Part shown: positions 1 through 30,141 of the stretch, piece after piece
How positions within the stretch are numbered: the stretch's first letter is position 1
Layout: each line of letters starts with the position of its first letter
Source: a virus
Taxonomy: Duplodnaviria; Heunggongvirae; Uroviricota; Caudoviricetes
Virus record (IMG/VR): IMGVR_UViG_2703718856_000006
Span: 1-30,141 of that record
DNA: 30,141 nucleotides
Strand: one strand, 5' to 3'
The notes under the pieces: generated by a model
What the model was told of the DNA's origin: nothing
What the model saw: only the letters and a program-made list of their open reading frames with translations
Database searches by the model: none
Program-made: the position numbers and the translations under genes

Positions 1-558
1 TCAGCTAGCTGGAAACTTTTTATACAGAGTTGAGAGCCCTACTCCATACGTTTTTGATACGCTTTGTCGTGATTCACCGGTTGCCATCCGCTCCCCCATT
101 TCCCGCCATTGCTCATCCGTGAACTTAGGCCTGCGACCACCAACTCGCCATTTTGCCCTGGCTACGGCCAGCCCTGCTAAGGTACGTTCGCTATTAAGAT
201 CAGATTCATATTGTGCTGCGGAAAGGATGTTACGAAAGTTATAGCGGCCGCTGGCTGTTTTGAGATCCACGCCATCGGTAATACTGCGGAAGTTGATACC
301 CTTTTCCTGTAACTGCTGGAACATCAACAGCGCATGCAGAACGTTGCGGCCTATCCTGTCCAGCTTCCACACCACCAGTGTATCGCCCGCATTCAGAGTC
401 CGCAGAAGCTTTTTGAGCGCTGGCCGGTTCGCTACCGTCCCGCTCATTTTTTCTTCAAAAACCTGTTCACATCCTGCGCGTTCGAGAGCTTGGCGCTGGA
501 GATCTGTATTTTGGTCATTTGTTGACACTCTGACATAGCCAATTTGCATATTTTTCAC
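1..558 (-). CDS. Serine DNA invertase (Gin/Pin/Hin/Cin family site-specific recombinase)
   Basis: Translation contains the N-terminal catalytic motif IGYVRVSTNDQNTDLQR and a C-terminal HTH (GVGLSTLYKKFPA), near-colinear with Mu Gin as recalled. Two in-frame ATGs (558 and 549); the second gives MQIGYVRVS, matching the Gin N-terminus. Lies directly beside an inverted-repeat-bounded segment. Confidence 0.9.
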   Translation of the reverse strand: MKNMQIGYVRVSTNDQNTDLQRQALERAGCEQVFEEKMSGTVANRPALKKLLRTLNAGDTLVVWKLDRIGRNVLHALLMFQQLQEKGINFRSITDGVDLKTASGRYNFRNILSAAQYESDLNSERTLAGLAVARAKWRVGGRRPKFTDEQWREMGERMATGESRQSVSKTYGVGLSTLYKKFPAS

Positions 559-583
559 CCAATAAATTCTGCAAAAAAATCAG

Positions 584-1462
584 GTGAAGTTATCGGCCAG
601 GCCGGCCCGTGGCAATCTATTAAACGTCGGTTTAGGAGATAGCGTCACAGCCAACTTCGGAAGCCTCGAGATTGGTGCAAAAAAAGCCTCTTCTGCAAGC
701 TTCATCGATTTTCATTTTCTTGGCACCAACGACTATGACGCACGCATCCTTTGTGGCGGCAATTCTAATGGCGCCATGGGGAAAGGAGACCTCACATTTT
801 ACGCAGGGAAATACGTTTTTATCGGCGATAGCTTTGAATTTCGTAATCCAATTACCTGCCAGAACAGCATCAGCGCATCGGCAAAAATAGCGACGACTGC
901 TGATATGGAATGCAAAACTAAAATTGCTGTTTTGGCCCCAGCTGACAATCAAGATGCCCATGTGTGGTTCTATGGCACAGGTGGGGCATCCAGGGGAGTT
1001 ATTTATTCCAGGCAAACAGGAATTATTCAGATCCGTCCTGACAACAATGATAATGGGGGCTCCAACGGATACTCTTTTGCATTTGGGGCTGATGGTAAGT
1101 TCACCTGCGTCACGATGAATCAGACTTCGGATGAACGAGTTAAATTCGACAAAGAGCCCGTCAGTAACGCTCTGGAGAAGATTTGTTCCCTGACGGGTTA
1201 TACGTTCGGCATCCAGTTGACTGAATCGGAATCGGTGCACAGCGCAGGCATCATCGCTCAGGATTTGGAAAAAGTGTTGCCCGTTGCTGTAAGTGCTGGC
1301 GCAAACGGCATTACTCCGACCGGAGAAGAGATTAACGATCTCAAAACCGTGGATTACAGCGCAATGAGCGCACTGTATGTGGAAGCGATTAAGGAGCTCT
1401 ACGACAGGGTAAGGAGCATGGAAAATGAGTTGGCTAATCTACAAGTTCGTTCAGGAGGCTAG
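584..1462 (+). CDS. Tail-fibre distal module B with C-terminal intramolecular chaperone-like domain (S74-like)
   Basis: 292-aa frame, open from 566 and starting at GTG 584 in the ORF track; first ATG is codon 65. C-terminal region has SDERVKFDKEP followed by AGIIAQDLEKVLPV and YVEAIKELYDRVRSMENELANLQ, recalled as the endosialidase-type self-cleaving chaperone pattern. Frame reads through site L. Confidence 0.6.
   Translation: MKLSARPARGNLLNVGLGDSVTANFGSLEIGAKKASSASFIDFHFLGTNDYDARILCGGNSNGAMGKGDLTFYAGKYVFIGDSFEFRNPITCQNSISASAKIATTADMECKTKIAVLAPADNQDAHVWFYGTGGASRGVIYSRQTGIIQIRPDNNDNGGSNGYSFAFGADGKFTCVTMNQTSDERVKFDKEPVSNALEKICSLTGYTFGIQLTESESVHSAGIIAQDLEKVLPVAVSAGANGITPTGEEINDLKTVDYSAMSALYVEAIKELYDRVRSMENELANLQVRSGG
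621..637. repeat. Left crossover site of invertible segment (gix/hix-like)
   Basis: Plus strand TAAACGTCGGTTTAGGA. Positions 626-637 (GTCGGTTTAGGA) are the exact reverse complement of 2139-2150; the match extends to 16 of 17 bp against 2139-2155. The AAACC core resembles Gin/Hin half-sites. 63 bp from the invertase start. Confidence 0.75.
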
Positions 1463-2150
1463 ATTTACTTGCCCGAGCCTGAAGTTGTAAAAGCTTTCAT
1501 TGCCTGTTCCAAACTAGCCAGCCGCTCCTCATGCCGATGAATCGTTTTCATTGCTACTTGTAACGCACAAAGGAGGTCAAGGATAATCGCGTTATTATCG
1601 AGAACAAGCCTTTCCCTATAGCCATGGGTAATTTTATTCCCTTCTTCATCAAACTCCTCTGTGCCGTCAGGTTCTCGGGTGTGCTTGACGTACAGAGGCT
1701 CAACCAGCTCCGCTTGTTGTGCGATAATCCCCCTCCGCACTCTCCGTTTTTCATCATCAATGTACTTAAATTTTCGCAGTTCCAGCGCTAGTATTTTTTC
1801 CACGGACTCCTGCCCGTCAAACTCCTCAATATCGCATTTGAAATTGATATCTGAGGTTCCAGCTAAAGCCAGTGTGCCCCCTGCAGCTGGGAAATTAATA
1901 ACCCATTGTCCTACCGAGTTTATGCGATTGCGACGCGCTATATAAAATAGAGGTGTTGCTCCAGGGTCGCCACCGGCCATTTCAATAAGATTTGTACTAC
2001 CTACAGCATCTTCATTATTTGACAAAGAAGTCAGGCTAAATGATGCATATGAAGCACTTTTTCTTACCGCCAGATTGTCACTAAACGTATTCCCCTTGTT
2101 TGTCATGGCAAGATAGGAACCATCCAAAAGCGCAGCTGTTCCTAAACCGA
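626..2150. other. Putative invertible DNA segment (~1.5 kb) carrying two alternative tail-fibre tip modules
   Basis: Bounded by the inverted repeats, adjacent to a Gin-family invertase, and contains two convergent ORFs with fibre-tip features. The reading frame passes through the site in both orientations, and both copies encode VGLG. Confidence 0.7.
1465..2127 (-). CDS. Tail-fibre distal module A with C-terminal chaperone-like domain
   Basis: ORF track starts at TTG 2127; first ATG at 2106-2104 (MTNKGNTF...). C-terminal DDEKRRVRRGIIAQQAELVEPLYVK ... LASLEQAMK parallels module B. Frame is open from 2157 through site R. Converges tail-to-tail with module B (stops 3 bp apart). Confidence 0.6.
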   Translation of the reverse strand: MDGSYLAMTNKGNTFSDNLAVRKSASYASFSLTSLSNNEDAVGSTNLIEMAGGDPGATPLFYIARRNRINSVGQWVINFPAAGGTLALAGTSDINFKCDIEEFDGQESVEKILALELRKFKYIDDEKRRVRRGIIAQQAELVEPLYVKHTREPDGTEEFDEEGNKITHGYRERLVLDNNAIILDLLCALQVAMKTIHRHEERLASLEQAMKAFTTSGSGK

Positions 2151-2155
2151 CCTTT
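2139..2155. repeat. Right crossover site of invertible segment (gix/hix-like)
   Basis: Plus strand TCCTAAACCGACCTTTA, inverted partner of 621-637 (12/12 perfect core, 16/17 extended). Confidence 0.75.
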
Positions 2156-2207
2156 AGTCACCATCACCGGCAGTCATGGCCAGCTCCGCAGCTCTCATTC
2201 TTTGGTT

Positions 2208-3446
2208 TTACAAAGAATCGGCAGGCATTTCGACACGCACGGACACAAACTGGTCACGGGGGATATCGACCGGGTCGCCATCATTGATACCCTGTAGCTC
2301 GTTCCTGGCGAACGCCGGTGCTTCCGGGTGTGTACGGTGATAGGTTTTCACCAGCACAGAACCGTCCGCATTAACTTCATAATCGAGCCAAATCAGCGGC
2401 TGCTTGTTGCGGTCAGTGGGGATATCAAAACCGCCGTCTATGCCTCCCCACGCGGCATCAGCATTAAGCCCCATACAGCCTTCAATGAGATATGCTCCGG
2501 TATTAATACGGGTTACAGTGCATCCTGCTGACTCATCATTCAAATGGAATGAACCATCGCTAAATATTTTGACGACTGGCGATGCTACTTTTAGTGTGCC
2601 GTCACTGGCCTTTGTAGTATTTCCTGTGCTGTAAAATTCGACAAGTTGCCCGTTATAAGTCGCATCACTACTCAACGTTCTTAAGTACAACTTGGGCTTT
2701 GTGGCGATAATAGTTGGGATGATTAACTGATACATGGTGTTGGCATCATACGGCACTTCGATCAACGAAACGTTATTGTCTATGCCACCAAGTAACATTA
2801 ATGCTCGATAGAACCCAGCCCCTACGCGGTCATCCTGATGAATCCTATTCATACCATTGCTGCCGACCCCGAAATCTCCGACTGCGAGCATTGAACCAGA
2901 AGTGCTATACGCGTCACGAGTGGCGCTACTTCCTAAACCGAGGTTTGTGCGAGCGGCTTCTTTGGTTTTTGCGCCGGTCCCACCCTGGTCAATACTCAAT
3001 GCTGTACTTAGCCCTTTCAGCTCTGTGATATCGCTATTTGCCCCTTTCCGGGCGAGACCACCGATGGCAGGAATGCTGAGGCTGGTGCCGTTGATTGTCA
3101 CAGTGACCAGTTGGTTCGCTGAGGTACTGGCGAACGTTTCCCACGCACCGATATTCTCGTCATACTCATTGATGAGCTGAGACATGGCCTGTGCCAGTCC
3201 ATCAACCGAGATAATGTCTGATACCAGAATGCCGTACTTCTGGCCGCTCAGCGCCGGGGAAGCAGCTGGAGTAACCGTCATTGACGTGGCGCTGTTCACG
3301 GATGAAATCTGAAACAGCTGCACCGGGTTAGACATCACGATAATCGTCTGGCCAGCGCGGACCTGGCTGGCCGGTGCCGTCCAGTTTGTACCCGTCCCGG
3401 TGGCGGTATTTCCATTAATGGCGATGGTGCCGGTGTTATAAAGCAT
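2208..3446 (-). CDS. Side tail fibre protein (Stf-like)
   Basis: ORF track gives 2208..3461 from TTG; the ATG at 3446 (MLYNTGTIAINGNTATGTGTNWT) has a GGAG Shine-Dalgarno 5 nt upstream. Contains the fibre-typical IDQGGTGAKTKEAARTNLGLG motif. TAA stop at 2208-2210. Confidence 0.75.
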   Translation of the reverse strand: MLYNTGTIAINGNTATGTGTNWTAPASQVRAGQTIIVMSNPVQLFQISSVNSATSMTVTPAASPALSGQKYGILVSDIISVDGLAQAMSQLINEYDENIGAWETFASTSANQLVTVTINGTSLSIPAIGGLARKGANSDITELKGLSTALSIDQGGTGAKTKEAARTNLGLGSSATRDAYSTSGSMLAVGDFGVGSNGMNRIHQDDRVGAGFYRALMLLGGIDNNVSLIEVPYDANTMYQLIIPTIIATKPKLYLRTLSSDATYNGQLVEFYSTGNTTKASDGTLKVASPVVKIFSDGSFHLNDESAGCTVTRINTGAYLIEGCMGLNADAAWGGIDGGFDIPTDRNKQPLIWLDYEVNADGSVLVKTYHRTHPEAPAFARNELQGINDGDPVDIPRDQFVSVRVEMPADSL

Positions 3447-3462
3447 ATTTTCTCCAGGCAAT

Positions 3463-3485
3463 AAAAAAACCCCGCCGGAGCGAGG
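3463..3485 (-). terminator. Rho-independent terminator between lipoprotein gene and stf
   Basis: Minus-strand RNA CCUCGC-UCCG-GCGGGG (6-bp stem with one G-U) followed by U7; sits 17 nt upstream of the stf ATG. Confidence 0.55.
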
Positions 3486-3506
3486 TTTATGTTTAAGCGT
3501 AGTGGG

Positions 3507-3740
3507 TTATTTGCAGGTTGTTTCGGTAAATGTATTCGCACTTACCCAGCGCCAGCTGAAAGGATATCCAGCCCGGTACTGCGTCTGGTTGTTTTGTTTA
3601 CGCACACCGTAAATCTGAACCGTAGTTTCCTGACCGCCAACGATTGCAGTGCCGCTGCAAACTGGTTCCTGTTTCTCAATTACGCCAGCGCATCCTGTAA
3701 GCATGACAGCGCCTGCCATGCAGATAATCAGTTTTCTCAT
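3507..3740 (-). CDS. Small lipoprotein, possibly Cor/Llp-like superinfection-exclusion protein
   Basis: 77 aa with signal peptide MRKLIICMAGAVMLTGC and lipobox LTGC. Lies between J and stf, where phi80/HK022-type phages carry cor. The functional assignment is inference from position and size. Confidence 0.5.
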   Translation of the reverse strand: MRKLIICMAGAVMLTGCAGVIEKQEPVCSGTAIVGGQETTVQIYGVRKQNNQTQYRAGYPFSWRWVSANTFTETTCK

Positions 3741-3851
3741 TTTGATAGTATCCAGAGGAATTCAGTATCTTAGACGATAACAATACAATTCTGGTGGGTA
3801 TAATTGATTGGATAGATCAATATTATGTTATTGATCGCTAAAAACGATCAA

Positions 3852-4526
3852 TCAATCATAGGCCGCTGTATTTATGGCGGTTAATGAAATGCCAGTATTC
3901 GTTCCCCCTCCAGGTGAACCTGCCCCAGTGGAGGTCCCCCCTGCGTTTATCCTCGTATTGGCCCCGTCAAACCTGCATGAAGAATAAGCATTTATCGTGT
4001 AGATAGTCGGAGGCTGGGTTGAATTATTCACAATGATGGTCTGACCCAACTGAGCAGGTGCAACGGCCCATGACCCGCTCAGCGTCTGGTCAATATTTAT
4101 CCCGCCGTTTGCACCAGGCGTGCCAACCGTCTGCAGGTCTGATAGCACACGGGACTCATTAGTTAACACAAGCTTTCCGCTCGCATCCCATATTGCCAAA
4201 CCCCATTTCGGTAATATCTGCGGGAATATGGCAAAAACGTACGCCGTTAAAGTGAAACTTTGGTTGTAGGGATTAACACCAGCAACATACACATTACCGC
4301 CGTTCCTGTAAGACATAACCGGAGTGGGCTGTGCTGTATTGGTGGTTTTGATAAAAACCATCACTGGGTAATCAGCGTTTAAAGCGATATTTTGAGCAAC
4401 CTGCTGAGAACTGCCATTCGCGGATGAATTGAAGGTATACTTCCCGTAAAGACAGAAAGGCGTTGATTGTGGCGTTACAAAGGGATTCCCGTTATCCATT
4501 AATATCATCGCGCCAAATTCGGCCAT
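3852..4526 (-). CDS. Hypothetical protein (224 aa), paralogue of the upstream 100-aa ORF
   Basis: Long ORF in operon orientation with ATGA overlap to the upstream gene; shares the W-D-A-S-G ... SGSW motif with it. Confidence 0.55.
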   Translation of the reverse strand: MAEFGAMILMDNGNPFVTPQSTPFCLYGKYTFNSSANGSSQQVAQNIALNADYPVMVFIKTTNTAQPTPVMSYRNGGNVYVAGVNPYNQSFTLTAYVFAIFPQILPKWGLAIWDASGKLVLTNESRVLSDLQTVGTPGANGGINIDQTLSGSWAVAPAQLGQTIIVNNSTQPPTIYTINAYSSCRFDGANTRINAGGTSTGAGSPGGGTNTGISLTAINTAAYD

Positions 4527-4828
4527 TATGCTTTCTCCATGAAAACGACCACCTCACATTTAGAGGCCGGGTAATTACCCAGGCCCACAGAAGAGGCTGC
4601 GGTTACGGTTATTGTGTTCCCTGACGCGACAATGCTCCTCCCTACGCTGTTACCTCCTTCATCAAGTGAGAGCGCAAAACCGACCTTCATTCCTGAGGGT
4701 ACAGTGAAAGACCAGCTGCCGGAGTTTTGTCCGGCGGCAAGTTGTATACGTCCAACAACGGAAACGGGCTTGATTCCGTAGTTGTTGGGGTTTCCCGAAG
4801 CATCCCAGGTCTGTATTCCATAAGCCAT
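4526..4828 (-). CDS. Hypothetical protein (100 aa) downstream of J
   Basis: Starts 2 bp after the J stop; contains QTWDASGNPNNYG and SGSWSF, paralogous to the following ORF. Confidence 0.5.
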   Translation of the reverse strand: MAYGIQTWDASGNPNNYGIKPVSVVGRIQLAAGQNSGSWSFTVPSGMKVGFALSLDEGGNSVGRSIVASGNTITVTAASSVGLGNYPASKCEVVVFMEKA

Positions 4829-4829
4829 A

Positions 4830-7800
4830 TCAGAACACCCCCGTTAATCGGCCAACCTGCACTCTCAGAACGTTGTTGCCATCCTTGACGCTGATTGTCT
4901 GGTTGGTCTGCTTCATGGCTCCCTCCCCAGCTGTCGAACCGTAGTTCTCAAACGTCCCGGACTTATCCAGTTTCCAGCCAACAGAGCCGGCAACATAATT
5001 GTTCGACTGGATGTAATTGCCAATTTTTGCATTGCTTATGGTCCCGTCGCCAATGACTGTATCCCTGATAATGGCCTGGCCATTCTGGATAACGAACGGC
5101 AGTGTTACAGTCCCGCCGACCATAGTAGTCACGGCGAAACGGTCTGCCAGGAAGATTACCTGTGACTGCATGCCGGAGGGTGTATTTTGAACCCCTATAC
5201 CCATCCCGGCAGCGTAATACTGCCCGTTACTGGACACCCCCACCTTGATGTTATACATCGCGCTGAGGTTACCGTTTACATCTGCTATAGCCTGTGCGTT
5301 GACGTTTATCGCTGCACTGTTTTCGCCTGATTTAACAGTCAGAGTGTTGATTTTTGTTGCCGAAGCCTGGGTGAAATCAGCAAGAGTTTCTGTCAGGTCC
5401 GTTGAGTTAGAGATATTGCCACCAGCTTCTGCATCCAGTGTGACCAGCGCGCGTGCGACCGCCTGGCTGGTATCGGCAATCGTAGTATCCACTCTGTCTA
5501 TACTGGCACTGTTCCCGGCGTTTGTTGCTGTCTGGGAACGACGACTGACAACCTGCGCCAGCCCATTCTGGATTATCGCAATTGCCGAATTCTTCACGCC
5601 TCCTGTCATACCGTCCATTGAAACGGAAATCTCATCGATTTTTACCGCCGCCTGCGCCAGCCCGTCAGCGTTTTCCTGTATATCTTTCGCCTGCTGCTCC
5701 AGCTCGTCTGCATGGTTTTTGATTTCGTCAGCCATGCCAGCAATTTTTTCGTTGCTGTCCACCGCGTTCTCGATCAGGTCTTTGAACGTTTCCGACTCTT
5801 TCATATCCTCCAGAATGTCATTAGTTATTTCGCTGACATCTATCGAGGACGTGCCCATGATCCAGTCGGTCCAGTCCCCGGCGTTACCGATACGGTCAAT
5901 CAGGCGCGCGCGGTACCACTGGCGAACGCCGGCAGGCATGGGGCCATGCTGATAATCTGCAGCCGGGTACGGCACCAGGACCAGCAGTTCAGGATTGGCG
6001 TAGTCGGCAGTTGTGGCGCGCTGAATCTCTGTATAGGCCGTGTCGCCTGAGCCATCCGGAAATTTCCAGGTCAGGTCGATATGCCAGACCACATCTTCGG
6101 TCGCCAGGAAGTTGAGCGGAGTACCCGGTTTTCCCGTTTTACCGGAGAGATAAGTTGTTTCACCGTATCCCCATGGTGACGACGTATCCTGCGCATTCAG
6201 CGCCCGTACGCGCACGTCATAGCTGCCCGAATAAATGCCCTGAACCGAGAAACCCTGCGCGCTGGTAACCGGAACGTTTATCCAGTCCCCGTTGTCCTTA
6301 CGCCACTGGGCAACATACCGGATTGCGCCCTCTACCTTATCCCATGACACGTCCAGGCTTGCTACAGTCAGCCCCTGAGACACATGATCGCTCTCAGTCA
6401 CCACGATATTCTTCGGAGCAGACAGGACGCTTATCGGCGTGACGGTGATCGGGGGAGACTCGACCCGAACGCCGTCATCGATGTAACGATATTTGTTTGG
6501 ATCGTGCTGAACGGCCGTAATAGTGAAACCGCCTGTACTGTCGTCGTTAGCCGCGATTGAGGTGACCCTGAAGTACTGTATTGCGAGGTTATCACTGTCT
6601 ATCGCCCAAACAGCGCCCGCCACAGGAACCTGACTGAATGCCGTAGCCACCGTCACCGTTTTTTTATCGGCGCTCACCGCGCTGATTGTCCGCGTCTGGG
6701 CTTTTCCGTCGGGAAGGTTAACCACCAGCCGGTCTTTCGCCGCGTAGTCTATTTCTCGATCGAGGGTAATTTGGCGGCCGTTGGCCGCGCTTATACGGCC
6801 CCCGTTCTCCTTACCAGAGCGGAAAGGATCGGCGACACCGATAATTTCAGCGGGCAAAGGGATATAACCGTCCAGCCCCACGCCAAACGATACGGTCCCG
6901 TCTTTGGCATTGGAGAGCAATACCCAGCGACCGCGTCGGTGCGCTTCACTTTGCGAGGTGCAGCCGATTGCGGTCAGGGACGTCTGCCGGACGTCGTAAC
7001 GTTCTACAAGCGCCGAATCGTAAACCCCCTCAACGGTATCGCTGTAATGGTTCTGCGGATCGGACCAGGACACCAGGCAGGAGCTGTAGCGATTCTTGTA
7101 TGAGCCGCCCGCATAAGTAAACAGCCCATCGATAACGTTTGAGACGTTATAAACCCAGTCAACATCGTCCTGCGGGACGTCTGCCTGGACATAAATCTGA
7201 TCGTTGCCCCAGAACGTTATTCCACGAAATACCGCGGCGAGATCGTTAAGTACCTGCCAGGCGTCCTCCTGGCTCTGAATGAAAACGTTGCAGGTGAAAC
7301 GCGGTTCGGTGCCACCGGCCCCGTCGGAAACCATTTCGTCACAGTACTGGGCGATTGAATACAGCGCCCACTTATCCACCATGGACGCATCCACGCGCGT
7401 GCCCATGCCGTAAATTTCATCCAGAACCAGATCGTAAAAGATCCAGGCAGGGTTATTGGACCATGCCATTTTGAACCCGCCGGACCATGAACCAGAATAG
7501 GTTCGGGTTTTCGGATCGTAATTATCCGGAACCTTAATCAGCTTGCCTTTTATCTTACAGGTCACTTTCGGCGCGCTGCCGTTGAATTGGCTGCTGTCCA
7601 CTTCGACATACAGGAGCGCTGTTAAAGGATAACGAAGCTTGCTGTCGATGACTTCCGCATACGAAAACACCTTGAAGGCGTTAACCAGTTTCGAATTTGA
7701 TCCGCTGGCATCAGCCGTAATACGCCTGACCCTGACAGACCAGCCGGACGTGGATTTTGGCAGATCGATACGGTGGTCACGCTGATATTCCGTCGTGGTC

Positions 7801-8321
7801 TTTCCGTCAAACTTGCCGTTTACAACCGTTTTCCAGGCGCCGCCGTCCGTTGATAAATCGATCGCATACTCGGTGACCGTGCCCACCATATCGCCATTAT
7901 CTTTATAGAGATACTGGACCGGAAGGCTGAGCTTGATACGGATGGCATCCAGGGAAAGGTTTGTAAACTGGCGCGTCCAGGGCGCGGTGGTGGTGACAGT
8001 TGTGCCCACGGCCAGCTCGTTGTCGACCTGGGGCATCCCGGCAATATAGGTCTGGTCCTGTGTGCCCTTGCGGAACTCCCATTTCACGCCGCTGAAGTTG
8101 TATTCCCCGCTGTCGTTTGCCAGCGGCGTATCGTTGAGAAAAATGTTCTGAGCGGTCAGGTCGCCCTGTATTTCCCCCTCAGAAACGGCAATGAGCATTT
8201 TTAATTTTGCGACCGACAGCAGATCGTCAGGCTGCTCAACCGGAGTATGTGAACTGCCACCTCCCCCTTTGGCACCCTGCAGGATGGTTTCTTGTTTAAG
8301 AAGCTGCATTTTTTCACCCAT
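4830..8321 (-). CDS. J: Host specificity / central tail fibre protein J
   Basis: 1163 aa; N-terminus (GSSHTPVEQPDDLLSVAKL...SEGEIQG) and conserved internal blocks (GGTEPRFTCN, FTITAVQHDPNKY) match lambda gpJ as recalled. Position after I. Confidence 0.9.
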   Translation of the reverse strand: MGEKMQLLKQETILQGAKGGGGSSHTPVEQPDDLLSVAKLKMLIAVSEGEIQGDLTAQNIFLNDTPLANDSGEYNFSGVKWEFRKGTQDQTYIAGMPQVDNELAVGTTVTTTAPWTRQFTNLSLDAIRIKLSLPVQYLYKDNGDMVGTVTEYAIDLSTDGGAWKTVVNGKFDGKTTTEYQRDHRIDLPKSTSGWSVRVRRITADASGSNSKLVNAFKVFSYAEVIDSKLRYPLTALLYVEVDSSQFNGSAPKVTCKIKGKLIKVPDNYDPKTRTYSGSWSGGFKMAWSNNPAWIFYDLVLDEIYGMGTRVDASMVDKWALYSIAQYCDEMVSDGAGGTEPRFTCNVFIQSQEDAWQVLNDLAAVFRGITFWGNDQIYVQADVPQDDVDWVYNVSNVIDGLFTYAGGSYKNRYSSCLVSWSDPQNHYSDTVEGVYDSALVERYDVRQTSLTAIGCTSQSEAHRRGRWVLLSNAKDGTVSFGVGLDGYIPLPAEIIGVADPFRSGKENGGRISAANGRQITLDREIDYAAKDRLVVNLPDGKAQTRTISAVSADKKTVTVATAFSQVPVAGAVWAIDSDNLAIQYFRVTSIAANDDSTGGFTITAVQHDPNKYRYIDDGVRVESPPITVTPISVLSAPKNIVVTESDHVSQGLTVASLDVSWDKVEGAIRYVAQWRKDNGDWINVPVTSAQGFSVQGIYSGSYDVRVRALNAQDTSSPWGYGETTYLSGKTGKPGTPLNFLATEDVVWHIDLTWKFPDGSGDTAYTEIQRATTADYANPELLVLVPYPAADYQHGPMPAGVRQWYRARLIDRIGNAGDWTDWIMGTSSIDVSEITNDILEDMKESETFKDLIENAVDSNEKIAGMADEIKNHADELEQQAKDIQENADGLAQAAVKIDEISVSMDGMTGGVKNSAIAIIQNGLAQVVSRRSQTATNAGNSASIDRVDTTIADTSQAVARALVTLDAEAGGNISNSTDLTETLADFTQASATKINTLTVKSGENSAAINVNAQAIADVNGNLSAMYNIKVGVSSNGQYYAAGMGIGVQNTPSGMQSQVIFLADRFAVTTMVGGTVTLPFVIQNGQAIIRDTVIGDGTISNAKIGNYIQSNNYVAGSVGWKLDKSGTFENYGSTAGEGAMKQTNQTISVKDGNNVLRVQVGRLTGVF

Positions 8322-8363
8322 AAAAAAAGGTGCCGAAGCACCTTTAAGTTAGTGGCCGCTGGC

Positions 8364-8981
8364 CTACTGCTGATCGCTCGAGTACATACCGGCGCTGACT
8401 ATCGCTCCCCCTGCCTCAGTCAGACCGTAGGCCAGGGGGACAGGATGCCCCATAGCGACGGTATTGACCGGCGCCCCGAAGGCGTAGTTAGGCGTGTTGT
8501 CCGTGCTGGAGGATTTACCCGCGCCGAAGGATGGCTGGGGCGTGAGCATCTGGACAACGCCCCCCAGCATCATCGACACTCCGACCCCTGTCAGAATTGA
8601 CGTGGCGCTGATAGCTGTTGCACTCATCGCCGCGCCCCAGGCTGCCATGCTCGCACCAGCGGTAAAGAATGCAGCGACCAGCGCAACAGCCCCGACAACT
8701 ATCTGCAGGACGCCCGAACTTTTGGCCCCCTCATAAACGGGCACGATCCGGTACACGCTTCCACCGCGGGTCATATCAAACTCTTCCAGCCCGATATTGT
8801 TGCCACCGTTAAAAAAGGCGAAACGGATCCCCTTCATATGAGCTTCAGACATATATTTTTTGAATCCGGGAACCTGTGAACACATGGCCCTGAGCATCTC
8901 GCGCAGGTCGGCAACATCAAACTGAACGCGTTTACCGAATTTTTTTGCCATTTTACCTTCGAGAATAAGCGTCTTAACCAT
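8364..8981 (-). CDS. I: Tail assembly protein I
   Basis: Start taken at MVKTLILEG (ORF track extends to 9098). Glycine/alanine-rich hydrophobic C-terminal half typical of lambda gpI. Confidence 0.75.
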   Translation of the reverse strand: MVKTLILEGKMAKKFGKRVQFDVADLREMLRAMCSQVPGFKKYMSEAHMKGIRFAFFNGGNNIGLEEFDMTRGGSVYRIVPVYEGAKSSGVLQIVVGAVALVAAFFTAGASMAAWGAAMSATAISATSILTGVGVSMMLGGVVQMLTPQPSFGAGKSSSTDNTPNYAFGAPVNTVAMGHPVPLAYGLTEAGGAIVSAGMYSSDQQ

Positions 8982-9693
8982 GCATTCTGTCCTTATGCCT
9001 GACCACCCGGACCGTTCTGTCGCGATAATATTTTCCATAAGGCGTTCGCGAAGAAAGGTGCCCGAAAAGATGATGGAGAATGATGTTATCACCCACATAT
9101 ACCGCGGCGTGATTAGTCACCGATGCCTGCACACTCATCATGATGATATCTCCGGGCTGCATTGCACCGGCGGCAATCTCAACGAATCCCTCACGCTCCC
9201 AGTTGTCGTCGTAGAGACGCTCCTTGCCGCTCTCCCACCATTCGTAAGGTACTGAATAATTGCCGAGAACAATGCCGTATTCGCGCAGATAAAATTCACG
9301 GATAAGCGACCAGCAGTCGGCGTAACCCAGCACCCACTGCCGCCCGGCATAATCCCGGTCTTCACGCGGGGAAATCGTACAAAAATCCCCGTCCGGCCAG
9401 GACATGATCCCCCACTCAATCCCCGACCAGTCGCACTGGATCCGGTCCAGCTCTGAGGGCACCAGCCGAACCACATCCGGATGGGAATGAATGAGCATGA
9501 TGATCTCACCGCGCGCGCGGGCAGCGAGCTGGTCTTCCGGGGAGAGCGTGAATGTCTCCTCGGGTTTATCGGCAATGTTGCGGCAGGGAATAAAGATTTG
9601 TTGCTGGCCTGACTGAACAATCAGGCCGCAGGCTTCTTTGGGGTATTCAGCAGCGACGTGCTGACGGATAGCATCCAGCAATTTTTCACGCAT
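8974..9693 (-). CDS. K: Tail assembly protein K (JAB/MPN + NlpC/P60-like)
   Basis: Start taken at MREKLLDAIRQH (track extends to 9792). Contains the HSHP metal motif and a C-terminal hydrolase-like region; lambda gpK position. Confidence 0.8.
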   Translation of the reverse strand: MREKLLDAIRQHVAAEYPKEACGLIVQSGQQQIFIPCRNIADKPEETFTLSPEDQLAARARGEIIMLIHSHPDVVRLVPSELDRIQCDWSGIEWGIMSWPDGDFCTISPREDRDYAGRQWVLGYADCWSLIREFYLREYGIVLGNYSVPYEWWESGKERLYDDNWEREGFVEIAAGAMQPGDIIMMSVQASVTNHAAVYVGDNIILHHLFGHLSSRTPYGKYYRDRTVRVVRHKDRMHG

Positions 9694-9695
9694 TT

Positions 9696-10433
9696 TTATT
9701 TCCCCTGCAGGTTTGCAGCCGGAAAACCGCCGAACGGCAGCGGCGCATCCGGGCCGTGACGCTCCTGACAATCCTGCCGGCGGCCGCCACAAACATCTTT
9801 CGACGGGTCATCGGTCGGTGTACCGTCTTTGGTAAAGTATTTCGTGCCGTTGTAATCGCATCCGGTCCCGCTTCGGTACCAGCCCCGCATACACCAGGTG
9901 CAGACAGGCGTAATCTGCCGTGTCGGCAGCTGCAGGCTCTGAATATCGAAAGGAGAACACAGCTCGAAATCAACCTGTACCCGCGTCTCTGCGGTTTTAG
10001 CATTGACGTAAAAGAGCTGTAAGCGCTCATCGGCCGGGCTGGCACCCGGATTACCGTTTTTCCAGTTGGCGGCATCGAGATACTTCGAAAGCGTGGTATG
10101 GATTTTGACCTTAGCCCTGACCATATCGTCATATTCAAGACACAGCGCGGTGACATAGTTTCCGACGTTCCCGACGGACAGCGTGGGCGTTGGCTGGGAA
10201 CCTGTACTCGATAACTCCATCCCCTTAAGTTCGTAGGGATGGGGATCGTACTGGTTTCCCTGCCAGATAATGGCGGGCAGATTTTCTGCGGCGAAGGCTG
10301 CCCACCCCTCTTCCTGAATATTGTGCGCATGAAAACGCAGCACCTGATCCATACCGAATTCAGTGCCGTCGATCTCAATCAGCTGAATAACGCTGCCGGG
10401 CTCAAGCTGTTGTATGTCTGCCGTAAAACTCAT
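9696..10433 (-). CDS. L: Minor tail protein L
   Basis: 245 aa with cysteine-rich C-terminus (CTWCMRGWYRSGTGCDYNG), typical of gpL; position between M and K. Confidence 0.85.
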   Translation of the reverse strand: MSFTADIQQLEPGSVIQLIEIDGTEFGMDQVLRFHAHNIQEEGWAAFAAENLPAIIWQGNQYDPHPYELKGMELSSTGSQPTPTLSVGNVGNYVTALCLEYDDMVRAKVKIHTTLSKYLDAANWKNGNPGASPADERLQLFYVNAKTAETRVQVDFELCSPFDIQSLQLPTRQITPVCTWCMRGWYRSGTGCDYNGTKYFTKDGTPTDDPSKDVCGGRRQDCQERHGPDAPLPFGGFPAANLQGK

Positions 10434-10489
10434 ACTCCCCCCATAAAAAAAAGCCGCCCGGAGGCAGCTTTCAGTGTTTTTCGAGAAAA

Positions 10490-10828
10490 TCAGGGCGCGA
10501 ACGCCTGTTCAAAAGTGAAGGCCACAGTGGCTTTTTTCCCGGTAGGGAAAGAAACGCTGAACGAATCGGCCTTCATTCTGAACAGCTTTTTTTCACCCCA
10601 TGGAGTGGTCCACCAGAACGATTTAGTAACGTGAGACATCAGGAAAGCGCGCAGCGCAGCCGCCTCCTGTCTGGTGCCCGTCCAGTCCAGGTTCCACGTT
10701 TCCTGTTTGTCGTTGATCCCCATCCCCGCTATCTGTTTGTAGCCATCCCCGAACTGGGCCTGCAGCGTTCGGGCTGTTTCAGTGCCCTGCGCTGTTTTTC
10801 GCGTGCGCCAGGTAAACGTGTCCGTCAC
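10490..10828 (-). CDS. M: Minor tail protein M
   Basis: 112 aa with FGDGY and WTTPWGEKK motifs similar to lambda gpM; 4-bp overlap with H. Confidence 0.8.
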
Positions 10829-13800
10829 TGTGTCCTCCTCGAATAAAGCACGCCGCCCGCGGACATTTCTTTTTTCAGTCGCTCGGTGATTGTCTGCTGA
10901 ACAATCGCCTGCAGCTGTTTCGCCGTCCCCGTGGCGTTCGCCTGATTTATGCTTCCGTCACTCCCCTGCTGGCTGATGCTGACTGGGGCATAAACACTGA
11001 TCCCGCCCATGCCAGCACCGGCTGCGTTCCCGCCGCCGACCAGACCACCCGAGGCATACCCGCGCATCAGGCGATAGAGATTAGCCACGCCGATGCGGCT
11101 GGTTGATTCTTTGGTGAAGACGAATTCCCCGCGGTGAACGATACCGGCTGGCTCGTACTTGCCGCCGTGCCCGGTAAAACCGCCCACGTCAAAACCCTGT
11201 GGCCGGTATGACGGGACCGCGAATGACTGACCGGCAGAGGAGGTTTTCGCCCCGCCGCTAACCCAGCCCATTGCACTCTGGATGGTGTAAGCCACCAGCA
11301 GCTGGTTGATAACGGACACAATCATTTTAAGGATCGAGCTGGTGAATTCCCTGAAGCTCGCCTTCCCGGTTGTCGTCAGGCTGGTAAGCTGGCCCGCCAA
11401 CCCGCTGAACGTAGCCTGAGAAATCTGCTGAACGGAGCTGAAAACGTTTGTCGCTGAATCCTGATATTCGGCCCAACCCTGTTTCGCACCGGCCAGCCAG
11501 TTTGCACGCAGGGCATCTTCAGCTTCGAACGTCGCCCTTTGCTCTTCCAGAACCTTTTGCTGCGCCTGAGGGTTGTACGAATAGCTTTCGCTGAGACGCT
11601 GCAGCGTAGTTTGTCGCCCGGCTTCCCGGGTGGATACCCCCTCAGACTGAGCCTGCAGGCCCGCCCTGGCGGCTTTTTGCTGCTGCTCAAACTTCACGGC
11701 CTGATCGGCCAGCTGGTTGAGCTTTTGCTGGCTGGCAACCTTATCGCCCAGATCGGCCAGCTGCCGCTTGTACTCGAGCGTTTCTTCCTTGTGCGCCAGC
11801 AGGGATTTTTCCTTCACCGTAAGCTGACGACGCCCCGCGGCCTCCTGCAGAACGGTGAACTGATTTTCAGTCTGCCAGAGATCCTGACGCTGTTTGCTTA
11901 TGACGTCGTTTACGCTGGTATGCTGCTCGAGCGTTTTAAGCTGGGCCTGAAGGGTGAGGAGTTCAGCCTGAGCTTTTTCCTCTGCCTTATCACCAGCAGG
12001 AGTGGTGTATCCTTTCGACTTGGGGACTTTTGGATCCTTATAGAGTTCCTCTATCCCCTTTCTGGCCTGAGCAATCTCTGCCTTACTGAGCGGCTTAACA
12101 CGCTGTCCCTCTGGAAGAAATTGCGTTTTTTTGACCAATTCAGCATTTGTTGTGATGGCTTTATTGAGTTCCCTTTCAGCATCTGCCCTTTTCTGTGCTT
12201 TGCTCGCTCCTGCGTCCAGGTACTTGTTCAGAATCCCCTGTGCTTTCACTCCTTCAGTATTCAGCTGCTGCGATTTGACCTGTGCCTGGTTGTAACCCTC
12301 CTGTGAACGAATCACAAAAGTAAGTTCACTTTCCTTCTGACGTAATGCAGCCAGCTCTTTTTCTGCTGCACCCCCATCACCAGTATTGCCCATTCCAAAA
12401 ACACCCGGCCGGGTGTTATCCGTCAGGGTTTTTATCCGTGCCCTGACAGACTCCAGCTGATCGCTGGCCGTTTGCTGGCGACCAATACCAAGGGCGGCAT
12501 CCCAGTAAGCGCCCCATGTATCCGTTACGCCACGAACAAAGCGATCTATCAGACCCAGGTTATCAAGTACCTGCTGGCTTCGCTGTTGCTCAGCAGCACT
12601 ATAAGCCTGCGCGGCCTTCTCTCCTGCCGCCTCTTTATCACCCCTGCGCTCAAGCTCGGAAATATATTGGAACTGAGCTGCCGAGAGGTAATGTAGCTGA
12701 CGGTTAAGCTCTTCTGACGCCTGTGATGGCGAATCATATAATTTCTTAAAGTTCGCGAGGGTTTTATCCACCGACTGCCCGACCGCGTCCTCCATTGCTG
12801 CAGCCGTCGTGGTGATGTATTCCAGCTGGTTTCCCCGGAACTGCCCGCTACCAACAACCTTCGCAAGAGTGGCAGCTGCATTTCCGGTGGTAACACCTGC
12901 CGTTTCTGAAATTTTGCGAGCTAAATCGCTCAGCTGTCCGGTTGTCTTACCGGCATAATTCCCCGTCAGAATAAGCTGTTTATTAAATTCAGATGCTTCA
13001 CTGCTGCCTTTGTACCAGGCAACGGCCAGTAGTGCCAGCCCCCCGACTAGCCCACCCATAGCAAGACGTACTGGAGTCAGAGCCCTCAGAAAACCTCTGC
13101 TGTGTTCTGTATTCTCCGCCAGTGCATTGGCATTTTCAGAAAGTGATTCCTCGGATTCATCTGCGGATGATTTAATCCCCAGTAACTCCTCTTTGATAAT
13201 CTGGAAAAGATTACCGACTCCACCGAATGAATCGCTGATTTGCCCGCCCTGCTGCATTAGGACCATCCACAGCGGCATTCCACCTGCTATCGAGGTTGCA
13301 ATATCCGTAAACTGAGCGGGTAACATACGGATCGCCTGGCGATACTGCCCGGCACTGAGCGTTCCTCTTCTCCATGCATTTTCCTGTTCCTGAAGTCTTG
13401 CAATAAGTGGTGCAGCTTCTTCACTTACACCCAGTTGCGCGGCCTTCAGATTCAGTAATTCGGTTCTGGATAATTTTTGTTCTTCAACCTGGGATTTGAG
13501 CTGTTGGAGAAACCGGGATCGAGCCTGACTGGCTTTTTCTTCGGCCTGTTGTAGTTCTTTTTGCCGGGCCGTGGTCTGGGATATCAGCGCAAGATAATCC
13601 TGCTGCGTGATATTCCCCTGCGCACGGGCCTTCCGGAATTGCTCCTGAACCGACGACAGAGAGTCCGTTTCTCCGGTCAGCGACCTCACGCCATCAATCT
13701 GTCGATAGAACGACGCCGCCAGCGCATCCTGTTGCTGCGCAAGCGCTGATGCCCGGGATGCGTTCTCCCTGAGTTGCTCACTTAATCCAGCCACTCGCTG

Positions 13801-14085
13801 GTAGGTTTGTTCAACGGACTCGCCGACTTTTTGCATGTCAGCGCTAAGACCAGCTGCAGCCGTTGACTGCTGAGCCAACATATCCGACATGGCCGCACCG
13901 CTGCCTGCAGCTGCATTAGCAAGCGCCGAGGCCTGCAATTCTGCGGCCTGTTGCATACGTGTACGGACTTTTTCGGATTCGTCCCCCATTCCGGTTAGCT
14001 GCCCCTTTATACGGGCAACCTGCTCGCTAAAAGTGGCACTGTCGACATCAAGGTTGATGACCAGGTCGCTAATCTGCTGGGCCAT
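10825..14085 (-). CDS. H: Tail tape measure protein H
   Basis: 1086 aa, long alpha-helical Q/A/E-rich protein with a central hydrophobic segment and glycine-rich C-terminal region; position after G/T. Confidence 0.9.
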
Positions 14086-14377
14086 ATCGGATACCTCCTG
14101 TTATCCCCTCAGCGGCGGTCATCAGCGTATCATCATCCGGCTCGTCATCGCTGATGACGCTTTCCGAAGGAGAAAGCAGGCTGAAATGTGCGGGGGTAAG
14201 TTCCGGATCGCGGAAGAAAAGAGTAGAGATGGAATAAAGCAGCCCGGAGAAATGCGCATCGAGCTGTGCGTCCTGAAAATAATGCTCCCGGTAGAACAGG
14301 TGCCAGTCGCCCAGTTCACTGGAAGTCATCCCAGCCAGCATGGCGCGCCAGTCGGGTCGACCGAACTCGCGCGCCAA
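14069..14377 (-). CDS. T: Tail assembly chaperone T region (expected to be made as a G-T fusion by -1 frameshift)
   Basis: [28 protein letters not shown] closely matches lambda gpT. The frame is open up to 14434, overlaps the G 3' end, and is in the -1 register relative to G. Confidence 0.75.
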
Positions 14378-14391
14378 ATTCAGGACAAACT

Positions 14392-14832
14392 TCAGCTCGC
14401 TGGCAAGGGCTTTTCCGCGGTAACGGATTCTTCGTTAGCAGAGGATTCAGTTACACCCTCCACGTCCTGATGATCACCTTTCTCATCTTCAACGGGGAAT
14501 AACATGCCTGATAGTAGCTTGACCTGCATTTCGGCTTTGCCGATAGCCTCCGGCGGCCAGCCGCTCAGGACCTGCTGATACAACTTTTCCACATCCGTGC
14601 CGGCCGGATCGTTATGCCACAAAGACATCGCGATCAAGCGCGCACCGCAGCGAATATTTGAACCTATCAGCCGGGTCGTGACTTCCTGATCGCTTATGCC
14701 ATCGCTGTCAGCGCTGACGGCCTTCTCCTCATTTGCCATAAACGTGAGGAACTCAATACGCTGAAGGGCCGACAGCTCGAAGATGGTCAGGGACTCTTTT
14801 TGCCAGGTGAAATTATCTTTTTTCAGAAACAT
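14392..14832 (-). CDS. G: Tail assembly chaperone G
   Basis: MFLK...LSELSALQRIEFL...AMSLWHN matches lambda gpG. Confidence 0.85.
   Translation of the reverse strand: MFLKKDNFTWQKESLTIFELSALQRIEFLTFMANEEKAVSADSDGISDQEVTTRLIGSNIRCGARLIAMSLWHNDPAGTDVEKLYQQVLSGWPPEAIGKAEMQVKLLSGMLFPVEDEKGDHQDVEGVTESSANEESVTAEKPLPAS
14405..14420 (-). other. Putative G-T -1 ribosomal frameshift site
   Basis: mRNA ACC GCG GAA AAG CCC UUG at the G/T frame overlap; GGAAAAG is a non-canonical counterpart of lambda's GGGAAAG. Exact slip position not determinable by eye. Confidence 0.4.
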
Positions 14833-14842
14833 GAGCCTTTCC

Positions 14843-15586
14843 TTATGCTGCTGTTACGGTGACTTTGCAGACCGCAACGAAATTACCGTCGCTGGTCATA
14901 ACAATAATGTCAGCGGTGCCTGCCGCCACGCCGGTGACCGTGATCGCATTGCCGCTAACGGTGACCGTTGCTTTTGCCCCGTCAGAGGTTGCCACGCGGA
15001 ACGAGGTATCTGAGGCGCTGGCAGGGTTAACCGTCACATTGAGCGTTGTTGTTGCGCCGACGGCCACGCTTACCGTGGCTTTATCGAGCGTAACGCCGGT
15101 CACGGGGATATTCGGGGTCCCGCTTTCTTCTGCCAGTTCCGGCTTGCCGGTATTGGTGATTTTCGCTGTACGGGTAATGACCTCTTTTGCCGGAATGGCT
15201 TTACCCAGGCTGCTGCACCAGCCGCGGAAAACGTCGACGGTACCGTTCGGGTATTTGATTTTGTAATAGCGTACTGAGCCATCAATAAACCATGCGACCA
15301 GGTCTTTTTGCCCTTCTTCACCCGGCTTCCAGGCGAGGGTGAACGAGGTATCGCCAGCAGATTTTGCCCCCTGGGCCGTCGCGTTCCAGTCGGCATCTTC
15401 GTCGTCGAGGTAAGTGTCGTCATACGATTCGGCGGTCATCTCGCCCGGCGTCAGCTCTTTAATTTTCGCCAGACGGTTCCAGTCGATATCCGAGAGTGGG
15501 TTAGCGAAAGCGTTGCCCGTTCCGGTGTAAAGCCAGAGTGTGGTACCGGCGCCTTTTACGGGTGCCAGCGGGTTTGGAGTAGGCAT
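14843..15586 (-). CDS. V: Major tail protein V with C-terminal Ig-like domain
   Basis: 247 aa; position and size fit gpV; C-terminal T/V-rich beta repeats look like a Big_2-type domain. Confidence 0.8.
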
Positions 15587-15595
15587 AAGTACCTC

Positions 15596-15997
15596 TTAAA
15601 TTGAATAGGTGATTAAGTACGTGAAATCGACAGAACCCCAGGTGGCCATTTCATCATCCCGCTGATAGTCATAACCCTGCGGGGTGAACGTCTCGACCAG
15701 TTCGGTCAGACCCGGTATGAAGGCCATTGCCGGATACACTTTCTCTTCCATCCAGGAATCAAGCGCGCTGTCGGGGCTGGAGGCTTTAAGAAATACCTCG
15801 ATGTGAACAACCGCCTGCCACGAATCTTCGTCAAGCGAATCGCCGGTGTACTCCGCGTCTGAAAGGTAAACAGCCACGGCAGGGAGATCCTGCTCTTCAA
15901 GAAAAACAGGGCGCCCGTCAAACCAGGTGACCGTGTCGGTGATCTCGGCTTTCAGTTTTGCCAGAATGGCTGCACGAATTGCGCTGTGTCTGTTCAT
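15596..15997 (-). CDS. U: Tail terminator protein U
   Basis: FDGRPVFLEEQDLPAVAVYLSDAEYTG ... HIEVFL ... GYDYQRDDEMATWGSVDFTYLITY matches lambda gpU. Confidence 0.9.
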   Translation of the reverse strand: MNRHSAIRAAILAKLKAEITDTVTWFDGRPVFLEEQDLPAVAVYLSDAEYTGDSLDEDSWQAVVHIEVFLKASSPDSALDSWMEEKVYPAMAFIPGLTELVETFTPQGYDYQRDDEMATWGSVDFTYLITYSI

Positions 15998-16572
15998 CGC
16001 TTCAGGTGAATCCTCAGTTGGTTTTTCAGGGCTGCGGAAAGTTCTTTAGGCATATCGCTTTCAATAAGGCGCTTTGAAATAGCGGTGAATGCCACGGTGA
16101 GCGGTGTCTCAAGAGGAACTTTGACCACATCAATCGGATAACGGGCCTGACCTACGCGCCGCATGACTTGCCAGCGCCCGTTCGCAAGCTGTTGAATAAA
16201 AGCGTTACGAAAGGTATAGGGTCCGATTTTGAGGACGCTACCCGCTCCGTTTCTGGCCCCTTTTTTACGCGAGAGCCGGACGCGCGCCGTGCCGAGCTTA
16301 ATCGCGGGAAGATTACCGCGGTTGATTTTTATCGACGCGACCGGGCGATCGTGGCGGGCCTTGCGCAGACGGGAACGCTGCCGAACCAGACGAACCGGAA
16401 GCCCCTTTTTCCGGTTATCATCAACTGTTGCTTCTTTCGCTACAGCTTTGCTCCCCTGGCTTATCGTTCTGCTGGCCACCCGGTTAAGTGCTTTTGCGGT
16501 TGCCTCAGGAACGATTAACCGGCTGAGGCTGTTCAGGTTCTGAATAGCCCTTTCCAGTCCTTTCACAGACAT
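15994..16572 (-). CDS. Z: Tail completion protein Z-like
   Basis: 192-aa basic protein in the lambda Z position, overlapping U by 4 bp. Confidence 0.65.
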   Translation of the reverse strand: MSVKGLERAIQNLNSLSRLIVPEATAKALNRVASRTISQGSKAVAKEATVDDNRKKGLPVRLVRQRSRLRKARHDRPVASIKINRGNLPAIKLGTARVRLSRKKGARNGAGSVLKIGPYTFRNAFIQQLANGRWQVMRRVGQARYPIDVVKVPLETPLTVAFTAISKRLIESDMPKELSAALKNQLRIHLKR

Positions 16573-16581
16573 AGCGCCTCC

Positions 16582-16857
16582 TCATTCGAGATGGATGCGG
16601 GGTTTTCCGTTGAACATGTCATAGCGGGTAACGATCAGGTTCTTACCGTCGTAGTCGACGCTGTCGTTTCGGCGTGGCTGGTAAAGCTCAGAGAAAACCA
16701 CCAGCGAAGTACCTGTTCCCGACAATGGCCCCATTTCCTCGAGTTGCTCGGCGGGAACAACGTCATAGCTGCTGCCATTGATGATCGCTGTCTTTCCCAT
16801 CTTTTTTATAGTGGCCGCGTCCATGCGCGCCGCCATCCGGTCAAAGGAGTTAGGCAT
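16582..16857 (-). CDS. Head-tail connector / head completion protein (FII-like), start uncertain
   Basis: Track ORF 16582..16920; candidate starts at codons 22, 29, 33 or 41. Sits between the head protein and Z. Confidence 0.5.
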   Translation of the reverse strand: MPNSFDRMAARMDAATIKKMGKTAIINGSSYDVVPAEQLEEMGPLSGTGTSLVVFSELYQPRRNDSVDYDGKNLIVTRYDMFNGKPRIHLE

Positions 16858-17176
16858 TGATCTTAACTTCAACAACGGTGGTGTTTGCCCCTGCATCTTC
16901 CCAGGCGATGCCCGCGGCAACGGCGTCCGTTTCTTCGATCGTGATTTTGCCGTCCTTCAGATACACCTGCGCCCCGGCAGTAACCGCATCTGCGGATACT
17001 TTTGGCAGGAGGAAAACACCCTCAGTAAAACCGTCCCCGGTATCGCCAGCCGGGATATCGGTAATTGCCACCGCGATAAGTTTTCCAACAACAACCGGGT
17101 CGCCGCTGTGAACATCGGTTGCACCACTGTTTACCAGAGGGATCGTTTTCCCGTCCTGCGCATAGTTCTTAGCCAT
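16850..17176 (-). CDS. Small head protein (DUF2190-like, possible decoration/cementing protein)
   Basis: 108-aa Gly/Ala/Val-rich protein immediately after the capsid gene; family assignment from memory. Confidence 0.5.
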   Translation of the reverse strand: MAKNYAQDGKTIPLVNSGATDVHSGDPVVVGKLIAVAITDIPAGDTGDGFTEGVFLLPKVSADAVTAGAQVYLKDGKITIEETDAVAAGIAWEDAGANTTVVEVKINA

Positions 17177-17258
17177 AACTTCTCCATTCAGCCCCTTTCG
17201 AGGCTGGTTTCAGGTATAAAAAAAGCCCTTACGGGCGTCTGTTTGTCAGGACTGTTTT

Positions 17259-19205
17259 TTACTGACCAGAGGATTTGGTCATGCCGCGATAGTCCAGCGG
17301 CGCCACGCCAGCATCAATACGCACTTTCGTGGCGATACCATCAGTGGTGAAGCCTTCCTGCTGATCGATGTATGGCGTGTCGACGCCGTTGAGATAAGCG
17401 ACCTCAATGGTGTCGGTGCCCTTCGCGGCAGCCAGATACCAGGCTTTCGCATCAGCTTCATCCAGACGTGGTTCGGCAATGACTTCTGCAAAGTTCTGGA
17501 TAGGGTTAACGATCCCGGCATTGATGTCTGCACCTTTAACACTGGCCGACTTGATGGTCTGATTTGCCAGAGTTTCCAGGGCGACGGGCACCAGCATGTA
17601 GGCCGGACGGATATTCAGGGTTCGCTCCCCCTCCTTCTGCAGACGCATCAGCTTGCGCGATTCGTCCAGGCTGGCCACAGAAATTGCACCCGAGCTCAGG
17701 TTCTTGTGATCGGCATGGAACAGCGCCTTTCCGTCTGAGAGTTTCGGGTTTTTGGTCAGAATGGCGTAAACCAGATCGCCAATCGTTGCTTTCGCCGCGC
17801 GCCCCATCTTCATCGGTACGTCGGTAAGCTGGTTCAGATCGTCGTTGATGATCGCCTGGCGAGTTACTGAGAAGATTTCACCATACGTGGCAAGCGCGAT
17901 GGTTTCGCCTTTGTCACTGGTAGTGATGTACTTGTACTCAGCCCCTTCGCGAACCTGTCGCAGAGAAGGGAACCCACCCATACCGACACGATGCGCCGTT
18001 TTGAAGTCCGACAGCTGGCCTTTTTTGGTCCACTGCTCGAAGGTTTCCTGCGCCTCGTCCCAGCCCTGAATCAGCGCTTTGTTCGCAACATCAAGCAGAA
18101 TGTTGCCAAAGTCAGAGGTGCTGTGGGTCAGCGCCAGGCCAACCATCTGCATCGGGTTGTAGCTGGCCACGCCGATACCTTTTTCTGTCAGGGCCATACG
18201 CGCATACTCGCGCAGCGTCATACCGTTATAAACGTTATCCCGCTCCTGACCTTCGAACCCGGCACGCGCCATCAGTGCCTGGCGAATACCATCCGCGACG
18301 AAGTTACCGTTGCCCGCATGAATATGCGGCTGAGTGGTTTTATTGGACGGCGTGGCCGTTTTACCGAGTTCTGCCAGCAGCAAATCTTTCGCCTTATCGA
18401 CGGAGCAATCAGGGTCGGCCACACACTGATTCTGCAGTTCCATGTGCTTATTACCGAACATGGCAAAGAGATCGCCGATAGCGTTAACACGGGTTTTCTG
18501 CTCAGCCAACACCTGCGCGCGGATCGCATTTTCATCCGGTGCCGGGTCTGTTTTTGCCTGCGGTGCCTGAGGCTGGGTAATAACCGGGTCACGCTGGGTA
18601 GTGTTGCGCGGCGGGGTGATCATGTTGCGAATGCTTTTTGGCATTTTTTCAAATTCCTCAATACGTTTTGAATGAATACAGGCCATAGCCTGAAGGGATG
18701 GTGTCACCTGGTCGGCAAAACCCAGTTCAAGGCACTCGCTGCCGTTCATCCAGGTTTCGTCCTCCAGCATTGCCGCAATTTCTTCGGTGGATTTTCCGGT
18801 TTTCTGTGCATAAGCCGGGATAAGAACGGATTCAACCTTGTCGAGAAGATCCGCATAGTCGCGCATATCGCTCGCGTCACCACCAGCAAACCCCCAGGGC
18901 TTATGGATCATCATCATCGTGTTTTCAGGCATGATGACCGGATTGCCTACCATCGCAATCACCGAGGCCATGGAGGCCGCCAGACCGTCGATATGTACGG
19001 TAATCGCCGCGCCGTGGTGCTTCAGCGCGTTATAAATAGCAATTCCGTCGAAGACATCACCACCGGGCGAGTTGATATAAAGGTTGATGTGGGTGACGTC
19101 CCCAAGTGCCCGGAGATCATTGACGAACTGTTTCGCCGTTACGCCCCAGTACCCGATTTCGTCATAAATAAAAATGTCGGCCTCACTGTTATTGCTGGCC
19201 TGCAT
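17259..19205 (-). CDS. Prohead protease (ClpP/S49-like) fused to major capsid protein
   Basis: Start taken at MQASNNSEADIFIYDEIGY (track extends to 19553, overlapping the portal gene). N-terminal third has peptidase motifs (INSPGGDV, ASMASVIA); C-terminal two-thirds has capsid-like sequence. Confidence 0.75.
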   Translation of the reverse strand: MQASNNSEADIFIYDEIGYWGVTAKQFVNDLRALGDVTHINLYINSPGGDVFDGIAIYNALKHHGAAITVHIDGLAASMASVIAMVGNPVIMPENTMMMIHKPWGFAGGDASDMRDYADLLDKVESVLIPAYAQKTGKSTEEIAAMLEDETWMNGSECLELGFADQVTPSLQAMACIHSKRIEEFEKMPKSIRNMITPPRNTTQRDPVITQPQAPQAKTDPAPDENAIRAQVLAEQKTRVNAIGDLFAMFGNKHMELQNQCVADPDCSVDKAKDLLLAELGKTATPSNKTTQPHIHAGNGNFVADGIRQALMARAGFEGQERDNVYNGMTLREYARMALTEKGIGVASYNPMQMVGLALTHSTSDFGNILLDVANKALIQGWDEAQETFEQWTKKGQLSDFKTAHRVGMGGFPSLRQVREGAEYKYITTSDKGETIALATYGEIFSVTRQAIINDDLNQLTDVPMKMGRAAKATIGDLVYAILTKNPKLSDGKALFHADHKNLSSGAISVASLDESRKLMRLQKEGERTLNIRPAYMLVPVALETLANQTIKSASVKGADINAGIVNPIQNFAEVIAEPRLDEADAKAWYLAAAKGTDTIEVAYLNGVDTPYIDQQEGFTTDGIATKVRIDAGVAPLDYRGMTKSSGQ

Positions 19206-19218
19206 GCGGAACCACGAA

Positions 19219-20718
19219 TTACTTTTTGCGCTGGCTTTCGGACGGTGGCGCGCCCGGTTCTTTGGCTTCGGCACTGGTGCCTCCTTTATCATTGGCGGGG
19301 TCGGTGTCAAACACCAGGCCCTGTTCACGGTTCTCGTCAACCTCAGCTTTACGGCGTGACTTAACATCATCCGGGTTGCGACCGCTGGCACGTATCCAGT
19401 CGGATTCAGTAGCAGCACCGCCGCGGATCTGCGTTTTCCAGGCATTCGCTTCTTTAACGGGATCAATCCACGGCATAACGGGCCCCGAATAAACCGCGTT
19501 ATAAAGCGAGTCCATATCAATGCCTCTCGGCAGCTTGATTTCTCCGGCAGCAATAGCCATCTTGAGCCAGGCTCGGTACATGGGCCGGGTCACTGAACCG
19601 ATGAACCAGTCCTGAAGAATCAGATAGCCGTCGGTTGACTCGACAAGCTCCTGCCGCTGGGCACTGTACGTTCCGTTGTAGTTTCTGGATGTGCTGGAAA
19701 AGCTGAGGCGACTGCCGGCGGACACGGCACGCAGCTGTCCGTTACGAAAAGATTCGAGGTTAGGGTTCGGGCGATCGGATTTAATCATCCCGATTTCTTC
19801 CCCGGCCTGCAGTTCGTCATAGAGCATACCGGGCTGAATCATCAGCTCGCGGTCATCGCTGCTTGAATCAGAATCGAAGCTCTGTCCGTCGCCTTTTTTG
19901 ATATACATGCCGAGTGCCGCAGCAATTCTGGCAGCAGTAAGCTCCGAGTCCTCGTATTCTTTCAGCGCGCTCAGACGCATCAGAACACCAGACAAAAGAG
20001 ACGTTCCGCGGGTCTGGTGCAGGCGTCGGGTGAATTTGAGATGCAGCATGTTCTCTGCATCTATCTCTTTGGTATCAAACTGACGCCCGGATACTGGCAG
20101 GCTTTTATAGACCTGATATTTTTTCGGGCGTCCCCAGTTATCGACAAAAACGCCCTGATTGAGCTGGGTGGCAGCATCGCTGTTCATCGGCACAAAGTCC
20201 GGCTCCAGCGCTTCCAGCCAGAACGGCACGCCAGCAACCGGCTGAAGACCATTTCCGGTACCGCGAACCAGCTGAGCAAATACCTCACCGTCCCGGAGCC
20301 ACGTTCGCAGCATCAGCCGCTCCAGCATTGGGCGGGTAAACTGGGTTGTGACATCTGGCCTTACGGACCATTCGCCCCACTTTCGGCGGATATCAGTGGC
20401 CAGCTTTTTAGCGATCTTCCCGTTACTCAGCATCGGATGCGGTTCAACTATGATGCCCTTCGCACCCACCACCCTTTCTTCCAGCTTGTCGAAAACGCCG
20501 ATCACCAGATCGTGGTTGTTATCCAGCCAGCGCGCCTGCTGCCTCAGCGAAACCGCCCCCATCTGGCTGAGCTGATCGGCTGAACGATTTTCCTTCTGGG
20601 CTTTGTGGGTACGCGTTTGCTTTACCGCCTCATACGCTTTAATAACTGCGCGGGCACGCAGGCGTGAGGCTTTCCAGCCTGGTGAAAACAGGCCAATCGC
20701 ATCATCTAAAAAACTCAT
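19219..20718 (-). CDS. B: Portal protein (lambda B-like)
   Basis: 499 aa between W and the protease-capsid gene; size, position and acidic C-terminus fit a lambda-type portal. Confidence 0.8.
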   Translation of the reverse strand: MSFLDDAIGLFSPGWKASRLRARAVIKAYEAVKQTRTHKAQKENRSADQLSQMGAVSLRQQARWLDNNHDLVIGVFDKLEERVVGAKGIIVEPHPMLSNGKIAKKLATDIRRKWGEWSVRPDVTTQFTRPMLERLMLRTWLRDGEVFAQLVRGTGNGLQPVAGVPFWLEALEPDFVPMNSDAATQLNQGVFVDNWGRPKKYQVYKSLPVSGRQFDTKEIDAENMLHLKFTRRLHQTRGTSLLSGVLMRLSALKEYEDSELTAARIAAALGMYIKKGDGQSFDSDSSSDDRELMIQPGMLYDELQAGEEIGMIKSDRPNPNLESFRNGQLRAVSAGSRLSFSSTSRNYNGTYSAQRQELVESTDGYLILQDWFIGSVTRPMYRAWLKMAIAAGEIKLPRGIDMDSLYNAVYSGPVMPWIDPVKEANAWKTQIRGGAATESDWIRASGRNPDDVKSRRKAEVDENREQGLVFDTDPANDKGGTSAEAKEPGAPPSESQRKK

Positions 20719-20906
20719 CCAAACCTCGCCAGCCTGTAGCCGGGTCGCCCACGGCGTTTGTTATTGAGCGTTGCCAGTCGTCGCTCCCATTCCTGACGGC
20801 CTTTTCTGATTTCCGACAGGTTTTCGAGCGTCATCTGCTGCCCGTTGAAAGTGATTGATTTCCCCTCCAGAACAGACAGCTCGGCTGCAGCATAGCGGTC
20901 GATCAT
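20715..20906 (-). CDS. W: Head-tail joining protein W-like
   Basis: Start taken at MIDRYAAAELS, after the terminase stop (track ORF starts at 20954). About 63 aa, similar to lambda gpW. Confidence 0.65.
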   Translation of the reverse strand: MIDRYAAAELSVLEGKSITFNGQQMTLENLSEIRKGRQEWERRLATLNNKRRGRPGYRLARFG

Positions 20907-20926
20907 GTTTTGAATATCTGCTGGAT

Positions 20927-23029
20927 TCACACCCAACCTCCTGACGAAGACCACGGATTAGCCTGCTCGGTTACGGGCTTCTCACGTTTTGGTTTTGGTT
21001 TAGATTTCGGCGCAGGCGGCGGGGATGGCATTTCGCCAGCTTCCGTCTGCGTGTCCTCGATCCACGTTTCCCGCCGTGCCCACTCAGGAGCTGACGGCCA
21101 TTTGATTTTTTCGTAACCACTAAGGATGGCGAGCGCGTCGGCATAAACGAGCAGGTCAAATGCTTCGTTTGCGCCCCGGCCGGGCTTACTCCATTTCCCT
21201 TCATTCGAGCGTTCCTCATACGTCAGTTCGTCATAGAACCAGCTGCCCAGCCAGGCGGGGAAATGCACATAGCCAGGGCCGGGTGAATCACGCCACAGCG
21301 CATTATTCACCCGGTCTTTAAGGGCATCGGTCTGGAGAAGATAAAGAGGCACATCACCAGTCGCCTGTGCGCGGCGCGTTGATCTGCCCGTGTTGTCGGG
21401 AAACGTTCGCTGGATAAGTTTGCTGCGCCTGACGCTGTCCCCTTTGAAGAGATAGATACGCTTACCCAGCCCCTCACGGCGACATCTGCGCCAGAACTTG
21501 TAGGCATTATCCGTCACGCCATCTTCGCCCCCTGAGTCCACGGCCATCGACATCAGCCGCATGCCCTTTGATGGGTCAGCTGCGAGCGGCCACGTTTTAT
21601 CAAAGACGTCAGTGAGTAAAAGATCCCAGTCCTCCGGATAGCTCGCCGGATCCACCTGAATGCTTTCACCGTTGCCGTCGCAGCGCAGCGAATGCCGGAT
21701 GTTGTAACGGTCAACTATCCAGCGCTCACCCATACTTCCATAACCCGTAATCTGCACAACAAAGCGCCGGTTGCGCCCGGCCTGCACGTCCACGGTCGCA
21801 GTGAGAAACTGCACGCCGTTCGGTACCGAACGTTTTGGGACGTCTTCGGCACGCTGCTCGAGCAATTCACTTTTACGCTGCTCCATGCTGGCTCGCGGCA
21901 AATAGGGCCTGCCGAAATCGGTGTTGATCACCGTCTTCAGGGTTTCTTCGCTGCGCGTGGATTCATATTCCTGCTCGGCGGTCAGAAACTTATAAATAAG
22001 CTGCGCCCAGGTCTGGTAAGCAGCTGCCGGACCTTCCATCCAGAAGGAGGCAATACGGGAACGACGGCCATCACCGCTAACCAGGCCTTTCCTGTCGATG
22101 GTTTGCCCGTCCCGGAGCCAGACACATTTCATGTTAAGCGCACGCTTCATGTCCGGTGTGATCCTGCCTTTACAGGCAGGGCACTGAAGAAACGCCGCTT
22201 CGCTGGCAAGCACAGGATCGCTGCTGTCGCGGTATCCGGTCATATTGTCCATTTCCGGCTGGAAATATTCGCCGCAATGCGGGCATGGCCAGTAAAGACG
22301 ACGGCGGTCACCACGGTTATAGAGCGATAAAATTCCGGTGGTCGGAGGGGCTTCATGGGGCGTGGAGCGCCGCCATTTTGTGTCTCTGATATCCCTCCCG
22401 GGCGAGCTCTCAACCAGCGTCATCCCGGAGGACATGAATGTCGTGGTTCGTTTCGATGCCAGTGAAAAAGCATCCCCCTCCCCGTCGATATCTTCCGGAA
22501 AGCGGTCATAATCCGTCAGCGCCACACTTTTATAGTCCGAGGACGACATGATATTGACGGATGGCCAGCCCAGCTTCAGATAGTTACCGGCGCGGAATGT
22601 ACGGTCGTAGACGTTGTTATCGTTACGTCTTGGGCTTAGCCGGGTTTTAACTTCAGGGCTACAGCGAAAAGTACGGTCCAGGCGTTTTTTGGAATGCTCG
22701 CGCGCTTTTTCCTCAGATACCTGAATTACAAGCATATCTGCCGGATCGCAGACAATGTTATAAACGATCCAGCCGTCAATCAGCCCGATGGTTTTACCCG
22801 TTCGCGCTGGGCCCACAAACACAACCGCATCGTATTCACGCGATGCCAGACAGTTCATCGGCTCAATCACATAGGGTGCCAGATCCGGATCCCACGGAAC
22901 TGAGTTTCCCGCCCCCATTGGCACGCGCATATAAGTACTGACCGCATCGGCCACCGGCATACGACGCGGGGCTCGTAAAATACCGGAAACATCGCGGCGG
23001 ATGTCCCTGGCGGATGCCCGCTTTGCCAT
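20927..23029 (-). CDS. A: Terminase large subunit (lambda gpA-like)
   Basis: 700 aa with Walker A-like VFVGPARTGKT and cysteine pairs (CPHCGEY, CPACKG) seen in gpA-type terminases; follows the small subunit. Confidence 0.9.
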   Translation of the reverse strand: MAKRASARDIRRDVSGILRAPRRMPVADAVSTYMRVPMGAGNSVPWDPDLAPYVIEPMNCLASREYDAVVFVGPARTGKTIGLIDGWIVYNIVCDPADMLVIQVSEEKAREHSKKRLDRTFRCSPEVKTRLSPRRNDNNVYDRTFRAGNYLKLGWPSVNIMSSSDYKSVALTDYDRFPEDIDGEGDAFSLASKRTTTFMSSGMTLVESSPGRDIRDTKWRRSTPHEAPPTTGILSLYNRGDRRRLYWPCPHCGEYFQPEMDNMTGYRDSSDPVLASEAAFLQCPACKGRITPDMKRALNMKCVWLRDGQTIDRKGLVSGDGRRSRIASFWMEGPAAAYQTWAQLIYKFLTAEQEYESTRSEETLKTVINTDFGRPYLPRASMEQRKSELLEQRAEDVPKRSVPNGVQFLTATVDVQAGRNRRFVVQITGYGSMGERWIVDRYNIRHSLRCDGNGESIQVDPASYPEDWDLLLTDVFDKTWPLAADPSKGMRLMSMAVDSGGEDGVTDNAYKFWRRCRREGLGKRIYLFKGDSVRRSKLIQRTFPDNTGRSTRRAQATGDVPLYLLQTDALKDRVNNALWRDSPGPGYVHFPAWLGSWFYDELTYEERSNEGKWSKPGRGANEAFDLLVYADALAILSGYEKIKWPSAPEWARRETWIEDTQTEAGEMPSPPPAPKSKPKPKREKPVTEQANPWSSSGGWV

Positions 23030-23529
23030 CAGTCCTCCTCAGGCTGCTCCTCCTCTTTTCCAGCGTCCTGCACCTTCTCCGCCATCTGGTCGCGCAGATC
23101 ATCGATAACGCTTTGCACACGAACTACCGCAGCAGGCGTTAAAGCACAGTCGCGCTCGAGCACATCCGGGAGGGTTTCAAGTACCATGACGACGGCTTTC
23201 GCCATCAATGAGAATTCTCGCGCCACTTCATCTGCGGGTATTAACTGCCCCGTATCCTGTTCGAACTTCAGCCTCTCGTTCTCTGCTTTCCAGTGGGACA
23301 GCCTGTCAGAAGGGGGCATATCGTCGATGTTGGCCGAAACGGTAGGGATCATCAGTTCGGTCAGAATGTCGGTCACCAGATAGAGCTTTAACTTGCTATT
23401 GCTGCCTGGAGCAGGTTCAACATTTTTCAGTCTCGCGGCAACCGTCTGACGGTGTACGCCGGTTATCCCTGCCAGCTGGTTGATATTGAGTTTTAAAGTG
23501 GCAATTTCCTGGTCCATGATGGTGAACAC
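23029..23529 (-). CDS. nu1: Terminase small subunit (Nu1-like)
   Basis: N-terminal HTH (LNINQLAGITGVHRQTVAARL) and acidic C-terminus; directly downstream of the cos-like site. Confidence 0.8.
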   Translation of the reverse strand: MFTIMDQEIATLKLNINQLAGITGVHRQTVAARLKNVEPAPGSNSKLKLYLVTDILTELMIPTVSANIDDMPPSDRLSHWKAENERLKFEQDTGQLIPADEVAREFSLMAKAVVMVLETLPDVLERDCALTPAAVVRVQSVIDDLRDQMAEKVQDAGKEEEQPEED

Positions 23530-23624
23530 TTTTTGAACGATTCGACATGTTGCGAAAATGGCCTCTAATTAAATCAAAGACCTGCGCACATGATGATGAT
23601 GACCCTGGATCCGAAAAACTAGCC

Positions 23625-23650
23625 GTTTCCCGCGAGCGCGCCGCCCCGTG
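23625..23650 (-). other. cosN-like cohesive-end site
   Basis: Minus strand ACGGGGCGGCGCGCTCGCGGG versus lambda ACGGGGCGGCGACCTCGCGGG (from memory): 19 of 21 identical, about 100 bp upstream of the nu1-like start. Confidence 0.55.
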
Positions 23651-23754
23651 GTAGGCAACCCCGCCGGGAGGACCCATAAGAAAACACAGGTCCGACCGCC
23701 GTTTTGAATTCTCTTCTAAACGACTCTAGTTTGATTTGAGTATGCAATACGCGT

Positions 23755-23779
23755 AAAAAAGCCCCGCATAGGCGAGGCT
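23755..23779 (-). terminator. Rho-independent terminator after the peptidase cargo gene
   Basis: Minus-strand RNA AGCCUCGC-CUAU-GCGGGGCU (8-bp stem, one G-U) followed by U6, about 20 nt after the peptidase stop. Confidence 0.6.
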
Positions 23780-23797
23780 GGAATCAGACAGGGGGGA

Positions 23798-24700
23798 TTA
23801 AGACTGGATATTCCAAATCATTGCGTTACCGTTATGATTTTCAATGATTTTTGCCAGTGGTGCTCCACCAAAAGAATGCATGTAGCTGTGATGTATAGTC
23901 AAAACCAAATCTTGAAGTACTTGATCACTTTCAAGTTCGGTAACATTCAACCCAATTTTCTGCGCCTTATCAAAATGAATATGACGCGAGTGGGTATAGG
24001 TTGTGTGATGGTTGTTTAACTCTGAACAAACATGTGTTGCTTTTGATTCTGCCTCAGGATCATTATCAAACATGCCTGTCATAAGCCAATGCTTAACAAT
24101 CTCATTTGCCCATTTGATTGCTTTCTCACACTCGCCGATGATCGTCGGGTTTAGCTTTTGAAGAATGAACTGCCACATCTGAACAGCTGCGGGATTTTGA
24201 AAAATTTCCGTCTGCGCACGATTCCATTCTTCAATGATGGCATGGGTGGAGAAACCGTTGAACTGAGGATCAATTGGGCCAATGTTGGACTGTTTACCCA
24301 TGATGATTTCATTGGCACAACATGCAAGCATAGTTCCGCAGGACATTGAAATCATAGGAACAATTGCTCTGATGTTAGTTCCAAACTTCGACCTTAAGTA
24401 ATGCCCGATTGATTCCAAAGCGGCAATATCACCACCTGGAGTATGAAGTATCAAATCCAACCCTTTTGATACATCTAAACCATTGATGGCTGTCATCAAC
24501 CCGTTCTTATCATCATCAGTCATCTGAGTAAGATGGCGTACTTCTGCACCACCATGCTGTAACCACCCTGAGTAATATGTGATTACATTTCTTCCAGTAT
24601 GATTCGAAAGTTGAGATAAGTATTTACGGCGAACCTCATCCATAGGACTTTTATGGGCGAGAGCCGTTATCTCGCCCAGTACGTCGCTCCAATTAGGCAT
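23798..24700 (-). CDS. ClpP/crotonase-fold serine peptidase (S49/SppA/SDH-like), cargo gene
   Basis: 300 aa with ILHTPGGDIAALESIGHYLR and PMISMSCGTMLACCANEI. AT-rich, unlike neighbouring phage genes. Sits between the lysis cassette and cos. Confidence 0.6.
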   Translation of the reverse strand: MPNWSDVLGEITALAHKSPMDEVRRKYLSQLSNHTGRNVITYYSGWLQHGGAEVRHLTQMTDDDKNGLMTAINGLDVSKGLDLILHTPGGDIAALESIGHYLRSKFGTNIRAIVPMISMSCGTMLACCANEIIMGKQSNIGPIDPQFNGFSTHAIIEEWNRAQTEIFQNPAAVQMWQFILQKLNPTIIGECEKAIKWANEIVKHWLMTGMFDNDPEAESKATHVCSELNNHHTTYTHSRHIHFDKAQKIGLNVTELESDQVLQDLVLTIHHSYMHSFGGAPLAKIIENHNGNAMIWNIQS

Positions 24701-24703
24701 AAA

Positions 24704-24904
24704 TCAGTACGTGTAAAGTTGATGACTTGTAGTTTGGTTTTGCTTCGATTGTGTAGCGGTACCTTGTGAGTACCAAACACCTGTGTTTCCACTCGTACTA
24801 GTTTGCTGTGCCATTACACGAGAAGCGAAGTTGTTAACAGTTTCACCAGTCAACATTTCTGCCGGTTTGATATTGTAAACATCGTAGAACTCAGCTGGGG
24901 TCAT
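24704..24904 (-). CDS. Small hypothetical protein (66 aa) co-transcribed with the peptidase
   Basis: Strong RBS (AAGGAG, 8 nt before ATG); stop is 3 bp before the peptidase start; Thr/Ser/Gln-rich C-terminus. Confidence 0.5.
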   Translation of the reverse strand: MTPAEFYDVYNIKPAEMLTGETVNNFASRVMAQQTSTSGNTGVWYSQGTATQSKQNQTTSHQLYTY

Positions 24905-24960
24905 AATGATAGCTCCTTTTATAGCGCTACATATAGTGCCTGTGCCAAGGGGGACATACT
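24905..24960 (-). promoter_or_regulatory. Putative promoter of the cargo cassette
   Basis: Minus strand TTGGCA - 19 nt - TATAAA upstream of the RBS; spacer is longer than optimal. Confidence 0.3.
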
Positions 24961-24992
24961 ATATGTGCCATTGTTGTCATATTTAAATGTGC

Positions 24993-25011
24993 AAAAAGCC
25001 TCAAAAGAGGC
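24993..25011 (-). terminator. Possible weak terminator between Rz and the cargo cassette
   Basis: Minus-strand GCCUC-UUUU-GAGGC followed by UUUUU, in a ~250-bp AT-rich non-coding stretch. Confidence 0.35.
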
Positions 25012-25274
25012 TTGAAAAAGATGCAAAAATACTATCTATGACGTGACTATAGCTACTTACCCACAGTTTATACAAGCCAAAAATGCTAAATTCAGATAAT
25101 CCTATTCGCTGAAAAACTACACAAAAGCTACGTTCATCTTGTCATTAGATAACGTCAGTAACTTTCACTGGATCTAAGCCATTGGTGAAAAAGCTAATTG
25201 CATGATGAAGCACTGTAATGTAGCAGTTGAGGTTGTTAAATGAGAATCACCCTAACAATGTCAACGGACATTAT

Positions 25275-25811
25275 TCATTTTCGTAACTTCTCAATCTCTC
25301 GTATACCCGCCAGGTTATTGTTGCCCTTCTCAATAACAGCCAGCAAAGGTTCAATCCAGAGGACGGCCTGGCAATACGTCATTGAGCTGGCGGCAGCGGT
25401 ACTATCATCGGTTGCGTTAGTGTTCCCGGTATCGGGGTGCATTGCGCTGGCACGTAAACGGTACGCGTATTTGAGCAGCCCACCAGCGACATCAGCAGGA
25501 ACAGGCAGATCACAGGTCTTTTCACGTCGGAGAATCTCCCGGTATTCGATGACAGTTTTCTCAGTACCGGCATCGATCAGCGAGTTAAGGCGGTTGGCGT
25601 TCTCTGCTATCTGGTTAAACCGATTGAAGTTGAAAGCCTGTGTAGTTATCACCGTCGCCTGCAGCGCGTTATCATTACGTAATACCCGATTCTCACTCTG
25701 TTCTGTTTCAAGAGCTGAGCGGCTACGAACCAGTAATACGCTAAGCACTGCAATAATGATTACGACAGCCACCAGCAGAACCGCAACAATCGTAATTTTT
25801 CTGGGTTTCAT
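25275..25811 (-). CDS. Rz: Rz-like inner-membrane spanin
   Basis: N-terminal transmembrane helix (ITIVAVLLVAVVIIIAVLSVLLV) followed by a helical periplasmic domain; directly follows the endolysin. Confidence 0.8.
   Translation of the reverse strand: MKPRKITIVAVLLVAVVIIIAVLSVLLVRSRSALETEQSENRVLRNDNALQATVITTQAFNFNRFNQIAENANRLNSLIDAGTEKTVIEYREILRREKTCDLPVPADVAGGLLKYAYRLRASAMHPDTGNTNATDDSTAAASSMTYCQAVLWIEPLLAVIEKGNNNLAGIREIEKLRK
25379..25525 (-). CDS. Rz1: Rz1-like outer-membrane lipoprotein spanin, embedded in Rz
   Basis: Lies inside Rz in another frame; lipobox LVGC then proline-rich mature part (CSNTRTVYVPAQCTPIPGTLTQPMIVPLPPAQ). Start uncertain (track ORF begins at 25573). Confidence 0.7.
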   Translation of the reverse strand: MKRPVICLFLLMSLVGCSNTRTVYVPAQCTPIPGTLTQPMIVPLPPAQ

Positions 25812-26383
25812 CAGAATACCCCCGGAACTGATACCGGAATGCCAGGGTTAAGCGGCCCGAGTCCATCCCCCAGAACCTGAGGTTTCTCTGCCCACAGGCA
25901 AACTTCACGCTCAATCTCACGCCTCGTGATTAAACCCTTCCACTGTTTGTCACCAGCATAGATCCAGCGCCGCAGTTGTTCGCATGCGCCTTTCGAATCA
26001 CCCTGGTTGATTTTTCGTAACAGTGTGGAGGTTTTGAAGTTTCCCGCGCCTACGTTATACGCAAATGAGTACAGCGCCCCTCTCATCGTTTCGGGGATCG
26101 GAGCATTGATATATGGGTTAATCTGTCGGGCGACAATATTCAGGTCTTTATCCAGCAGCGCCTGGCACTCTGCTTTGGTGTAGGTCTTGCCGAGGATAAT
26201 ATCTTTACCAGTATGGCCCCAGCATACAGTCCACACTCCAACAACATCCCGATAAGGCTGATAGCGTACACCTTCAAGGCCATCATTACCCGTTGGGCCA
26301 GTAATCAACGCCGCAGCGATAGCAATAGCGCCAGCGGGTATCGCTGCAATAACGCTATTCTTCAGCTTTGGTGGCATAGCCAT
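25811..26383 (-). CDS. R: SAR endolysin (phage 21 R-like lysozyme)
   Basis: N-terminal signal-anchor-release segment ([26 protein letters not shown]) and lysozyme core closely similar to phage 21 R as recalled; about 25 extra C-terminal residues. Confidence 0.85.
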
Positions 26384-26633
26384 TGCGCCGATCCTCCCGT
26401 TCTTTCCAGCGGAAATACCAGTTCACTGCACAGGTAATAACAGTGCATGCGATACCGACAATAATTGCCCAGTCGCTCAGGCTTAACCCTGCAATTCTGT
26501 CGGCCAACATCCAGGACACCTCTTTTGCTGTTTTAGCTGTTTCGGCATATGCCTTCGCTGATACACCGCAGCCGGTCAGCGTGGTTCCTGTTCCATATGA
26601 AAGTCTGCTGTAAATGGTGCTCATTCTGGTCAT
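26355..26633 (-). CDS. S: Pinholin (phage 21 S-like)
   Basis: [31 protein letters not shown] resembles the S21 second TMD and C-terminus; strong RBS GGAGGTGA; overlaps the endolysin start. Confidence 0.75.
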
Positions 26634-26838
26634 AGCCTCACCTCCGATTTTTCGGATGGCGCTGTGTGTGTTTGAAAAGGGTCAGGCTTCACGGGCTGGA
26701 TTTATCAACAAAGCACGTAGCGGATGATTCCCGTGAGCCTGAAATTGATGAATATGTCTGAAATAACTAGACCATTAGTAAAACAACTCGATAAATGTGG
26801 TTAAATGAGACTACGTTCTCACAACTTAATTAGTACCA

Positions 26839-27009
26839 ATGATTATCAAGCCCTGCCCCTACTGCGGAAAGTTAATTAACCCAGAATCACTTGTGTGTAG
26901 CCACTGCCGGATAGTGAATCCTTTTGTGAAGGCCAGCAGAAGAGAAAAAGCGAAGAATGTATTAGTAATCGCTCTCGTTGCTGCTTTTTTAATTTGGATG
27001 ATTCTCTGA
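26839..27009 (+). CDS. Putative small zinc-ribbon membrane protein (56 aa), antisense to the late operon
   Basis: Hand translation: MIIKPCPYCGKLINPESLVCSHCRIVNPFVKASRREKAKNVLVIALVAAFLIWMIL. CPYC...CSHC plus a hydrophobic C-terminal helix. No clear Shine-Dalgarno; below the ORF-track length cutoff. Confidence 0.3.
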   Translation: MIIKPCPYCGKLINPESLVCSHCRIVNPFVKASRREKAKNVLVIALVAAFLIWMIL

Positions 27010-27040
27010 GTTGCCAGTTTTCAATGAAGATAATGCGGGC

Positions 27041-27067
27041 AAAAAAAGCCTGCTCGGACGAACAGGC
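27041..27067 (-). terminator. Rho-independent terminator in late leader (distal)
   Basis: Minus-strand GCCUGUUC-GUCC-GAGCAGGC (8-bp stem, one G-U) followed by U7. Confidence 0.65.
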
Positions 27068-27377
27068 ATGAAAAATAACAATACCGTCAAGGAGGTGGCG
27101 CCGGGTGCCTCCCGGTGGAACAGCCCCAGCCGACTAGTTCCGCGCAAACAAACCTGGACAAAAAAGTTTGACTGGTCGCCCCTCCGCATAGGGGGATTCA
27201 CCACACGAATAGATTAACAACATGTTAATTTTCTGGTCAATAAGATATAAGCAAATGATGACATGCAGTTTTCTTATTGCTGAGTAACTTCAATCTGGTT
27301 CAGGGCTCTGCGCGGAAGGGCTTTGACGTGTCGTGCAGCACGTCTCTACCCAAGAGCCCTGACCGGATCGCAGGCAT

Positions 27378-27404
27378 AAAAAAGCCCCGGCGGATTGCCG
27401 AGGC
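27378..27404 (-). terminator. Rho-independent terminator in late leader (proximal, tR'-like)
   Basis: Minus-strand GCCUCGGC-AAUCC-GCCGGGGC (8-bp stem, one G-U) followed by U6, about 80-100 nt downstream of the putative late promoter. Confidence 0.65.
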
Positions 27405-27481
27405 TAATTTTACAAACTGGTATATGACTATCATCTTCATGCCGCCACTTAAAGTTAAGGCAGCATATCAAAGTAGACTCA

Positions 27482-27510
27482 AATATGACGTATTTAATTG
27501 ACTTTTGCAA
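27482..27510 (-). promoter_or_regulatory. Putative late promoter (PR'-like) overlapping the Q 3' end
   Basis: Minus strand TTGCAA - 17 nt - CATATT; position matches lambda PR'/qut. Weak motif match. Confidence 0.3.
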
Positions 27511-28183
27511 GACCCTGCTGCGAAAAAGTCGCTTTTTGTTGTGATCGTGTTCTCACAGCACAGAGAAGAGAGTCGCTATCAAGCCGCTTAAAAATGGCGC
27601 ACATAGCCCGCCAGTAATCAGCGTAGTTATGGCACCAGTTATCAGGCTTAACGCCACACAGGGCTGCAAGGTCCTGGTGCTGATATACATACTTACCCGC
27701 CAGCTCTGCTTTCACGTCCTGTGCCGCCAGCCATATCAGTTTCTTCAGCCGCTCCATCGTCTTGCCGGCCACTTTCTTAGCGCCGAGTTGATCACGGAAT
27801 TCTTCCCATGCCCACTGTGTTATCGCTACCTGATACTCAAAGCGGATATTGTCGCTGTAGTTCCACAGCAACCAGGATTTCTGGTGGTCTTCCAGCGACA
27901 GGAGGGCGCGGCGCCAGCTGGCTGTCGAGTATTCAACGGGCAGAACGAGAGCGATTGAGGAACCCTTAGCGCGGGACTGGCTGCCGCTCATCGGCGGTCC
28001 ATCCGGGTTAACCATTTTTTGCTTCACCTCGCTATACACCTTCTTCCGGCCACGGCTGCGCGCCGTAGCGGTAAATTGCGCGTTCTCTGCAAAAGCTACC
28101 AGTTGCCCTTTCGTCGCACCACTCAGATCGGCGGTGGCCACTATCAGCTGCTGGCGAACAAATTCCAAGTATTGAGCTGTCAT
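27494..28183 (-). CDS. Late-gene antitermination protein Q-like
   Basis: 229-aa protein immediately upstream of the late promoter/terminator and lysis genes, downstream of rusA. Assignment is positional plus general resemblance; no motif verified. Confidence 0.6.
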   Translation of the reverse strand: MTAQYLEFVRQQLIVATADLSGATKGQLVAFAENAQFTATARSRGRKKVYSEVKQKMVNPDGPPMSGSQSRAKGSSIALVLPVEYSTASWRRALLSLEDHQKSWLLWNYSDNIRFEYQVAITQWAWEEFRDQLGAKKVAGKTMERLKKLIWLAAQDVKAELAGKYVYQHQDLAALCGVKPDNWCHNYADYWRAMCAIFKRLDSDSLLCAVRTRSQQKATFSQQGLAKVN

Positions 28184-28316
28184 GCTGCTTCTCCCAGGCG
28201 CTTATAGATACGGACGAAATTGCGTAATATTTTGTAGTCGACCAGCACGGTGCCGCGGCTACGCAGGAGGCGAAGCTTTTGCCAGCGGTCGCGGATGCGT
28301 TCGATAACGTCACGGC

Positions 28317-28679
28317 TCATGCGGACTCCATTTCAGTAATGGTTAGCTCAAGCCGCCCACCTTTGACGACAGGCATTCTCTTCACGCTGTAGTAGTCAAC
28401 CTGCTGGTCATCGAGCCAGAAACCCGATTTCGTCAGGGCGTCGAATGCTGCCTTTTGCAGATTGTCCAGGTCACGGCGCCGGCGATCCGGCATGTGACAC
28501 TCAATACGGATTTTCAATGGCGTGGCCAGGCCGATATCAAGCATCGAGTCTTTGATGATTCTGGCGACGCTGTCGCGGTATGCCTGCCCTTCCGCGCTGA
28601 TGTGTGTGCGTCCCCGGTTGTGCCGGTAGTAGCGGTTGTTGCTTGGCGGCCAGGGTAATGAAATGCGATATTGGTTCAT
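28317..28679 (-). CDS. rusA: Holliday junction resolvase RusA
   Basis: From [36 protein letters not shown] ... [38 protein letters not shown], near-identical to E. coli RusA as recalled. Track ORF extends upstream to 28742. Confidence 0.9.
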
Positions 28680-28966
28680 GCTTTTATCAACCCCTCTTTC
28701 ATCCAGATAACCTGCGTTCTGGCCATTCCCTCCAGCGCGCACTCCTTCGCATACTCCGCATCTACCAGGCGCGTGCGGCGGTCTATTTCATCGTGACAGG
28801 ATGAACAGGCGATAGCGGCGAGCAGATCAGGCGGCTTAATCCCCGTCCCGCACAATCCAGCAATGCGGATATGGGCCAATACCGTGGTTTCAGGGTTGCC
28901 GTTGCAGACGCCCGGGATGCGAACCTGGCATTCACGACCGCGAGCTGCTTTACGAAGATTGGCCAT
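28676..28966 (-). CDS. ybcO: YbcO-like putative nuclease (DUF1364)
   Basis: [34 protein letters not shown]...[11 protein letters not shown] matches DLP12 YbcO as recalled; overlaps the rusA start. Confidence 0.8.
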
Positions 28967-28968
28967 GC

Positions 28969-29178
28969 TCACCCCCATATACGTTGACGAAGTGATCGCG
29001 GAGTATGCTCCGGGCGAACACAAACCGGCAGCCGGGCGCTGACCGTCCAACTCAGATAATCCGCGTTAAGGCTTTTCTCTGTGACAATGCCTCGCGCCTG
29101 ATATCTGGACACTAACTGTTCGGCCTGCTCGGTTGTGCAGTCGGGATGCTGGAACCATGAGTATTTCATCGCCATCAC
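28969..29178 (-). CDS. Small hypothetical nin-region protein (69 aa)
   Basis: ORF in operon orientation, tightly packed between neighbours with a 4-bp overlap upstream. Confidence 0.45.
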   Translation of the reverse strand: MMAMKYSWFQHPDCTTEQAEQLVSRYQARGIVTEKSLNADYLSWTVSARLPVCVRPEHTPRSLRQRIWG

Positions 29179-29771
29179 CCCGCAAAGCTCAGCAGCTGAC
29201 TGGCGGCGTTTTCAGCCTCAGCCGGCGAGTGGAACTTGCGACGCAGAATGTAGTTCCAAAGCACATTCAGCACTGATTTGTAGACGCCGTTAAACTGGCT
29301 GTCGTCCATGCTGGCGAAGGAGATCGACTTTGCGACACGACGACGGCTGCCGTCAGGCATCTGGTATTCGTCATAAAAGCCAGCCTGAATGGTTGCCCAC
29401 TCGCGGAAGGATTCGAAGTGTTTCAGCAGCGCCATATCGCGGGAACGGGATATACCGACCGAGGAGAGATACATCTCCGCGGCATTCTGGAGTGCAGCGC
29501 GCTGATCGAGGTCGGATGAGAGAAAGTCGATAAAACCGGATATGAGGGTACGCTCCGCGGGCTCAATGAGACCACCGGAAGGCGTCCAGTAGTGATACCC
29601 GAGAGTCAGAAGTTTGAAGAACTTCTTGTGGAATGCGTAATTCCTGGGCTTGCGGAACTCACCGCAAAGCAGTTGCCCTACGGGGATAAGTTGCAGGTAT
29701 TCGCTGGTTCCCGGCTCTGCGGGAATCAGTACGTTTTGATAACTTTTCTCAAATTGCAGTGTTTGCGCCAT
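29175..29771 (-). CDS. Conserved lambdoid nin-region protein (198 aa), function unknown
   Basis: Long ORF in operon orientation upstream of ybcO/rusA; family not confidently recalled. Confidence 0.55.
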   Translation of the reverse strand: MAQTLQFEKSYQNVLIPAEPGTSEYLQLIPVGQLLCGEFRKPRNYAFHKKFFKLLTLGYHYWTPSGGLIEPAERTLISGFIDFLSSDLDQRAALQNAAEMYLSSVGISRSRDMALLKHFESFREWATIQAGFYDEYQMPDGSRRRVAKSISFASMDDSQFNGVYKSVLNVLWNYILRRKFHSPAEAENAASQLLSFAG

Positions 29772-29877
29772 GTGTCCCCACTTGGCGCCGGGGTAAAGTT
29801 GTCAGTTGTCCAGACTGACTAAGTAATTATCGCCCGTCGCGGGGATAAAAGCAAAATGAGCATATACGAGAAAATCG

Positions 29878-30141
29878 CTATTTCTTGGCGTTCTGCTCAG
29901 CCATTTCCAGATAGCGCGGATCGGATGCGCGGGGAAGCTGGATGCTCTGCTCGCGGTAGTAGCGGACGCGCTCCATGAAGTAGTCCCGCAGGTGTTCAGG
30001 CTGTTGTCTGGCCACCACTTCGGCGACAACCGGCATGTTCAGGCGTTCTTTGTAAGCGACGCCGGACGCGGCGAGGTCAACGTTGACTTTGTCCTGCTCG
30101 TCTTTCGATTTGGCTGCTATGTTCCAGGATGATGTTGTCAA
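29878..30141 (-). CDS. Partial nin-region ORF, N-terminus cut by window edge
   Basis: Open frame runs to the last base of the window; C-terminal 87 aa present. Confidence 0.4.

Follow-up and report, generated by a model that had tools for sequence, protein, structure and literature searches.

In the Gin, Hin, Cin and Pin systems, DNA is inverted by a small serine recombinase of about 185 aa, with a Fis-dependent enhancer in the 5' part of the invertase gene. In the Mu G/Gin, P1 C/Cin and e14 P/Pin segments, which have two sites and two cassettes, the invertase adjoins the segment, an unchanging N-terminal part of the fibre is linked, in frame and at a site, to alternative C-termini, and the silent cassette lies inverted beside the invertase gene; each tip has its own Tfa/U-type gene inside the segment. 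The Min multiple-inversion system of plasmid p15B reportedly has six crossover sites (Sandmeier, Iida and Arber 1992, as cited in PMC12315714). Closer to the present locus is Escherichia phage LLS (PQ299149), for which a C/S74 pair has been annotated and switching has been called 'likely' (Genome Res 2025, PMC12315714).

The locus described here lies at the start of the window, by which we mean the whole 30,141-nucleotide stretch analysed (IMG/VR record IMGVR_UViG_2703718856_000006). The host element is probably a lambdoid prophage of the mEp213/LLS type, with the switch at its end. The locus is a variation on the familiar Mu/P1 theme, and this E. coli prophage very probably carries an active, nested tail-fibre switch of the Gin family, with three sites and four isomers. 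It departs from that theme in its third site with a third tip, and in its use of cassettes without separate chaperone genes. The earlier note, made from the sequence alone, had described a two-site, two-module device confined to positions 1-2210. This does not hold: there is a third site at 2928-2953, the constant part of the fibre (K) lies at 2942-3446, and it is a third tip, C, that is expressed.

The locus shares with Mu, P1 and e14 the small serine invertase beside the segment, the in-frame joining of fibre parts at the site and the silent cassette inverted next to the invertase gene. It differs from them in having three sites and three cassettes rather than two, in having no Tfa/U-type genes, in that two of its tips carry a Peptidase_S74 intramolecular chaperone and the third a PF25670 domain, and in being carried by a lambdoid siphovirus rather than a myovirus. 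With p15B Min, which is compared here by description only, it has in common a single Gin-family invertase, more than two sites, and nested or adjacent inversions that are said to shuffle fibre C-termini behind a constant part. It differs in having just three sites and four isomers, and in that its cassettes are whole tips with built-in chaperones, where those of Min are reportedly sub-segments plus Tfa genes. Phage LLS has the same lambdoid virion module (97% nucleotide identity over ~15 kb), a homologous invertase ('Fin'), an identical site core (TCGGTTTGGGA), and K-C (PF25670) fused next to an inverted S74 cassette with no Tfa gene. LLS and the related locus L011 have two sites and two cassettes, however, against three sites in the window, with C, B and A stacked behind them.

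The invertase gene (1-549, minus strand) encodes a Gin/Pin-family serine DNA invertase that is 182 aa long when started at ATG 549. As called mechanically, the ORF reaches GTG 558 (1-558, minus strand); the RefSeq annotation in strains CX15 and CX07 is of 549 nt, starting at ATG 549. The protein has the composition typical of Gin, Hin, Cin and Pin, being a small serine recombinase with a catalytic N-terminal domain (Resolvase, 1.1e-38), a C-terminal HTH (HTH_7, 1.6e-9) and the active-site serine, which is kept in VRVSTNDQ. Its top PDB match is Gin (3uj3, E=4.5e-62), and along 181 aa its identity to Mu Gin is 56%. The first ~100 nt of the gene are strongly conserved with Mu gin, third codon positions included, a conservation in which coding constraint is inseparable from an enhancer. 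It is likely that the inversions are catalysed by this invertase, and the switch may depend on Fis and an enhancer.

Crossover sites of the Gin/Hin type are 26-bp imperfect palindromes of the form AAACC-NN-GGTTT, with identical central dinucleotides and in inverted orientation, and the three sites of the window are of this kind, L being inverted relative to R1 and R2. Site L (615-640, plus strand; centre TC 627-628) is gix-like, encodes NVGLG, and has an outer half AAACG and an inner half GGTTTAGGA; the hybrid junctions of natural isomers exchange at its core. Site R1 (2137-2162, minus strand; centre GA 2149-2150 on the plus strand) has a degenerate outer half, AAAGG. Site R2 (2928-2953, minus strand; centre GA 2940-2941 on the plus strand) lies inside the fibre gene, encodes NLGLG, and is the best palindrome of the three (AAACC TC GGTTT). 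It shares 13 bp with Mu gix, central TC included, the Mu sequence being taken from the annotated G-segment boundaries of AF083977; like the sites of the Mu G segment, those of the window are of gix type, with AAACCTCGGTTTA and the central TC in common. An 11-bp core, TCGGTTTAGGA, and the central dinucleotide TC are common to all three sites, and every junction exchanges within this core. Around it, at all three sites, the outer flank is particular to the location and the inner flank to the module. With at most one mismatch the site pattern occurs three times in the 30 kb. A fourth site-like match, at 13643-13657, has three mismatches and was rejected, since it is inside the chance expectation for the pattern with up to three mismatches (0.63).

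The inverted repeat between L and R1 on which the earlier note was based is real (621-637 and 2140-2156, 17 nt, 94% complementary). Its perfect 12-nt arms are at 626-637 and 2140-2151, the right arm having been placed one nucleotide off, at 2139-2150. The longest inverted repeat of the region, 622-648 and 2920-2946 (27 nt, 85% complementary), had been missed, as had the third site. Both sites of the 1.5-kb segment do encode VGLG. The frame was also said to be open through the site in both orientations; in fact, at R1 it is open for only two codons before a stop, there being stop codons 2 and 4 codons upstream of the site in the module frame (…CR*W*LKVGLG).

K is the constant N-terminal part of a side tail fibre (2942-3446, minus strand, ~168 aa; phrog_1591 and phrog_12714), with a GGAG Shine-Dalgarno sequence upstream of its ATG at 3446. 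It is fused to module C (2208-2930, minus strand), the tip now expressed, to give the fibre gene at 2208-3446 (minus strand). Module C belongs to Phage_tail_C_2 (Pfam PF25670, 8.9e-61) and has no S74 domain; L011 and phage LLS, with their two-module systems, have it as one of the cassettes, and in HK544 and many prophages the fibre is fixed as K-C. From the module C stop to site R1 there is a non-coding spacer (2152-2207, minus strand). The 12-nt sequence AAAACCAAAGAA (2198-2209) overlaps the start of the spacer and runs into the stop codon of module C, and a second copy is found upstream of R2. Phages in which K-C is fixed, HK544 among them, lose homology to the window at 2214, and the two-module relative L005 loses it at 2150. 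The idea that a programmed -1 frameshift leads from a spacer ORF of 14 codons to the R1 frame was rejected: a slippery sequence is lacking, and upstream there is nothing to which the module could be fused.

The two silent cassettes are convergent. Module A (626-1462, plus strand; ORF 584-1462) consists of a tip of ~165 aa followed by an S74 intramolecular chaperone, and module B (1465-2151, minus strand; ORF 1465-2127) of a tip of ~90 aa followed by the same type of chaperone. Both match Peptidase_S74 (PF13884; 4.8e-11 for A and 9.3e-10 for B), with scores of 43.2 and 39.1 bits against a gathering cut-off of 22, which bears out the earlier reading of two convergent ORFs with self-cleaving chaperone signatures. 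Of the motifs proposed for them, SDERVK in A is correct; it is invariant and begins 181 codons past the first V of VGLG. The motif proposed for B, DDEKRRV, is wrong: its Ser-Lys motif is SDINFK, and S102 and K107 (a Ser-x4-Lys dyad) are invariant in 29 homologues. Each cassette therefore has both the Pfam match and the conserved Ser-Lys dyad of the S74 family. The chaperone fold is found for module B, whose AlphaFold2 model has a pLDDT of ~90 over the S74 part and matches 7dc3, 3gw6, 4uw8 and 3gud in Foldseek at probability 0.99-1.00, so that the profile search and structure prediction suggested earlier gave Pfam matches for both modules and fold matches for B. The AlphaFold2 model of module A has a pLDDT of 35, and fold support for A comes only from a sequence match to 6f45, the long tail fibre distal subunit (1.6e-7). 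Module A also matches PHROG tail-fibre C-termini.

The S74 domains of the endosialidase endoNF (3gw6), the T5 L-shaped fibre pb1 (4uw8) and GA-1 (3gud) share with these cassettes the Pfam family, the Ser-x4-Lys dyad and, in the model, the fold of module B; the difference is that in the window the S74 domains lie within invertible silent cassettes, where self-cleavage is predicted. By analogy, the S74 domains of A and B would self-cleave after trimer folding. A literature search found nothing relevant on S74 or intramolecular-chaperone cassettes within invertible segments. No Tfa-like ORF or Pfam match was found within 1-3461, using the ORF list and a Pfam search, and the tips therefore lack the individual Tfa/U-type genes that mark the Mu G, P1 C and e14 P segments. 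The earlier note was right on this point; the arrangement is however not unique, phage LLS having a C/S74 invertible pair.

The switch is real, since flipped forms are present among public E. coli genomes. The isomers were read from assemblies, rather than from reads of a single culture. The commonest inversion is of the 2.3-kb segment 622-2946. Of the clonal CX strains, CX15 and CX04 have the same arrangement as the window, while CX05, CX07 and CX21 have this segment inverted; once re-inverted in silico, the CX loci (5,325 bp) differ by 1 nt, and in the inverted strains the crossover dinucleotide is mutated, C-to-T. The same segment is inverted in EC23HZZ201, and in L021, which is nevertheless 99.9% identical to the window; R2 is the inversion breakpoint in all of these and throughout L021-L024. 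The inverted form encodes a K-A fibre of 446 aa, identical in all 446 residues to a natural protein, P0049. This protein is found on 8 contigs, and L x R2 recombination is seen in at least four distinct ones, among which is a contig with 99.9% identity to the window. Inverted isomers leave module C orphaned, with a 'missing N-terminus'.

Inversion of the 1.5-kb segment, as the earlier note had predicted, is also seen: in L012 (E. coli GCA_032852905.1), 638-2139 is inverted between L and R1. This is the only L x R1 product seen; its fibre remains K-C, and its module A carries an IS element. Both orientations are thus found, with breakpoints at the sites, for L x R2 and for L x R1, and these isomers, together with the domains of the invertase and its identity to Gin, uphold the proposal that the fibre-tip cassettes are inverted by an invertase of the Gin family. 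The colinear state is found at 7 loci, window included.

Inversion in silico joins the constant 5' part of the fibre in frame to alternative 3' parts, giving K-C of 412 aa, K-A of 446 aa and K-B of 396 aa, and among natural proteins an identical K is fused to C, A or B. The predicted K-B agrees at 395 of 396 positions with a natural protein of 396 aa, P0251, which could owe its origin to a deletion across R2 and R1, two sites in direct repeat; the other natural K-B fusion, P0001, has 386 aa. There was no K-B DNA isomer in a three-module context among 5,426 complete E. coli genomes, in which synthetic K-B and invertase-flank-B junction queries gave no single-piece match; matches at 100% coverage were always in two pieces 1.39 kb apart, that is, isomers 1 or 2. 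In exact-pattern scans, the window-type K-B junction was absent from viral and metagenome contig collections, and the R1-spacer pattern was absent from the viral contigs and present at two loci in the metagenome contigs, both colinear with the window. The locus therefore has more than two crossover sites and more than two isomers, three of the four (1, 2 and 3) being observed as DNA and the product of isomer 4 solely as protein. Two-module relatives occur in versions B/A and B'/C'. In L005-L010, which are close relatives, the layout is B/A with K fused to B, and in flipped two-module relatives there is a K'-A protein of 436 aa together with an invertase-flank-B ORF of 242 aa.

In this layout K ends in the gix-like R2, and three promoterless tip cassettes start with the common half-site, read as (V/L)GLG: C is fused to K, B stands behind R1 in the same orientation, and A stands opposite, behind L and beside the invertase. 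In the proposed mechanism the invertase would pair inversely oriented sites and exchange strands at the central TC. Recombination of L with R2 would flip 2.3 kb and join K to A; that of L with R1 would flip 1.5 kb and reshuffle the silent cassettes only; and the two combined would join K to B. Since stop codons close the R1 frame from two codons upstream, an inversion of the 1.5-kb segment by itself alters nothing expressed. The four isomers would be linked in a ring, 1(C) - 2(A) - 4(B) - 3(C), so that the virions from an individual lysogen would bear one of three receptor-binding tips, perhaps with a change of host range. Tips A and B would fold by means of their own C-terminal S74 chaperone, which would then cut itself off at the Ser-Lys dyad; this would account for the absence of Tfa genes.

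It might be argued that the device is simpler than this, a two-site switch in which A and B are expressed by turns as the 1.5-kb segment from 626-637 to 2140-2151 inverts. The repeat is after all real, the segment is inverted in L012, L005-L010 have exactly such a layout, and flipped K'-A proteins of 436 aa exist. For the window this is very unlikely: nothing is fused upstream of R1, where the two stop codons are found and neither a start codon with a Shine-Dalgarno sequence nor a promoter is evident, the fibre gene has a tip of its own, C, with which it finishes at 2208, and the fibre of L012 is still K-C. Nor is it probable that the isomers arose independently of the invertase, by RecA-type recombination between short repeats or as assembly artefacts at repeats. 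Assemblers can be confused by inverted repeats, and it is from assemblies that the isomers are known; but the identity between sites is just 11-12 bp, which is too short for efficient RecA recombination, the breakpoints recur in complete long-read genomes and independent drafts, and the sites match Mu gix, central dinucleotide included, and adjoin a Gin homologue. Such an origin is extremely improbable.

A different objection is that the locus is a decaying relic, in which recombination with an HK544-like phage brought in C and fixed the fibre in its K-C form; A, B and the invertase would be fossils, flipping seldom if at all and leaving the virion unaffected. K-C is indeed fixed in HK544 and many prophages, the colinear state is common, R1 is degenerate, module A of L012 carries its IS element, and the crossover dinucleotide is mutated in the inverted CX strains. 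Against this, R2, the best of the sites, arrived together with module C; recombination between it and L is seen among the clonal CX strains, in EC23HZZ201 and on at least four of the P0049 contigs; and the invertase ORF is intact, as are the frames of all three cassettes and the catalytic residues of the S74 domains. We consider a relic unlikely, and prefer an active three-site switch.

A more speculative suggestion, which we regard as possible if rather doubtful, is that the gix-like site doubles as a docking point for the gain and loss of whole tip cassettes between phages. It is prompted by the homology between the window and L005, which breaks exactly at the R1 crossover dinucleotide (2150/2151), by the unrelated cassettes found behind one invertase and site in related prophages (S74, PF25670, and gp53-like with Tfa genes), and by the possible origin of a K-B protein by deletion. 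If it is true, a small 'shufflon' of self-chaperoning tips is built up and trimmed by the invertase, and the C-to-T change in the CX strains is a natural lock on one state.

More generally, the three-site switch would mean that E. coli lambdoid prophages can switch host range by means of an invertase and self-contained tips with their own chaperones, and that one extra site suffices to stack three tip choices. The locus is compact and sequence-defined and its isomers occur in clonal isolates, and it should therefore be easy to test. It may be of use for phages or tailocins with switchable receptor specificity, without the need for matching Tfa chaperones. For annotation, it suggests that ORFs of 220-292 aa labelled 'tail fiber domain-containing protein' beside recombinases are silent cassettes, not decayed genes, and likewise 'phage tail protein, missing N-terminus' pseudogenes in the same position. 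It is worth adding that a relative, NZ_LT883142, has at the same locus two gp53-like domain proteins and two tail fiber assembly proteins.

The locus is an active, nested switch of the Gin family with three crossover sites and three alternative fibre tips. An earlier note had read it as a two-site, two-module inversion switch. What that note observed is confirmed; its reading was right in kind, as a Gin-family switch of tips, and wrong in its anatomy for this window. The minus-strand frame into module B (1465-2151, -) at site R1 (2137-2162), the right-hand site of that reading, is closed by stops 2 and 4 codons upstream (...CR*W*LKVGLGTAALL), and no constant part adjoins it. The constant part, K (2942-3446, -), is therefore the first ~168 residues of the fibre gene, where it is currently joined through a third site, R2 (2928-2953), to a third tip, module C (2208-2930, -).

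The small serine recombinase ORF (1-558, -) has Pfam Resolvase and HTH_7 domains, and RefSeq starts the same protein at ATG 549. Its closest solved relative is Gin, the invertase of the Mu G segment (3uj3, E=4.5e-62), with which it shares 56% identity over 181 residues, the catalytic serine being kept. It is probably this protein that catalyses the inversions. When window 300-549 is compared with Mu gin, the first ~100 nt of the gene are nearly identical in DNA, including many third codon positions, with divergence beyond. This is the part of gin in which the Gin enhancer lies, and the switch may depend on Fis and such an enhancer.

The inverted repeat already noticed is present (621-637 against 2140-2156, 17 nt, 94% complementary), and the longest within 1-4000, missing from that account, is 622-648 against 2920-2946 (27 nt). 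A pattern search allowing at most 1 mismatch found three copies of the site, at 623-637 (+), 2140-2154 (-) and 2931-2945 (-). Reading from the outside towards the module, all have TCGGTTTAGGA in the middle, which is preceded by CTATTAAACG and followed by GATAGCG at site L (615-640), by GACTAAAGG and ACAGCTG at R1, and by CGCACAAACC and AGTAGCG at R2. The third copy lies within the 412-aa tail-fibre gene (2208-3446, -), where it encodes NLGLG. The Mu gix sites, taken from the annotated G-segment boundaries of AF083977, are TTATCCAAAACCTCGGTTTACAGGAA, and AAACCTCGGTTTA, central TC included, is common to R2 and Mu gix; by analogy with Gin, this TC would be the point of strand exchange. At all hybrid junctions the outer flank stays with the location and the inner flank with the module, and exchange therefore occurs within the 11-bp core.

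It can be added that an exact 12-nt direct repeat, AAAACCAAAGAA, is found at 2198-2209, where it overlaps the module C stop codon and extends into the start of the 56-nt spacer before R1, and at 2958-2969, inside K and 16 nt upstream of R2. The repeat may be left over from the formation of the R1 junction, or be due to chance.

The two convergent ORFs between the repeat arms, previously proposed as chaperone-bearing tips (584-1462, + and 1465-2127, -), both match Pfam Peptidase_S74 (PF13884) above the curated cut-off, and also the C-termini of phage tail-fibre PHROGs. S102 and K107 of module B are invariant in 29 homologues, so that its motif is SDINFK, the counterpart of SDERVK in module A (626-1462, +), and not the DDEKRRV first suggested. 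The expected S74 fold is borne out for module B, where the AF2 model is confident over the S74 part and Foldseek matches it to intramolecular chaperones (endosialidase 3gw6, T5 pb1 4uw8, GA-1 3gud and MyRF 7dc3); the C-terminus of module A matches the S16 long-tail-fibre distal subunit 6f45 in sequence. Autoproteolysis of the S74 domains is likely in both modules. The C-terminal half of the 412-aa fibre gene, module C, is a PF25670 domain. An ORF and Pfam search of the locus found no Tfa-like gene, as had been claimed, and the modules are cassettes without need for separate assembly genes. The module A tip (776-1395) has 88% nucleotide identity to a gene of Escherichia phage Eeyore (PP925821) annotated 'long tail fiber protein distal subunit', which suggests that this tip has also been exchanged outside the prophage family.

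Natural isomers are found in other genomes. E. coli CX15, CX04 and MSB1_9D match window 1-3447 colinearly at 99%, and 622-2946 is inverted in place in CX05, CX07, CX21 and EC23HZZ201. The CX strains are closely related Alberta isolates from a meat plant or wastewater, and the CX07 locus (5,325 bp), re-inverted in silico, differs from CX15 by 1 base. A further locus, L021 (GCA_918379805.1), is 99.9% identical to the window, inside the segment as well as in both flanks, yet 622-2946 is inverted, as it is in L022-L024. These inverted isomers encode a K-A fibre of 446 aa, and their module C carries the annotation 'missing N-terminus'. The 1.5-kb inversion originally proposed does occur, in that L012 (GCA_032852905.1) has 638-2139 in reversed orientation between L and R1; the expressed tip is unchanged by it, K-C being still fused. 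In this genome, the sole L x R1 isomer detected, a transposase gene with rve and HTH_Tnp_1 domains (L012 5367-6595) interrupts module A at about window 838-845, and window 838-845 flanks the insertion on either side. MSB1_9D has a prophage at yciI-tonB and a second elsewhere in the chromosome, close to a tRNA-Pro gene (NZ_LR890349 2795887-2799381 and 1745268-1748725), both with the full three-module array and invertase colinear with the window.

The K-proximal site in CX07 (L001 1506-1516) and in CX21 and CX05 (L017 and L018 1006-1016) reads AAACC-TT-GGTTT in place of AAACC-TC-GGTTT, the change, in the putative crossover dinucleotide, corresponding to window 2940-2941; it is the sole difference of the CX inverted isomers from CX15 over 5.3 kb after re-inversion. 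TC is retained at the inverted-form loci L004 and L021-L024. Non-identical crossover centres should block inversion in Gin and Hin, and by analogy the TT centre may therefore be a natural lock on further inversion in the CX strains.

Three sites would give a cycle of arrangements: 1 (K-C, the window), 2 (K-A), 4 (K-B) and 3 (K-C, with A and B swapped), whose fibre products after in-silico inversion are 412, 446, 396 and 412 aa. The predicted K-A is identical to a natural protein, P0049, at 446/446 residues, and the predicted K-B to P0251 (E. coli EIS7894925.1 / ELL8688725.1) at 395/396. P0251 may come from isomer 4, or from a deletion that joined R2 to R1, which are direct repeats; neither complete genomes nor exact-match scans of viral and metagenome contig collections gave a K-B DNA junction set among three modules. 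Switching of the tips probably alters host range.

Loci L005-L010 hold the same prophage beside yciI-tonB in a two-module order, with B fused to K' (the counterpart of K), A inverted, and then the invertase. The window matches L005 at 99.6% over 1-2150 and at 97.8% over 3038-5816; between these, 2151-3037, which spans R2 and the end of K together with module C and the spacer, stands in place of 65 nt of L005, the right-hand homology break coinciding exactly with the centre of R1. A flipped version of the two-module order is represented by 436-aa K'-A proteins and a 242-aa invertase-flank-B ORF, and L011 has K-B' plus an inverted C' cassette. Phage LLS has K-C and an inverted S74 cassette, with annotated IR-L/IR-R and an invertase named 'Fin'; the LLS paper (PMC12315714) states switching only as likely. 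The present locus is a variant of a well-known kind of switch, with a two-module precedent in LLS that was noted but unstudied. In its virion module (8000-23676) the window shares 98% identity with mEp043 and mEp213, against 97% with LLS. Homologous invertases are found in phi80 (pinL), mEpX1 and HK225, and HK544 has a fixed K-C fibre.

The same invertase backbone occurs in other E. coli prophages with classical gp53-like tips and Tfa genes, or with pyocin-knob tips. In NZ_LT883142 (2592610-2595409) and NZ_CM173878 (2819219-2821702) the invertase and cor flanks are shared at ~94% identity and the cassette types differ, one prophage having two gp53-like tips and two Tfa genes and the other a pyocin-knob tip; the backbone therefore combines with both chaperone-dependent and chaperone-less tips.

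Upstream of the fibre gene, between it and J, window 3507-4828 encodes Cor (3507-3740; phrog_1119, a superinfection-exclusion lipoprotein) and two ORFs, 224 and 100 aa long and both conserved. Their PHROG hits are phrog_425 'membrane associated protein' and phrog_557 'outer membrane protein', and the two ORFs are the equivalents of HK022 p25/p24-like genes. A terminator-like hairpin and T-run (3467-3488, -) lies between cor and the fibre gene start, and a terminator is annotated at the equivalent place in HK544 and relatives. The fibre gene would in that case depend on read-through for its expression, presumably through late antitermination.

What the first reader, a model, noticed from the sequence alone, without database searches (positions are those of the whole stretch)
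3852..4828. Paralogous pair of unknown proteins directly after J
Two adjacent ORFs (100 and 224 aa, ATGA-coupled) share a W-D-A-S-G ... SGSW motif block, suggesting a duplicated domain. They occupy the slot where lambda has lom and other phages carry receptor-accessory or exclusion genes. I do not recognise the family.
Basis: seen in the sequence. Interest (0 to 1): 0.5.

Follow-up and report, generated by a model that had tools for sequence, protein, structure and literature searches.

The report
Split receptor-binding module at phage tail tip

Summary
On the minus strand, J (4830-8321) is followed by a 100-aa ORF (A, 4526-4828) and a 224-aa ORF (B, 3852-4526). Both carry WDASG and SGSW. The overlap is TAATG, not ATGA.

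The window is about 99.8% identical to phage mEp237. A and B are phi80 gp22/gp23, equivalent to T1 gp32/gp31 (PHROG 557/425). Several papers already call this cassette the FhuA-type receptor-binding locus downstream of gpJ, so it is not a new family.

The shared motif is the start of a repeated unit: an N-terminal arm plus a seven-strand beta-sandwich. A has one unit and B has two.

The cassette co-occurs with cor, the FhuA-blocking lipoprotein, and with a matching 38-residue J tail.

Best reading (about 0.68): a virion tail-tip FhuA-binding module, inferred and not shown experimentally. Neither protein has a signal peptide or membrane segment, which argues against a lom-like or exclusion role.

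The parts
4830..8321 (-). Central tail fibre / tip attachment protein J (1163 aa), ending in a Phage_Tail_Tip domain rather than a lambda-type receptor-binding domain
   Evidence: ORF. Pfam FNIII-A_GpJ, Phage-tail_3 and Phage_Tail_Tip (residues 1005-1140).
4833..4946 (-). Last ~38 residues of J (NYGSTAGEGAMKQTNQTISVKDGNNVLRVQVGRLTGVF). This tail co-varies with the downstream cassette type and is the presumed docking site for A/B.
   Evidence: Alignment of J C-termini from loci with different cassettes. An A/B-type tail and an 'L009-type' tail are kept even when the rest of J diverges.
4526..4828 (-). ORF A, 100 aa (phi80 gp22 / T1 gp32 homologue, PHROG 557). It is one arm + beta-sandwich unit and is the proposed adaptor between the J tip and B.
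   Evidence: AF2 pLDDT 84.8, 7 strands after an N-terminal arm. About 78% mean identity across the family.
4790..4825 (-). Arm motif of A (residues 2-13, AYGIQTWDASGN)
   Evidence: W8 and G4 are invariant in the family.
4215..4526 (-). ORF B unit 1 (residues 1-104): arm FGAMILMDNGNPF plus a variable 7-strand sandwich core
   Evidence: The arm is 77% conserved and the core 43%.
3852..4214 (-). ORF B unit 2 (residues 105-224 plus stop): arm KWGLAIWDASGKLVLTNESRVL plus a variable sandwich core and a conserved C-terminal AINTAAYD
   Evidence: An N-terminal-arm HMM hits residues 108-124 of the B homologue.
4173..4208 (-).
3741..3851 (-). Intergenic region with promoter-like sites for cor. It separates the J-A-B late genes from the moron.
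   Evidence: minus-strand sites 3884-3855 and 3851-3822. Consensus matches only.
3507..3740 (-). cor, the FhuA-blocking superinfection-exclusion lipoprotein (77 aa). It is the cognate exclusion gene of the cassette.
   Evidence: NCBIfam NF047972 lamb_exclu_cor, E 9e-42. Co-occurs with A/B in 14 of 15 loci, the exception being cut by a contig end.
3467..3488 (-). Terminator-like hairpin after cor
   Evidence: 9-bp stem followed by a T run.

Best explanation

The module is built from three copies of one unit, an N-terminal beta-hairpin arm followed by a seven-strand beta-sandwich. A carries one unit and B carries two.

The conserved arms, the inter-unit junction and the C-terminal tail of B, together with the highly conserved A, dock onto the cassette-specific last ~38 residues of the J trimer. 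The variable sandwich cores of B contact the outer-membrane receptor FhuA.

This is the same job that the single-chain, three-unit DUF6453 protein RBPOeko does on LptD. The adjacent cor lipoprotein then blocks FhuA in the infected or lysogenic cell.

Shown here: gene order and packing, family identity, the repeat architecture, fold similarity to a solved RBP, bridging sequences, and co-variation with cor and with the J tail.

Inferred: presence in the virion, B as the FhuA-contacting chain, A as the adaptor, and the stoichiometry.
For: Identity. The window is 99.8% identical to phage mEp237 and 87% to phi80, with the order J, gp22(100), gp23(224), cor, tail fibre. B has homologues in 350 phage records, including T1 orf31. 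PHROG 557/425 match at E 3e-36 and 1e-80.

Packing. The junctions are TGA-T-ATG and TAATG within the Q-dependent late operon. cor is flanked by promoter-like sites and a terminator-like site.

Not membrane proteins. There is no signal peptide and the maximum KD19 hydropathy is 1.1-1.2. The models are all-beta and soluble.

Bridging sequences. Proteins of 331-336 aa encoded directly after J (L035, L053, L082, L045) hit both the B HMM (E 8.5e-6, 1e-5, 7e-4, 0.016) and the Rtp44/DUF6453 HMM (E 3.4e-6, 9e-14, 1.5e-5, 3.6e-8). Each shows three arms.

Repeat test. An HMM trained only on start-codon-defined N-termini finds one internal hit at residues 102-116 in 11 of 14 ~220-aa proteins. It finds one at residues 220-242 in 5 of 8 ~330-aa proteins and none in 9 ~100-aa proteins. 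Shuffled 95th percentiles are 1.6 bits or less, against real medians of 6-8 bits for the ~220-aa and ~330-aa proteins.

Conservation. In B, the arms and junction are 77-80% identical and the cores 43-44%. A is 78% identical overall. The conserved arms are also B's least confident regions in the monomer model, as expected for partner-dependent interface segments.

Association. 14 of 15 loci with a B-family gene carry cor, and the exception is cut by a contig end. No DUF6453 locus carries cor. The J C-terminal tail co-varies with cassette type.

Literature. The cassette tracks FhuA use in T1, HK022, N15, ES18, phi80 and the BASEL phages (PMC13164509, PMC8594841, bioRxiv 10.64898/2026.04.02.716166). 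AF2-multimer places the homologous pair on the J tip and the ~23-kDa protein on FhuA (PMC12309495). RBPOeko-LptDE has been solved (PMC12685063).
Against: There is no direct experiment on this pair.

LC-MS/MS of T1-like phage SH6 virions did not list the homologues (PMC5238451). One to three copies per virion could easily be missed.

The T1 cryo-EM study could not resolve the J C-terminus or anything attached to it (PMC11945409).

One group, finding no Foldseek or HHpred hits, guessed a role in superinfection exclusion (PMC13164509).

Similarity of B to 9rpt_C is at the fold level only, with 11% identity. B does not reach Pfam DUF6453, and no PDB sequence hit was found even with a family profile.

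The correspondence between A and the first DUF6453 unit rests on weak alignments (E 0.016-0.08).

Homologues of the pair in Stx phage 24B go with BamA rather than FhuA (PMC12309495). Receptor identity is therefore not a property of the family as such.

FhuA dependence of this particular phage was not verified here.
Confidence: 0.68

Rival explanations
1. J's own tip, or a trimer of the small protein A (proposed by others to resemble the lambda J C-terminal domain), is the FhuA-binding element. B would then be only a cap, plug or trigger protein.
For: Lewis et al. treated J as the RBP of FhuA phages (PMC10373560). Matusiak et al. model A homologues as a trimer on the J tip (PMC12309495). A is encoded first and is translationally close to J.
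Confidence: 0.13
2. A and B are non-virion assembly factors, that is chaperones for folding or trimerising the J tip or for attaching the side tail fibres. They would be discarded before the particle is complete.
For: They sit between J and the side tail fibre gene. They were not listed in a T1-like virion proteome. Small genes next to fibre genes are often chaperones.
Against: In T1 and Rtp-like genomes the cassette is far from the lateral fibre gene and still follows J. The cassette tracks the terminal receptor and cor rather than the fibre type (PMC13164509). B's homologue class has been solved bound to its receptor (PMC12685063). Neither protein matches any Pfam or NCBIfam family at all, so none of the catalogued fibre-chaperone families is hit.
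Confidence: 0.1
3. A and B are membrane-associated partners of Cor in superinfection exclusion or lysogenic conversion. [quoted passage not shown]
For: PHROG and RefSeq names. Constant linkage to cor. Suggested in PMC13164509.
Confidence: 0.06
4. The shared motif is coincidental or convergent, a common strand-turn in beta-sandwiches. On this reading A and B are not related.
For: BLASTP finds only 10 residues (E 0.029). A shared 5-mer occurs in 4% of shuffles. SGSW-x-F/W-x-x-P also occurs in unrelated repeat proteins. The A profile did not retrieve B-like proteins from 1.8 billion representatives.
Against: The profile-level match has E about 1e-5 and scores well above the controls. The whole-domain A/B-N alignment agrees strand by strand with independent structure predictions. 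The same arm sits at the N-terminus and the midpoint in several unrelated-looking cassette families.
Confidence: 0.03

Closest known systems
phi80 gp22/gp23, T1 gp32/gp31, N15/HK022/ES18 equivalents (PHROG 557 + 425): the 'FhuA-type bona fide RBP locus' downstream of gpJ
   Same: Same family. B is 100% identical to mEp237's, 93% to phi80's and about 53% to T1's. The order J, ~100 aa, ~224 aa, cor is the same.
   Different: Nothing material. This is that locus. Its function is still assigned only by comparative genomics and modelling (PMC8594841, PMC12309495, bioRxiv 10.64898/2026.04.02.716166).
DUF6453 (PF20051) receptor-binding proteins: RBPOeko (PDB 9RPT chain C) and Rtp44, which bind LptDE
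   Different: DUF6453 proteins are one chain with three units, whereas A and B split as 1+2. The receptor differs (LptD against, presumably, FhuA). B does not reach the Pfam model. In Rtp the gene is convergent with J. Identity is 11%.
Dhillonvirus JLBYU60 YP_010740311/YP_010740312, Stx phage 24B and Pseudomonas phage 98PfluR60PP pairs ('Ig-like' + 'hand-like' proteins, Matusiak et al. 2025)
   Same: Same pair in the same position. The Dhillonvirus proteins are about 58% identical to B. The proposal there is also a tail-spike tip cap that binds the receptor.
   Different: Their model has three copies of the small protein plus one of the larger. It does not note that the two proteins share a repeated unit or that they relate to DUF6453.
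T5 pb5 with Llp
   Same: Functional analogue: a monomeric RBP held non-covalently at the tip of a trimeric fibre, binding FhuA, and paired with a lipoprotein that blocks FhuA from the periplasm (PMC9586334; PMC13164509).
Lambda lom and the lambda J C-terminal receptor-binding domain
   Same: Same position relative to J (lom). Same task of receptor recognition at the tip (J C-terminus).
   Different: Lom is a signal-peptide-bearing outer-membrane barrel expressed from the prophage. A and B have neither feature. Lambda carries its RBD covalently on J, whereas this J ends in a Phage_Tail_Tip domain plus a short cassette-specific tail.

Membership tests
phi80 gp22/gp23-type cassette (PHROG 557/425; FhuA-type RBP locus) | Sequence homology of both proteins to the family | tested here: met
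   PHROG E 3e-36 and 1e-80. 93% identity to phi80 gp23 and about 53% to T1 orf31.
phi80 gp22/gp23-type cassette (PHROG 557/425; FhuA-type RBP locus) | Position immediately downstream of a J homologue that lacks its own distal receptor-binding domain | tested here: met
   TGA-T-ATG junction. J ends in Phage_Tail_Tip. Same synteny in Citrobacter prophages and in other viral contigs.
phi80 gp22/gp23-type cassette (PHROG 557/425; FhuA-type RBP locus) | Adjacent cor exclusion lipoprotein | tested here: met
   NF047972, E 9e-42. 14 of 15 B-family loci carry cor.
phi80 gp22/gp23-type cassette (PHROG 557/425; FhuA-type RBP locus) | Phage depends on FhuA, and the proteins sit on the virion and bind FhuA | not testable with these tools
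   Only literature correlation for relatives (PMC13164509, PMC8594841). No experiment exists on these proteins.
DUF6453 (PF20051) RBPs (RBPOeko/Rtp44) | Match to the Pfam model | tested here: not met
   No PF20051 hit for A or B at E <= 1. Rtp44 scores 1.4e-113.
DUF6453 (PF20051) RBPs (RBPOeko/Rtp44) | Same fold as the solved RBP | tested here: met
DUF6453 (PF20051) RBPs (RBPOeko/Rtp44) | Transitive sequence link through intermediates | tested here: met
   L035, L053 and L082 are significant against both HMMs in a 766-sequence set.
DUF6453 (PF20051) RBPs (RBPOeko/Rtp44) | Single chain of about 310 aa with three units | tested here: not met
   Here the units are split 100 + 224 aa. I therefore file this as a related split variant of the superfamily, not as a DUF6453 member.
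Lom / outer-membrane or membrane-associated proteins (database names) | Signal peptide or lipobox, a membrane-spanning barrel or helix, and expression from the prophage | tested here: not met
   No basic/hydrophobic N-terminus and maximum KD19 of 1.1-1.2. Soluble sandwich models. Packed tightly behind J in the late operon.
T5 pb5-type RBP | Sequence or fold similarity to pb5 | tested here: not met
H-type lectin-like beta-sandwich | Fold similarity to SLL-2 / Helix pomatia agglutinin | tested here: inconclusive
Lambda J C-terminal Ig-like RBD (claimed for the small protein in PMC12309495) | Fold similarity of A to the lambda J C-terminal domain | tested here: not met

The most novel reading that the evidence does not exclude
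All the 'unrelated' receptor-binding cassettes encoded next to gpJ in small siphophages and lambdoid prophages may be one superfamily built from a triplicated ~100-residue arm + sandwich unit. The FhuA-type pairs, the LptD-type DUF6453 proteins and several unnamed pair families would all belong to it. The three units would come either as one chain (3-in-1) or as two chains (1+2). They would form a pseudo-threefold cap in which three homologous arms dock onto the three identical C-terminal tails of the J trimer. That arrangement would convert threefold symmetry into a single asymmetric receptor-binding face. Cassette swaps that carry the last ~38 residues of J would then be the general way these phages change receptor.
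Probability: 0.35. Interest if true: 0.6.

Novelty: already known. Interest (0 to 1): 0.38.

Why it matters
T1 and phi80 are classical phages, yet their FhuA-binding protein has never been shown biochemically. The evidence here ties the gp22/gp23-type pair to an experimentally solved RBP of the same genomic slot. It also predicts which parts hold onto J (the arms, the junction and A) and which parts read the receptor (B's variable cores).

If the three-unit, split-or-fused architecture holds generally, it would unify cassette families that current receptor-prediction work treats as unrelated. It would give a rule for finding RBPs after any J-like gene. It would also define the exchange unit, cassette plus J tail, for engineering host range.

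Tried and rejected
- Pfam and NCBIfam scans of A and B gave nothing meaningful.
- PDB sequence searches with single sequences and with family profiles gave nothing.
- A full-database HMM search with the A family found about 73 representatives. Almost all were ~100-aa stand-alone proteins and none was B-like. The multi-stretch hits to giant proteins were unrelated SGSW-type repeat proteins.
- A Foldseek search of A against viral predicted structures gave only weak hits (best E 8e-3), including the Pseudomonas phage 98PfluR60PP small protein. It did not settle the A/B relationship.
- An arm HMM built from A and B-C alone found no further copy in the window and only sub-threshold matches in Rtp44.
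- Virion-proteome evidence was sought. SH6 lists no homologue, and the mEpimmI proteomics paper concerns another phage group.
- A literature search for 'mEp237' returned only DOI noise.
- The Tai defence paper on phi80 concerns the J C-terminus, not A or B.
- I could not superpose my own models, because no coordinates are returned.

Full report
**Observation.** The coordinates hold two real, tightly packed ORFs on the minus strand, directly after the 1163-aa J gene (4830-8321). A is 100 aa (4526-4828) and B is 224 aa (3852-4526).

Reading the DNA shows J's TGA followed by one base and then A's ATG. A's TAA shares its last A with B's ATG, giving TAATG.

WDASG occurs at A residues 8-12 and B residues 113-117. 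SGSW occurs at A residues 36-39 and B residues 150-153. In 20,000 composition-preserving shuffles, a shared 5-mer followed colinearly by a shared 4-mer appeared in 0.37% of trials. BLASTP alone reports only the first block (E 0.029).

**What the locus is.** The stretch 3400-5200 is 99.8% identical to phage mEp237 and 87% to phi80. In phi80 the genes are annotated gp22 (100 aa) and gp23 (224 aa), lying between J and cor.

tblastn finds B in 350 phage records: phi80-likes, Dhillonvirus, T1 and other Drexlerviridae, and Klebsiella siphophages. T1 has the same order, orf33 (J), orf32, orf31, cor.

PHROG 557 and 425 match at 3e-36 and 1e-80. [quoted passage not shown] Pfam, NCBIfam and PDB sequence searches are empty.

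The next gene downstream, 3507-3740, is the exclusion lipoprotein Cor (NF047972, 9e-42). It has promoter-like sites in the 110-bp spacer and a strong terminator-like hairpin after it.

The rest of the window is a lambdoid late region on the same strand: NinB, RusA, Q, holin, endolysin, Rz, terminase and onward to the tail genes. A and B therefore belong to the late structural operon, and cor is a moron beside it.

**Literature.**
- The cassette was noted in T1, HK022, N15, ES18 and phi80, all FhuA phages, and tracks FhuA use in the BASEL collection (PMC13164509).
- A 2026 preprint confirms the correlation with receptor type but describes the FhuA, BtuB, LptD and YncD families as unrelated.
- Matusiak et al. 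modelled the homologous Dhillonvirus pair as a cap on the J tip, with the ~23-kDa protein facing FhuA (PMC12309495).
- The KanT1 authors found no Foldseek or HHpred hits and guessed an exclusion role.
- The T1 cryo-EM study could not see the J C-terminus.
- A T1-like virion proteome did not list the homologues.

No experiment has addressed these two proteins directly.

**Structure.** With family alignments, AlphaFold2 gives confident all-beta models. B has pLDDT 86.4 and pTM 0.83. A has pLDDT 84.8 and pTM 0.76.

Each of A, B(1-104) and B(105-224) reads as a short N-terminal hairpin arm followed by seven strands. In B the arm and junction regions are the least confident in the monomer models (block means 51-55 for residues 1-20 and 72-84 for residues 101-150) and the most conserved. 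B's arms and junction are 77-80% identical across the family, against 43-44% for its sandwich cores. A's arm is likewise its least confident stretch (65-75) and A is conserved throughout (83% arm, 73% core). Low confidence with high conservation is typical of segments that fold against a partner.

**Repeat architecture.** Profile-profile alignment joins A's N-terminal arm to B's internal arm (E about 1e-5, score 35, controls 19 or less). It also aligns A over its whole length with B's N-terminal half (score 20.8, controls 12.5 or less). That second alignment places the independently predicted strands in register.

Rtp44, which is 33% identical to RBPOeko, visibly contains three ~100-aa repeats with similar starts. 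Direct profile comparisons with A and B are in register but weak.

I therefore scanned 80 viral contigs carrying J relatives and looked at what follows J. Of the 69 loci that could be analysed, 13 have A+B+Cor and 10 have DUF6453-profile hits: 9 single ORFs of 314-351 aa and one gene split in two. Many others have a different-looking pair of ~100 aa plus 205-230 aa.

Nearly all of these proteins begin with x-G-h-x-h-x-[D/N]-x-x-G. I trained an HMM only on these start-codon-defined N-termini (31 non-redundant sequences). It finds exactly one internal match at residues 102-116 in 11 of 14 non-redundant ~220-aa proteins. It finds one at residues 220-242 in 5 of 8 ~330-aa proteins, and none in 9 ~100-aa proteins. 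Shuffled 95th percentiles are 0.2-1.6 bits, against real medians of 6-8 bits for the ~220-aa and ~330-aa proteins.

Four ~330-aa proteins (L035, L053, L082, L045) are significant or near-significant against both the B HMM and the Rtp44/DUF6453 HMM. Each shows three arms, for example MSDLGFAAYGDDG, HWGISVQGMRG and SWGLAIWNDSGRLVFSS.

A+B (324 aa) is therefore best seen as a 1+2 split version of a three-unit RBP that other phages encode as one chain.

**Coupling to J and to cor.** The last ~38 residues of J fall into types that follow the cassette. A/B loci share ...FENYGSTAGEGAMKQTNQTISVKDGNNVLRVQVGRLTGVF. Loci with another pair family share ...FEINGVAGGGRMLISS...RVRMGLW, even when the rest of J is divergent. 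Some loci with that second tail have a J otherwise about 90% identical to this one.

Cor accompanies 14 of 15 B-family loci, and the exception is cut by a contig end. It accompanies none of the DUF6453 loci. Other cassette types have their own adjacent lipoproteins.

**Mechanism and rivals.** My best reading, at about 0.68, has four parts:
- A and B are virion tail-tip proteins.
- Their conserved arms, the junction and A itself bind the J tails.
- B's variable cores bind FhuA.
- cor protects the infected cell by blocking the same receptor.

The steps shown are listed under Best explanation. Virion location, the FhuA contact and the stoichiometry are inferred.

Rivals:
- J or an A trimer binds FhuA and B is only a cap (0.13).
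- Both are non-virion assembly factors (0.10).
- Both are membrane partners of Cor (0.06). This is contradicted by the lack of any export signal or hydrophobic segment and by the operon structure.
- The motif is coincidental (0.03).

**Novelty and limits.** The genes and the idea that they form an RBP locus are already in the databases and the literature, so I rate the feature as already known.

Two points may be new. One is that the small and large proteins share a repeated unit. The other is that the FhuA-type pair is a split relative of the DUF6453 LptD-binding RBPs, which recent work treats as unrelated. I found neither point in the papers I read.

The limits are these:
- All structures of A and B are predictions.
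- I could not superpose models or run complex predictions.
- The A-to-first-unit correspondence is weak.
- FhuA dependence of this particular phage is assumed from cor and from close relatives.

Noticed in passing
window 1-2946: A serine DNA invertase (1-558, minus strand; Resolvase + HTH_7) lies next to crossover-like inverted repeats at 621-648, 2140-2156 and 2920-2946. There are two alternative tail-fibre C-terminal segments (584-1462 on the plus strand, 1465-2127 on the minus strand), each with a Peptidase_S74 chaperone domain. One crossover site lies inside the 417-aa side tail fibre ORF (2208-3461). This looks like a multi-segment invertible host-range switch for the side fibres.
   Followed up: partly
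window 3467-3851: cor behaves as a self-contained moron inside the late operon. Promoter-like sites lie in the 110-bp spacer after B, and a 9-bp-stem terminator-like hairpin follows the gene.
   Followed up: partly
window 23798-24700 (minus strand): A 300-aa ORF of unknown function (phrog_11747, E 2e-138) sits between the Rz spanin and the small terminase. That position often holds defence or counter-defence cargo in phi80-like phages. Its orientation differs from that of the phi80 tai gene described in PMC11364771.
   Followed up: no
L009-L011, L015, L029 (about 0-1400 bp after J): Phages whose J is up to about 90% identical to this one carry a different ~100-aa + 213-aa pair (MPQGLQCWD... 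and MSGFEVYNSAGK...). In L009 and L010 a 120-aa lipoprotein lies on the opposite strand. All five share a distinct last ~35 residues of J. This is a likely cassette for another, unidentified receptor.
   Followed up: partly
L062:3707-4697: A DUF6453-like gene after J is broken into two ORFs (179 + 112 aa), with the second starting exactly at the third arm (MAPQPGTGLNIFNAAG...). It is either a frameshifted pseudogene or a natural 2+1 split, complementary to the 1+2 split seen here.
   Followed up: no
database proteins P0256, P0060, P0091, P0283: These are chimeric ORFs from decayed prophages or assemblies. P0256 is the J C-terminus fused in frame to A. P0060 and P0091 are unrelated tail-protein N-termini fused to the C-terminal part of B. 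P0283 is the first 36 residues of A fused to the side tail fibre. They explain odd names such as 'TipJ family' on B-like hits.
   Followed up: partly
L002:6753-7688 (Rtp44) and the DUF6453 family: The Pfam family DUF6453, treated as a single ~290-residue domain, is visibly a triple repeat of ~100 residues. The repeats start MAQGIYIDLNDG, GQGIYVADSTDF and GPGINIFNSNNQ.
   Followed up: partly

Follow-up and report, generated by a model that had tools for sequence, protein, structure and literature searches.

What does a serine protease do, together with a 66-aa protein, between the lysis genes and the packaging site of a lambdoid E. coli prophage? The locus was analysed in its window, the whole stretch of 30,141 nt. 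The original prediction had placed a cargo cassette between Rz and cos. This location is correct: cos (AGCGCGCCGCCC) lies at 23635-23646, about 115 nt from the cassette terminator, and on the other side the spacer runs to the Rz stop. All features are on the minus strand, where the 66-aa ORF is followed by the 300-aa protease ORF. They are given below from 5' to 3', with the basis of each one.

25076-25287, minus strand: AT-rich spacer that moves with the cassette and reaches the Rz stop codon (divergence of relatives from 25288)
25046-25075, minus strand: putative sigma-70-like promoter P1, with the -35 TTGTAT (25075-25070), an 18-nt spacer with CTGTGGGTAA and the -10 TATAGT (25051-25046) (conservation)
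24989-25013, minus strand: terminator-like hairpin AAGCCTC-TTTT-GAGGCTT followed by TTTGCAC, about 35 nt 3' of the P1 -10 (sequence and covariation)
24929-24966, minus strand: stem-loop 2, an inverted repeat ACATATAGT - 20 nt - ACTATATGT that ends about 10 nt 5' of the RBS (covariation)
24913-24918, minus strand: RBS AAGGAG, 8 nt 5' of the small-ORF ATG (sequence; AGGAG/GAGG kept in relatives)
24704-24904, minus strand: 66-aa ORF (ORF list)
23798-24700, minus strand: 300-aa protease ORF (ORF list)
about 23752-23779, minus strand: intrinsic terminator ending the cassette, with an 8-bp GC-rich stem (AGCCTCGCCTATGCGGGGCT) and TTTTTT (terminator scan)

The borders of the mobile unit can be read from related prophages. 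On the right, the genomes H101 and H102 are 98% identical in Rz-lysozyme-holin and diverge from 25288. On the left, the border falls at the terminator, where matches of other prophages begin at window positions 23743 and 23754 (query positions 214 and 225). By this comparison, the mobile unit is about 23750-25287 and includes the conserved leader. It is larger than first proposed; its end had been set at 25011, and the divergence of relatives extends it to about 25287. The whole spacer 5' of the small ORF (24905-25274, 370 nt, GC 0.365) ends at the Rz stop. The unit had also been described as AT-rich relative to its flanks, and it is. Its GC is 0.408, compared with 0.532 for the remaining window, and every other 1533-nt window within the 30,141 nt has at least 0.464, which makes it the lowest of its size.

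Among 5426 complete E. coli genomes, 42 have the cassette, in every case within a prophage; the head and replication modules of these prophages differ. The pair occupies two slots in enterobacterial lambdoids, Rz-to-cos/terminase and Q-to-lysis (the latter includes E. coli Nissle 1917). The pair is missing from prophages whose lysis cassette is 98% identical, and their slot holds different cargo (e.g. L100). Its earlier description as accessory cargo is right. Several features of a moron are seen: presence or absence between conserved neighbours, the same cassette beside different head modules, and a deviant GC. As for its own signals, it has the conserved promoter-like P1 and a 3' terminator, with the terminator-like hairpin between P1 and the genes. 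On these comparative grounds, the cassette is moron-type accessory cargo of a lambdoid/HK97-like E. coli prophage and not a core phage function. It resembles the lambdoid morons (bor, lom, stx positions) in being an insertion whose GC departs from that of its surroundings, in its Rz-cos or Q-lysis slot, and in its putative promoter and terminator. Nevertheless, it differs from them in its two genes and structured leader, and its target is probably phages instead of the animal host.

Homologs with 49-84% identity are present in more than 20 bacterial phyla and in Methanosarcinales. The pair was found in only 7 of 50,697 sequenced phage isolates. Further homologous pairs adjoin an integrase or follow tail-fibre genes, and some loci have no phage genes nearby. 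The neighbours of the pair represent 134 Pfam families among 123 proteins. Only integrases, methylases and AAA_21 (AriA-like in PADLOC) recur, with BrxL present once; the flanks are otherwise unrelated, and defence genes among them are few. The spread pattern of the pair is typical of defence or toxin-antitoxin genes.

The leader presents, from 5' to 3', a promoter-like element, a terminator-like hairpin and a second stem-loop. P1 is kept in 15 enterobacterial variants with dS>1 in their coding regions, and its spacer motif CTGTGGGTAA occurs once in the window. P1 presumably acts as a promoter. A promoter had been predicted before; the putative promoter that relatives keep is P1 at 25075-25046, outside the span then reported. 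The site probably meant was the scan-predicted TTTAAA-18-TATAGT at 24987-24958, whose -10 is not kept in relatives. The P1 motif follows Q genes of three different families and is therefore part of the module. We also asked whether P1 copies the late promoter of the phage. We discarded this idea, given that the pR' region of the window (downstream of Q) differs and the three Q families that P1 follows are unrelated.

The hairpin after P1 shows compensatory changes in relatives, with 89-93% of cells paired in helices 1-2. It might be an attenuator or an insulator. Stem-loop 2 has 9 pairs and 94.8% of cells paired. Both bases have changed at three of the pairs (the central one is AU, GC or CG), and its loop measures 16 to 26 nt in relatives. 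It could be either an RNA stem or a palindromic operator. The minimum free energy fold pairs the leader 5' end with the start codon (z-score -1.88). This long-range pairing is not kept, and it was rejected. A search of Rfam for known RNA families gave chance-level matches only. The promoter and terminator scan of the window was itself at chance level (6 promoter-like sites versus 4.2 expected), so the support for the regulatory elements comes from conservation. A terminator had been expected, and an 8-bp GC-rich stem with a T-run lies near 23760-23779. Leader conservation, and a partner at 105 of 106 loci, agree with the original view that the two genes belong together under regulatory signals of their own.

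The larger gene had been read as a 300-aa ClpP/SppA/SDH-like peptidase starting 3 bp after the small ORF, and both parts of this reading hold. The gap is 3 nt (TGA TTT ATG). The protein matches Pfam PF01972 SDH_protease over residues 22-255 (81.2 bits versus a gathering threshold of 31.3; 8e-23) and phrog_11747 (2e-138). Its AF2 model is confident (pLDDT 90.7), and the best PDB folds in Foldseek are ClpP and SppA. It is an SDH-type serine protease of the ClpP/S49 fold. It misses the equivalog cut-off of NCBIfam NF047768 Clp_like_SDH (95.9 versus 250 bits) and is a sister clade of the one modelled there. The N-terminus MPNW is invariant, so the 300-aa start is right and the 281-aa PGAP models are mis-started. 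Homologs longer than usual (320-348 aa) end in Q/P-rich C-terminal tails. Their extra length is this tail and not a natural fusion with the small protein, a possibility that we discarded.

Ser120 aligns with the catalytic serine of ClpP 1y7o and of 1510-N (2deo/3bpp), and the oxyanion-region motif HTPGG corresponds to residues 86-90. Ser120 (MSCGT), Asp144 (PIDPQ) and histidines 237, 240, 270 and 271 are invariant in 50 homologs. Judged by spacing, Asp144 stands at the ClpP His position. The candidate catalytic triad is then Ser120, Asp144 and one of the four C-terminal histidines. Given these invariant residues and the confident ClpP/SppA-like model, the protease is probably active. Like ClpP, SppA and NfeD(1510-N) (MEROPS S14, S49), it has the core fold, the TPGG motif and a nucleophile Ser placed in a turn of the G-x-S-x-G-T type. 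However, it is 10-17% identical to them and has an extra helical C-terminal half (about 152-300). Compared with ClpP, Asp replaces His, and the conserved His lies further downstream (Ser-Asp-His order). It lacks their ATPase partner or membrane anchor, but has an obligatory 55-75-aa partner. The sequences of the two cassette proteins, read by eye, show neither a signal peptide nor a membrane segment.

The protease is distinct from the head protease, as had been claimed. The window carries its own ClpP-like protease/capsid fusion at 17262-19274 (NF045540, 997 bits). The cassette protease scores 20.9 with the head-maturation family NF045542 (cut-off 120; 2.8e-4) and 6e-5 with phrog_53, and its gene lies across cos from the head genes. 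The phage head-maturation proteases (lambda C, HK97 gp4 type, ClpP-related prohead) have a distant fold relation to it. Unlike them, it stands outside the head module, far below the family cut-offs, and is missing from most related prophages.

The small ORF had been described as having a strong RBS, and AAGGAG indeed lies 8 nt before its ATG. It has dN/dS values of 0.04-0.13, against relatives with saturated synonymous sites, so it is a real gene. In identical E. coli copies, PGAP leaves it unannotated. The 66-aa protein matches phrog_25714 (3.9e-44) and has no match in Pfam or PDB. Two helices are predicted (3-9 and 23-36), and then an extended Ser/Thr/Gln-rich tail with an invariant Tyr45 within V-W-Y-S and the C-terminus LYTY. 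The AF2 model (pLDDT 66) consists of two short helices and a disordered tail. No DNA-binding fold or antitoxin family was recognised in it with Pfam, PDB and the AF2 model.

At every enteric or Pseudomonas-type locus, a match to the small-protein profile lies beside the protease. Considering many bacterial phyla and some archaea, an adjacent small ORF is present at 105 of 106 distinct loci. The bare presence of an ORF is too weak a test (51 of 54 loci versus 0.32-0.62 in controls), and we used profile and motif tests instead. A hydrophobic-x-Y-[SAT] motif is found in 69% of the partner ORFs and in 5.3% of the control ORFs (Fisher p 6e-42). Judged by this co-occurrence, the small protein is a near-universal partner of the protease across phyla. 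The partner evolves fast, and the enzyme is highly conserved. The two main flavours of the small protein align in their N-terminal 20 residues alone (hhalign E 1.3e-3, probability 18%). The small ORF is mostly upstream of the protease and sometimes downstream, the order being reversed in Clostridia-type loci. The two ORFs share a frame here. A readthrough fusion was nevertheless rejected, since in relatives the ORFs may overlap by up to 35 nt or lie up to 64 nt apart, without a constant frame. An apparent AKLE/AKLV C-terminal motif of the small ORFs was an overlap artefact, the conserved ATGCCNAAYTGG (MPNW) in another frame. The conservation of the partner across phyla, the extension of the cassette to the Rz stop and the structured conserved leader had escaped the first reading of the locus.

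Reasonably likely, in our judgement, is that the pair is a lysogen-expressed, protease-based anti-phage module (superinfection-exclusion or abortive-infection) in which the small protein regulates the protease. The composition of the pair, two adjacent co-oriented genes for a hypothetical protein and a PF01972 protease, presumably matches that of DefenseFinder FS_HP_SDH_sah (hypothetical protein + SDH_sah). SDH_sah is the former Pfam name of PF01972. Fillol-Salom et al. (Cell 185:3248, 2022) reportedly described such a "hypothetical protein + SDH" pair from phage-inducible chromosomal islands as anti-phage, and it was probably validated. By this description, both are two adjacent genes on mobile elements that travel with phages or compete against them. 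The reference system is on phage-inducible chromosomal islands and the present copy in a prophage late region. With 95.9 versus 250 bits for NF047768, the protease of FS_HP_SDH_sah may belong to another SDH clade. A full-text literature search for this name gave no match, and one on SDH, PF01972, S49 or ClpP-like proteases in defence returned nothing on the pair. Neither protein matches a PADLOC 2.0.0 model; this counts against the anti-phage reading, as does the small number of defence genes among the neighbours.

Two other systems are comparable. The ietAS protease is subtilisin-like. ietAS (Gao_Iet) has a serine protease as toxin/effector, a co-encoded AAA ATPase partner, and both stabilisation and anti-phage roles (PMC13069673); the protease-plus-partner logic is similar, but the systems are not homologous. 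The Tai (tail assembly inhibition) genes are phage-encoded immunity genes upstream of the packaging module, with population-level protection (PMC11364771). By its description, Tai resembles the cassette in this placement; it differs in being a single gene, with no protease mentioned (PMC11364771).

An abortive-infection or toxin-like role had been suggested, and it remains the best-supported class from context and architecture. One rival is a toxin-antitoxin-like addiction module, where a labile small protein checks a protease toxin and the pair serves mainly to keep the prophage or other mobile element stable, not to stop phages. The layout is classic, with a small upstream gene that has a strong RBS and is tightly coupled to a larger one, and a palindrome adjoins the RBS. 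The order of the genes can flip, the partner evolves faster than the enzyme, the pair is scattered over mobile elements, and ietAS is a precedent of a serine-protease toxin-antitoxin pair that is also anti-phage (PMC13069673). However, neither an HTH, RHH, AbrB or similar fold nor an antitoxin family is recognisable in the small protein (Pfam, PDB, AF2), there is no PADLOC or toxin-antitoxin model match, and such a role can coexist with defence. We consider addiction as the main role improbable. A role that benefits the phage itself, as a counter-defence protease against host immune proteins or as a late lytic processing helper, is likewise rather unlikely. In every lambdoid copy the pair is inside the late operon and co-oriented, so that antitermination by Q would lead to its strong transcription, and the lysis-to-terminase slot of some relatives (L189, L190) holds an Acb2/Tad1-like anti-defence gene. 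Against this role stand its own conserved putative promoter and flanking terminators, the pairs near integrases or at loci without nearby phage genes, the rarity in sequenced phage isolates, and the closely related prophages without the pair.

The invariant Tyr in a short motif, within a tail otherwise variable and disordered, could also mark a small precursor that the always adjacent protease cuts at Tyr-Ser, freeing a bioactive or signalling peptide. We regard this as quite improbable. The neighbours include no linked exporter, modification enzyme or receptor gene, no signal peptide is seen by inspection, and outside the motif the small protein is too variable for a conserved signal. The suggestion of a virulence module fared poorly. 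A lysogenic-conversion or virulence factor directed at the animal host or at the cell envelope would fit the bor gene, which occupies the Rz-cos slot of lambda-like prophages, and the numerous clinical isolates among carrier strains. But cheese, pork, frog and wastewater isolates also carry the cassette, close homologs come from methanogens and from bacteria of soil, groundwater and the rumen, and both proteins look cytoplasmic by inspection (no signal peptide or membrane segment). This reading is very improbable.

If the pair is an anti-phage module, it might work as follows. The cassette would be expressed in the lysogen from P1, whose conservation and structure were described above. The hairpin after P1 would be expected to keep expression low by attenuation. 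Lying between P1 and the genes, it might make lysogen expression very low, a point against the reading. The two genes, separated by 3 nt here and overlapping in many relatives, would be translated together by coupling. The product would be an active cytoplasmic protease with the ClpP fold and the conserved residues. The small protein would dock on it through its N-terminal helices, and the hydrophobic-x-Tyr-Ser segment would lie in the substrate groove, so that the enzyme stays latent or its specificity is set. This arrangement is suggested by the universal co-occurrence, the motif, and the disorder of the segment when modelled alone. Infection by another phage would release or redirect the protease, which would cut phage or host proteins and stop phage production. 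When its own prophage grows lytically, polymerase that starts at the late promoter and is modified by Q would pass the cassette terminators.

A more specific version is doubtful, although conceivable. The pair could be a cross-domain immune switch, with the small protein as a bait or pro-inhibitor whose hydrophobic-x-Tyr-Ser segment occupies the protease and is perhaps cut by it. Infection would flip the complex to its active state, and the leader might also sense the processive antitermination of an incoming lambdoid.

The comparative work defines an obligatory small partner and singles out its invariant Tyr-Ser segment, along with Ser120, Asp144 and the conserved histidines of the protease. 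The module is very widely exchanged, with identity of 50% or higher between E. coli and Methanosarcinales. In public annotation, the E. coli copies lack the small gene and have a wrong start for the protease. The cassette adds a documented example to the cargo hotspot between lysis and packaging in lambdoids. Tractable carriers of the pair include E. coli Nissle 1917, which serves both as a probiotic and as an engineering chassis, and the resistance of this strain to phages matters in practice. If the anti-phage reading is true, the pair would be among the smallest protease-based immune modules known. If the immune switch is also true, it would represent a mechanistically new class of protease-based immunity, common to bacteria and methanogenic archaea.

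The cassette between Rz and cos is a real, well-delimited cargo unit. Its anatomy is the one given by the original prediction: two ORFs, a ribosome-binding site and a terminator, in the Rz-to-cos position. These features lie on the minus strand. In order of transcription, the features are:

26633-26355, minus: holin
26383-25811, minus: lysozyme
25811-25275, minus: Rz
370 nt between Rz and the 66-aa ORF, minus: AT-rich spacer
25075-25070 (-35, TTGTAT) and 25051-25046 (-10, TATAGT), minus: conserved, predicted sigma-70-like promoter, P1
25013-24989, minus: GC-rich, terminator-like hairpin with T-run, about 35 nt downstream of the promoter
24929-24966, minus: inverted repeat with 8-11 nt arms, separated by about 10 nt from the ribosome-binding site downstream
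24904-24704, minus: 66-aa ORF, AAGGAG 8 nt upstream
24700-23798, minus: 300-aa ORF, after a 3-nt gap
23779-23760, minus: intrinsic terminator past the 300-aa ORF
23635-23646: cohesive-end sequence (cos), downstream of the cassette terminator
from 23529, after cos: DUF1441 protein (small-terminase position) and large terminase

As predicted, the cassette has a lower GC content (0.408) than the remaining window (0.532), where the minimum among other 1.5-kb stretches is 0.464. The 300-aa peptidase had also been distinguished from the head protease. This holds: the latter is encoded at 17262-19274, where a ClpP-like protease is fused to the major capsid protein (NF045540, 997 bits).

Of 5426 complete E. 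coli genomes, 42 have an identical or near-identical cassette, in a prophage in every case. The head module varies among these prophages (HK97-like or lambda-like), and so does the neighbouring cargo, either a Fur-regulated protein or KilA-N with a head-fibre protein. The matches start at window positions 23743-23754, directly beyond the terminator. At the other end, two genomes with Rz, lysozyme and holin 98% identical to the window diverge from position 25288, and three unrelated genes fill the slot. Therefore, the mobile unit spans approximately 23750-25287 and includes the whole AT-rich spacer. The unit proposed at 23755-25011 was real but too short.

An HMM search places the 300-aa protein, expected to have a ClpP fold, in PF01972 (ClpP-like SDH-type serine proteinase; 81 bits, cut-off 31). 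It also matches phrog_11747, of unknown function. The cut-off of the curated NCBIfam SDH model is missed (95.9 versus 250 bits), so the protease belongs to a sister clade of the modelled one. The N-terminus MPNW is invariant in fifty homologs with 55-84% identity, and from one phylum to another. It means that the 300-aa start is correct, and that the 281-aa RefSeq/PGAP models of several E. coli genomes (among loci L001-L004), which begin 19 codons late, are mis-started. Other invariant residues include H86-T-P-G-G90, Ser120 (in MS[AC]GT), Asp144 (in P-x-D-P-Q), His237, His240, His270 and His271. In a profile alignment, Ser120 takes the position of the catalytic serine both in ClpP (1y7o) and in 1510-N, an archaeal protease. 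Asp144 lies at the ClpP histidine position, judged by spacing; this placement would fit the Ser-Asp-His order from which the family is named. The AlphaFold model is confident (pLDDT 90.7), and among solved structures it comes closest to ClpP and signal peptide peptidase A, with an identity of only 10-17%. The query TM-score is about 0.4, owing to the C-terminal half (about 152-300), which forms an additional helical region. Structure and profile comparison gave no solved structure for the family. The candidate catalytic residues are intact in a ClpP/SppA-like fold, and the protein is presumably enzymatically active. Five homologs (P0065, P0068, P0092, P0096 and P0117, one labelled Dehalobacter) carry a Gln/Pro-rich low-complexity C-terminal tail of 20-45 residues that is missing from the E. 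coli protease.

The small protein is an obligatory, conserved partner of the protease. Against relatives with saturated synonymous sites (dS above 1), the 66-aa ORF shows dN/dS values of 0.04-0.13, so it is a real gene. RefSeq/PGAP leaves it unannotated in E. coli genomes with the identical cassette (L001-L004). A word-based search recovered close relatives only. Across 80 viral contigs and 80 species-representative genomes, an ORF of 50-90 aa adjoins nearly every protease gene; counted by distinct loci, 105 of 106 have it. A profile built from enteric and Pseudomonas-type small proteins matches the protease neighbour in all loci of these types (E 1e-9 to 1e-27). In three viral loci with no upstream small ORF, the homolog lies directly downstream of the protease, and eight loci of Clostridia and other anaerobes also show the inverted order. 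The motif hydrophobic-x-Tyr-[Ser/Ala/Thr] occurs in 69% of the adjacent small ORFs, compared with 5.3% of same-sized ORFs that do not adjoin the protease (Fisher p 6e-42). Tyr45 is the sole invariant residue in the family alignments. Gordonia phage BeeGee has a protease 37.5% identical to that of the window, and an unannotated 58-aa ORF ending in ...HVRYSTSATR (V-R-Y-S-T-S motif; L181 3325-3501 = MW601219.1 26498-26674) abuts its start (gene 31). The partnership thus extends to actinophages.

A second flavour of small protein carries I-x-E-I-F-x-x-L-G-L-x-x-E-E-x-R, and the two flavours have only the N-terminal helix motif in common (hhalign E 1.3e-3). Modelled alone, the small protein of the window forms two short helices, at 3-9 and 23-36, and the tail that bears the Tyr motif is disordered (pLDDT 66). 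It has no Pfam family and no solved-structure match. The A-K/E/Q-L-E/V ending of many partner ORFs was rejected as a protein motif. It is the conserved protease start, ATGCCNAAYTGG, read out of frame; the two genes thus have 17-29 nt in common (L109, L124, L138, L145, L150, L152, L169 and others).

The region upstream of the small gene is structured and conserved. We aligned fifteen enterobacterial variants, whose small proteins, in the subset compared, are 28% to 85% identical to that of the window. Three non-coding elements are conserved: the promoter, the hairpin and the inverted repeat. The P1 spacer has 18 nt and includes CTGTGGGTAA. The hairpin keeps its pairing while its sequence varies. 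In the inverted repeat, the central pair is AU, GC or CG, and the loop has 16-26 nt. RNAalifold recovers both hairpins. On this structure, 93% of cells pair, versus only 27-59% in slid controls; double-change cells number 25 against 7.9 in shuffles (0/500 reach 25). The leader has no Rfam match. The hairpin could be an attenuator of P1 transcripts, an insulator of the cassette, or the element that defines a short RNA; with P1, it might give a terminated RNA of roughly 55 nt. The inverted repeat is a candidate RNA stem or a candidate operator.

A phage late promoter was rejected as the identity of P1, from which the window pR' downstream of Q (PF06323, 27497-28183) differs. The window pR' region is conserved with that of E. 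coli Nissle 1917, and the P1 motif also occurs downstream of three unrelated Q families. The 860 nt between Q and holin (26634-27496, minus strand) hold no long ORF or tRNA gene. Near 27500-27450 this stretch has the conserved pR'-like sequence, and at least two hairpins in it resemble terminators (about 27400 and about 27060). In the otherwise similar FAM21845 prophage, it holds three tRNAs and another gene.

Homologs with 49-84% identity occur in Proteobacteria, Firmicutes, Actinobacteria, Bacteroidetes, Planctomycetes, Verrucomicrobia, Nitrospirae, Acidobacteria, Chloroflexi, Elusimicrobia and Spirochaetes, and archaeal ones in Methanosarcinales. Among about 100,000 species-representative genomes, at least 391 stretches encode a relative; among sequenced phage isolates, carriers of the pair are only 7 of 50,697. 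The flanking genes of different loci are unrelated (134 Pfam families in 123 nearest neighbours). The only recurrent ones are integrases (6), DNA methylases (3), AAA_21 ATPases (3; AriA-like in PADLOC) and endolysin amidases (2), and a BrxL homolog is present once.

Enterobacterial pairs are mobile and occupy the two classic cargo slots of lambdoid phages. In the window and in EC14 (beside bor), the pair lies between Rz and cos/terminase. The second slot, between Q and the lysis genes, is the position of stx in Stx phages, and includes the Nissle 1917 copy. Outside enterobacterial lambdoid slots, the pair adjoins an integrase at the end of a prophage (Pseudomonas simiae), follows tail-fibre genes (Proteus) or late regulator C (Mu-like Shewanella phage), or is next to HicAB (Porphyromonas prophages). 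Defence and toxin-antitoxin systems, unlike core phage functions, typically show this pattern of a self-contained pair that moves between variable slots of mobile elements in many phyla.

The pair of Nissle 1917, a probiotic strain (L096 7816-8934 = NZ_CP022686.1 454923-456041), has 70% nucleotide identity to the window version, also in engineered derivatives of the strain. Its neighbours are Q on one side and a DNA methylase on the other. The prophage is lambdoid, and its cos region matches that of the window. Enterobacter/Klebsiella prophages with the pair after Q have an Acb2/Tad1-hairpin gene, anti-CBASS/anti-Thoeris sponge-like, in the lysis-to-terminase slot (L189 11573-11917; L190 12136-12420). 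Such phages would carry putative defence and anti-defence cargo in neighbouring hotspots.

The best-supported explanation is a two-component, protease-based module, presumably expressed in the lysogen, that would act on superinfecting phages. Control of the protease would fall to the small protein, as an inhibitor or a specificity factor; most simply, its helices would dock and place the Tyr-Ser segment in the substrate groove. Some trigger would then activate the module, with a probable anti-phage outcome. The layout is also compatible with toxin-antitoxin addiction, which would not exclude defence alongside. A role that benefits the phage, such as counter-defence or late processing, agrees with the late-operon position; it fits poorly with a cassette that has its own putative promoter, occurs at non-phage loci and is missing from close relatives. 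Maturation of the small protein into a peptide by the protease lacks linked genes, as an exporter or receptor never accompanies the pair. Virulence, suggested in the original prediction, is an unlikely role, since both proteins look cytoplasmic and methanogens have them too.

For phage-encoded immune genes (Tai), the predominant location is upstream of the packaging module (PMC11364771), which supports the lysis-to-packaging slot as an immunity hotspot. Tai is a single gene, unrelated to this two-gene cassette. No PADLOC 2.0.0 model matches either protein. DefenseFinder, which uses 'FS_' names (for example, FS_Sma), has FS_HP_SDH_sah, a reportedly validated 'hypothetical protein + SDH_sah' system; SDH_sah is the former Pfam identifier of PF01972. 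It reportedly comes from the work of Fillol-Salom and colleagues (Cell, 2022) on phage-inducible chromosomal islands. The composition is that of our pair, and this likeness makes the identity a strong lead; the name was not found in the published full text searched.

The pair is probably a member of an already-validated, mechanistically unexplained two-gene system. What is new is the definition of the universal small partner and of the Tyr-Ser motif in it, a gene order that is flexible, a spread across domains, a conserved leader, the errors of annotation at the E. coli copies (missed small gene and late protease start) and the homologous pair in E. coli Nissle 1917.
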